A DNA stretch of 43,360 nucleotides from a virus (lineage: Duplodnaviria > Caudoviricetes), in IMG/VR virus record IMGVR_UViG_3300024254_000005, positions 1 to 43,360 of that record. One strand, given 5' to 3'. The notes under the pieces were generated by a model. The model searched no databases and was not told the origin of the DNA. It was given only the letters and a program-made list of their open reading frames with translations. Position numbers and translations under genes: made by a program. Position 1 is the first letter of the stretch. Every line of letters begins with the position of its first letter. This document shows, in pieces, positions 1 to 43,360 of the stretch.

Positions 1-113
1 GCGGCCTACGATGCCTTTCCCCGGCCAGCAGGCGCCTTCCGCGGGGTTGACGCCTGCCCAGGCCCCCGGCGGCGGTCCCCCCAGCAGCTCCCCGCCGCCG
101 GGCGGCCTTCGCG
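1..113. repeat. 113-bp direct terminal repeat, left copy (probable circular assembly overlap)
   Basis: Identical to 43248-43360; a reading frame runs uninterrupted through it. Confidence 0.95.
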
Positions 114-1621
114 GACGGGAGCAGCTCGATCCTTCGATGCAAGGGCGCGGCCAAATGCCGCAGCCTTCCTCGCTCGATTGGCGCACGATTGTTCAAGCGG
201 TCCAAAAAACAGGGGCGCCACCAGATGTGCAAATGGCTGCGGTGAATCGCCTCGTGAATTTTATGACCCCCGTAGCCAGAATGGAGTGGCTGCAGGCGCA
301 CAACCAGTTCTTGGAGAATCAGCTTCGCGAACGTCAGTACGAGGCGAATATTCGCTATGGCCGTCCGCAGCCGACGAAACAAGTCGGCTTGCAGCAGGAA
401 CAGCCGCCAGGAGGGCAGCCGCCAAGAACGCAGCAAGCGAGCATGCAGGGCGGTCCTGACTTGTCGGGGGGTGAGCGCGTCATAAAGGCAGGGCTTACGG
501 AGAGCGGAGGCGAAGCGCCGCCTGATTGGGCGAAAGAGCAGCCACCTGAAGTGTCAAATTCACCAGTTGTTACCGGTAAACTTCCTGATGAACACGCTTT
601 TTCTTCAGCCGAGAAAGGGTATAAGCTGACCGAAAATGATATGGATCATGCTCTTGGCATTTATCATTATATGGAACCTCCTCTTTTAGAAGGAAGGGTT
701 AAAGAAAACATACGTCAAATTTCTATTATGAATGTTGTTCGAAAATTAGGTAGGGAATATGGAGAACCGTATGACGTAGCTAGTTACGCTGCGCATCAAA
801 GAGGGACTGTAAACTTTACTACAGGACCACAAGCCAACACAATTCGTTCTATTGGCGTTGCACAACGCCACCTAGACACACTTGGAGAGCTAGCTCGCAA
901 CTTGGAAAAAGCCAAAGGGGGCGAGAGCAACGCACAATTTTTGGCGAAGCTCAACAATGTTATACGCACGCAATTTCAAGGTGCGCCAGAAGCCAATAAT
1001 ATCGACGCGGCTAAACAAATCATTGCTGCCGAAGTTGTCAAAGCTGTCAATGCTAGCGGTGGTGGCGTCAAGGAGCGTTTGGAAGCTTCAACGCATATCG
1101 ATCCATCTTTGAACGTTCGTCAGATGCAAGGCGTTATCGACACCTATAGTAAGCTTCTCAGTGGTCAGATCAAAGGATTTGAAGGGCAGTGGCGTCGAGT
1201 TCCGGGAAATAAGGACAGAGATTTTTATTCTGCGTTTCCTGATATTCCTAATCCTAAAAAAGGGGCAGGAGAAAAGTCGGATGATAAGTCTGGTGCCGGC
1301 GCAGCTCCTAAAGGTGGTGTTACTCCTGGCGGTATCAAGTGGGAGATGGAGCCGATGCCGATCGCATCGCGCGCTTTTGGAAGTTCTTCAGAACGAACAA
1401 ATGAACCTGAATGGCAGCCTGCGAAGGGGCGTAAAATTCTTGCGGATCAACTGCCATCAAAAAATATAGAGGATCGACGAAGACAACCGCAGTATTATCG
1501 TTCTGTAAAGGAGTTGAGCAGGTTGATGGAAGAAACTGACGATCCTGAAGTTCTGGATCAGTTGGAGGAGGAGCTTCAAGGAGCTATGAAAAAAGCTGAA
1601 ACTAAGCGGAAGAAAAAGTAA
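2..1621 (+). CDS. 3' part of junction-spanning putative ejection/internal virion protein (about 709 aa, starts at 42739)
   Basis: ATG at 11 corresponds to 43258, in frame with ATG 42739; lies in the GNAT-to-lysis block where podovirus ejection proteins sit. Confidence 0.7.
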   Translation, partial: RPTMPFPGQQAPSAGLTPAQAPGGGPPSSSPPPGGLRGREQLDPSMQGRGQMPQPSSLDWRTIVQAVQKTGAPPDVQMAAVNRLVNFMTPVARMEWLQAHNQFLENQLRERQYEANIRYGRPQPTKQVGLQQEQPPGGQPPRTQQASMQGGPDLSGGERVIKAGLTESGGEAPPDWAKEQPPEVSNSPVVTGKLPDEHAFSSAEKGYKLTENDMDHALGIYHYMEPPLLEGRVKENIRQISIMNVVRKLGREYGEPYDVASYAAHQRGTVNFTTGPQANTIRSIGVAQRHLDTLGELARNLEKAKGGESNAQFLAKLNNVIRTQFQGAPEANNIDAAKQIIAAEVVKAVNASGGGVKERLEASTHIDPSLNVRQMQGVIDTYSKLLSGQIKGFEGQWRRVPGNKDRDFYSAFPDIPNPKKGAGEKSDDKSGAGAAPKGGVTPGGIKWEMEPMPIASRAFGSSSERTNEPEWQPAKGRKILADQLPSKNIEDRRRQPQYYRSVKELSRLMEETDDPEVLDQLEEELQGAMKKAETKRKKK

Positions 1622-3351
1622 TGCCGACGTTGAATATAAACGGGCAGCGAATCAAGGTGGACGACAGCTTCATGAGCTTGTCTCCCGATCAGCAGAGCGC
1701 TGAAGTTGACCATATTGCCAAGTCTCTGCCCAGTGCTGGGAAGCCTTCTGCGCAGCAGGGGGGCTTTTGGAACTCGGCTGCGGATTTTTTCAAGTCCATT
1801 CCGACCGGTGCTGTAAAGGGGTTGGCCGGGACCATAGCAGCGTCGGGGCAAGCGGAAGCTGGGTTGCAAGGAATGGAGGGTGTTCCCGGTCCTGAAAAGA
1901 GCGCGCAAATCATGGGCGCTGGAAGCATGCACCAACCGCAAGGACAGGCCGGGCGTTTCGGGGAAGCAATCGGCGGGGCGCTTGGCAATCCTACAAGCTA
2001 CATGGGCGTAGGGGGTATGATCCCCAAGGCACTAGGCGCGATCGGGGCAGGGGCCGGTGGGCAGGCTGCTGCCGAGATGTTTCCCAAGAGTTCGATCGCG
2101 CCTATTATTGGCGGGGCTCTAGGCGGTGCTGTGGGCGGGGGGCTGCCTCGCGCAACGTCGCGTGCGGTCACACCCAACCCCATCACGGACCCGACGAGGC
2201 AAGCCGCCCTAAAGGCGTTGGAGAATATCGGCGCTAAACCTTCAGCCGGCGATGTCACGGGGTCGAGGGGGTTGCGGCAGGCTGAACGACTTGGCGATTA
2301 CATCGGCGGCGGTGGGAGCTACGAGCGCGTCAAGACGCAGCCCGAGCGCGCCGTTACGGCTGCTGCCCTCAAAGAGATGGGGGAGACGGGAGAGCAAGTC
2401 AGTGACAATCTTTTCAAGCAGAGTGGTGATCGGCTCGGCAGAGACTTTCAGAAAGCTGAGAAAGACATAAAAGTCAGGTTTGATGATAAGCTCGGTGATG
2501 GGCTTATAAAAATTCAACAAGACATTCTCAACAAGTACGGTGCAGATGTTACCAAGCGCGTCATGGGTCTTGTTGATGAACTAATGCCACAGCGCAGTCC
2601 CGGCAAGATGTGGTTTGTTCCGAAGGGGAGTAAGACAGGCATTTCTGAAATGAAGGGAACGAGCTACGCATCGTTCACAAAAAAGGGTTCCTCGCTCGAT
2701 CGTGCCATCCACGATCCCAACTCTGACGTGGGGCACTTCGCGCTGCAAATACGCGAGCTTCTTGACGATGCCATGATTCGATCGGCGCGAGGCAAGAACC
2801 AAAAGGCAGCAGTGGACTTGCTGAAGCAGGCGCGGCAGCAGTGGTACAACCGTCGTATGGTCATGCTGTCACAGGCGGATGCCAAGGAAGCCAAGCGGAT
2901 GGGGCTGGTTGATCCGCAGAAGCTCGTGCAGAACATGCAGTACGGCGGACCCGACAAGAGGATGCAGTTCATTGCGAAACGAACCAGTCTCCAGAAGACG
3001 GCCGATGCGGCAAAGAAAATCCTGACCCCGTACAAAGAGACTGGACTGGCAGGAGAGCATGGCGTTGGAGGGCACGGCCCGGCGCGTACGTTGGGGCACG
3101 CTTCTGTTGCGGGGTTGGGTGCGCTTGCAGGTTCACCGGGAGGACCGCTGGGAACAGCAGCAGGGATGGCCGCGGGGGCGCTTGCGCCGGGAGCCGTAGG
3201 ACGAGTCATTAACAGTCCTCCTGTGCAGCGGTACTTGAAAAATCAATTTTGGATCAGGCGCCCTGATACAGGCAGCTTGAAACAGCGTGCGCTAGTCGGG
3301 GGCGCCGTAGGGGGCCAGTCGGCTAAGAAAAAGCAATTATACGAGGAATGA
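1621..3351 (+). CDS. Putative DNA ejection/transfer protein
   Basis: 576 aa with Gly/Ala-rich hydrophobic segments near both ends; TAATG coupling; position before lysis genes. Confidence 0.65.
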   Translation: MPTLNINGQRIKVDDSFMSLSPDQQSAEVDHIAKSLPSAGKPSAQQGGFWNSAADFFKSIPTGAVKGLAGTIAASGQAEAGLQGMEGVPGPEKSAQIMGAGSMHQPQGQAGRFGEAIGGALGNPTSYMGVGGMIPKALGAIGAGAGGQAAAEMFPKSSIAPIIGGALGGAVGGGLPRATSRAVTPNPITDPTRQAALKALENIGAKPSAGDVTGSRGLRQAERLGDYIGGGGSYERVKTQPERAVTAAALKEMGETGEQVSDNLFKQSGDRLGRDFQKAEKDIKVRFDDKLGDGLIKIQQDILNKYGADVTKRVMGLVDELMPQRSPGKMWFVPKGSKTGISEMKGTSYASFTKKGSSLDRAIHDPNSDVGHFALQIRELLDDAMIRSARGKNQKAAVDLLKQARQQWYNRRMVMLSQADAKEAKRMGLVDPQKLVQNMQYGGPDKRMQFIAKRTSLQKTADAAKKILTPYKETGLAGEHGVGGHGPARTLGHASVAGLGALAGSPGGPLGTAAGMAAGALAPGAVGRVINSPPVQRYLKNQFWIRRPDTGSLKQRALVGGAVGGQSAKKKQLYEE

Positions 3352-3378
3352 TGGTAATCTCAGCGGAGACAAACCGAA

Positions 3379-3699
3379 ATGAACCAAAACACATGGGTTT
3401 CGTGGATCACTACAGGAGTTGGCCTGATCGGCTCTGCTGCGGCCACGAACGGGCTGATAAATTCGAGCACGGCGACCACGATCGCCGGCGTCGCAGCGAC
3501 TCTCGTCCCGCTTCTTTGGGGACTGTTCATCCACAGCGACAGTAAGGTCGTGCAGACGGCAGGCGCCATTCCCGGCGTCAAGCCGGTCGAGATCATGCCA
3601 TCCGCGGCGCCCGATCTCCAGCGACTTGCTGCCGATCCGACTATTCCATCGGTCGTCGTGGCTGCGCCGACCTATGTCCCACCCAGCATGAGGAAATAA
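3379..3699 (+). CDS. Putative holin (Pam3-gp28-like), two hydrophobic helices
   Basis: GGAG RBS; two TM-like segments then a short soluble tail; heads the lysis cassette. Confidence 0.55.
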   Translation: MNQNTWVSWITTGVGLIGSAAATNGLINSSTATTIAGVAATLVPLLWGLFIHSDSKVVQTAGAIPGVKPVEIMPSAAPDLQRLAADPTIPSVVVAAPTYVPPSMRK

Positions 3700-3700
3700 C

Positions 3701-3976
3701 ATGAACTTCCAAGTAGTTTGGTCAGCCATCCAGCCGCTTCTCGCGCAGCTCTTGCAAAGCCCGGCGTTCCAAGCACTGATCCAGAAAATCCTCGCCGACA
3801 TCATGGCGAAGATCGCGGCTGGCGTGCATCCTGATACTGCGGTTCAGCAGGCCACGGGTCAGATCGGAGCAGCAGCGCTGCTGCACTTGACGGGCAATCC
3901 AGTGGCGGATTTCACCGCTCTGGTCTCTAACCTCAAGCCGCAGGCTGAGCCCGCATCGGGGAAAACGTTCCCGTGA
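3701..3976 (+). CDS. Hypothetical amphipathic protein in lysis cassette
   Basis: GAGG RBS; coupled to endolysin by GTGA overlap. Confidence 0.6.
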   Translation: MNFQVVWSAIQPLLAQLLQSPAFQALIQKILADIMAKIAAGVHPDTAVQQATGQIGAAALLHLTGNPVADFTALVSNLKPQAEPASGKTFP

Positions 3977-5202
3977 ACATTGAGACTATGACGGTGCCTC
4001 TGATCGCCTACTTGGCGACGATCTTTGTCATGGGGCTGGTGCAATGGTATCTGATCTATGCCCGTGACCGCGCGCAGATTCCACCCGTCCCTGTGGGGCC
4101 TCCTGGCACTCCCCCCGTTAAGCCTGGGCCTGTTGATGTTCCTCCCGTCAAGCCCCCAGTCATTATCCCCCCCGTTACCCCGCCCCCGCCCGCCGGAAGC
4201 GACTTTGACCGATGTGTTGCCCTTGTCCTCAAATACGAAGGCGGCAACGACGACGACCCCCAGGACCCCGGAGGGCGAACTTCTCGGGGAATCCTTCAGC
4301 GTGAATGGGATATGTGGAGAAATTCCCATCCCGGTCTCCCGCCCGACGTTTGGGAAGCCCCCCAAGAACAAGTCATCGCGATCTATAAGGATCAATACTG
4401 GAACGCGCTCTGGTGTGACAGCCTCCCGCCAGGCGTCGACCTCGCGGTCTTCGACTTCGGCGTCAACTCAGGGGTCAGCCGCTCAGCGAAATTCCTGCAA
4501 GTGCTCGTTGGTACGGACCAAGATGGCGAAGTCGGCCCGGACACGATAGCGGCGACAGCGAAGGTCGATCCGGTCAGTCTCGTCGGTCAGTTCTGCGACC
4601 GCCGTCTTGCATTCCTGCAAGGTCTTCCGACATGGGGCAGGTTCGGCAAGGGTTGGACGAGTCGCGTTGTGGATGTCCGCAAGGAAGCTCTTGCGCTGGC
4701 TTCCCAGGCGCCGCAGCCAAAGCCTTCCGTGGTTGCCCCGGCGGATGGGGTTCCCCCATGGCTCGCCGCCATGCGGGCAGTGACCGGCACGCACGAGGGG
4801 CATGATAACCCGGTCATCCTGGGGTTCGCTGCCTTCATCGCCAAGAAGTACCCTGAGATGGCGAGCTACTGCGCCCGTTACACGCACGACTCGATCGCGT
4901 GGTGCGGCCTGACGGTTGCCTACTGCATGGCGAGCGCCGGCATACGTCCGCAATTCGGCTCGACCGACACCGATAAATTTCTGTGGGCCGACTCGTGGCG
5001 GCAGTTCGGCGTCGCTGTGAGCGAGCCCAAGCCGGGCGATATCATCTGCGTCCAGTGGTCATCCGGCGGGCACCATGTCACGCTTTATGAGAGCACGAGC
5101 GGGGCAAACTATATGTGCCGCGGCGGGAATCAGTCTGACGCCATTAATGTGATGGCAGTTCCCACGTCTGCCGTGTCTGCGATACGGAGGCCAGCACCGT
5201 GA
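3973..5202 (+). CDS. Endolysin: N-terminal TM helix, Pro-rich linker, GH108 muramidase with PG-binding region, C-terminal TIGR02594/NlpC-P60-like cysteine peptidase
   Basis: YEGG..DDPQDPGGRTSRGI, FDFGVNSG and FGKGWTSRV (GH108); PPWL, AWCG, GHHV and GGNQSD (TIGR02594-like). Confidence 0.88.
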   Translation: MNIETMTVPLIAYLATIFVMGLVQWYLIYARDRAQIPPVPVGPPGTPPVKPGPVDVPPVKPPVIIPPVTPPPPAGSDFDRCVALVLKYEGGNDDDPQDPGGRTSRGILQREWDMWRNSHPGLPPDVWEAPQEQVIAIYKDQYWNALWCDSLPPGVDLAVFDFGVNSGVSRSAKFLQVLVGTDQDGEVGPDTIAATAKVDPVSLVGQFCDRRLAFLQGLPTWGRFGKGWTSRVVDVRKEALALASQAPQPKPSVVAPADGVPPWLAAMRAVTGTHEGHDNPVILGFAAFIAKKYPEMASYCARYTHDSIAWCGLTVAYCMASAGIRPQFGSTDTDKFLWADSWRQFGVAVSEPKPGDIICVQWSSGGHHVTLYESTSGANYMCRGGNQSDAINVMAVPTSAVSAIRRPAP

Positions 5203-5354
5203 AACGAATCGCGTCTTACATTTTCGCTTCGATTCAGTCGGGCTGGACGAACTGGGCTCCCGGAGGAGCCGCGTTCGCGTGGGGACCAAACATTCTCCTG
5301 TTCGTGCTGCTGTTCCTGCTCGGATGGCATGACTTTGGGTTCGTGATCCATTAA
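5199..5354 (+). CDS. 51-aa membrane protein (not in ORF track)
   Basis: GGAGG RBS, GTG start overlapping the endolysin stop, TAATG overlap downstream; contains NILLFVLLFLLGW. Confidence 0.65.
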   Translation: MKRIASYIFASIQSGWTNWAPGGAAFAWGPNILLFVLLFLLGWHDFGFVIH

Positions 5355-5566
5355 TGTCCATCACCGAAATAGCTAGCATCACTACCGCTGCCGCAGCGGT
5401 CGGCGCCTGTGTTCTTAGTTGGGTCAACAAGGGTAAAATCCAGGAGGTTCACCTGTCGATCAACAGCCGCATGGATGAACTGCTGAGGGAGGCCAAAGCA
5501 GCCGCGCACGCGGCAGGAGCAGCACAACAGAGTGCTACTGACCACGAAACGCCGAGAGAAAAATAA
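5354..5566 (+). CDS. Small membrane protein with helical C-terminus (lysis-associated?)
   Basis: N-terminal hydrophobic stretch; translational coupling. Confidence 0.6.
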   Translation: MSITEIASITTAAAAVGACVLSWVNKGKIQEVHLSINSRMDELLREAKAAAHAAGAAQQSATDHETPREK

Positions 5567-5591
5567 GAGCGACCAATACAAGAGCCAGAAA

Positions 5592-5819
5592 GTGACAAAA
5601 AATGAAGACGAATTGAAAGCGATTATTGATAGGGTCAATCGAGAGGCTATGCTCGATAATTTGCGGTCGGATGAAGTAAAAGAGATCAGAAGGATGTTGA
5701 AGACTTACGATTTTATGCGTCGTTTGTCCAAAGGGATAGGGGCGTTTATTGTTGGCGGCGGAGGTATTATAGGACTCATGCAGGTTTTCGATAAACTACT
5801 GGAATGGATCAGAAAATGA
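5592..5819 (+). CDS. Small protein with C-terminal TM helix (holin/antiholin-like)
   Basis: GIGAFIVGGGGIIGLMQVF hydrophobic segment; start uncertain. Confidence 0.5.
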   Translation: MTKNEDELKAIIDRVNREAMLDNLRSDEVKEIRRMLKTYDFMRRLSKGIGAFIVGGGGIIGLMQVFDKLLEWIRK

Positions 5820-6259
5820 AGGACCACAAAACTATCTGGGCGTGTTTCATTATTGGGATCATAGCTTTCGCATACCCAGCGTGGCAAATTTCCCAACGAG
5901 GGCCGGTCGTCGAGACGACCAATTTCCATATGACGCCTTCCACGGTAAAGCCAGGGCAGGTCATAGAAGCCGTATGGACCGACAAGACTTTGCGTACGGG
6001 ATGCGAAGGAACCGTATACCGTCGTTTTGTCGGGACGCAAAAAGGTGAGAGAGCAGTCTGGGTCTTTGCACCCATCCCTACCGTACACCACGGAAAAATA
6101 GGGGAGGTTGAAACTTTCCACAGCCTATGGCGTGCGCCAAGAGCTGACCCCGGAACCGAAGTCATGCTCCAAAAATTTCCAAAGCGAAGCTGCGGTTTTT
6201 GGCAATCATTCTTTCCTATGCACGACGGACCGCAGGAAGCACGGTTTACGGTGGAATGA
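5816..6259 (+). CDS. Membrane-anchored hypothetical protein
   Basis: ATGA overlap; N-terminal TM, then a beta-rich domain with two Cys. Confidence 0.6.
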   Translation: MKDHKTIWACFIIGIIAFAYPAWQISQRGPVVETTNFHMTPSTVKPGQVIEAVWTDKTLRTGCEGTVYRRFVGTQKGERAVWVFAPIPTVHHGKIGEVETFHSLWRAPRADPGTEVMLQKFPKRSCGFWQSFFPMHDGPQEARFTVE

Positions 6260-7569
6260 TGCGCCTGCTCATTGTTGATCCCGCGGGCAACGGCCTCGAC
6301 TTCGCCATGCGAGCGCAGCGGGAGGGGCATGACGTACGCCTGATGATCCGACAGACAGAGAAGACGAAGCACATCGGCCGCGGTCTAGTCAACGTCGTGG
6401 ACGACTACCGGCCCTGGATTCGCTGGGCCGATCTCGTCTTCATGACTGACAATACGCGATACACATACGATCTCGACATGCGCTGGCGACCTGAGGGGGT
6501 CAAGATTGTCGGGGCTTCGATAAGTACGGCGACTTGGGAGATCGACCGTAACGTCGGTATGAACATCTTTAAGAAAGCATACATTCCTATCCCACCTTAC
6601 AAAGAATTTCGTGGTTACGAGGAAGCCGTCTCCTACGTCAAGAAACGGGACGCCCCCCTTGTATCCAAGCCAAGCGGGGAGGTTGAAGACAAATCTCTCT
6701 CGTACTGCGCTAAATCCGCTGAGGATATGCTGTACATGCTTCAGCGATGGAAGAAACTCGGAAAGATCAAATTTCCGTTCATACTTCAGGAATTTATCCC
6801 CGGAATTGAGATGGCCGTAGGAGGGTGGTTCGGCCCGCACGGATTCAATGCGGGTTGGTGTGAAAACTTCGAATTCAAAAAACTGATGAACGATGATAAA
6901 GGGGTCGCTACAGGGGAGCAAGGTACGGTACTCCGGTACGTGCGAAATTCTAAGCTCGCATCGAAAGTTCTCAATCCCCTCATCCCTCAACTTAGCAAAG
7001 AGCGTTACGTCGGGTATGTCGATGTCAACTGTATCATTGATGACCATGGTATTCCTTGGCCCCTGGAGTTTACGATGCGGCCGGGATGGCCGACGTTCAA
7101 CATTCAACAGCCCTTGCATGAGGGTGACCCCGTGGAGTGGCTGCTACAGCTCCACGACGGTCGTGACGCCGGTTCCTTCGCGTGTGATAAGGTATGCCAA
7201 GGCGTAGTTGTCAGCATGCCAGATTACCCGTATTCGCACGTGACCCGGAAAGAGGTCGTCGGAGTTCCCATCTACGGGCCAATCGAGCCGGACTACACGC
7301 ATCTTTGCGAGTGCAAGCTTGGGGTGGCGGCGCATAAAGTCAAGGAAAGCATCGCCGAAATTCCAAGCGTGGTAACAGCTGGGGATTATGTTCTCGTCAT
7401 GACGGCGACCGGCGAAACGGTCAAGGCTGCGAGCGACCTTTGCTACAAGCGCTTGAAAGCGATCCATCTCCCTAACTCTCCTATGTACCGGACGGATATA
7501 GGGCGGCGGCTGAAAAAGCAGTTGCCGCTTCTGCATACGCATGGGTACGCTAAAGGGCTGGAGTTTTAA
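6256..7569 (+). CDS. PurD (GAR synthetase)-like ATP-grasp ligase, substrate unknown
   Basis: VSKPSG, ILQEFIPGIE, ATGEQG, YVGYVDVNCI and LEFTMRPGWP parallel PurD motifs; C-terminal YRTDIG. Confidence 0.8.
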   Translation: MMRLLIVDPAGNGLDFAMRAQREGHDVRLMIRQTEKTKHIGRGLVNVVDDYRPWIRWADLVFMTDNTRYTYDLDMRWRPEGVKIVGASISTATWEIDRNVGMNIFKKAYIPIPPYKEFRGYEEAVSYVKKRDAPLVSKPSGEVEDKSLSYCAKSAEDMLYMLQRWKKLGKIKFPFILQEFIPGIEMAVGGWFGPHGFNAGWCENFEFKKLMNDDKGVATGEQGTVLRYVRNSKLASKVLNPLIPQLSKERYVGYVDVNCIIDDHGIPWPLEFTMRPGWPTFNIQQPLHEGDPVEWLLQLHDGRDAGSFACDKVCQGVVVSMPDYPYSHVTRKEVVGVPIYGPIEPDYTHLCECKLGVAAHKVKESIAEIPSVVTAGDYVLVMTATGETVKAASDLCYKRLKAIHLPNSPMYRTDIGRRLKKQLPLLHTHGYAKGLEF

Positions 7570-7784
7570 CTTTGTACGTTCTTTCTATGGTATACGTCTA
7601 AAACGTCTGCTACTCTATCTCTAATTTGTTCATCTATTTCCTTAAGAAAACTTTCTTGGTCCGTTTTGTCATATAAATACGTAGTTCCTTCCATGGCATC
7701 GAAATAATCGAGAAGACGCCATATTGCTAGTTGCCACATACTCCAATCTCTACCCCCAAACAGCGCTGGTCTAAGATCACTCAT
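7566..7784 (-). CDS. Hypothetical protein (72 aa, AT-rich)
   Basis: ATGA overlap with primase stop; GGAGG upstream. Confidence 0.6.
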   Translation of the reverse strand: MSDLRPALFGGRDWSMWQLAIWRLLDYFDAMEGTTYLYDKTDQESFLKEIDEQIRDRVADVLDVYHRKNVQS

Positions 7785-10009
7785 CCCCAATCCTCCTTCA
7801 TGTCCCAGTCTCGATAGCCATACCTATTCATCCAAACTTGTCGAAGTTGTGATAGCGGCTGCATGTGCCACGAACGGAACCCTTTGACTCGCACAGGCTC
7901 GCAGTCCAGCTCACGCAGGAAGTCTCCGACAACCTTCTCTCCCGCGAGATATTTGGCGCCACTCGGGGCGCGCTCGCGGAAGTCGTCCAGAAGGGCCTTG
8001 GTGGTCGGCAGGTTAGTAGTCCCAGGCAGCTTGAAGCCGGGCAGCGTGCCCTCCTCCAGGAGAGCGTCAAACCACTGCTCTACCGGGTCCATGCTCCGAC
8101 GCTTCTGCTCGAACAGCGCAGCCGTCTCGTAGACTTGTCGAGGGTGCCAGTCCTTCAGGTTCCAGTTCTGCAAGTCATACAGCATCGCTGGGAGGCCCCC
8201 GTTTCCCAGCTCATGGTGAAGATCGTTGAAGTAGGGCGCACGTTCCTTGGGCCGCTTGGAGTAGTAGTCATTGACATTGAACATGGCGTACCTGCGCTCA
8301 TCGATGGAGGCAGGCACGACCCATTGCGAGTTTGCCGTCATGATGATGTGCAGGCGATTGAGCCATTGAACGGCGTCGATGCCTTTCTTCTCTACCATGA
8401 GAACGTTTTCTGTAATGAGTCCTTTGAGTACGCTTTCGCCCTTTTTGTCTCCAGCCCAAAAAGCTTCGTCAACATAAAGGAGGAGGCAGGATCGGAGATG
8501 GCCATTGAAATTTCCTGTGAGGTGACTCTGACTAAATATGTGCAGCGCGTGTTCGCCAAAGACACGGGCAATCGCGTTAGCAAAAAACCCTTTACCCGCT
8601 CCTTTTCCTCCTCGGAACACGAGTGCCACTTCTGGCATAACCCCTGGGTTTTGAATGCTCCAAGCGGTCCAACGAAGAATGTATTCATAGGCTTTGTGAT
8701 CTTGGTTTGCGAGAACGTCATAGATGTGATCCTGGATATGATACCACTCGCCTTGCTTGGGCTGCGTTCCAAACCCGCGCCACAAATTCAGCTCGTTTTT
8801 CTCTGTCACTTCCGGCTTGGCGGGGTCGAGGATGACCGTCTCGTACTGCCGACGCTGCTTGCTCAGTACCCACGCGGCTCCCAAGGGGTAGAGCTTATCT
8901 CCTACTTTCATATGCTGGTTGGAGAACCACGTTTTGAAGTTGTCAGGTGTATAAAGTTCAAGCTGCTTCCCGGTTCCTATCTGGTTAGGGATGAACTCCC
9001 CGACGAGGCACTTGCCGCCCATGTTGCGGATCATGAAGAAACGCTCGTTCACCTTCCCTATCGCATCGTTAACAGGAGACTTATACCCGTGCATGTCAGC
9101 CAGATAACGGAGCGTCCCCAGCGTGATCTTAGGGCCAGGATAGGGGCGTGAGAACGATTCCCAGGCTTTCTGCTGGCCTGCAGAATCAAACTTGCCCGAT
9201 GATTTCGACCATGCATCCCATAGCTCACGGGCTCTAGCACCCCACCCCGTCCAGTGCAGACCAGCTCCAACTTTGAGCCACACGTCGCGATCGTCAGCAG
9301 GTATGCACTGTATCCACTCGATGATCTTGCTTTCTTCGTCTTCGCTCCACGCGGGTGGTGCTCTTGCCGTATCGGGCGCCAGTATGGCTTCGTTGACGCC
9401 GGATCGCGTCGCAACGGCCGGCTGCGGATCGGTCGGTTTGAGTTTGCGTATGGCAAAATCAAGCAGCGCGCCAGGGAGTCCAGGGAGAGCTTTAGTGACG
9501 TGGCACCACTTGTATATTTTTCCAGACGCATGAAGCGACGGCGGGGCGACGACATAGGCACCATCGGATCGAAGCTCCAAGCCCTCTATTTTGTGGGTAG
9601 GGACGACGCCTTGCGAGGGGTATTCAAAGTAAAAGTGCCGGCCTTGTTCACGACCTGTTTCGACAAACCACTCGGAGTCAAGATTTGCGTTGTGTAGACT
9701 AAGGACCCATTGCAGATTTTTCCAACCCACGGCCCCGTCAACGTCGAGCACAATAACGCCGGATATTTTTCCGCAAGCAACGCCAATATTGGCATGGTGG
9801 TATCTGCTCCACCATTCAGCAATCGTTTGCGGATTGTCTGTAGCATTCTTAACTCCATGCGGAACAAGCGCAGCGATCGGGTGTTTCCCCGGTGACTGGC
9901 ACATGGGATTGCCGCATGCGCAGCCACCTTTGACTGGCCACCATAACGGAAGGACGTGCGCGCCGATGCGCGCGAGATGCAGCGCCGCCTGCAGCATCCT
10001 GTCGTCCAT
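7781..10009 (-). CDS. Primase-polymerase with PriCT-2 domain and SF3 (DUF5906/D5-like) helicase
   Basis: CACGNPMCQSPGKHP, VLDVDG, GRHFYF and YVVAPPS; WLKVGAGLH; Walker A GGKGAGKG; LLYVDE. Confidence 0.88.
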   Translation of the reverse strand: MDDRMLQAALHLARIGAHVLPLWWPVKGGCACGNPMCQSPGKHPIAALVPHGVKNATDNPQTIAEWWSRYHHANIGVACGKISGVIVLDVDGAVGWKNLQWVLSLHNANLDSEWFVETGREQGRHFYFEYPSQGVVPTHKIEGLELRSDGAYVVAPPSLHASGKIYKWCHVTKALPGLPGALLDFAIRKLKPTDPQPAVATRSGVNEAILAPDTARAPPAWSEDEESKIIEWIQCIPADDRDVWLKVGAGLHWTGWGARARELWDAWSKSSGKFDSAGQQKAWESFSRPYPGPKITLGTLRYLADMHGYKSPVNDAIGKVNERFFMIRNMGGKCLVGEFIPNQIGTGKQLELYTPDNFKTWFSNQHMKVGDKLYPLGAAWVLSKQRRQYETVILDPAKPEVTEKNELNLWRGFGTQPKQGEWYHIQDHIYDVLANQDHKAYEYILRWTAWSIQNPGVMPEVALVFRGGKGAGKGFFANAIARVFGEHALHIFSQSHLTGNFNGHLRSCLLLYVDEAFWAGDKKGESVLKGLITENVLMVEKKGIDAVQWLNRLHIIMTANSQWVVPASIDERRYAMFNVNDYYSKRPKERAPYFNDLHHELGNGGLPAMLYDLQNWNLKDWHPRQVYETAALFEQKRRSMDPVEQWFDALLEEGTLPGFKLPGTTNLPTTKALLDDFRERAPSGAKYLAGEKVVGDFLRELDCEPVRVKGFRSWHMQPLSQLRQVWMNRYGYRDWDMKEDWG

Positions 10010-10013
10010 TGTG

Positions 10014-10424
10014 CTATGCCGCGCGAACCCCGAAGCGGGCTCGCAGCTCCGCTTCGTTATCATCGATCAATTTGAGAAGTTCGGGCAGCCGATCAATGGG
10101 CGGTTTCTTCTGCCGCGACAGGAACGTCAGGAGTATGTTGATCGATGCGTTGAGGTTTCGGTTGTGGACGGCGAATTTTGGGTCCGTTGGGGCGATGTCG
10201 ATCGCCAACAGCCTTTGCAGTTGCACGATGGCGAGCTGATACAGGTGATCGAGATCGTGCGGGCTTAGCTCCGGTTCGTCCAGCTTTTTTGACCAGTTTT
10301 CGACGTTTTCCAGGGCGTCCGTTTCGACCTGCTCCATTGGCTGCACGTTTGCCTGCAGCCTTTGAAACTCCGCGAACTGTCGTGTCAGCTCCTCCCGGCT
10401 TGGCCTCGTGTCGTCGTAGTGCAT
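10014..10424 (-). CDS. Hypothetical helical protein
   Basis: GGAGAG RBS; ends just upstream of the primase ATG. Confidence 0.6.
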   Translation of the reverse strand: MHYDDTRPSREELTRQFAEFQRLQANVQPMEQVETDALENVENWSKKLDEPELSPHDLDHLYQLAIVQLQRLLAIDIAPTDPKFAVHNRNLNASINILLTFLSRQKKPPIDRLPELLKLIDDNEAELRARFGVRAA

Positions 10425-10689
10425 TGAGTCTCTCCATGACGTGCTTCGCCCGTTCCTTGTCGTTCATCTGGGGCGGGATGGGGAAACCCATCCGATCACG
10501 GATCGCCTTCTCGAGCAAGGCAAGTCGGTTGAAGGCGCGCACGCCACGAAAGCCCCTGGGGTCGCGCCCCGTAGTCCACGTCTGCACAGTCGGACGAGTG
10601 CGCTCGAACCACAGGGCGAGGTTTGAGACCGTCAGTTCTCCCGCGAGCATCGCCTTGTTGAGGCGATCGGAGAAAGAAAGTTGCTTCAT
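10093..10689 (-). CDS. Putative HTH DNA-binding protein with long overlapping C-terminal tail
   Basis: LTVSNLALWFERTRPTVQTW resembles an HTH; AAGGA RBS. Confidence 0.55.
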   Translation of the reverse strand: MKQLSFSDRLNKAMLAGELTVSNLALWFERTRPTVQTWTTGRDPRGFRGVRAFNRLALLEKAIRDRMGFPIPPQMNDKERAKHVMERLNALRRHEAKPGGADTTVRGVSKAAGKRAANGAGRNGRPGKRRKLVKKAGRTGAKPARSRSPVSARHRATAKAVGDRHRPNGPKIRRPQPKPQRIDQHTPDVPVAAEETAH

Positions 10690-10853
10690 AGGTTTGTTTT
10701 CCTTTCGGAGATTTCTTCCTCAATTTGCAAAGCCATAAGTTCCGTGGCTTTTTTCAACAGGGGAAGAGTAAATGGGGCGATAGTTATCGAATCCGAAAGA
10801 ACTTTTTCGGGGTCCGATTTAAGTGTGAAGGAGTACCTAAGTACCGCGTCCAT
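10686..10853 (-). CDS. 55-aa hypothetical protein (not in ORF track)
   Basis: MDAVLRYSFTLK...ERKTNL; AAGGA RBS; ATGA overlap with next gene. Confidence 0.6.
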   Translation of the reverse strand: MDAVLRYSFTLKSDPEKVLSDSITIAPFTLPLLKKATELMALQIEEEISERKTNL

Positions 10854-10877
10854 AGGTTTGTTTTCCTTTTGTAAAAG

Positions 10878-10941
10878 TCACTAAGCCTTACCCATTAAGG
10901 AACGGTAAGCTCGACCATCGAGGGCTTTCGCCGCTTAGTGA
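10878..10941 (-). ncRNA. Candidate cis-regulatory four-way-junction RNA
   Basis: Four perfect helices (9, 3, 5 and 6 bp) with no unpaired junction bases; GAAA tetraloop on the sense strand. Confidence 0.6.
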
Positions 10942-10946
10942 TCTCG

Positions 10947-12245
10947 TTATCGGCGCGGCGGCATCCGCATCGCCGCCTGCAGAGCCTCCGCAACCTGCGG
11001 AGGGGGAGGGGGCGCCCCAGCCATCCCGTACTGAGGAGATACGGCTGGCTGGGGCTGGACCGGCTGCGGGGACACAGGGGGGGCTGCGTTAACAGCCGGC
11101 CGTCTCAGGAACTCGGGGATGTCAGGCATGCCCGGCGACGCGGCTACGGGCGCCGCTGGCGTCGGAGGAGAGAACTGAGGCGCCTGAGTAGTGGGCGGGG
11201 CGGCAAGCTGCTCAGGCTGCTTCTTTGGGCGCCCAGAGCGCTTAGGGGCCTCCTGCACAGGTGCGGTCTGCGTGAGAACGTTCGGGACGACTTGTGGTTG
11301 GTGCTGCATGGGCGCAAAAGAGTTGCCTTCCTTCCGCACAGGCATATTGCCAGGATTAAACGCGGGGCCTGGATGAATTCCGACCTGTAATCCTGGAGGC
11401 TGTGCTTGTGGTCCTGGTGCCTGCGCACCCATTGCGTTCAATTGCGGGTATGGGTTTGGCGCTGCCTGCGGCGCAAGCTGCGCGTATTGCGCCCGAAGCC
11501 CGATCGCTTGCTTGACGATCTCCGGATCGGCTGGCACATCGTTCAATCCAACCGCTGCCACGTCAAGCTGCTGGTCGTAAATGTAGTCGATCATCTGCAG
11601 GGTGTAGGCGTCGTCGGCCCAGCCCACGGGCTCGAATTTGAGGCGGGGGTGTGACGCTTTATCATCGAACGACAGGCGTGTAATCATGTCGCCAATGTCT
11701 ACCTTGCGCTGCCCACCCGTCGCCTGCTGAGACAGGAATTTTGCGTAATCCTTCATGGCTTTTAGCGAGTCCGGCGGAACTTGCAGCTCGTACACGTTCA
11801 CTGCGGAGTTGCCGGGGATGATGAAGGCGAGCTTCTTACGGTCAGAACACGCCTTGCTGCCCTTGCCTGTCTGCGGATTGATCTTGCTATTCATCTGGTT
11901 GTGCGGGCACGTCGAACACAATGGGGACTGCGGCCGCAGCGCGTTCAAGCTGGGACCGATCCCGTTGTCGCTATAACAGGCCGGGGGGTCTCCGCTATCG
12001 GGGTTGTAAGAACCTTCGAAATAGAGCTTCGAATCCTTCGGATTGGCCCGGATAATCACCACGTCAAGATAAAGATTGGGAACAAGTGTCTCGACGCCAT
12101 TGGCATCGATCAGCCGAAACCGGGCGGCACGAATAGAACAATGTGCCCCACGGGAAATGCCAAGCCCTTGCGTGGCGTCTTCACTGACTGAAACCCGACG
12201 TTGGCGGGAGGCCAGCACTTCCGGTAGTCCTGCTTGTGCGTTCAT
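10947..12245 (-). CDS. Putative ssDNA-binding/annealing protein with long Pro/Gln/Ala-rich tail
   Basis: PACYSDNG, CSTCPHN and GKGSKACSD pattern typical of phage replication-module proteins; context next to helicase and primase. Confidence 0.55.
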   Translation of the reverse strand: MNAQAGLPEVLASRQRRVSVSEDATQGLGISRGAHCSIRAARFRLIDANGVETLVPNLYLDVVIIRANPKDSKLYFEGSYNPDSGDPPACYSDNGIGPSLNALRPQSPLCSTCPHNQMNSKINPQTGKGSKACSDRKKLAFIIPGNSAVNVYELQVPPDSLKAMKDYAKFLSQQATGGQRKVDIGDMITRLSFDDKASHPRLKFEPVGWADDAYTLQMIDYIYDQQLDVAAVGLNDVPADPEIVKQAIGLRAQYAQLAPQAAPNPYPQLNAMGAQAPGPQAQPPGLQVGIHPGPAFNPGNMPVRKEGNSFAPMQHQPQVVPNVLTQTAPVQEAPKRSGRPKKQPEQLAAPPTTQAPQFSPPTPAAPVAASPGMPDIPEFLRRPAVNAAPPVSPQPVQPQPAVSPQYGMAGAPPPPPQVAEALQAAMRMPPRR

Positions 12246-12418
12246 TTTTTACCTTTCTCCGTAGGAGCAACTTGTTTGGCAGCTTCAAGAAACAGCATGA
12301 TGTCATTTAAGTGGCCAATGAATTCGCGCTGTTTTGTTTTTGGTAGGGCTTGGAACAGTTCATTGACGACTTCTACTATTTCCGAAGCCTCCTCTTTTGT
12401 GAAATCTCCTTGGGGCAT
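12242..12418 (-). CDS. Hypothetical protein (58 aa)
   Basis: AAGGA RBS; ATGA overlap with next gene. Confidence 0.55.
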   Translation of the reverse strand: MPQGDFTKEEASEIVEVVNELFQALPKTKQREFIGHLNDIMLFLEAAKQVAPTEKGKK

Positions 12419-12423
12419 GGCCG

Positions 12424-12861
12424 TCACTTCCTTATATTGCACCTTCGCCAATACTCGATCATCACGCCAGGAGGCGGCTCACCCCCCGACTTGTCGAGGT
12501 AGTCCTTTACGGGATCAAGGAGAACGCCGATATCCAACATGCCCCACACGTCGTGTTCCCTGACATGCTCCAACAAAGCATCGCGATTGTCAACCTTGGG
12601 CTTTAGACCAGTGCTGATGTAGGCAGTACCTTCGTCGGTCTTGATGTTTTGCGCGCCCTGCTCGTCCATCTTCAGCAGGACGAAATTCTTGATGGTGTCC
12701 ATGGCCGACGTGTAGGGCTTCATTGCCTCGGCTTGTTCCTTGGCAAGTGCTTCAGCGTCGGTTTTGAGCGCTCGGAACTGCTTGATAAGTTCCTCCATGG
12801 TGTAGGGAACTTGTGATGTATCAGGGTCTTTTTGATGGTTTTCAGCGTACACATCAGCCAT
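12424..12861 (-). CDS. Phage replication-module protein with coiled-coil N-terminus
   Basis: IKTDEGTAY and PPPGV motifs; GAGG RBS. Confidence 0.65.
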   Translation of the reverse strand: MADVYAENHQKDPDTSQVPYTMEELIKQFRALKTDAEALAKEQAEAMKPYTSAMDTIKNFVLLKMDEQGAQNIKTDEGTAYISTGLKPKVDNRDALLEHVREHDVWGMLDIGVLLDPVKDYLDKSGGEPPPGVMIEYWRRCNIRK

Positions 12862-13051
12862 TATCACCCCCTCTTTTAAGGTCTTTAGCTAGTATAGCGC
12901 GCAACCGGGCGACTTCTTCAAGAGCCTTGTTACGCTGGTCAACTACTTCGTAATAGCATTGTCGTACCGTGGAAAGGTCTTCACGAAGGCTAGCTATTTG
13001 CACTTCTAGTTGTCGAATTAAAATGTATGGTTTATCTTCAGTTGCTACCAT
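12854..13051 (-). CDS. Small coiled-coil protein
   Basis: GAGGGG RBS; overlaps both neighbours. Confidence 0.55.
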   Translation of the reverse strand: MVATEDKPYILIRQLEVQIASLREDLSTVRQCYYEVVDQRNKALEEVARLRAILAKDLKRGGDNG

Positions 13052-14723
13052 TTCCGTCCCCCTCTTTCGCAAGCCCCAGTATGAGGCCCTGCATGTTCTG
13101 ATTGGCGCTCAAGCGCCGGTAGATTTCCCGCTCAACAGGGGTAGAAGCAAGTCGTACAATTGTCGTATGTAATTGCTGTCCTGGGCGATCAATGCGTCGA
13201 TTGGCTTGGAGGTAGATTTCAGTTCGATCTGTAGGACCGTACCAGACCACGACAGACGCAGCAAAGAGATCGAGTCCGTGTGACATGGTGCCGGGGTCCG
13301 CATAGAGTATATTCGGTGCACTTCCTTCAGATTGGAAGCGTCTAAAAATATCATCCCTATCTTTGGGGTCTGGGAAGTCAACCCCCGTAATGAACTCGCA
13401 TGAGAATCGGTCATTGGTTCCTAGCTCCCCGTCCTTTTTCCACCATTTCAATCCTTGCGCATAGAGCATGCGTACCACACTTGTCAAGGATGAAAAAACC
13501 AACACCTTCGTTGGCGCTTCGTCCAGCACAGCCTTAAGCTCTGCGATGCGGGGCTTGCAGTCAATGTAATGAGCAAAATGCTCTCCGTCATACACTGCCC
13601 CGGAGCTGATTTGAATCAGTTTGGTACGCAGCGCAGCTTCATGTGGGACGGTCAATTGCTTACCTTGCCCAAGTCTAAGGACCAGCTCGCGCTTCAGCTC
13701 GTTGTACTTCTCTTTCTGTTCGGCGCTGAGAGCTACGTCGCGGGTCTCCTCCGTGCAGGGAGGAACATCGGTGCAGTCGCGCATCTGGAACCGGATGGAC
13801 GGTTGTAAGAGCTTATGAGCCTCTATGTGCGCGCCCGGTTTCGGCGCCCATTTGAAGTTGGTGACCTGCACCATTATTCTTTTTTTGTAGGACGTGTAGG
13901 GCTCTCCGAAAGCTCCATTAACGAGTCTCGCAAGTCCATGAGCGTCGAGAGGACCATTACTAGTTGGCGTGCCAGTAAGAGGCCACAGGTAGGGTTTATC
14001 TTGAAAAATGGCCCGAGCCACACGCGACCGTCTCGAAGTTCCGTTTCTAAACGCCGAAGCTTCGTCAACAATGGCGATATTGATGTCCTGTCTATTTTTG
14101 ATTCCCCACGGGACCGTGTGTTCTTTGAGGACGATTCTGTTTTTCGTGTCATATTCAATCCCCACGCAAAGTCCGTCATGGTTGATGATGTAGAAGTCTA
14201 CGTCAGTGTCCAGCGCTCGCATGCGCGCGTCAGGTGTGCCGTGAACGATCTTGCACTTGCGCCGGCCCATGAAGTGCGTGAACAGCGCATCGGCCCATAC
14301 CCGACGCATGATGGAGAGCGGGCAGACGATCAAGGCTTTCTGGCCAGGGTTGCGCTTCATGATGAAGTCGGCGGCCCATAGGCTTGCCAGCGTCTTCATC
14401 GTCCCCATGTCGCTGAGATTAAAGCTGCGGGGGTGCAGCACCATGAAGTTGGTCATGATACGCTGGTGTTCCCGCGGATAGTATGGCGCGCGGATCGGCC
14501 AGTCGTAGTTCTCGTCCGTCACCGGGGGCAGCACAGGAAGGCGCAGGAGCCGAAGCTTCTGCATGTTCTCCAGCGTGGCCTCGACTGCGATGTCGCCAAA
14601 GGAGTGACTGTTGGGCCGCGTGACCTGGATTGCGTTCGTATACTTAAACGCGAAGTCCTGCGTCTGCATGGGCAGATTGGGGTAGACCAGCATATTGCTG
14701 GGCTTGTCGTACCAGAAAGTCAT
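13038..14723 (-). CDS. SNF2-family DNA helicase/ATPase
   Basis: DMGTMKT, IVDEAS, LTGTP, HGLDL and QANRRIDRPGQ motifs. Confidence 0.9.
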   Translation of the reverse strand: MTFWYDKPSNMLVYPNLPMQTQDFAFKYTNAIQVTRPNSHSFGDIAVEATLENMQKLRLLRLPVLPPVTDENYDWPIRAPYYPREHQRIMTNFMVLHPRSFNLSDMGTMKTLASLWAADFIMKRNPGQKALIVCPLSIMRRVWADALFTHFMGRRKCKIVHGTPDARMRALDTDVDFYIINHDGLCVGIEYDTKNRIVLKEHTVPWGIKNRQDINIAIVDEASAFRNGTSRRSRVARAIFQDKPYLWPLTGTPTSNGPLDAHGLARLVNGAFGEPYTSYKKRIMVQVTNFKWAPKPGAHIEAHKLLQPSIRFQMRDCTDVPPCTEETRDVALSAEQKEKYNELKRELVLRLGQGKQLTVPHEAALRTKLIQISSGAVYDGEHFAHYIDCKPRIAELKAVLDEAPTKVLVFSSLTSVVRMLYAQGLKWWKKDGELGTNDRFSCEFITGVDFPDPKDRDDIFRRFQSEGSAPNILYADPGTMSHGLDLFAASVVVWYGPTDRTEIYLQANRRIDRPGQQLHTTIVRLASTPVEREIYRRLSANQNMQGLILGLAKEGDGNGSN

Positions 14724-14797
14724 TTGCACCACACTAAAAACAAACCTGCTAAACACAAGGTGTTTATAAGCCACCACACAGCTTCATTTTCAGTCAT
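14720..14797 (-). CDS. 25-aa hydrophobic peptide
   Basis: MTENEAVWWLINTLCLAGLFLVWCK; ATGA overlaps at both ends. Confidence 0.5.
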   Translation of the reverse strand: MTENEAVWWLINTLCLAGLFLVWCK

Positions 14798-15099
14798 AGT
14801 GTCGAAGCCCACAAATTAAAGTACGTGCGGATACGCTCGATGTTATCTCCCCAAAGGGCCAACCCACCCGCAGCCATGATCTTTTGTATAATCACTGTCT
14901 GCCGTTCGGTCGGCATTTCTACGGGCCGCTTGGTCTCGATCGCGAAGAATCGGCCCTTGTAGCATCCCAGGAAGTCGAGCGTTGCAGCCTGCATCCCGGT
15001 CGGCACGGGCATGAAGTACCACGCGCCGGCTTCATCGAGCATGTTCTTCACTTCGACCTTGAGCTTGCGCTCGGTGCGGGGGTGCTTGAAAGTTTTCAT
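14794..15099 (-). CDS. VRR-NUC (PD-D/ExK) nuclease, possible resolvase
   Basis: TERKLK, LDFLGC..GRFFAIETK and PTERQ. Confidence 0.82.
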   Translation of the reverse strand: MKTFKHPRTERKLKVEVKNMLDEAGAWYFMPVPTGMQAATLDFLGCYKGRFFAIETKRPVEMPTERQTVIIQKIMAAGGLALWGDNIERIRTYFNLWASTL

Positions 15100-15425
15100 G
15101 TGGTAGGCTTCATTGGAAAGGTGATGACGTTGGGATTGCCGCTCGCCTGCGGCAGGTTGGCAGCTCGGAAAATGAACATGGCTTTGACTTCGGATGCTGG
15201 GAAATAGCCCTCCCCGTTGGCTATGATGACGTAGCCATCTTCGTGCATTTTATCCACGAATTTTTCAAGGGAGAAATCTGGTCCAATCACGGAGTCGGAA
15301 TAACCGCCATTGAAAAAGATGCGAAGCATGCGTTGCGGTTGATCGTTCATAGAAATCTCCAGGCTATGTATGCAATAACCATCCATATGACATACGACAC
15401 TGCGAACCCATGTTGTATGTTTCAT
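15096..15425 (-). CDS. Hypothetical protein
   Basis: ATGA overlap with VRR-NUC gene; start uncertain. Confidence 0.5.
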   Translation of the reverse strand: MKHTTWVRSVVCHMDGYCIHSLEISMNDQPQRMLRIFFNGGYSDSVIGPDFSLEKFVDKMHEDGYVIIANGEGYFPASEVKAMFIFRAANLPQASGNPNVITFPMKPTT

Positions 15426-15451
15426 ATACGCAGTTGTCTAAGCGCCTTCAT

Positions 15452-15550
15452 TTACATCCTCACTATATAGTTCATCCCTAAAACAAAGAGAACAACAGCA
15501 AACACAAGGCTTACTAGAACAAAAGCCATGGGCCAATTAAAGTCGTCCAT
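15452..15550 (-). CDS. 32-aa single-TM peptide
   Basis: MDDFNWPMAFVLVSLVFAVVLFVLGM; starts right after the exonuclease stop. Confidence 0.5.
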   Translation of the reverse strand: MDDFNWPMAFVLVSLVFAVVLFVLGMNYIVRM

Positions 15551-15551
15551 T

Positions 15552-16211
15552 TTATTTCCCCACCGTATTGTATTCGCAGTCTTTAACGGGGCAGAACCCA
15601 CAGAGAGGGTTAGGTCGCTTGGGCCAATCCTTCTTTTCCTCAAACTGCTTCATCTGCACCCACTTGTTACGCAATGTAATAAAGGTGTCGTCAGGATGCA
15701 AGGTATACCTTTGTCCAGGACGACCCTCTGCGAACCAGTAGTATTCCCCGACGATTGGGTCGAGCCTTGGATGGTTCGTCTTCAGCAGGAGCGCTTGGCA
15801 CTCCAGCTCGAAACGATCCTCGCGAACCTTCCCCGTTTTCCAATCGATGATCCATGCCCCACTGGTCGGGGTCATGCAAGCCACGTCCAGCTTGCCCCGG
15901 AACCACGCAGCTTTGTCGTCATAGGCGCACGGTCTATCCATCGTCATGGCGAGCTTGTACTCGACACGCAAAGGGTAGGTGTCGGGCATGTTGCGGAACA
16001 AGTCCACGAGCGCCTGCGCCGACTCCCATTCCTCGGGTAACGGCATGTCCTTGCCTATGGCGTTCTCCATGGCGACGTGCATGCGCGTGCCCTTGTGCTG
16101 CGCCTCGGACTTCTCCTCATAGGGCAAGTCCTTCTTTATATACTTCCTCCATGCCTTGTGCGGGCAGTTGTCGAAGTCGTTGTAGAAGCTATAGGAGGGG
16201 ATGAAGGTCAT
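15552..16211 (-). CDS. Cas4/RecB-like PD-(D/E)XK exonuclease with Cys (Fe-S) clamp
   Basis: N-terminal CP, GTRMH, GKLDV, IIDWKTG, C-terminal CGFCPVKDC. Confidence 0.85.
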   Translation of the reverse strand: MTFIPSYSFYNDFDNCPHKAWRKYIKKDLPYEEKSEAQHKGTRMHVAMENAIGKDMPLPEEWESAQALVDLFRNMPDTYPLRVEYKLAMTMDRPCAYDDKAAWFRGKLDVACMTPTSGAWIIDWKTGKVREDRFELECQALLLKTNHPRLDPIVGEYYWFAEGRPGQRYTLHPDDTFITLRNKWVQMKQFEEKKDWPKRPNPLCGFCPVKDCEYNTVGK

Positions 16212-16369
16212 CTTTCTACCTCATATATTAACATTTGCTGATCGTACAACTCAGTACAGACACCCCCAGGAGTAACCAGCATAATTTTAGTTATCCTTTC
16301 TCCTTCTCGTACCTCTTTCGCATCACGAAGTATTTCTTTCAAGCGTCGAACTGAAAATTGCCCGGTCAT
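16208..16369 (-). CDS. 53-aa hypothetical protein
   Basis: MTGQFSVRRLKE...YEVER; ATGA overlaps at both ends. Confidence 0.5.
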   Translation of the reverse strand: MTGQFSVRRLKEILRDAKEVREGERITKIMLVTPGGVCTELYDQQMLIYEVER

Positions 16370-16515
16370 GGCCATACATTCCAATGTTTAAGGGCACATC
16401 GAGCAGCGGCTAAAATTGCAACTGCAATGGCAATTTCAATTGCAAACCCCCCAATTGTAAGCCAGTTCGTAGGTTCAGTAGTTAATGTAAGATTAACCGG
16501 ATAGTTAGCTGTCAT
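16366..16515 (-). CDS. 49-aa single-TM peptide
   Basis: AAGGAG RBS; GGFAIEIAIAVAILAAA. Confidence 0.55.
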   Translation of the reverse strand: MTANYPVNLTLTTEPTNWLTIGGFAIEIAIAVAILAAARCALKHWNVWP

Positions 16516-16549
16516 TTTTATACTCCTTTCGCGTAGGTGGGGATGGAGG

Positions 16550-16669
16550 TCATAGGAATACCCCAAGCAATACAGAAACAACCAGAACTGCCATTGCCGC
16601 AATAGCAGCTACAAGTAGCGCTTGGGTAAAAACAGGCGTGTAAGGATTGTTAAACCAAGACATTTTCAT
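16550..16669 (-). CDS. 39-aa single-TM peptide
   Basis: ATGA overlap with polymerase stop; ALLVAAIAAMAVLVVSVLLGVFL. Confidence 0.55.
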   Translation of the reverse strand: MKMSWFNNPYTPVFTQALLVAAIAAMAVLVVSVLLGVFL

Positions 16670-18501
16670 CCTCCCTTCGCATAGGTGTGACTGATATACC
16701 CTTCCGAATCCAAGGGAACATCCGGCATCCATGACGGCGCCCGACACAGCTCCGCATGGAGAAAGGAAGCAGCGGCTTTCGCCTCGCTCTCTCGACACAC
16801 GCAGATCAACTTGTCATGCTCACTGGAGACCACGCGCAGCCCCGCTTGCCGACAGGACAGCCAAGCGTTTCCCAGGTGCACGCGGGCGATCGCTTGGATA
16901 TAATTCTCTACCAGCTTGGGACCGTACATCTTCGCATAGCCGTTTTGCGTCTGCACTTGCCAGTCGCCATGCTCGGATTTGTGAAGCGTCGAGTAGTCCA
17001 GCCACAGACCGTTCGGCAGGTAGAGCCTCTTGTTCTCCACTCGACGCCTCAACCACTCAAACGTCTCCCCGCGCGCCATGGCCTCCAGAACTTGCCCGGC
17101 GCTGTTCCATAAGGCAACTACCCACTTATGTGTAGAGCGGTAAAGATCACGGGCAGCAAGTCCTTTAATATCAGATAAGTAGACAGGAGGACCATAAGTC
17201 CCGCGACGAGCAGTAGCCACAATACTAGGCCCGCCAGCGCCATATCCACAAGAAAGCTCAAGCTGCTTACCAGTGCCTCTTTTAATCTCCATCTCCTCAT
17301 AACGCGGGTCTCCCTGCTTCGGCTTGTAGACTTCGTGCCCGTAGAACTGACTGGCGATACCGATGTACGGGTCTTCCTTCCTTCTAAACTTCTCGATCAC
17401 GTCCGACTGACCCGCCGTCTCGTTGAGCATGCGGCACTCGATCTGCGAGGCGTCGCGCACCACGATCACGTCGCCCTTTTCAACCGTAATACCTTGCCCC
17501 AGCTTGGCACCACGGCGGAAATTCTGCCAGTTCATTTTATCCCCACCACTCCAGCGCTTGGTATGTGCGCCGCAGTAGTTGAGGTACACGCAGAGCTTGC
17601 CTCTATCCGTCATACTCCGCAAGCGCTGGGTGCGAGTCAGCGTGAGATTGCTTGCCGCGTCGAGTCGGGCCTGCGCCAGGGCAGCCACACGCGAGTTCTC
17701 ATCGTCTACCAGCTCGCGCATGAATTCGTCGGTCTTGGCAAAGCACGGGTTATTTTTCCCTTTCCCCGGCTTCCATTCGATCTCGACGCCTTCGGCTTCC
17801 AGAAGGCGAATCAGCGTCTCATTCTGCCGAAGCTGAGTTGTCGTGACGCCTAGCTCGGTGAGGAGCCTGTCCTTGGCGTCTCTTTCTTCCTTATAGACTT
17901 GATCCAGGACGGCGGGAGAGCCCACCAATACAGGCTCCGTGAACAAGCGCACGGTCTCGTCGATAAGGGCAAATTCCGAGGCTGGAAACCCTTGGGATAG
18001 GAGGCAAAATAAATGCCAAGTGAGTTCCACGTCATGGCAGCATCCCGAGGCCACTGCTTGCTGCGTCGCAGGTGCCAGTTCATGCCAGTGCTTTCCTTTG
18101 AAAAGGTCGTATGGAACATTCTTAGCCCCCAATCCGAAATGCTCTGCAAGCGCCCCCAGTCCCTTAGGAAGATGCGGCCCCAGCACGGCGCGTGCCATTG
18201 AAAGGGTATCGAACCACATCGCCGGCTTGATGCCGTAGTGGTGGGAAAGGATAAGTCCGTCAAAGTGTGCGTGGTGCGCGAGGCAGGCAGTCTTAGACCA
18301 GTTAATCTGTAAAAGGTAATTGGCAACGTTTCCATCGTACCACTGCGTACGCTGCATCTGCGCGTCAGGGTACTCATTCCATCGTATCCCTATCCCGTGA
18401 GCTTCAAATCGGGGATCGCGCACGTACGACTCAACAGTCATTTTGTCCAAGGTGTATTCCTGGCCAAAGAATGACTCGAAGTCAAGTGTGATGATATTCA
18501 T
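16666..18501 (-). CDS. polA: Family A DNA polymerase with 3'-5' exonuclease domain
   Basis: LDFES, HHAHFD, WSGGDKMNWQN, motif A DASQIECR, motif B RGTGKQLELSCGYG, motif C EHDK. Confidence 0.92.
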   Translation of the reverse strand: MNIITLDFESFFGQEYTLDKMTVESYVRDPRFEAHGIGIRWNEYPDAQMQRTQWYDGNVANYLLQINWSKTACLAHHAHFDGLILSHHYGIKPAMWFDTLSMARAVLGPHLPKGLGALAEHFGLGAKNVPYDLFKGKHWHELAPATQQAVASGCCHDVELTWHLFCLLSQGFPASEFALIDETVRLFTEPVLVGSPAVLDQVYKEERDAKDRLLTELGVTTTQLRQNETLIRLLEAEGVEIEWKPGKGKNNPCFAKTDEFMRELVDDENSRVAALAQARLDAASNLTLTRTQRLRSMTDRGKLCVYLNYCGAHTKRWSGGDKMNWQNFRRGAKLGQGITVEKGDVIVVRDASQIECRMLNETAGQSDVIEKFRRKEDPYIGIASQFYGHEVYKPKQGDPRYEEMEIKRGTGKQLELSCGYGAGGPSIVATARRGTYGPPVYLSDIKGLAARDLYRSTHKWVVALWNSAGQVLEAMARGETFEWLRRRVENKRLYLPNGLWLDYSTLHKSEHGDWQVQTQNGYAKMYGPKLVENYIQAIARVHLGNAWLSCRQAGLRVVSSEHDKLICVCRESEAKAAASFLHAELCRAPSWMPDVPLDSEGYISHTYAKGG

Positions 18502-18620
18502 ACCATCCAAAACCACAGCACGCGCTGTGGCCCCCATGGCACTACGTCATACCCTAGCTTTCGCAACCATCGAATGACCTTTTGGTCTTTGCAGTCCGAC
18601 ACGATTATAGGGCGTTTCAT
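18498..18620 (-). CDS. 40-aa hypothetical protein
   Basis: GGAGG RBS; ATGA overlaps at both ends. Confidence 0.5.
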   Translation of the reverse strand: MKRPIIVSDCKDQKVIRWLRKLGYDVVPWGPQRVLWFWMV

Positions 18621-18775
18621 ATATCCTCCCCGCACGGCTCGACCCAGTGCCAGTAAATTCCCTCAAAGTGCACGTTAGCGACTTCAGCTTGGTACTCCAT
18701 CTCGGCCTTGTCCGCCATGCACTCGCCGTGCCCCATCTGGCCCGTCATGAGTTGAACCCATACAATCATCCACAT
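18617..18775 (-). CDS. 52-aa hypothetical protein
   Basis: MWMIVWVQLMTG...; fills the gap in the operon with coupled ends. Confidence 0.5.
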   Translation of the reverse strand: MWMIVWVQLMTGQMGHGECMADKAEMEYQAEVANVHFEGIYWHWVEPCGEDI

Positions 18776-18776
18776 G

Positions 18777-18980
18777 CTATTCGTCCACATCATCAAAGAT
18801 AGAACGATTCCCTTGGTCGTCTAGCATCATCCCATCTTTAGCAAACATGGGTGCACCATTGGGGTAAAAATGTTCCTCAGTTGTGTGGCGGCGGGCGGCG
18901 GAAGTCGATTTGCGGCTTCGCCACGCTTTCTTGGCGGCCAGGATCCGCCGCACTTTCTCCGGCAATTTCTTCACACACAT
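18777..18980 (-). CDS. Hypothetical protein, start uncertain
   Basis: Acidic C-terminus MLDDQGNRSIFDDVDE; overlaps the HTH gene. Confidence 0.4.
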   Translation of the reverse strand: MCVKKLPEKVRRILAAKKAWRSRKSTSAARRHTTEEHFYPNGAPMFAKDGMMLDDQGNRSIFDDVDE

Positions 18981-19251
18981 TTGGTTGCCTCTTGCGTTGA
19001 TAAGTGCCCGGCTTTTCTTCCCCGCGTGCCGGGCGACGCGGTGTCATGTCCTTTTCTGCGGAAGGGTACACGCAAGAATCGGACCTGGAAGCCAATGCGA
19101 GAAGAGCCTCTTTCCTTCTGGGCCACGGCTCGACCCTTCCCGTTTCCCAGTTGTTGACAGTCTGTGACGAGACCGTCAACTTATGTGCAAGCTCTGCCTG
19201 TGTCAAGCCTACCGACTCGCGATAGGCTCGTATCGTTTGGGCGAAGGTCAT
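18877..19251 (-). CDS. XRE-family helix-turn-helix regulator
   Basis: IRAYRESVGLTQAELAHKLTVSSQTVNNWETGRVEP. Confidence 0.88.
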   Translation of the reverse strand: MTFAQTIRAYRESVGLTQAELAHKLTVSSQTVNNWETGRVEPWPRRKEALLALASRSDSCVYPSAEKDMTPRRPARGEEKPGTYQRKRQPNVCEEIAGESAADPGRQESVAKPQIDFRRPPPHN

Positions 19252-19397
19252 TTCTTCTCTTGCTTCCTGTACCTGACAAGCTTGGCCGCCAAGCGTCTCT
19301 GGGCTCTATTCTTGGGCTCGGCGACCGGCTCTGTTTTGTTAATGGTTCGCAGCGCCATCTCCTCAAGCCTGCGAAATTTGCTCTTACCCATTTTCAT
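19248..19397 (-). CDS. 49-aa basic protein
   Basis: MKMGKSKFRRLEE...NRAQRRLAAK; GGAGA upstream; ATGA overlap. Confidence 0.55.
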   Translation of the reverse strand: MKMGKSKFRRLEEMALRTINKTEPVAEPKNRAQRRLAAKLVRYRKQEKK

Positions 19398-19415
19398 TTG
19401 ACGATTCTCCATAGT

Positions 19416-19709
19416 CTATGGCAAGAACGTCCAGAGCAAGCAAGCGCACAAGAAGCCCGTCACGGCCACCGTGCCGACGCACACGAGAAAAAGGTGCTGG
19501 TCTCTCCGGCACTCGATCTCATACACGCGGCCATACTGCTCCGCTAGCCTCTGCCGGAGCACATTGGCCAGCTCTGTCTCAAATTCATCCTTCGCTGGGT
19601 AGATTTTCATGGTGTCAGTCCCTTTCAGGGTTGTCCAGTAATCTGCGATGCGAAGCATTCCGCTACGCTGTTTCTCAGGGTTCAAGTCTACGATCGGAGG
19701 GAAGGTCAT
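19416..19709 (-). CDS. Hypothetical protein with C-terminal TM (alternative start 19610)
   Basis: Hydrophobic C-terminus; coupled to upstream gene. Confidence 0.5.
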   Translation of the reverse strand: MTFPPIVDLNPEKQRSGMLRIADYWTTLKGTDTMKIYPAKDEFETELANVLRQRLAEQYGRVYEIECRRDQHLFLVCVGTVAVTGFLCACLLWTFLP

Positions 19710-19891
19710 TCGAGACGAGCCCCTGCCAGTTTTGCGTATACGAGCCTGTTGCACATCTCCCCCAAATACGCGACCTGGGAGAAGCCGATAGTGAATACGA
19801 ACAGCCTACCATCGTCGAGCTTAACGCACAGCTCCCTGTCGTCAGAACTGGTTGGCCCCAAGAAAACAGATGCTCTCTCCGGGGCAGTCAT
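19706..19891 (-). CDS. Hypothetical early protein
   Basis: GGAGG RBS; operon packing. Confidence 0.55.
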   Translation of the reverse strand: MTAPERASVFLGPTSSDDRELCVKLDDGRLFVFTIGFSQVAYLGEMCNRLVYAKLAGARLE

Positions 19892-19892
19892 C

Positions 19893-20156
19893 TTATACCC
19901 CCTCCGATTTCACAGCGCGAAGCTTCTCCAGGCAGTCGAGAATGACGAGTGTTTCGGTCGCAAGCTTTGCATCCCGGTAGTCAGGACTTCCCCAATGCGA
20001 GCGAGCTTCGTCCATGGTGAAATATCGACAGCCGGCAATGACTCGCCATTTGTCATCCGCGCAAGGGACATAAATGAAACAGTAGCCATCGGATCGCATG
20101 ATACCGTATACCCGCGCATTGCCAAGTATGTGCTTTCCCACTACATTGTAACCCAC
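19893..20156 (-). CDS. Hypothetical early protein (RSDGY...IAGCRYFT..EA..HW domain, one GNARVYG unit)
   Basis: AAGGGGG RBS with GTG at 20156; resembles the C-terminal domain of phage hexapeptide-repeat proteins. Confidence 0.55.
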   Translation of the reverse strand: MGYNVVGKHILGNARVYGIMRSDGYCFIYVPCADDKWRVIAGCRYFTMDEARSHWGSPDYRDAKLATETLVILDCLEKLRAVKSEGV

Positions 20157-20254
20157 TGCAACCCCCTTATGACAAGTGTGATGATTACTGCCAGCGTGCA
20201 TAGTGCCAGCAGGGCGAATGGGAGAGCCAGCAGGAGAACGCTGACTATCCCGTT

Positions 20255-20303
20255 CTGGAGCGCTGCGGAAAGTCGCCCGTAGGCGGCAGACCGCAAAGCT
20301 TCA
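20255..20303. repeat. Structured intergenic element, copy 1
   Basis: CTGGAGCGCTGCGG-[22-nt hairpin core]-CCGCAAAGCTTCA. Confidence 0.8.
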
Positions 20304-20753
20304 CACACAATCCCATGCAACGGTTCCATCGGCATTGTACACTGTGACGTTGCCGTGGTCATTGACGAAAACGCAATCCTCGCCCATTGCCTCGACCTCA
20401 CTGGGATCGGAAACCTTCGGCAACTCGTCTATCGCGTCCATGCTGGGCCAAAAGCCGAAGTCTGATCCGTCCCCTTCGTTTGCGCCAAAATAACAATAGG
20501 GCGGTGCGAATTGCTCCAGCGCAATCTGCAATTCTTCTACCACTTCGGCCGCATACTGGTCATTGGCTTCTACCGTCTCTTCTGTCTGTGCTTCCGCCGC
20601 GCCGATGGTCACGGCGTAGTCGAATATATCCTTCGGCGGCAACGTGTCGAGGTTCGCCTTGACGTGCTGTGCAAGCTCACTTGAGAACGTCGAAAGCAAG
20701 TCGTAGGTGAGCAGTGTGCCGTGACTGATTGAACCGATCGAAGCGTATTTCAT
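20301..20753 (-). CDS. Acidic hypothetical early protein
   Basis: SISHGTL, APPYCYFGANEGDGSDFGFWP and VNDHGNVT; GAGGGGG RBS. Confidence 0.7.
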   Translation of the reverse strand: MKYASIGSISHGTLLTYDLLSTFSSELAQHVKANLDTLPPKDIFDYAVTIGAAEAQTEETVEANDQYAAEVVEELQIALEQFAPPYCYFGANEGDGSDFGFWPSMDAIDELPKVSDPSEVEAMGEDCVFVNDHGNVTVYNADGTVAWDCV

Positions 20754-20775
20754 TCTCTATCCCCCTCGTTTACAG

Positions 20776-20848
20776 CTGGAGCGCTGCGGGATGCGGTGCC
20801 ATCGCCCACCGAAGGGTATGAGTGGCACCGCACGGCCGCAAAGCTTCA
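20776..20848. repeat. Structured intergenic element, copy 2
   Basis: Same 14-nt and 13-nt arms as copy 1 around a different 46-nt hairpin core. Confidence 0.8.
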
Positions 20849-21154
20849 ATCCGCGTCTTCCGCATCGTATAGCTCGCAAAGGTAGTCCATCGCCTCTTTT
20901 TCCGATTTGAATGGTCCAGACCAAGCGGTGCAATCCATATAGCCGGGAGCGGACAAACGCGCAAACCATCCCGTCACCAACTCACCATTAAACTCGCCAT
21001 CGGCGTCGCAGTGAATCTCGCCTTCGGTGTATTGGCTAAGCGAATCAACGTTGATATTAAGGCCAACGAGATTACTTGGGACGCATTCGGTGCCGCACGT
21101 GGTCTCGACCTGCCAGCATTCCATGTGCTCGACTTGTTTTTGCATGAAGGCCAT
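20846..21154 (-). CDS. Acidic hypothetical early protein
   Basis: GWFARLSAPGYMDCTAW; GAGGGGG RBS. Confidence 0.7.
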   Translation of the reverse strand: MAFMQKQVEHMECWQVETTCGTECVPSNLVGLNINVDSLSQYTEGEIHCDADGEFNGELVTGWFARLSAPGYMDCTAWSGPFKSEKEAMDYLCELYDAEDAD

Positions 21155-21167
21155 GTTTCAATCCCCC

Positions 21168-21353
21168 TCACTTGCTACGCCACGTCCGCACGAACGATGA
21201 AAGACTCGCAGGCCATTCGTCGTCCCGGTTCGCAGCGATCCAATCGAGTGCACAACGTGCTTGTTCGAAGGCAATTTCATCCGCGATGTAGCAAGCGGAC
21301 CACTCCAATTCCGACATTGTGATTTGATCCAGCGCTGCAATGACGTGTTCCAT
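21168..21353 (-). CDS. First early gene, hypothetical
   Basis: GAGGGGAG RBS directly after the promoter. Confidence 0.6.
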   Translation of the reverse strand: MEHVIAALDQITMSELEWSACYIADEIAFEQARCALDWIAANRDDEWPASLSSFVRTWRSK

Positions 21354-21382
21354 GTCTCAATCTCCCCTCGTTTCGATGATTG

Positions 21383-21440
21383 ATAGTCGCATGATCGAGA
21401 AAAGAAGGCAATAAATATTTGGGTTATTTTATTTCGTTGT
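21383..21440 (-). promoter_or_regulatory. Probable sigma70-type early promoter with AT-rich UP element
   Basis: TTGCCT (21411-21406), 17 bp, GACTAT (21388-21383); A/T tract upstream. Confidence 0.6.
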
Positions 21441-21445
21441 TTATA

Positions 21446-22183
21446 TTAATCTTGTTTTATTATTTCGTCACCATCTGCTCGACCTGAGAGCACGTCATAA
21501 GGGAAGGCAATGCGCACGACGCCTTGATACTGCCGCGCGAGCTTGTGCTCGCCTACCCATTGGGGGTCGAACGTGCGTTCGGCCTTGGTGAATATCGGCC
21601 GGCCGACCTCGATGAATAGCCAGCGGTCACGTCCAGGGTAGTAGATGCGACGCCACGTGGCGCCTCGCAAGTGCCAGTTGGCAAGCTGTTCGTGCGACAG
21701 GCCAGCCGGCGGCTCTCCAGGGGTAGGACGCTCTACAGGGCGCCACAGGACGCGGTATAGCGTAGGCACTCGACGAGGGTTGCCGTCGTGCTCCGGTGGC
21801 TCTGCGTTGGTCATGGTGTCCAGGACTTCCTCGCGGACCATGTAGCGCGCCTTGCTGGGGCGGAACGGGTTTTGCTCGTTGAGCATGGCCTCAAGGTCAG
21901 CTGTGATCAGCATGATCCCGCCGCGCGCCTTGATAAATGGAAGCTTGCCTTGGTAGACATGGTGCCATCGTCGATCAATCTCCCGACAAGGGACGGGAAG
22001 AATTTGAAAGCGAGTTGGCGTGCCCTTGTACATTTTCAGGTGTGATCTAGCGCGCGGGTTTAATTCCTGCTTACGAACGGCAAGGATGCGCTCCTTTGTC
22101 AGGCGCTGGAATCGCATAGGATTACTTTCCTCGCGTTGCGGCTCGCGCGGTTGTCCTCGGCGGAAGTTGAAAAGGTGCGGCAT
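21446..22183 (-). CDS. Basic (Arg-rich) hypothetical protein
   Basis: Long ORF; AAGGAG RBS before ATG 22183. Confidence 0.65.
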   Translation of the reverse strand: MPHLFNFRRGQPREPQREESNPMRFQRLTKERILAVRKQELNPRARSHLKMYKGTPTRFQILPVPCREIDRRWHHVYQGKLPFIKARGGIMLITADLEAMLNEQNPFRPSKARYMVREEVLDTMTNAEPPEHDGNPRRVPTLYRVLWRPVERPTPGEPPAGLSHEQLANWHLRGATWRRIYYPGRDRWLFIEVGRPIFTKAERTFDPQWVGEHKLARQYQGVVRIAFPYDVLSGRADGDEIIKQD

Positions 22184-22213
22184 TGTATTTTTCTCCTTTA
22201 ACGTGGAACCTGC

Positions 22214-22610
22214 GTGCACGGTTGGCATCTAAGTGGCATAATGTAGTGAGTTGATTGTGTTGAAAGTTTGGAGGTATTTAGCCAGATCATTAATTTGCGA
22301 AGCAAGTCGCAAGCTAGAGGTTTGTGTACGGTTTGTTCTCACTATAAAAACTAAAAGGAGAACAAAACTTTTTACTCCTGATCTTCTCCTTAAAAAAAGA
22401 TATGACTAAATACTAAACTTTCCCTTGTCGAATCAAAAGATTAACTAATGCCACGTCGATGCCAACCGCGCACAAATACAACTTATTTACAACTTATTTA
22501 ATTCGGCTGGGTTGCACTTTCCCTCATAGGTTCGAGTGAAAACGGTTGTGCAGACCCTGGGTTGTATTTGAATTAGGACTGCTGTCCTATAATTAGGACT
22601 TCATTCCTAG
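22214..22610. other. AT-rich non-coding region with inverted and direct repeats (candidate origin or packaging region)
   Basis: 26-bp inverted repeat 22214-22239/22448-22473; tandem TACAACTTATT x2; AATTAGGACT x2. Confidence 0.5.
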
Positions 22611-22837
22611 CGCTGGGGGTTTGGGTCCTAACTCGGGAGAGTGGCAGGGGAGGGCGCGGGGCGAAATTTTTGCTCACACAAATTAAATTATGCGCCCCAA
22701 AATCCCACCCCTATAAATATTTATTTCCAAACTTTCCGCGCCCAAAAATAAATATTTGGGTGTTCGCGTTTTGTTCTAACTTTCTGAAACTTTCTGAAAG
22801 ATGGTCCCGTTTTGTTCCATCTCGTTCAATGAACGAG

Positions 22838-22894
22838 AAAAGACCCCCAGAAGGGGACTGGTCGGGTGAGACGGGGCCGACCACTTCTGGGGGT
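22838..22894 (-). terminator. Probable intrinsic terminator
   Basis: ACCCCCAGAAG/CTTCTGGGGGT and TGGTCGG/CCGACCA stems followed by CTTTT on the minus strand. Confidence 0.55.
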
Positions 22895-22957
22895 AGTCCA
22901 GGGAGGAAACACAACGTAATCGGACTTCATTCTGCCAACCCGATAGACCAGCAGAGA

Positions 22958-23299
22958 TTACTTCTTAGCACGTTTGGCGTATTTGTCAACCTTCTCGGCT
23001 TCATCATATCCAGCGTCTTCATCGGTAGGTTTGCGAAGCGACGCCTCCACTTCGTCGCTCTCATGATACCCCGTCGAGGCCTGCACATGTGGAAGTATCT
23101 TCAACGTTTGACCATCCGGCCCAAAGGTAATCGTGCTCGTCCTGGTCTTGCTGTCGTGGGCGCCGACGAGTAGATCGGGCACCGCGATCCGCATGTACCT
23201 ATGACCGCTACCTGCGTGGCTCCCCAGCGTGATCGTAGCCCCGGTGTGGGCGTCTACGATCTCCTGGTACCGGACTTCGAACTTGTCTTCTGCATTCAT
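22958..23299 (-). CDS. Hypothetical protein
   Basis: GGAGAG RBS; divergent from the late operon. Confidence 0.6.
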   Translation of the reverse strand: MNAEDKFEVRYQEIVDAHTGATITLGSHAGSGHRYMRIAVPDLLVGAHDSKTRTSTITFGPDGQTLKILPHVQASTGYHESDEVEASLRKPTDEDAGYDEAEKVDKYAKRAKK

Positions 23300-23363
23300 C
23301 GCTTCTCTCCATCTTGTGGACACAATTTACTGCACACCTGCCATTATAGAAGGATCAAGGCAA

Positions 23364-23561
23364 ATGAAAGTCCCATTCTCTCTCGTCAGCACGGCGATCT
23401 TCGGCGGCTCCTACGACGAGGAGACGCAAGAGCTTGACCTGACTTTCTCCAACGGTCGGACCTACAGCCTCCACAACGTACCTAAGACCGTCGTGGAGGA
23501 ACTTCAGGAGGCCCCTAGCGCGGGGAGCTACTTCAGGGAGAGGATGAAGGGGAGGTACTGA
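23364..23561 (+). CDS. KTSC-domain protein
   Basis: STAI...YDEETQELDLTFSNGRTY...VP....L..APSAGSYF...KGRY. Confidence 0.85.
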   Translation: MKVPFSLVSTAIFGGSYDEETQELDLTFSNGRTYSLHNVPKTVVEELQEAPSAGSYFRERMKGRY

Positions 23562-23755
23562 TGGCGACAGCAGAAGAAATAATCGCGCGATCTCCGGGGC
23601 TGCAGCGCAACGTACTGAGCCAGTATGGCAAGAGGTGGCACTTGCGCGAGAACTACCAGATGACGCAGGAGGAGCGCGACAAGTTGCTTGACGAACTGTA
23701 CGGAGAGGAAGATGGCAAAGAAAGACAAGATGCAGAAGATGATGCACGAATTTAA
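23561..23755 (+). CDS. Hypothetical protein
   Basis: GGAGG RBS; TGATG coupling. Confidence 0.55.
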   Translation: MATAEEIIARSPGLQRNVLSQYGKRWHLRENYQMTQEERDKLLDELYGEEDGKERQDAEDDARI

Positions 23756-23855
23756 GGAGGGAAAGCTGCACTTCGGTTCGAAAACCGGACCCAAGGTGAA
23801 GTCGAGGAAGCAGGCCATTGCGATCGGCCTCAATCAGAAAAGGAAGGGGAGATGA
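23712..23855 (+). CDS. 47-aa basic DUF6496-like protein (not in ORF track)
   Basis: MHEFKEGKLHFGSKTGPKVKSRKQAIAIGL; GAGG RBS; ATGA overlap. Confidence 0.7.
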   Translation: MAKKDKMQKMMHEFKEGKLHFGSKTGPKVKSRKQAIAIGLNQKRKGR

Positions 23856-24220
23856 AGCCGATTCTCTGTCTCGATTTTGACGGTGTGATCCACAGCTATT
23901 CAAGTGGGTGGAAAGGGGCGGACGTGATCCCTGATCCACCCGTCGAGGGAGCGGCAGATTTCATGGAGCGAGCGCTTGAGCACTTTCGGGTTTGCATTTT
24001 TTCAAGCCGAAGCAATCAACCCGGCGGTTTGAAAGCCATGCAGGATTGGATGCTCAAATGGATGCCTAGTGAAATAGTACCACACTGGGCGCACGGTTTG
24101 GAATGGCCGTTGGAGAAACCTGCTGCCTTTCTTACCATTGACGATCGCGCTTTGACCTTTGATGGTACGTGGCCGTCGATGGAGACGCTGCAGAACTTCA
24201 AACCTTGGAATAAGAAGTGA
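23852..24220 (+). CDS. HAD-superfamily phosphatase-like protein
   Basis: LDFDGVI, IFSSR and KP...IDDR motifs. Confidence 0.8.
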   Translation: MKPILCLDFDGVIHSYSSGWKGADVIPDPPVEGAADFMERALEHFRVCIFSSRSNQPGGLKAMQDWMLKWMPSEIVPHWAHGLEWPLEKPAAFLTIDDRALTFDGTWPSMETLQNFKPWNKK

Positions 24221-26229
24221 TCGACGTAGCTTCTCTCACTCCACTGGAACAGGCGGTCATCCGTCTGTCTCCCCAGGTCAACCCATACAACGCTCATAGG
24301 GTGCTCTTTGCCCACCGCCATCCGAACGAAACGCCGGATTTCCACTTTGACATCATCCGCGACCTACATGGAGAAAGTAGACGACTTCTGTTCCTTGCTT
24401 TCCGTGGCGCAGCAAAAAGCACTCTTGCTGAGGAAGCCATCACGATCGGAGCTTGCTGGCGACGTTTTCGCAATCATATCATCATTGGAGAAAGCGCAAC
24501 TCGTGCTTGCGAGCGTCTTGCGTCAGTTAAGCACGAACTCGATTTTAACCCGTACATCCGCGCCATCTTCGGAGACCTCCATGGCCCCATCTGGAACGAA
24601 GACAAAGTTGTCCTCAACAACGGAGTCGTCATCCAAGCTTTCGGTCGGGGGCAGTCCCTCCGAGGAACTAAACACGATGACCAGCGGCCTGACTGCTGCC
24701 TCATCGACGACATCGAGGACGAAGAAAGCGTAAGCTCCCCCGAGCAGCGGGAGAAGACGCGGCAGTGGTTGATGCGGACGCTGGTGCCGGCGATGGCGCC
24801 CGATGCCAAGGTTCACATCCTGGCCAACCTGCTGGACCCCGACTGCCTTGCTGCGTGGCTGGATAAGAACGGGGGGTGGACGGTCCACCGTTACCCCTGG
24901 GAGTACCTGGACGAGAACGGGACCCGTCGGGCGACATGGCCGTCACGATTTCCTTTGGAGCACATCGACTTTCGCAAGGACGAATTCATGCGCTCGGGCA
25001 TGCTCAACGAGTACATGCAGGAGTTCATGGTCGAGGCGGTCGATCCGTCCACGCGCGTTTTCACGCGAGCCATGTTCAAGGTCGATCCGATCGTGCGTAC
25101 TTGGCATCCAACTTATGCGATGTATGATCCGGCGCGGACGGTCAAGGCTTCATCGGCGCATACGGGAAAGGTGGTGTTCTCATGGGTTGGGACCAAGCTG
25201 ATAGTGTGGGACGCTTCCGGGGAATTGTGGATGCCGGACAAGATCATCGAGGACATCTTCCAGACGTGGGAGGAGTACAGTCCCATCAAGATCGGGATCG
25301 AGAAGGAAGGGCTGGAGGAGTTTATCCTGCAGCCATTGCGGGCCGAGCAGACACGGAGGCAACAGATTATCCCTGTCACAACTCTCCCTGCGCCTGCTGG
25401 CAAATTGGCCTTCATCCGCTCGTTGCAGCCATTTTTCGTGAGCGGAGAGGTTACTTTTGCAAAAGAGCTGCCTACGTTGCAGCAGCAGTTGTTAAGCTTT
25501 CCGACCGGAAGGATCGACGTGCCTAATGCGCTGGCTTATGCCTTGCGCATGAGACCTGGGTTGGCTATATATGACAACTTCGGTTTCAACAATGTAGTGG
25601 ATGACTTGGATGTTCAACGCAACACGGCATGCTATCTTGCGATCAATGCTACCCGGCTCTACACCACTGGCGTACTTTCGCAGCTCGTCGGGGGAACGGT
25701 GCGTGTATTGGCGAGCTTCGTTCGAGAAGGAGAACCTGGGTCTTCTTTTCAGGAGCTTGTTGCGGATGCTAAGCTGGTGGCCGGGGGAAAGGTTGTACTA
25801 TACGCGCCTGCTGAGCACTGGGGGCAGTATGACAGTCTCGGGCTCTATGCGGTCTCTACACGAGCAGGCGCGGGGGTCAGTCGGGCTGGATCAATTAATG
25901 TGGGCCGAGAAGAGATCCGTAAACGACTGGAGAGCCTTGCGCACGGCCAGCCTGCGCTGGTGGTATCATCGGGGGCATCGTGGGCCTTGAACGCTTTTGC
26001 GGGGGGCTACGCGGCTTCCATCGTCAAGGGTGGCCCGGTCAGCGGGGCGGCCGAGGAGGGCGTCTACAAGGTTCTAATGGAGGGTTTTGAGGCTTTCATG
26101 GCCGTTGCTGGGCAGTCTTTGGGGTCTGGCGACGACCGGCCGAACTATGCTATAGACGGTGCTTCGGGCCGGCGGTATCTGACTGCGCGGCCACAGCCCG
26201 CGGTTGGACATGGCGAAACGAAAATCTAA
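24217..26229 (+). CDS. terL: Terminase large subunit
   Basis: Walker A FRGAAKST, Walker B CLIDDIED, QEFM, nuclease YDPA...D; precedes portal. Confidence 0.9.
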   Translation: MIDVASLTPLEQAVIRLSPQVNPYNAHRVLFAHRHPNETPDFHFDIIRDLHGESRRLLFLAFRGAAKSTLAEEAITIGACWRRFRNHIIIGESATRACERLASVKHELDFNPYIRAIFGDLHGPIWNEDKVVLNNGVVIQAFGRGQSLRGTKHDDQRPDCCLIDDIEDEESVSSPEQREKTRQWLMRTLVPAMAPDAKVHILANLLDPDCLAAWLDKNGGWTVHRYPWEYLDENGTRRATWPSRFPLEHIDFRKDEFMRSGMLNEYMQEFMVEAVDPSTRVFTRAMFKVDPIVRTWHPTYAMYDPARTVKASSAHTGKVVFSWVGTKLIVWDASGELWMPDKIIEDIFQTWEEYSPIKIGIEKEGLEEFILQPLRAEQTRRQQIIPVTTLPAPAGKLAFIRSLQPFFVSGEVTFAKELPTLQQQLLSFPTGRIDVPNALAYALRMRPGLAIYDNFGFNNVVDDLDVQRNTACYLAINATRLYTTGVLSQLVGGTVRVLASFVREGEPGSSFQELVADAKLVAGGKVVLYAPAEHWGQYDSLGLYAVSTRAGAGVSRAGSINVGREEIRKRLESLAHGQPALVVSSGASWALNAFAGGYAASIVKGGPVSGAAEEGVYKVLMEGFEAFMAVAGQSLGSGDDRPNYAIDGASGRRYLTARPQPAVGHGETKI

Positions 26230-28498
26230 GGGTGACGTAAATTATTCTGAGCTTGCTGGCGATCCTATAGACGCTTGTAAGGATTGCAAATTCTTCATCA
26301 ACGGAGAAGCTTGTGCCAAGGTCATGGGCGCCATTTCGCCTGAAGGCTGGTGCGAGCTTTACGCTGAGAAGGAAGACGTAAAGGATCGCAATCGAGAGCT
26401 GGGGGGTGACGAGAAGATTCGCGAGGCGGTTCTGAAGCTGGCCAAGCGCGTGGACAAGGCGTTCATGGACCAGTGGGAGCGGGGCAACGATCAGTGTGAC
26501 TATTGGGACATTTACAACACTGTTCTCGGTGTCAAGCAGGGTTACTCTGGCAACTCGCAGATTTACGTTCCCATTGTCAAGGAAGCCATAGACGCGCGCA
26601 AGACGCGATTTGTCAATCAGATTTTCCCCCGCTCACAGCGTAACGTTGAGTGCATCACATCCGATGAGAAGCCTTACCATGTGATGGCTCTCTTGGAGCA
26701 CTACATTCGTAAGACGAAGCTGCGCACGCAGGTTATGCCGGCGTTGATGATCAACGGGGACATCGAGGGGCAATACAACATTTACGTGGGCTGGTCGGAC
26801 AGTGAACGACATGTGGTTTACCGGACCAAGGCAAAGGCTGAGATCGAAGGCGAGGAGATTGAGAACATCGACCCCGACGCGGACGACGACATGGAGACGG
26901 CCGTGGTGGTACATCAGGGGCCGACCGTTGAAGTTCTTTCTGATACTGACGTGGTTGTGGTTCCTGTCTTTGCTTCCTCTGTGGGTGATGCTCTTGCTAA
27001 GGGCGGTGTCGTAGCGATCAAGCGTATCTGGTCTAAAGAACGCTTGAAGCAAGCCGTTGACGATGGGGAGATTGACGAGGAGGTTGGGGAGCTTCTGGAG
27101 AAGGATATCGCTGCTTACGGTACGGGGCAGGATGGCGATCCCAAGACGGCTAAGAAGCATATTGATGCTGCCGGTATCATGTCCGATAAGGACGGTGAAG
27201 CAATCGTTATCTACGAGATGTTTGCACGTTTGAAGGTGGACGGTGAGCGGCGGCTGTGCAGGATTTATTACGCCGGTGGTGTCGAGGGGGAGGAACGTAT
27301 CCCAAGTGCACGGCTTAATCCTTTTTGGAATGACAAGTGTCCGTTGCTCTCTGCAGCGCAGAACAAGTTGAGTGGGTCGTTTAAGGGCGCGTCGAAGATC
27401 GCGGCGGTGGACAAGCTTCAGTACGGCGCGAACGATGTGGTGAACGAGGGGTGGGATAGTGCTGCGTACGCCCTTCTTCCTATCATCATGACCGACCCGA
27501 CGAAGAATCCGCGCACAGGGTCGATGGTTCTTAATCTCGCGGCGATTTGGGAGACGAGCCCAAATGACACGAAGTTTGCCCAGTTCCCTCCGCTATGGAA
27601 GGATGCTTTCTCGATCGTTGCTTCGGCGAAGACAGAAATTTTTCAGGTTCTGTCTGTTTCTCCTGCGGCTATTGCGCAATCTACAGGACAGAAGACTAAA
27701 CGAAATCAAGCGGAGATAGCAAATGAACAGCAAGTTGACATTCTCAGCACAGCCGACGTATGTACGAACATTGAAGATGAAATACTCACGCCCCTCCTCC
27801 GATGGTTTGTCGATCTCGACCATCAATTTAGAGAGCAGCCGATTACAGTTCGAGAATATGGTAAAATGGGGCTTGCTGCGCGGATGGAAGAAATTCCCGT
27901 TATCGAGTCCAATCGTCGGTACGAATTTAGGTGGTTCGGCGTAGAGGCAGCGCGGAATGCGCAAGCTATCCAGATGCAAATAAGCGCGATGAACGTCATC
28001 AAGGGCATTCCGCCGGACCAGTATAAGGGGTACGAGATAAACTTGGTGCCTGTTATAAGTTTGTTGGTGGAGAACGCTTTTGGGTCTCGTATGGCTCCTG
28101 AGATATTCAAGAATTTGAAGTCCAAGCTGTCCATGGCTCCTGACGAGGAGAACAAGTACCTCGCTATGGGGCTTGCTTTGCCTGTGCATGAGCTGGACGA
28201 GGATCAGAAGCACATGCAGGAGCACATGCAGGCCATGGAGAATGGCGATCCCACGGGGGCGGTGCGCGAGCACATGATGCTGCATCGCTTCCAGATGGAA
28301 AAGAAGATGCAAGCGCAGATGGCACAGATGATGCAGATGCAGCGCGGTCCTGGTGGGCCTCTTGGGGCTGGGGGGCCTCCTCCTGGCGGTGCGCCGCGGC
28401 AGGGTGCGGCTTCAGGGCCTCCTAGGGGTGGGCAGGGGCCGGCTGGCGCAATCCATCAGGATAGGCTACAAGATGCTTCAGCAGCTCCAAGGAGATAG
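26210..28498 (+). CDS. Portal protein with N-terminal HiPIP-like Cys4 domain
   Basis: About 760 aa after terL, helical, Pro/Gly tail; N-terminal CxxC-x8-C-x12-C with GWC. Confidence 0.82.
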   Translation: MAKRKSKGDVNYSELAGDPIDACKDCKFFINGEACAKVMGAISPEGWCELYAEKEDVKDRNRELGGDEKIREAVLKLAKRVDKAFMDQWERGNDQCDYWDIYNTVLGVKQGYSGNSQIYVPIVKEAIDARKTRFVNQIFPRSQRNVECITSDEKPYHVMALLEHYIRKTKLRTQVMPALMINGDIEGQYNIYVGWSDSERHVVYRTKAKAEIEGEEIENIDPDADDDMETAVVVHQGPTVEVLSDTDVVVVPVFASSVGDALAKGGVVAIKRIWSKERLKQAVDDGEIDEEVGELLEKDIAAYGTGQDGDPKTAKKHIDAAGIMSDKDGEAIVIYEMFARLKVDGERRLCRIYYAGGVEGEERIPSARLNPFWNDKCPLLSAAQNKLSGSFKGASKIAAVDKLQYGANDVVNEGWDSAAYALLPIIMTDPTKNPRTGSMVLNLAAIWETSPNDTKFAQFPPLWKDAFSIVASAKTEIFQVLSVSPAAIAQSTGQKTKRNQAEIANEQQVDILSTADVCTNIEDEILTPLLRWFVDLDHQFREQPITVREYGKMGLAARMEEIPVIESNRRYEFRWFGVEAARNAQAIQMQISAMNVIKGIPPDQYKGYEINLVPVISLLVENAFGSRMAPEIFKNLKSKLSMAPDEENKYLAMGLALPVHELDEDQKHMQEHMQAMENGDPTGAVREHMMLHRFQMEKKMQAQMAQMMQMQRGPGGPLGAGGPPPGGAPRQGAASGPPRGGQGPAGAIHQDRLQDASAAPRR

Positions 28499-28924
28499 AT
28501 GATGCGTTGGTCTTTAGCACTTCTCCTTTCATTGCTTTGTTGGTCGGCCTGGGCGCAGACGCAGGCAGGACTTGGGGCTTTTGGCTGTACTAATGCTCAG
28601 GTCGGGACGTGTCAGCTTAAAACGGCTGCGGGTAAGCTCTTTGATTTTCAAGTCAGCAATGTAAGTGGTACGGCGACGTGGGCGTTTCTCATGGATACGG
28701 CGACGGTGCCGGTGAACGGTACGATCGCTGGATGTTCCGTAAGTGCGCAGGCGCCTTGCCTGCTGAAAGCTTATCAGCTCAATCCGGCTGGCGATACGTT
28801 GGGGGCTTCTTGGCTTCCTGAATCGCTTTTGTTTTTTGGTGGTCTCGTTATTGCATGCTCGACAACTGCGCCGCCTACGTTGACTCTTAGCACGACGTGC
28901 CTCATGTCGGGAGAGACACAATGA
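28499..28924 (+). CDS. Signal-peptide-bearing beta-rich protein (putative virion accessory)
   Basis: MRWSLALLLSLLCWSAWA/Q; six mature Cys. Confidence 0.7.
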   Translation: MMRWSLALLLSLLCWSAWAQTQAGLGAFGCTNAQVGTCQLKTAAGKLFDFQVSNVSGTATWAFLMDTATVPVNGTIAGCSVSAQAPCLLKAYQLNPAGDTLGASWLPESLLFFGGLVIACSTTAPPTLTLSTTCLMSGETQ

Positions 28925-30030
28925 GATGGTTGTTTGCAGCGCTTCTTATTCTTGTTGCGGCAATTGCGGCACAAGGGGAACTTATTACACATAGCGTAGG
29001 TGGTGGGAGTGTTATTGCAGGCGTTACCCCTGTGACGTGTAGTTCTGGAACGGCGGGGGTGTTGTTTCAATCGAGTGGGAAGGTTGGGTGTGATTCTGGA
29101 TTTACTTATGCAGGGGCAAATGGTGCTGTTAGCATTGCACGAATAGGAACTAACGCAGCTCCTTCTTTGCTTTTTACTGGAGGAGGTGCTTCGACAAACA
29201 CGGGGTTTGCAGGCACGGTAACGCCATCCATAACTGTAGGTGTGAACGGGAATCTGGTTGCAGACTTTGCTTCAGCGACGATCTCTCTGTACCAAAAAAT
29301 AGACTTGGCCGGTGGCGGCCCTTATATCCAGTATGGAGGAAGCCAGAATCCGGCGACAATTCGTTTTGGTCTTGCCGATGCGGCGACTTCTGTACCTCAG
29401 ACGTTTCGTACTCAAGGCATCGTAGCCGGGACGGCGGGCAATGTCGCTGGATCGAATTTTACGCTTGCCGTAAGCCCTGGCGTGGGTTCTGGTGGCGGGG
29501 GCTCGTTTATAGTCCAGACAGCACCGCCGCATGGTTCGGATACTGTCCAGGATACCCTCACATCGGTCTTTTCGATCAATTCTGCAGGTAACATGGCGGC
29601 TACCTTGAATGCTGCCGTAGGAACGAATGCCGTCTGTAACACTCCGGGGACCTTGACGGGGGTGACCGTTCAAGTGTGGGCAACCGGGTGTGCGGCTAGT
29701 TCGGCTCGATTCAAAGAGGGCATTGCAGTTATTGACCGTGAAAGGGCATTTGAGACTGTGTTGGCATTGCGTCCGGTATCTTATTTTTACCGGCCGGATT
29801 ACGCTGATGATCCTGATAAGCATATTGGTTTTACGGCAGAGCAAGTTAATAGTTTGCCGTCTCCGGTTGATGGTTATTCTCTGACTACAACGGAGAAGGA
29901 TAGCGATTTGCTTCATGGGTTTAAATATAATGAAATGGCTCCGCTGCTCGTTGCTGCAATTCAGCAATTGAAAGCGGACAATGATAATCTTCGGGTTGAG
30001 CTTGAAGCCTTGAAACGTAAGGTGCAATAA
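28921..30030 (+). CDS. Tail fibre/spike with C-terminal intramolecular chaperone (peptidase S74) and signal peptide
   Basis: SSARFKEGI...IGFTAEQV...YNEMAPLLVAAIQQL coiled coil; N-terminus MRWLFAALLILVAAIAA. Confidence 0.8.
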   Translation: MRWLFAALLILVAAIAAQGELITHSVGGGSVIAGVTPVTCSSGTAGVLFQSSGKVGCDSGFTYAGANGAVSIARIGTNAAPSLLFTGGGASTNTGFAGTVTPSITVGVNGNLVADFASATISLYQKIDLAGGGPYIQYGGSQNPATIRFGLADAATSVPQTFRTQGIVAGTAGNVAGSNFTLAVSPGVGSGGGGSFIVQTAPPHGSDTVQDTLTSVFSINSAGNMAATLNAAVGTNAVCNTPGTLTGVTVQVWATGCAASSARFKEGIAVIDRERAFETVLALRPVSYFYRPDYADDPDKHIGFTAEQVNSLPSPVDGYSLTTTEKDSDLLHGFKYNEMAPLLVAAIQQLKADNDNLRVELEALKRKVQ

Positions 30031-31382
30031 TGGTGGGTAGATTATTCACTCTACTTACTTATTTGTTTTTTGCTTCTGTGGCGTTGGCGCAGACAGGCTC
30101 ACCTAAGACGCCAACGCAGCTTAATGCGGAAATAAACTCTACGTTTCCTGATAACAGTTCGGGATTGATAACTCCGTTTGGTACTAGGCAGGCTTTGCTT
30201 GACATTGTGGCATCTGGTGTTGTCGCTAACGTCCAGGGGTACGGAGCAAAATGTAACGGGGTTAGCGACGACAGTACGTCTATAAACGCTGCCATTGCTG
30301 CCCTTCCTGTTTTGAACGGAGGCCGTGTTTATCTTCCTGCCTGCGCTAATTCTTATGTAATTAACGCTTCTGCTATTACACTTCCGAACGATCACCAACC
30401 AGTTATTATCGAAGGGGATGGGTGGGACAGTCCTCTATGCGATCCATTTGGAGACGCGCAGTGGGTTGTTAGTGGAAATGTTCGTGGTACAGTTATAAAA
30501 GTTACAGGTACGACGGACGGAATCTTATTTGCTGCGCCAAACTACAATCAAAACTATATAATTCGTAACCTTGCAATTGTCGGCCCTGGAACTGGAACGT
30601 CTAAGGGCATCAATTTCGGGACGTCAACGGCGACTTATGACCAAATAACGAATGTTCTGATCGCTAATTTTTCATCTGGCGTATATATGCAGGGTTCTGG
30701 CAACACGGTATTTCGTGACCTTGCGGTGAGAGGAAACACTGTTGGCGTCAATATGGCCTCCAACGGAACAAACACGACTTTTTACAATGTGCTTGCGGAG
30801 TGTAATGCAACTGGAATTTTAATGTCCGGCATGGGGACTGGAACGCATATCTATAGCGGGCTAGTTCAGGGGAATACTTCGGTTGGAATAAACATAGCCC
30901 CTTCTGTTGTTGCCTTGGCGTCGATCTCCATCGATGGGTTGTGGATGGAGGCCAACGCCAAAGGAATACAGGTAGACACTACAAATTTTGGTGTGTCTAA
31001 CTTGCTTATTTCAAATCACAGAGACACCGGGTCGAATAGCATCGTATTTATAGGTGGTAATACTGTAAATTTTTTCAAGGGGATTAACTGGCAGTTGAGC
31101 GCTGCAGTAACCTTGCCTGCCAACATGGTCAATAGCGGTCTGTATGGTGTCAGCTCTGGCACGTTGACAGACAATTCCAATTGTTCAGTATTGATAAATA
31201 CAACAGTGTCAAATAAGTTGTTTTGTACATACACCGTTGTGCAGCTTCCAATGTCTGCCGCCCAGGGTGCGATGGCGTTCGTGTCCAATGCGACAGCATG
31301 CACACAGAATGTGGCGCCTGTGGGAGGCGGGTCTGTATTTTGCGGCGTCGTGTGGAATGGCAGCGCGTGGGTGGCTTATTGA
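30030..31382 (+). CDS. Tailspike, pectate-lyase-like beta-helix (putative depolymerase) with signal peptide
   Basis: NVQGYGAKCNGVSDDSTSINAAI..GGRVYLP; N/G/I-rich helical repeats; N-terminus ...FFASVALA/Q. Confidence 0.8.
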   Translation: MVGRLFTLLTYLFFASVALAQTGSPKTPTQLNAEINSTFPDNSSGLITPFGTRQALLDIVASGVVANVQGYGAKCNGVSDDSTSINAAIAALPVLNGGRVYLPACANSYVINASAITLPNDHQPVIIEGDGWDSPLCDPFGDAQWVVSGNVRGTVIKVTGTTDGILFAAPNYNQNYIIRNLAIVGPGTGTSKGINFGTSTATYDQITNVLIANFSSGVYMQGSGNTVFRDLAVRGNTVGVNMASNGTNTTFYNVLAECNATGILMSGMGTGTHIYSGLVQGNTSVGINIAPSVVALASISIDGLWMEANAKGIQVDTTNFGVSNLLISNHRDTGSNSIVFIGGNTVNFFKGINWQLSAAVTLPANMVNSGLYGVSSGTLTDNSNCSVLINTTVSNKLFCTYTVVQLPMSAAQGAMAFVSNATACTQNVAPVGGGSVFCGVVWNGSAWVAY

Positions 31383-31481
31383 CCGCCTTGACTTTTTTCC
31401 TGTTTTGTTCCTAAGTGTCTGCTTCGCCTAGCGGGCGTAACCCGCTCCCGAGTTGTGCTCGTTACCGCACTGGAGAGTGAA

Positions 31482-32252
31482 ATGGCTGACGACACCCCGC
31501 AAGATGACGAACTCGATTTGACGGATGACGAGCTTGATCAGGAGCCTGACAACCAGCCGACTGAAGACGACGCCGACGAGGCTGGCGGGGCCGACGAAAA
31601 CGACGATGCCGATGATGAACCGGAGCCGGAAGACGCTTCAGGTTCTCAGGAGCCTCCTGCACCACGGCAACCGGCTTCTCGTGCGGGCCGTACCGTTGCC
31701 GCCCTTCGCGCCGATCGCCGCCGGCAGAACGAAGAACTCGCCGCCCTTCGTCGGGAGATGGCAGAGCTTCGACAGACCCGCCAGCAAGCTCCTGTACAAC
31801 AGGAAGACCCTCGTGTGGAGCAGGAGCGCTTGGCGCTCATGTCCCCCGAGGAGCGTATGGAGTATCGGCTTGCCCGGTCTCTACAGGCGCACCAGCAGCA
31901 GACTTCTGCGATGGTTTTTAATATGCAGACTGCGCAGGACAAGGCAGCGTGGGACGCTAGAACTGCCGGTGACAAGCTGCGATCGAAGCTTGCTGCGGAC
32001 GTGGAGCGTGAGTACCAAGCCTGCATCGCTCGCGGTCAGTATCTACCCCGAGAAAACATTTACATCTATCTTGTCGGGCAGCGGTTCATCGCCAACCGGG
32101 GCAAGGGGGATGGTAAGGCAGCTCGCCGGGTGGAGCGTGAGCGCGTTCGCCCTGCAAGCGGGCGTGGCGATGTGGCGCAGGAGCGTCGGGCGTCTCGCGG
32201 CAGTGGTACAACGGCGGATTTTGAGCGCCGTCATGGAGACATGCAAATCTGA
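31482..32252 (+). CDS. Capsid scaffolding protein
   Basis: Acidic N-terminus, coiled coil, directly before the capsid gene; GGAGAG RBS. Confidence 0.75.
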   Translation: MADDTPQDDELDLTDDELDQEPDNQPTEDDADEAGGADENDDADDEPEPEDASGSQEPPAPRQPASRAGRTVAALRADRRRQNEELAALRREMAELRQTRQQAPVQQEDPRVEQERLALMSPEERMEYRLARSLQAHQQQTSAMVFNMQTAQDKAAWDARTAGDKLRSKLAADVEREYQACIARGQYLPRENIYIYLVGQRFIANRGKGDGKAARRVERERVRPASGRGDVAQERRASRGSGTTADFERRHGDMQI

Positions 32253-32274
32253 AGCGGTGAAAGTTCACCGCTTT
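32252..32274 (+). terminator. Hairpin between scaffold and capsid genes (processing/stabilising or weak terminator)
   Basis: AAGCGGTGAA-AG-TTCACCGCTT. Confidence 0.4.
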
Positions 32275-32291
32275 AACTTCGGAGAGCGGTG

Positions 32292-33632
32292 ATGCCAACC
32301 AATGTTGCTTCTCAATTTTCTGGCGATATAAGCCAGTATATTGCAGACAAGACGCTTCCCCTCGTGCGCCGGCAACTGGTTGTTTACCAGTTCGGTGATC
32401 CTGCGACCCTCCCTAAAGGAAGCGGTACGACTTACACGGCGAGTCGCTACCCGCGTGTGCCGCTGCCGTTTGCGCCACTCTCGGAAGGCGTGCCTCCGAT
32501 TGGGCAATCGATGACGCTGCAGCAGGTCAGCGCGCAAGCCCAGCAATGGGGCGACAAGATCACTATTACCGACGTAGCGGAAATGACGATCAAGCATCCG
32601 CTATTCAAGAAAGCAACGGAGCTGATCGGATTACAGACTGCCGAGACGATGGAACGCAATACGTTCGTCAATCTTCTCGCGGGCAGCCAAATTAATTACG
32701 TCAACACTCGTGGCGCTCGTGCGTCTCTCGTTGCCGGAGACGTGCTCAACCCTCACGAAATCAATCGTGCTTCGGCCATGTTGATTAATCTTGGTGCGCC
32801 CCGGTTCATGGGTGACGAGATGACCGACATGAAGCTGCAGGCAGATGCAGGTGGCGCCAAGGCATCGAGCAACCCACGCAAGATGCCGCATTACGTGGCG
32901 GTGGCGCATCCCTTCCCGCTTGGCGATCTTTCCGAGAACCAGACGATTGTGACGGCCTGGAGCTACAGCGATCTCAATCGCCTTTACAACTACGAGGTTG
33001 GCGAGTGGCGAGGCATCCGGTTCTGTCAGACCAACATGGTTCCGACGTTTACCGGAGTTGCGCAAGTTAACCCAGTTGCGGTTGCCGGCGGCACGTTGGC
33101 AGCGACGAACTACTTTGTTATCGTCACTGGATCAGACACGCAAAATCAGTACGAGTCGCGTATCTATCAGGTGTCCGCTTCCACGGCAGTCGGCGCCAAC
33201 GGTGCGCTTCAGGTGACGATGCCGGCGACGGCAGGATTCACTTACAGCGTCTATGTCGGCACTACCAACACGCCGTTCAATCTCGGGCTTAGTGCTTCGG
33301 GTCCGACTTCTGGTCCTCTCGCGGGGCAGGCCACGCAGCTTACGCCGGGCGCCGTGGTGACGGTGACGGGCATCGGCCTTGCGCAGACCCCGCCGGCTGC
33401 ACCGGCTACGGGTGTGACGGTTTACCCGACGTTCATCTTCGGTCGAGGGGCCTACACGCAGGTTGTCCTCGACAACATGAAGATGACTTACCTGAAAGAG
33501 CCGGATAAGTCCGATCCGCTGAATCAGCTGCGAGTTGTTGGCTGGAAGGTATTTTATGGAACTCTGATTAGCAACCAGCAGTTCTTCATGCGGATCGAAT
33601 CCACGTCGGCCTTCAGCGCCACCTTCGGCTGA
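32292..33632 (+). CDS. Major capsid protein, N4-gp56 type
   Basis: QFG...LPKGSG, LSEGVPP, EVGEWRGIRF and DKSDPLNQ..VGWK. Confidence 0.9.
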   Translation: MPTNVASQFSGDISQYIADKTLPLVRRQLVVYQFGDPATLPKGSGTTYTASRYPRVPLPFAPLSEGVPPIGQSMTLQQVSAQAQQWGDKITITDVAEMTIKHPLFKKATELIGLQTAETMERNTFVNLLAGSQINYVNTRGARASLVAGDVLNPHEINRASAMLINLGAPRFMGDEMTDMKLQADAGGAKASSNPRKMPHYVAVAHPFPLGDLSENQTIVTAWSYSDLNRLYNYEVGEWRGIRFCQTNMVPTFTGVAQVNPVAVAGGTLAATNYFVIVTGSDTQNQYESRIYQVSASTAVGANGALQVTMPATAGFTYSVYVGTTNTPFNLGLSASGPTSGPLAGQATQLTPGAVVTVTGIGLAQTPPAAPATGVTVYPTFIFGRGAYTQVVLDNMKMTYLKEPDKSDPLNQLRVVGWKVFYGTLISNQQFFMRIESTSAFSATFG

Positions 33633-33644
33633 TCGGAGAGCACA

Positions 33645-33923
33645 ATGTCGTACAGAATCACCTACCAAGTGAATGTTGATTGGGTCGGGGATGGTATCGG
33701 TCCAATGGGTGGTAATACTGCGGCCTCTGTCGGTATGGCTGCGGCCGGCGGCGCGCAGCGCAAGGCGTTTTTTAACGCCACTCCGGTTGGTCAGATGACG
33801 AAGACGTTTCTGGCTGCTGACGTGACCACGTTGACGAACGCCATGGCTGCGGACATCGCTGCGCAGATGAACGTTCCGGCCAACCTTGCGCAAATTCAGA
33901 ACTTCTCCACGGGGACGGGCTGA
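33645..33923 (+). CDS. Hypothetical virion protein
   Basis: GGAGAG RBS; follows capsid gene. Confidence 0.65.
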   Translation: MSYRITYQVNVDWVGDGIGPMGGNTAASVGMAAAGGAQRKAFFNATPVGQMTKTFLAADVTTLTNAMAADIAAQMNVPANLAQIQNFSTGTG

Positions 33924-34219
33924 TGGCTACAAGCACGCTTGGGACGACAGCGAACAACTCGCTTACGTCCCTCATTTTTGGTGGTGCGATGAACACCACC
34001 GATCTTGCGACGATCGCGCAAGGAATCAAAAATGATCTCGTCAATGGCAACCCGGTTTGGCCTGGGGCGTACGCGCAAAATGGCCTTCTCTACGTGCCCA
34101 ACCGGGGGGTGCTCAGGGTGCTTCCTGGGGACTACGTGGGGATTGATGCGCAAGGCTGGCCAATCCTTTTATCGGCCAATACGATCGCTGCAGCAGGAGC
34201 CCCTTGGGTACACACATGA
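33923..34219 (+). CDS. Hypothetical virion protein
   Basis: TGATG coupling; LYVPNRGVLRVLPGDYVGID. Confidence 0.65.
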   Translation: MATSTLGTTANNSLTSLIFGGAMNTTDLATIAQGIKNDLVNGNPVWPGAYAQNGLLYVPNRGVLRVLPGDYVGIDAQGWPILLSANTIAAAGAPWVHT

Positions 34220-34665
34220 GCCGAAAAGAAACCCCGATCGATCGTACGAAGCTTCCTCTCAATCTGCAGATTCTCACTGACGAGGAGTTGCAGGAGCTTC
34301 GGCAGGAGGCCCGCAAGACAGTTGTTGCTGAGCTGTCCAAGCAGGCGCGTGACGAGTATTTTGCCAAGGCACTGGCAGAAGCGCGACAGGCGAGCATAGC
34401 CGAGGAAGAACTGATTCACGTCCAGATTGACGTGGCGCCGTGGTGTCCAGGGGCGACGATTGACGGAATTCAGTATTTTCACGGTTACACATATCCCGTG
34501 AAAAAGTCCGTGGCGTGTGTTCTGTTTGAACAGATGTGGCGGACGTGGGAGCATCAAGACGAGCTGGACGGTCGCGGCAGGAGCGAAGCGTACCGCCGGC
34601 CGCGCAACCTTTCGATCGGGCCACGGCACCTGGGGGTGTCGAATACGGCTTTGCTGGGAGTGTAA
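34216..34665 (+). CDS. Hypothetical protein
   Basis: ATGA overlap; structural operon. Confidence 0.65.
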   Translation: MSRKETPIDRTKLPLNLQILTDEELQELRQEARKTVVAELSKQARDEYFAKALAEARQASIAEEELIHVQIDVAPWCPGATIDGIQYFHGYTYPVKKSVACVLFEQMWRTWEHQDELDGRGRSEAYRRPRNLSIGPRHLGVSNTALLGV

Positions 34666-34677
34666 ACAGGAGATTTT

Positions 34678-35142
34678 ATGGAAACCCCGCATACGAAGAC
34701 GCCAGCTGAGTTGGCGGTTGCGATCACTGTGTCAACTCAGATACCTCCGAACCGCAACATCGTCCTACAGACGTACCTTGGACAGGAGCAACCGGAACGG
34801 TCCTTCAACCATCTCATGGATAAGCTGGGGCGGGTAAGCGATCGGCAGGAGGCGTTCTATAAAAAGAAGGACTTGGTTCTTGGGTTGGCGCATGAGAAGA
34901 AACTTCTCGCGCAGCTTACTGAGGACTATAATCGGATCGAGGGCCGTTCGCAGGTTGCGTGGGAGGCCAAGGGAAAGAAAGGTCCGCATAAGCTCAGCCC
35001 GCAGGAGGAGCAGCAGAAAGGGGCTGCGGAAGTCAACATCAAGCGGTACAAAGAGAGCATTGCCAAGATCGAGAATGAGATCGCGGAGTACGAGGAACTT
35101 CTGAATGCCCCTGCAAGCGCAGCAAATATGCAGTCTGGCTAG
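34678..35142 (+). CDS. Hypothetical coiled-coil protein
   Basis: AGGAG RBS. Confidence 0.65.
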   Translation: METPHTKTPAELAVAITVSTQIPPNRNIVLQTYLGQEQPERSFNHLMDKLGRVSDRQEAFYKKKDLVLGLAHEKKLLAQLTEDYNRIEGRSQVAWEAKGKKGPHKLSPQEEQQKGAAEVNIKRYKESIAKIENEIAEYEELLNAPASAANMQSG

Positions 35143-35893
35143 GCAGGAGGCGAAGTGCCCCGGCTTCACGGCGCAGTCTGGTCAGTGTCTCAATTCATGC
35201 CTTCAGGACTTATGCATGAATTGGGACTTGGATGCTGCCATGGATACGCAGTTCTACACGACCAATACGATTAACAATCTTCCTTCTGATTACCTTCGCA
35301 CTCGTGTTGTTGATGGTAAGGATGACATATTTTATACTATAAACGGAGTGCCTTATCCACTTATTCAGATTACTCTGGCCGAATATGACTGGCTCGTACA
35401 GACGCCGGGGTTTCAATCTTACCCGCAGTTTTATGCAACGAACTTGTCGGTTTCACCGGCTCAAATTCTGCTGTGGCCCCCACCTTCGGGGCAGTACCCA
35501 GTGACGCATCGTTATCAGAAGCAGATGGCGGACATTGCGACGCCGGAGACTTCTGTGTCGGTCCCATGGTTTCTCAACACGCAGATTTTGATCCGGTGGA
35601 CGGCTGGGCTGCTTATGGGGCTTACTGGAGACCAGAGACAGGCCGAGTACATGGGGGATGACGAGGAGCGCTACCCGCTCGGGGCTCTGTCTCTCTTGAA
35701 AAAGTATCTACGAAACGCCAGCGATCGTGAGGGGGCTGTAAAGACGGTCGGGCTTGACAGACGTAGGTTTGGCAGGTCGTTCGATAGGTTGAAGAATACG
35801 AAAAATATAGGTTGGATGGTATTGACAGGTTGGATGGTACAGGCTATGTTCGAGCATCTCATTGGAGGGATGCTATGGACGATTTGGAGCTAG
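35105..35893 (+). CDS. Head-tail adaptor (tail tubular A-like)
   Basis: LPSDYLR, GFQSYPQFY and LLWPPP motifs; position before nozzle gene. Confidence 0.7.
   Translation: MPLQAQQICSLARQEAKCPGFTAQSGQCLNSCLQDLCMNWDLDAAMDTQFYTTNTINNLPSDYLRTRVVDGKDDIFYTINGVPYPLIQITLAEYDWLVQTPGFQSYPQFYATNLSVSPAQILLWPPPSGQYPVTHRYQKQMADIATPETSVSVPWFLNTQILIRWTAGLLMGLTGDQRQAEYMGDDEERYPLGALSLLKKYLRNASDREGAVKTVGLDRRRFGRSFDRLKNTKNIGWMVLTGWMVQAMFEHLIGGMLWTIWS
35822..35850 (+). promoter_or_regulatory. Sigma70 promoter of the HNH gene
   Basis: TTGACA, 17 bp, TATGTT; then GGAGG and ATG 35875. Confidence 0.7.
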
Positions 35894-36471
35894 CAAGGCA
35901 ACGTCGCAATGCAATTAGACGCGCTCAATATGCGGCTGATGGTGGAAAGCGAAGGGCGGAAAACCAAGTTTGGAAGGATGCGCATAGAGAAGAAGTGCGC
36001 GCTGCTTCTAGGGAGTACCAAAGGGTACTTCGGAAAAGCCGGCCTGAGCATGCAAAGGCTCTTCAAAAGGCGAGCTACGTTAGGAATAGAGAAAAGAGAA
36101 TAGCATCTACTAAAGCTTGGCATGTTGCCAATCCAGGGTATAACAGTAAAAAGCAAGCAGAGTATCGAGAAAAGGACCCTGTAAAGTTTATGCTTAGAAA
36201 TTACAAAAATCGAGCGGCAGATATTGGTGTCATGTTTTCTCTTACAAGAGACAGCATAGTCATTCCTGATATATGTCCTGTTTTAGGCATTCCTATTTAC
36301 AAAGGAGAAAAGCACGGGCGGGATAATTCTCCTTCTGTTGATCGTTTTGATACTAAAAAGGGGTACACACCAGACAATATCAGAGTTGTTTCATGGCGTG
36401 CTAACCGTTTGAAATCGGACGGCACTCTCGACGAGTTTCGTAAGATCGTTGCATACATGGAAAACTCGTGA
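35875..36471 (+). CDS. Free-standing HNH-like (homing) endonuclease
   Basis: CPVLG...SPSVDR...KGYTPDNIRVVSWRANRLK; basic helical N-terminus; AT-rich. Confidence 0.8.
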   Translation: MDDLELARQRRNAIRRAQYAADGGKRRAENQVWKDAHREEVRAASREYQRVLRKSRPEHAKALQKASYVRNREKRIASTKAWHVANPGYNSKKQAEYREKDPVKFMLRNYKNRAADIGVMFSLTRDSIVIPDICPVLGIPIYKGEKHGRDNSPSVDRFDTKKGYTPDNIRVVSWRANRLKSDGTLDEFRKIVAYMENS

Positions 36472-38159
36472 TGTCCACCCTCCCCGGCACACCGTTGGTT
36501 TGGGCGCCGAGAACGGCAGCAGACACGTTGGATGCGTCCAGCAACGGTTCTGGAACCATGTCCAACCTCGCCAATCTCATTCCTGATCCTACCACTAGAA
36601 ATTTATGGCAGTGCCGTCCGGCTGCTGTCAAGATCACCGACCTTTCTGCGAATGGATTTGCAGGGGCTACTTTCATATCCTGCTGGATGAATGTTGGCAC
36701 TCGTGTCTATGGTATGGTTTCTACCACACGTAACGCAGGACGGGACGAACCTTTCTGCTATGACGTGTTGACGCAGATGTTCATTCCGATTGCCGGGGTG
36801 ACAGCGGCGAACTCGCCGATCAGTCCTGCTACGTTCGGCAATTGGAACCCCCCTCATATGGAGCTGATTGGTTCCAAGATCATCGTTGCGCACCCAGGTT
36901 TTACAGGGGCGGCGGGCGCATTCTTTGGCGTCATTGACGTTCTCAATCCGTTTGCACTGACGTGGACCGCGACCAACACAGCGCCGACTGCCCTCGTGTT
37001 TCCTCCCCAGTGGGTAAGCAACTTCAATGGTCGGTGCTGGTTTCTTGTAAACCCGCCAAATCAGCAACCAGCAGCATATTTTTCCGACGAGCTGCTTCCG
37101 ACGCAGATAACAAATGCGAATCAGATTTTGACTTTTGACGATAACAACCCTCTGACGTGCGCTGCTGGTCTCGCTCTAAGCAATCAGCTCGGGGGTATTA
37201 TCCAGGCGTTGATGGTTTTCAAGAGTGTCGATAACATATACCAGATTACTGGGGACGCTGCTTTTGGCACGCTAGCTAAGAATACTTTGAATGTTGCAAC
37301 TGGCACGTTTGCTCCTAATACGGTTTGCTCCACCGAGAAAGGGCTTCTTTTCATGGCCCCGGATGGAGTGCGATTGATCGATTTCAATGCGAAAGTAAGC
37401 GACCCCATAGGCAAGGATGGGGATGGGATCACGGTGCCGTTCATTTCCATTCTTGTCCCTTCCCGCGCGGCTGCGTCTTACAATAGTGGTGTGTACCGGG
37501 TGCAGGTGCAGAACGGCGCAGCCCAGGCGATCGGGTCCGGGTTTTCGTCTGGGTTTTCTTCCGCGTTCGGCGGCGGTGGGCCTGTGCAACAGCAGGAGTG
37601 GTGGTATGACGACGTGCGTTCTCTCTGGTCGGGGCCGCACACGACAAAAATGTCTATTGGGCTTGAATACCAGAATACGTTCTTGATTACGATCCAAAAC
37701 GCTGGGGCGGTGATTTTTCAGAGCGATCCGTTCCAGTCATTCACGAGCACGTTTGTTGAGAATGGTGTTCCTCTTACCTATGCTTGGCAAACTTCGTACC
37801 TTCCCGATACGGACCAGATGGCGGAAGTGTGCATGCTTCAAAGCACTCTGCATATGGCCTTGGTGTCGGGGCAGTCAACGGTCGTCACGGCCATTAATCA
37901 GGACGGTGTTCCCTTGGATCAAGTCACGATAGCGTCTTCAGGAACGCCTACCAATTGGAATCAATTCAACTGGAATAACGCCAACTGGAACGGGACGACG
38001 TTGGGGAATGCGCTCTACCCTCGACCAATGGAGTGGACCGGGCCTCTTGTCTTCAGGCGATTGTCCCTTCTTGCGGCAGGCTTGTCGGCCCAAGGACTGA
38101 AGATCGGCCGGCTCCACATGCGGTATCAAGTGCTCAACTACCTACAACAGACGGGTTGA
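36471..38159 (+). CDS. Tail nozzle (tubular B / P22 gp10-like) protein
   Basis: 562 aa, beta-rich; follows adaptor; NLIPDP..RP N-terminus. Confidence 0.7.
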   Translation: MSTLPGTPLVWAPRTAADTLDASSNGSGTMSNLANLIPDPTTRNLWQCRPAAVKITDLSANGFAGATFISCWMNVGTRVYGMVSTTRNAGRDEPFCYDVLTQMFIPIAGVTAANSPISPATFGNWNPPHMELIGSKIIVAHPGFTGAAGAFFGVIDVLNPFALTWTATNTAPTALVFPPQWVSNFNGRCWFLVNPPNQQPAAYFSDELLPTQITNANQILTFDDNNPLTCAAGLALSNQLGGIIQALMVFKSVDNIYQITGDAAFGTLAKNTLNVATGTFAPNTVCSTEKGLLFMAPDGVRLIDFNAKVSDPIGKDGDGITVPFISILVPSRAAASYNSGVYRVQVQNGAAQAIGSGFSSGFSSAFGGGGPVQQQEWWYDDVRSLWSGPHTTKMSIGLEYQNTFLITIQNAGAVIFQSDPFQSFTSTFVENGVPLTYAWQTSYLPDTDQMAEVCMLQSTLHMALVSGQSTVVTAINQDGVPLDQVTIASSGTPTNWNQFNWNNANWNGTTLGNALYPRPMEWTGPLVFRRLSLLAAGLSAQGLKIGRLHMRYQVLNYLQQTG

Positions 38160-38161
38160 AG

Positions 38162-39808
38162 ATGAAAAGGTTTCTTTTAGGGCTATTTCTTTCGTTGTGG
38201 GCTTCGCTGGCGTCGGCCGGCGTTAATTGCACGATGCCCTTCACGTTCGTTCCTGGGACGCTGGCGGACGCTAATCAGGTCAATGCCAACTTTGCTGCCG
38301 CCGTTGCCTGCTTCCTCAATGCGGCTGGAGCGGGAAATAACAACGATATTACGGCGCTCCTTGCACTGACGACGCCACTCAGCACGGCACAGGGCGGATC
38401 GTCCATCTATATCGGAGGCACGTCCACAGGGTCGGCTAATGCGCAAGTGATCGCATCGCCTTCTCCTACGGGTTTCGCTTTGACTCGTGGCCTCAGCATC
38501 CTGTTTACGGCAGGATTTACGAATACGGGGGCGACGCAGATCAATGTCAATGGGACGGGGTTGGTCAACCTGTTCCGGCAGTCTCCCAGTGGCCCGCAAG
38601 CTCTCACTGGAGGCGAAGTCGTAGCTAATGATTTGACTTGGGCGATTTACGACGGTGTGCAATTCCAACTGGTGAACAGCGGAGCACAATACGGGGGCTT
38701 TGGTCCCCTCACGTCGCTTTCATCTGCGGCTCCTGATCTTGGGACGATTGCAAGTCACAATATCACGTTCACTGGCAATACGACTATAACAGCGTTCGGG
38801 TCGAGCGCAAGCACGACATTTCCATTATATAGGCTTAATTTTTCGACAGTTTTGGTTCTTACGCATAATGGAACCAGCTTGATCCTTCCGAGTTCGACAA
38901 ACATCACGACGGCTTCTGGTGACAACGCAGTTGCTCTCTACCTCGGGGCTGGAAATTGGCAGGTCATCAGTTACGATCGTGCTAATGGTACATCTGTTGT
39001 TAGTCCTACTCCGTTATGCGGTTTCAGTGGGCTATCGATTTCTAACGGGGCTAGTAACTCGATCATCAATTGGTCTTTCAACAATTCGGTGCTAATCAAT
39101 CCTACGGGAAGCGTCCCAGTATTTTCTACAGCCAAGTCGGGTTCGATCAATATCACGACGGGGACGGCTGGAACGAGCACGGCTGGAGGGATGGATGGCA
39201 CAGGGCCGGGAAATAACACTTTTTCTTATTTATACGCAATTTACAATGGTACAACATGGAGTGCAGTTGGCAGTATTACGACTCCTGCAACTGGACCTGT
39301 CATGCCGGCGGGCTACACTTTCCTTTGCTACATGGGCGCGATTAAGACGAATGGAGCGGGGAATTTGTTTGGGACTCTCATTTTAGGGAACGAAGCTCAG
39401 TATGTTTCGGGTGGTGCAAATAATACAACTCTTCCTTTGATTACCAATGGTGTTCAAGGTAGTACGAATTGTGGAACGGCAGCGCCGGGATGGACTGCTT
39501 TTACGGTACGGGGGAATTCAGGTGCAGGCGTATGGATGCCTTCTACGGCTGTGAGGGGGAAATATGTTTTGACGAATGATTTTGCGGGGGGTGGGGCGTC
39601 TGCCCTTTTGCTTGCGCCTAACGCTTCTTATGGAGGGCTGGGAGGAACGCAGGTTAATCCCGGTCCTCTTTCTGTTGTTGCGGCGGCTACTGCAGGGAGC
39701 ACAACAGGAGACATGCTTTTTGAGGCTAACACCGTTCAATATTGTTCTAGTACGGCGCAGGGAGCTGTGCTGGCTTTTGGTTGGAAAGACACTGTGAATG
39801 CTAACTGA
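38162..39808 (+). CDS. Tail fibre protein with signal peptide
   Basis: MKRFLLGLFLSLWASLASA/G; PFTFVPGTLADANQVNANF; NTGATQINVNG; YDGVQFQL. Confidence 0.78.
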   Translation: MKRFLLGLFLSLWASLASAGVNCTMPFTFVPGTLADANQVNANFAAAVACFLNAAGAGNNNDITALLALTTPLSTAQGGSSIYIGGTSTGSANAQVIASPSPTGFALTRGLSILFTAGFTNTGATQINVNGTGLVNLFRQSPSGPQALTGGEVVANDLTWAIYDGVQFQLVNSGAQYGGFGPLTSLSSAAPDLGTIASHNITFTGNTTITAFGSSASTTFPLYRLNFSTVLVLTHNGTSLILPSSTNITTASGDNAVALYLGAGNWQVISYDRANGTSVVSPTPLCGFSGLSISNGASNSIINWSFNNSVLINPTGSVPVFSTAKSGSINITTGTAGTSTAGGMDGTGPGNNTFSYLYAIYNGTTWSAVGSITTPATGPVMPAGYTFLCYMGAIKTNGAGNLFGTLILGNEAQYVSGGANNTTLPLITNGVQGSTNCGTAAPGWTAFTVRGNSGAGVWMPSTAVRGKYVLTNDFAGGGASALLLAPNASYGGLGGTQVNPGPLSVVAAATAGSTTGDMLFEANTVQYCSSTAQGAVLAFGWKDTVNAN

Positions 39809-39850
39809 TCTGTGCTAAGAGGTTCGAACCACTGAAGAAAGGTCAAAGCC

Positions 39851-41107
39851 ATGAAGTTCAATAAAGCTCTTGCTGCCTTTGCCGCCGTGGCTGTGACCGC
39901 TGCGGTTGCCTATGCTGCCAATATCCCCTTGATCACGGGTCCGCAGGACCCCAGTCAGCTCAACGCGTCGCTGAACAATCTAATCAACCAGATTAACTCT
40001 GGCATCACGCAGACGACGATCGCGCAGTTCAATTCGAACGACCGCAACATCCTTGACAATGGCACGCTTGAGATCACGCAACGCGGTACGGGCGTTATCA
40101 CTTGCGCTGCCAATGCGGGTATCACTTCGGCAGCTTACGGTGCCGATCGCTGGGGGTGCCAAGCCAACGTAGCTGTGGGTGCGGGACGGCAGCAGGTGAT
40201 TACGGCAACGCCGACGCCGCCCGCGGGGTTCAAGAACGCCATGACGTTGTTCCGCACGTCGGGCGCTCTTACGCAGCCGATATGCACTTGGCAGGAAATC
40301 CCCACTGCGGACGTACTCAAACTTTCCGGCCAGCAGGTGCTTTTTTCGGCTTACCTTCAGGCTCTTGCGGGCATGTCGGCTGACAATGGTGCAATTGCCA
40401 ACCTTGTTATTATAACGGGGACGGGCACTGATGAAGGCTTCGGCACTCCTACGGCCTCTCCGGCAATCACGCCGGCTTGGACGGGCATAGCTACGCTCGC
40501 CAACACGGCGACACCCGCGTTGAGTGCGACGGCTTGGTCTCGACCTGTTGCAACTGGCGTTGTGGCATCCACTGTGACCGAGATGGCAGTCGGGCTGTGC
40601 TTTACACCGACTGCTACAGGTGCAGGAGCTACGGACGGTTTTGCCTGGACCGGCGCACAGTTGGAGGTAGTTGGCGCAGGTGTAACAACGCCTTCGACGT
40701 TCAGCTTCAAGGCGGCGGCGTATGAGCTTCGGCAGGCGCAGCGGTATTTCTACCGAATTTCGGAAGGCGCTGCTGCGACTTTCCGCGGTAATGGGCATGT
40801 CACTACGGCCGGCGCGGGAGACGCCAATGGCAAGCTGCAGTGGCAGATTATCTTTCCGATGACGATGTTCAAAGTGCCTACGATGACCTACACCGCGGGT
40901 TTTGCGGGATTCACCACTACGGGTGAAACGGCGGCAACTGCTTGCTCTGCTTTAGCCACCGACGCCACTTTGGGCACCATCGCTGCATCCACACAAATGG
41001 TCCCGGTGCAGTGTAGTTTGACCAGTTCAACTATTGCGGTTGGCTTGAGCATGAGCATCGTGGACAATGGCGGTTCGGGGGTCGTCAACGCTAGCGCGGA
41101 CTTCTGA
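39851..41107 (+). CDS. Fibre-tip/carbohydrate-binding-like virion protein with signal peptide
   Basis: MKFNKALAAFAAVAVTAAVAYA/A; RNILDNG..I.QRG, YGADRW and ELRQAQRYF. Confidence 0.75.
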   Translation: MKFNKALAAFAAVAVTAAVAYAANIPLITGPQDPSQLNASLNNLINQINSGITQTTIAQFNSNDRNILDNGTLEITQRGTGVITCAANAGITSAAYGADRWGCQANVAVGAGRQQVITATPTPPAGFKNAMTLFRTSGALTQPICTWQEIPTADVLKLSGQQVLFSAYLQALAGMSADNGAIANLVIITGTGTDEGFGTPTASPAITPAWTGIATLANTATPALSATAWSRPVATGVVASTVTEMAVGLCFTPTATGAGATDGFAWTGAQLEVVGAGVTTPSTFSFKAAAYELRQAQRYFYRISEGAAATFRGNGHVTTAGAGDANGKLQWQIIFPMTMFKVPTMTYTAGFAGFTTTGETAATACSALATDATLGTIAASTQMVPVQCSLTSSTIAVGLSMSIVDNGGSGVVNASADF

Positions 41108-41146
41108 TCTCTGCTAGGGTGCTTCTGCACACTATCGACAAGCCTC

Positions 41147-41187
41147 AAAGGGCCGCCTCTTGGGTACTAGTGTGGGGCGGCCCTTTT
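41147..41187 (+). terminator. Intrinsic terminator
   Basis: AAAGGGCCGCCTC...GGGGCGGCCCTTTT. Confidence 0.65.
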
Positions 41188-41202
41188 ATCCAGGAGACAA
41201 CG

Positions 41203-41358
41203 ATGGCCAAAGATGGAATGTTGTCCGGTCTATCAACCAAGAGCCCGAGTGCCAGCGATGCAAGCACCCGTCCGCCCACTTCAGCCACAGTCAAGCAAGA
41301 CACAACACGGTCCAGCACTCAGCCCAATCAAGGAACGCTCGGACCGCGAAACGCTTGA
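41203..41358 (+). CDS. 51-aa Ser/Thr-rich protein
   Basis: AGGAG RBS with ATG 41203. Confidence 0.65.
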   Translation: MAKDGMLSGLSTKSPSASDASTRPPTSATVKQDTTRSSTQPNQGTLGPRNA

Positions 41359-41812
41359 ACTGACGTATCAGCGCGAACGGCTTGAAAAGCTCCTCCGCGA
41401 TGGGGAGCTTTTGCCTTTGCTCAGGCAACATTTCAAAGAGACTGATCCCGATGCAAAGCGTACAAATGTTGACGTTAACTGGGACTATTATCTCGGTGCT
41501 GATCGTTCTGGCAGTCTTGTGGTTTACACTGCCAGGGACGGTGCTGCATTAGTCGGCTACGTCTTTACGATTATTGGGCCGCACCATCATAAACAGAGTG
41601 TTCCTGCCGGTTCTATCACCATGTACTGGCTGCATCCTGCCAGCCGTCTGGGATTGGCGGGTTACAAGCTGCTTCGTGGCAACGAGGCGCTTTTGAAAGA
41701 GCTGGGTGTGCAGAAGATTCTTGCGTCCCGGATGCTCAGTCAGAGAACGTATATCCTGTTCGATCGGATGGGATACTGTCCTGAAGAAGTCCTTTATGGG
41801 AAATGGCTATGA
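41213..41812 (+). CDS. GNAT-family acetyltransferase (true start unresolved; domain begins near 41357)
   Basis: TARDGAALVGY, YWLHPASRLGLAGYKLL and LFDRMGY. Confidence 0.75.
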   Translation: MECCPVYQPRARVPAMQAPVRPLQPQSSKTQHGPALSPIKERSDRETLELTYQRERLEKLLRDGELLPLLRQHFKETDPDAKRTNVDVNWDYYLGADRSGSLVVYTARDGAALVGYVFTIIGPHHHKQSVPAGSITMYWLHPASRLGLAGYKLLRGNEALLKELGVQKILASRMLSQRTYILFDRMGYCPEEVLYGKWL

Positions 41813-42738
41813 GCAATTACCTCCCGTCCAGTAACGTCAACGTTCCCAACCCTTACCAGCTCACGGGTACGACGGCAGCCGATAAAGGAGCGCTGCACGG
41901 CACGCAGCAGCTCGGGCAATACAATCTCGGGGGTCAAAACCTCGGGCAATTTCAGAACCTCACGCAGCAAGGCGTCAACAACCCCTATGCCGGCATGTAC
42001 CAGCAGGGCGGGGGGCAGGCCGGACAGATGAGGATGCAGGCTGGACAGGGTGCCTATGGTGCCGGCGGCCAGCTCATGCAGAACAGTCTCAGCATGCTGC
42101 CCGATGTGCAGGCTTTGTTGAGCATGGGGTTCGATCCGCAGCAGGCTCTTTATTCGCGCACGGCGCAGCAGATGCAGGACCAGCAGCGCGCGCAACAGGC
42201 AGCGTCGGGTGTTGGCGGTACGCCCTACGGTGCCGGCGTCATGGGTCAGACCATGAACAACTTCAATATCGACTGGCAGAACAACGCGCTTCAGCGGGCT
42301 CTGCAGGGTGCACAAGGCGCGGGTGGATTCATGGGGCAGATTGGCCAGGGTGTCGGGCAAGGAGCGGGCATCCAGTCCGGCGGTATTCAAGAGTATCTAC
42401 AGGGCGCCGCGACGCCTTACAATGTCTTTGGACAGATGAATCAGAACCAACTTGGGCTTTTGCAGGGTGCTAATCAATACGGTCAAGGTGCGGCGCAAAT
42501 TCCGCAGCAGCAGATTCAGGACTACATGGCGTACTTGTCACAGGCAAACCAGAACGCGCAGACGGGGATCAACGCGCAAAATCTGGCACTCAACAAAGCT
42601 AAGTTGCAGGGTCAGGAATACCAGCAGATTGGACAGGATATTGGCGGGGCTATGGGTTGGGGGATGGGGGGTGGTATGGGAGGGATGGGCGGCGGATTTG
42701 GCGCTAACCCCTTCGCTATGATGATGGGGGCTGTGTAA
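41809..42738 (+). CDS. Gln/Gly-rich putative ejection (pilot) protein
   Basis: ATGA overlap; Q/G/N-rich; follows GNAT as in many podoviruses. Confidence 0.7.
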   Translation: MSNYLPSSNVNVPNPYQLTGTTAADKGALHGTQQLGQYNLGGQNLGQFQNLTQQGVNNPYAGMYQQGGGQAGQMRMQAGQGAYGAGGQLMQNSLSMLPDVQALLSMGFDPQQALYSRTAQQMQDQQRAQQAASGVGGTPYGAGVMGQTMNNFNIDWQNNALQRALQGAQGAGGFMGQIGQGVGQGAGIQSGGIQEYLQGAATPYNVFGQMNQNQLGLLQGANQYGQGAAQIPQQQIQDYMAYLSQANQNAQTGINAQNLALNKAKLQGQEYQQIGQDIGGAMGWGMGGGMGGMGGGFGANPFAMMMGAV

Positions 42739-43360
42739 ATGGGCCAAGCGCTTCTCGGGATTGGAGCTGGGGCAGCCGGCGCATTCGGTGGAGCCTACGA
42801 CGCGGCGCGCAAGAACCGTCAGCAGTCGCAGATGGGCAACATTGAGATTCAGAACGCTCAGCGTGACGCTGCTTCCTTGGCCGCAGCCGGGCAGGGCCTT
42901 AGCGCTCTTGCTGGTATGGGTGGCGGGGGGGCGCCTGGAATGCAGGGGCCTCCCGGTATGCCACAGGGAGGGCCGCAACAGCCCCCTATGCCCCAGCCGG
43001 GGGGCGCGGCCATGGGACGTGGCAGCTCGACCTTCCCCTCTCCAGGCCAGCAGGTATTCCCTGGCCAGAACCCTATGGGGATGCCGGGGCAACCGCCCCC
43101 CCGGCCGATGCAGGCGAGTTTTCCGGGTGCACCCCCGCCGATGCCGCCAAATATGGCCGCCCAAGCTCCTGGCGGCCCGCCTATGCCGCAAATGAGCGCC
43201 CAGGCAGGAATGCCGCAGATGGCTGCCATGGCGCCCGGTGGTCAGCCGCGGCCTACGATGCCTTTCCCCGGCCAGCAGGCGCCTTCCGCGGGGTTGACGC
43301 CTGCCCAGGCCCCCGGCGGCGGTCCCCCCAGCAGCTCCCCGCCGCCGGGCGGCCTTCGCG
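42739..43360 (+). CDS. 5' part of junction-spanning putative ejection protein (continues to 1621)
   Basis: ATG right after the previous stop; MGQALLGIGAGAAGAFGG...; open to the window end. Confidence 0.75.
   Translation, partial: MGQALLGIGAGAAGAFGGAYDAARKNRQQSQMGNIEIQNAQRDAASLAAAGQGLSALAGMGGGGAPGMQGPPGMPQGGPQQPPMPQPGGAAMGRGSSTFPSPGQQVFPGQNPMGMPGQPPPRPMQASFPGAPPPMPPNMAAQAPGGPPMPQMSAQAGMPQMAAMAPGGQPRPTMPFPGQQAPSAGLTPAQAPGGGPPSSSPPPGGLR
43248..43360. repeat. 113-bp direct terminal repeat, right copy
   Basis: Identical to 1-113. Confidence 0.95.

What the first reader, a model, noticed from the sequence alone, without database searches (positions are those of the whole stretch)
28499..41107. 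Five fibre/spike proteins carry Sec signal peptides and even Cys counts: candidate periplasmic route for virion maturation
Seen: ORFs at 28499 (MRWSLALLLSLLCWSAWA/Q), 28921 (MRWLFAALLILVAAIAA/QG), 30030 (MVGRLFTLLTYLFFASVALA/Q), 38162 (MKRFLLGLFLSLWASLASA/G) and 39851 (MKFNKALAAFAAVAVTAAVAYA/A) each have a basic n-region, a hydrophobic core and a small-residue AxA-type site. Their mature chains hold 6, 4, 8, 6 and 6 Cys, many in close pairs. Capsid, portal, adaptor and nozzle have no such leader. Established: tailed-phage fibres, S74-chaperoned spikes and beta-helix depolymerases normally fold in the reducing cytoplasm without leaders. Inference: this phage exports its adsorption proteins, folds them with host Dsb enzymes and attaches them only when the inner membrane is breached. 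An alternative is that they act in the envelope as receptor-masking or exit factors.
Basis: partly seen in the sequence, partly recalled or inferred. Interest (0 to 1): 0.9.

Follow-up and report, generated by a model that had tools for sequence, protein, structure and literature searches.

The report
Phage tail fibres exported to periplasm
Five late genes of a complete soil phage begin with predicted bacterial export signals and carry paired cysteines, and relatives of its main fibre that lack the signal also lack the first cysteine pair, so the phage likely folds its host-gripping fibres outside the cytoplasm and would add them to the particle only when the cell bursts.

Summary
Observation confirmed. 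The five ORFs pass a rule-based Sec test (SignalP was not available); core virion proteins do not (0 of 193).

The leaders look functional. In 98 homologues of the post-nozzle fibre D, with the cut placed by homology, Ala sits at -3 and at -1 in 89 each. Twelve leaderless homologues start at that cut and lack the first Cys pair. Cys counts are even in 81 of 87 exported family proteins, against 45 of 118 core proteins.

D, B and C match fibre or spike modules; A is a small jelly-roll. No leaderless fibre was found in this genome.

New here: in 4 of 83 distinct adaptors of relatives, the tail adaptor runs in frame through an internal signal-like segment into such a fibre.

Best reading: periplasmic folding, attachment at lysis (0.68). 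Virion incorporation is untested, a docking prediction gave no answer, and leaderless versions are common. This scan noted similar cases in at least 27 other genomes; ten paper searches found no description.

The parts
28499..28924 (+). Protein A: Sec-type leader, then a 122-aa all-beta jelly-roll with three Cys pairs; possibly a decoration protein
   Evidence: Rule pass; cluster 8 of 8 with leader; model pLDDT 89.7; closest predicted folds are uncharacterised phage proteins, TM up to 0.78; solved matches only Z 7.0 or less
28921..30030 (+). Protein B: Sec-type leader, fibre body, C-terminal S74 chaperone; Cys 40/57 and 239/257
   Evidence: PF13884 E 2.7e-9; PHROG tail fibre E 2e-10; S74-type Ser-x-x-x-Lys at 260-265; Cys 239 and 257 kept in 4 of 4 leader-bearing rows, only the first in the leaderless row
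30030..31382 (+). Protein C: Sec-type leader, conserved 50-aa N-terminal module (C-anchor), beta-helix spike or depolymerase-like body; 8 Cys
   Evidence: PF12708 E 1.7e-8; PHROG tail spike, weak, E 0.0036; C-anchor profile finds 21 proteins: 14 with leader, 4 leaderless, 3 fused to the adaptor
38162..39808 (+). Protein D: post-nozzle tail fibre with Sec-type leader and three covarying Cys pairs
   Evidence: profile hits SU10 tail fibre 7z47 E 7e-8; domain 82-177 matches the Pa193 fibre, Z 8.8, rmsd 2.8, 91 aligned
39851..41107 (+). Protein E: Sec-type leader, short helical N-module, likely carbohydrate-binding fibre body; 6 Cys
   Evidence: Cluster 7 of 7 with leader; Cys 145 and 250 invariant in 8 rows; Atlas neighbours are viral, one cluster with PF02018 in 16% of members, a lead only
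35105..35893 (+). Tail adaptor, leaderless; fused to a C-type fibre through an internal signal-like segment in some relatives
   Evidence: PF24175 SU10 adaptor E 3e-8; fusions in L039, L041, L042/L043, L100 and L163
36471..38159 (+). Putative nozzle, leaderless; named by position and size only
   Evidence: No Pfam, PHROG or PDB sequence hit; weak profile match to the pre-fibre gene of RHph_N3_19, probability 49%
32292..33632 (+). Major capsid protein, leaderless
   Evidence: PHROG 1357 E 2e-32; 0 of 52 in its cluster pass the rule
26210..28498 (+). Putative portal, leaderless; named by position after the terminase
   Evidence: 0 of 36 in its cluster pass the rule; no family hit
3379..5202 (+). 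Lysis genes: holin (3379-3699) and GH108 plus CHAP endolysin with an N-terminal membrane segment (3988-5202)
   Evidence: PF23987, PF05838, PF05257; membrane segment, and no convincing lipoprotein spanin by my lipobox rule

Best explanation
This short-tailed phage likely sends its fibre, spike and decoration-like proteins through the host Sec channel into the periplasm, where the leader is predicted to be cut and the paired cysteines would be oxidised, and the finished appendages would dock on the particle only when lysis breaks the inner membrane. Shown from sequence: conserved leaders, cut register, paired and covarying cysteines, fibre-type domains, leaderless core proteins, a holin and an endolysin. 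Inferred: actual export and cleavage (about 0.93), disulfide formation by host enzymes (about 0.85), incorporation into virions (about 0.75), and timing at lysis. The advantage is unknown. Disulfide-hardened fibres for soil, keeping fibres away from cytoplasmic defence sensors, and a second use of spare fibres in the envelope are all possible.
For: (1) Leader anatomy independent of my rule: in 98 of 105 leader-bearing D homologues the cut could be placed by the anchor motif; Ala at -3 in 89, at -1 in 89, position -2 free, n-region charge +2 in 88, 6 acidic residues among 1979; leader identity 30% against 58% for the first 40 mature residues. (2) Natural control: 12 of 120 homologues are leaderless, and their Met sits at the -1 position in 10 by script, 11 by eye. 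All 12 lack the anchor Cys pair; the 102 rule-positive ones have two Cys there (79) or none (23), never one. Total Cys is even in 94 of 102 against 5 of 12; density 1.11 against 0.29 per 100 aa. (3) Covariation of C23-C50 r 0.95, C286-C389 r 0.97, C437-C528 r 0.72 in 86 rows. (4) Family-wide: even Cys in 81 of 87 leader-bearing proteins of 130 aa or more, 45 of 118 core, 44 of 82 other; 33 of 39 in a second locus set. (5) D is a fibre by motif, fold and slot, and leaderless orthologues fill the same post-nozzle slot. (6) Pfam and PHROG fibre or spike hits among 42 window proteins fall only on B and C, so no leaderless receptor-binding protein is evident. (7) Adaptor-signal-fibre fusions in 4 of 83 distinct adaptor ends, 72-86% identical to each other, with even mature Cys in the three counted: 8, 8, 12. 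(8) T4 long fibres attach to fibreless particles as a separate step (PMC3004832, passages); S74 fibres can follow a signal peptide in Bdellovibrio (PMC10769870, passages).
Against: No virion, proteome or RNA data exist for this phage, and no cultured member of the family was found (capsid matches below 32% identity; nozzle no match). The signal test is my own rule, not SignalP. Cys-Cys distances were not measurable because models come without coordinates. Export is not universal: in the second locus set 16 of 26 post-nozzle genes have a leader, 8 are leaderless D-type fibres and 2 are other genes, so export is not needed for this tail type. On the tree the link between leader and Cys pair rests on only 4 well-supported independent pairs, sign test median p 0.5. 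Most exported proteins have no Pfam family (66 of 80 scanned). Some exported genes in the same slots look like envelope factors (an O-antigen ligase-like gene; outer-membrane-protein-like genes by eye). Virion disulfides can form without leaders, at or after lysis as proposed for Jabs (10.64898/2026.07.24.740622, one passage).
Confidence: 0.68

Rival explanations
1. The proteins are exported but act in the envelope or medium as free factors: masking receptors against superinfection, or cutting capsule and exopolysaccharide to ease exit. They never join the virion.
For: Leaders and Cys pairs fit any secreted protein. C has a polysaccharide-lyase-like beta-helix. Envelope-type genes share these slots in relatives. 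The PBR31 authors read a signal-bearing, tail-hydrolase-like esterase as a lysis aid (PMC10975493, one passage).
Against: D holds the post-nozzle slot that leaderless orthologues also fill and keeps an exact N-terminal register. The genome shows no other fibre. The C-type module is fused to the tail adaptor in 4 distinct relatives. This rival is more plausible for A, C or E singly than for D.
Confidence: 0.17
2. The hydrophobic leaders are membrane tethers. The tail is built at the inner membrane, and fibres or the adaptor stay anchored until late cleavage releases the particle.
For: In the fusions the adaptor must stay joined to the hydrophobic segment, since no stop and no well-supported in-frame start lies near the junction. 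Seven of 9 short adaptor run-ons are 18-26 aa long and moderately hydrophobic.
Against: The free leaders have canonical Ala-x-Ala cut sites and short h-regions. 70 of 83 adaptors end at a plain stop with no tether. Disulfide-type pairing points to the periplasmic side.
Confidence: 0.1
3. The leaders are not functional, or the true starts lie downstream, and the fibres fold in the cytoplasm with cysteines oxidised after lysis.
For: Post-lysis oxidation is proposed for other phages. Leaderless forms of D and of the C-anchor exist.
Against: Starts are coupled to upstream stops. Leaders diverge in sequence but keep charge, hydrophobicity and Ala at -3 and -1. The Cys pair is absent from all 12 leaderless homologues.
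Confidence: 0.05

Closest known systems
Podophage tail fibres and spikes of SU10 (PDB 7z47), phiM1 (8vbx), LME-1, and Rhizobium phage RHph_N3_19 EVB99_099
   Same: Adaptor-nozzle-fibre gene order; shared hinge motif; D residues 182-273 are 53% identical to the RHph_N3_19 fibre.
   Different: The RHph_N3_19 fibre is leaderless with 1 Cys. The LME-1 paper has no occurrence of 'signal' or 'disulf' (PMC12407071, passages). Cytoplasmic folding of classical fibres is recalled knowledge.
Bdellovibrio bacteriovorus MAT fibres (PMC10769870, passages)
   Same: Signal peptide plus trimeric phage-like fibre, 13 of 21 ending in an S74 chaperone; D's last domain resembles the Bd2133 tip, Z 5.7.
   Different: MATs are bacterial surface adhesins with their own 130-aa N-domain, not parts of a phage morphogenesis operon.
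Disulfide-cross-linked virions such as Jabs (10.64898/2026.07.24.740622, one passage)
   Same: Cysteine bonds in virion proteins, proposed to form at or after lysis.
   Different: No signal peptide is mentioned there (0 occurrences); here the pairs sit only on exported proteins and core proteins show no even bias.
Burkholderia phage BcepC6B gp19
   Same: Cultured podophage; annotated tail fibre whose start passes my leader rule, with 4 Cys.
   Different: It sits beside a leaderless fibre, gp18, whereas the window shows no leaderless fibre. I found no data on gp19 in virions.
Filamentous phage coat proteins such as M13 pIII (recalled)
   Same: A virion adsorption protein made with a signal peptide and periplasmic disulfides.
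   Different: Membrane-anchored and extruded without lysis; this phage has a portal-type head, a terminase, a holin and an endolysin.

Membership tests
Sec/SPI substrate | Basic n-region, uncharged h-region, small residues at -3 and -1 | tested here: met
   Rule pass 5 of 5; homology-anchored profile in 98 D homologues
Sec/SPI substrate | SignalP-type prediction | not testable with these tools
   No SignalP, Phobius or TMHMM on the script machine
Sec/SPI substrate | Export and cleavage in cells | not testable with these tools
   Needs reporter fusions or N-terminal sequencing
Podophage tail fibre (protein D) | Fibre-type motifs and domains | tested here: met
   7z47 E 7e-8, 8vbx E 3e-4; Pa193 fibre domain Z 8.8; BFVD tail-fibre hits
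Podophage tail fibre (protein D) | Encoded after adaptor and nozzle | tested here: met
   Window order; 23 of 25 post-nozzle genes with leader; 24 of 26 D-like by eye in the second set
Podophage tail fibre (protein D) | Present in the virion as a docked trimer | not testable with these tools
   No cultured member and no virion data
S74-chaperoned fibre (protein B) | C-terminal S74 domain with catalytic Ser and Lys | tested here: met
   PF13884 37.6 bits against cut-off 22; motif at 260-265; autocleavage itself not tested
Beta-helix tailspike (protein C) | Right-handed beta-helix with polysaccharide-lyase-like fold | tested here: met
   PF12708 34.9 bits against cut-off 27; activity not tested
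Fibre or spike (protein A) | Fibre or spike domains | tested here: inconclusive
   Single jelly-roll; best solved matches Z 7.0 or less, among them a turret and a cement protein
Disulfide-bonded protein | Cys residues occur and vary in pairs | tested here: met
Disulfide-bonded protein | Cys pairs at bonding distance | not testable with these tools
   Models were returned without coordinates
Bdellovibrio MAT family | Conserved 130-aa beta-rich domain after the signal peptide | not tested
   Not compared directly; D's N-module is a short strand region and a helix

The most novel reading that the evidence does not exclude
A widespread family of soil podophages builds its virion in two compartments: head and tail core in the cytoplasm, appendages in the periplasm through Sec (a few through Tat), joined at lysis. 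Some members encode the tail adaptor and a fibre as one precursor split by an internal signal peptide, which would leave the adaptor tethered to the inner membrane.
Probability: 0.62. Interest if true: 0.92.

Novelty: categorically new. Interest (0 to 1): 0.82.

Why it matters
Tailed-phage particles are held to be finished in the cytoplasm before lysis (recalled textbook view). A periplasmic branch would make lysis an assembly step, tie infectivity to host Sec and disulfide machinery, and answer for these phages how virion disulfides arise, a question the Jabs preprint leaves open. It would also mean that signal peptides do not rule a phage protein out of the virion, which affects annotation. 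The natural leader-bearing and leaderless pairs, the adaptor fusions and cultured BcepC6B gp19 make it directly testable.

Tried and rejected
Complex prediction of two adaptors with three D anchors (residues 20-110): no answer, score 0.00, controls not folded; not used for or against.

Profile search of 1.84 billion representatives: not run, queue full.

Sequencing runs: 24 soil DNA holders, no RNA holder listed; no reads laid.

PDB sequence searches: nothing for D alone, B, adaptor or nozzle. Foldseek of full-length D against PDB gave only weak, mixed hits.

No cultured relative by capsid, nozzle or E. Host not determined: one MAG contig labelled Terracidiphilus holds a relative (capsid 82%), but a binned phage contig is weak evidence, and D shares a domain with Rhizobium phages.

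Independent-pairs test of leader against Cys pair: right direction, too few pairs.

Absence of spanins as a family trait: rejected as unclear, since 2 of 5 whole relatives have a lipoprotein. Export as an all-or-none genome trait: rejected, since 5 of 9 loci with leaderless D hold other leader-bearing genes.

The rule column for short adaptor run-ons was discarded as an artefact of padding. The Tat regex also hit two non-Tat starts and two early genes.

Papers checked by passage without relevant content: PMC3556154, 10.64898/2026.10.24.761521, PMC13314943, PMC10792529, PMC3426561, PMC3517404, PMC4936722. For PMC13419713 only the abstract was held. No supplements were read; phage annotation tables there could list such leaders.
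Full report
SETTING. The window is a complete 43.2-kb virus record with a 113-base terminal repeat, held in soil metagenomes. It encodes a terminase, capsid, SU10-type adaptor, holin and GH108/CHAP endolysin; portal and nozzle are named by position only. No tail tube or tape-measure gene was recognised, so it reads as a podophage. No cultured relative was found: capsid matches in 50,697 phage records are below 32% identity. The host is unknown.

OBSERVATION. The five ORFs, which I call A (28499), B (28921), C (30030), D (38162) and E (39851), are as described. SignalP was not available, so I wrote an n/h/c-region rule and a gene caller blind to leaders. Six of 47 called genes pass: the five and 5816. 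The rule passes 1 of 1289 internal Met positions in core proteins. Mature Cys counts are 6, 4, 8, 6, 6.

THE FAMILY. A capsid search gave 58 viral loci; I dropped L058, a weak partial match. Among 859 called genes the clusters for capsid (52), scaffold (42), portal (36), adaptor (34), nozzle (28) and terminase (25) have no leader; one small core cluster has 1 of 35. The clusters of D (11), A (8) and E (7) all have one. Many unrelated fibre-like genes in three variable slots (after the portal, after the adaptor, after the nozzle) also have leaders (the output was cut and one search printed the missing loci). After dereplication at 70% identity, Cys counts are even in 81 of 87 leader-bearing proteins of 130 aa or more that have any Cys, in 45 of 118 core proteins and in 44 of 82 other proteins. 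A second set of 45 loci, found with the adaptor profile, gave 33 of 39 even, with 0 of 41 adaptors and 0 of 32 nozzles passing the rule. All five whole relatives examined carry a leader-bearing D and 5-8 rule-positive genes, some of them false positives by eye.

THE LEADERS LOOK REAL. The first 200 residues of D found 359 homologues; the best 120 were examined. 102 pass the rule, 12 are leaderless and 6 are partial, miscalled or near misses. With the cut placed by the anchor motif (98 of 105 usable), Ala is at -3 in 89 and at -1 in 89, -2 is free, the n-region charge is +2 in 88, and leaders are 30% identical to each other against 58% for the next 40 residues. In the leaderless forms the initiator Met occupies the -1 position (10 of 12 by script, 11 by eye), so both routes give the same mature N-terminus. 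A leaderless C homologue likewise starts two residues before the predicted mature end (P0125). For 12 leaderless genes with DNA in hand, 11 have an in-frame stop shortly upstream and none has a hidden leader.

THE CYSTEINES FOLLOW THE LEADER. The anchor region holds two Cys in 79 and none in 23 leader-bearing D homologues, never one, and none in all 12 leaderless ones. All six Cys of D fall into covarying pairs. In E, Cys 145 and 250 are invariant and the other two pairs come and go together by eye. The leaderless state changes 9 times on the tree, at least 4 forced, but the independent-pairs test is too small to be significant. Distances could not be measured.

WHAT THE PROTEINS ARE. D models well (pLDDT 89.9) as an N-terminal helix followed by beta domains that match the Pa193 fibre (Z 8.8), tailspike and capsid-spike domains (Z 6-7) and the Bd2133 tip (Z 5.7). 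Its profile finds the SU10 and phiM1 fibres, and residues 182-284 are about 50% identical to proteins of cultured Rhizobium phages; the two I examined are leaderless. B has an S74 chaperone and C a beta-helix. E resembles viral proteins, with a weak carbohydrate-binding lead. A is a single jelly-roll without a clear solved match, so 'fibre or spike' is not shown for A. Among the 42 window proteins scanned, fibre or spike hits fall only on B and C. If the five stayed out of the virion, the phage would have no evident receptor-binding protein.

A FUSION THAT LINKS EXPORT TO THE TAIL. The 50-residue module behind C's leader recurs on 21 proteins: 14 with a leader, 4 leaderless and 3 inside a longer chain. 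In those chains the adaptor has no stop. Its conserved basic end runs into an uncharged hydrophobic stretch, a Pro-Ala-x-Ala site and then the module. Among 83 distinct adaptor ends, 70 stop plainly (15 of them followed by a leader-bearing gene), 9 have short run-ons and 4 are fusions, 72-86% identical to each other and in two places on the tree. A further close variant came from metagenomes (L163). My rule, which is built for N-terminal leaders, accepted the junction in 3 of the 4. The mature parts counted have 8, 8 and 12 Cys, and no well-supported in-frame start lies at the junctions. Either the internal signal works, leaving a membrane-tailed adaptor inside and a fibre outside, or the fibre hangs covalently on the tail. 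Both readings tie this fibre class to the tail (inference).

AGAINST. Nothing shows these proteins in a particle. In the second locus set only 16 of 26 post-nozzle genes carry a leader; 8 are leaderless D-type fibres with 0-2 Cys and 2 are other genes. Export is thus optional and not a whole-genome trait. 66 of 80 scanned proteins (72 rule-positive, 3 Tat-like, 5 leaderless) have no Pfam family, and some genes in these slots look like envelope factors. Disulfides can arise without export.

MECHANISM. Shown: leaders, cut register, Cys pairing, fibre domains, lysis genes. Inferred: Sec export, cleavage by signal peptidase I, oxidation by host enzymes (no phage Dsb-like family among the 42 proteins scanned), folding in the periplasm, and docking once the holin breaks the inner membrane. 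Late docking is plausible: T4 long fibres attach to fibreless particles as a separate step (PMC3004832, passages). The window has no lipoprotein spanin by my rule, which could prolong mixing inside the outer membrane, but 2 of 5 relatives have a lipoprotein, so I do not lean on this. I put the full route at 0.68, envelope-only roles at 0.17, membrane tethering at 0.10 and non-functional leaders at 0.05.

KNOWN SYSTEMS AND NOVELTY. Closest are ordinary podophage fibres, Bdellovibrio MAT adhesins (PMC10769870, passages), disulfide-linked virions such as Jabs (one passage) and, from memory, filamentous phage pIII. Cultured BcepC6B gp19 passes my rule, and the PBR31 paper notes a signal peptide on a tail-hydrolase-like esterase but assigns it to lysis (PMC10975493, one passage). 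Ten full-text searches (listings seen, passages read for the papers named) found no description of exported tail fibres. The library lacks most subscription journals, and I read no supplements. This scan has noted the pattern in at least 27 other genomes. Those notes gave me the BcepC6B, LME-1 and MAT leads and are not independent support. A word search found no note of the adaptor fusion.

VERDICT. Observation confirmed; export and disulfide pairing very likely; virion incorporation likely but untested. If true it is a new mode of tailed-phage assembly. Interest 0.82.

Noticed in passing
L039:12886, L041:7962, L042/L043:10747, L100, L163: Tail adaptor fused in frame to a C-type fibre through a hydrophobic segment ending in Pro-Ala-x-Ala; L045 has the unfused form with a similar leader. 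No earlier scan note held all my search words.
   Followed up: yes
L028:4857, L035:13335, L036:2237, L054:20505: Twin-arginine (Tat-like) leaders on genes in the fibre slots; L028:4857 has a weak laminin-G lectin hit.
   Followed up: partly
window 6259-7569: GARS-like ATP-grasp gene at the end of the late operon, present in 5 of 5 whole relatives at 55-91% identity, about 25% identical to PurD; function unknown.
   Followed up: partly
window 35875-36471 and 35816-35893: Free-standing HNH-type endonuclease between adaptor and nozzle; the adaptor runs on for 25 moderately hydrophobic residues, with similar run-ons in L018, L024, L120, L121, L146.
   Followed up: partly
L035:14652, L039:15965, L041:10871, L045:13932, L010:5276: Exported proteins just before the nozzle that look like small outer-membrane beta-barrels by eye (recalled likeness); no Pfam hit for the three scanned.
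   Followed up: partly
L017:17041: O-antigen ligase-like membrane protein (PF04932, below cut-off) among the fibre genes; homologues in L028 and L033.
   Followed up: no
window 3988-5202 and 5816-6259: Endolysin with an N-terminal membrane segment and Pro-rich linker; no lipoprotein spanin found in the window by my rule; 5816 is a membrane-anchored 147-aa protein with 2 Cys.
   Followed up: partly
L063:15440, 19608 (MW202637): A distant spring-water phage (capsid 30% identical) also has leader-bearing genes after the capsid gene and after the nozzle-position gene.
   Followed up: no
window 1-113 and 43248-43360: 113-base terminal repeat; the window is a complete circularly permuted genome.
   Followed up: yes
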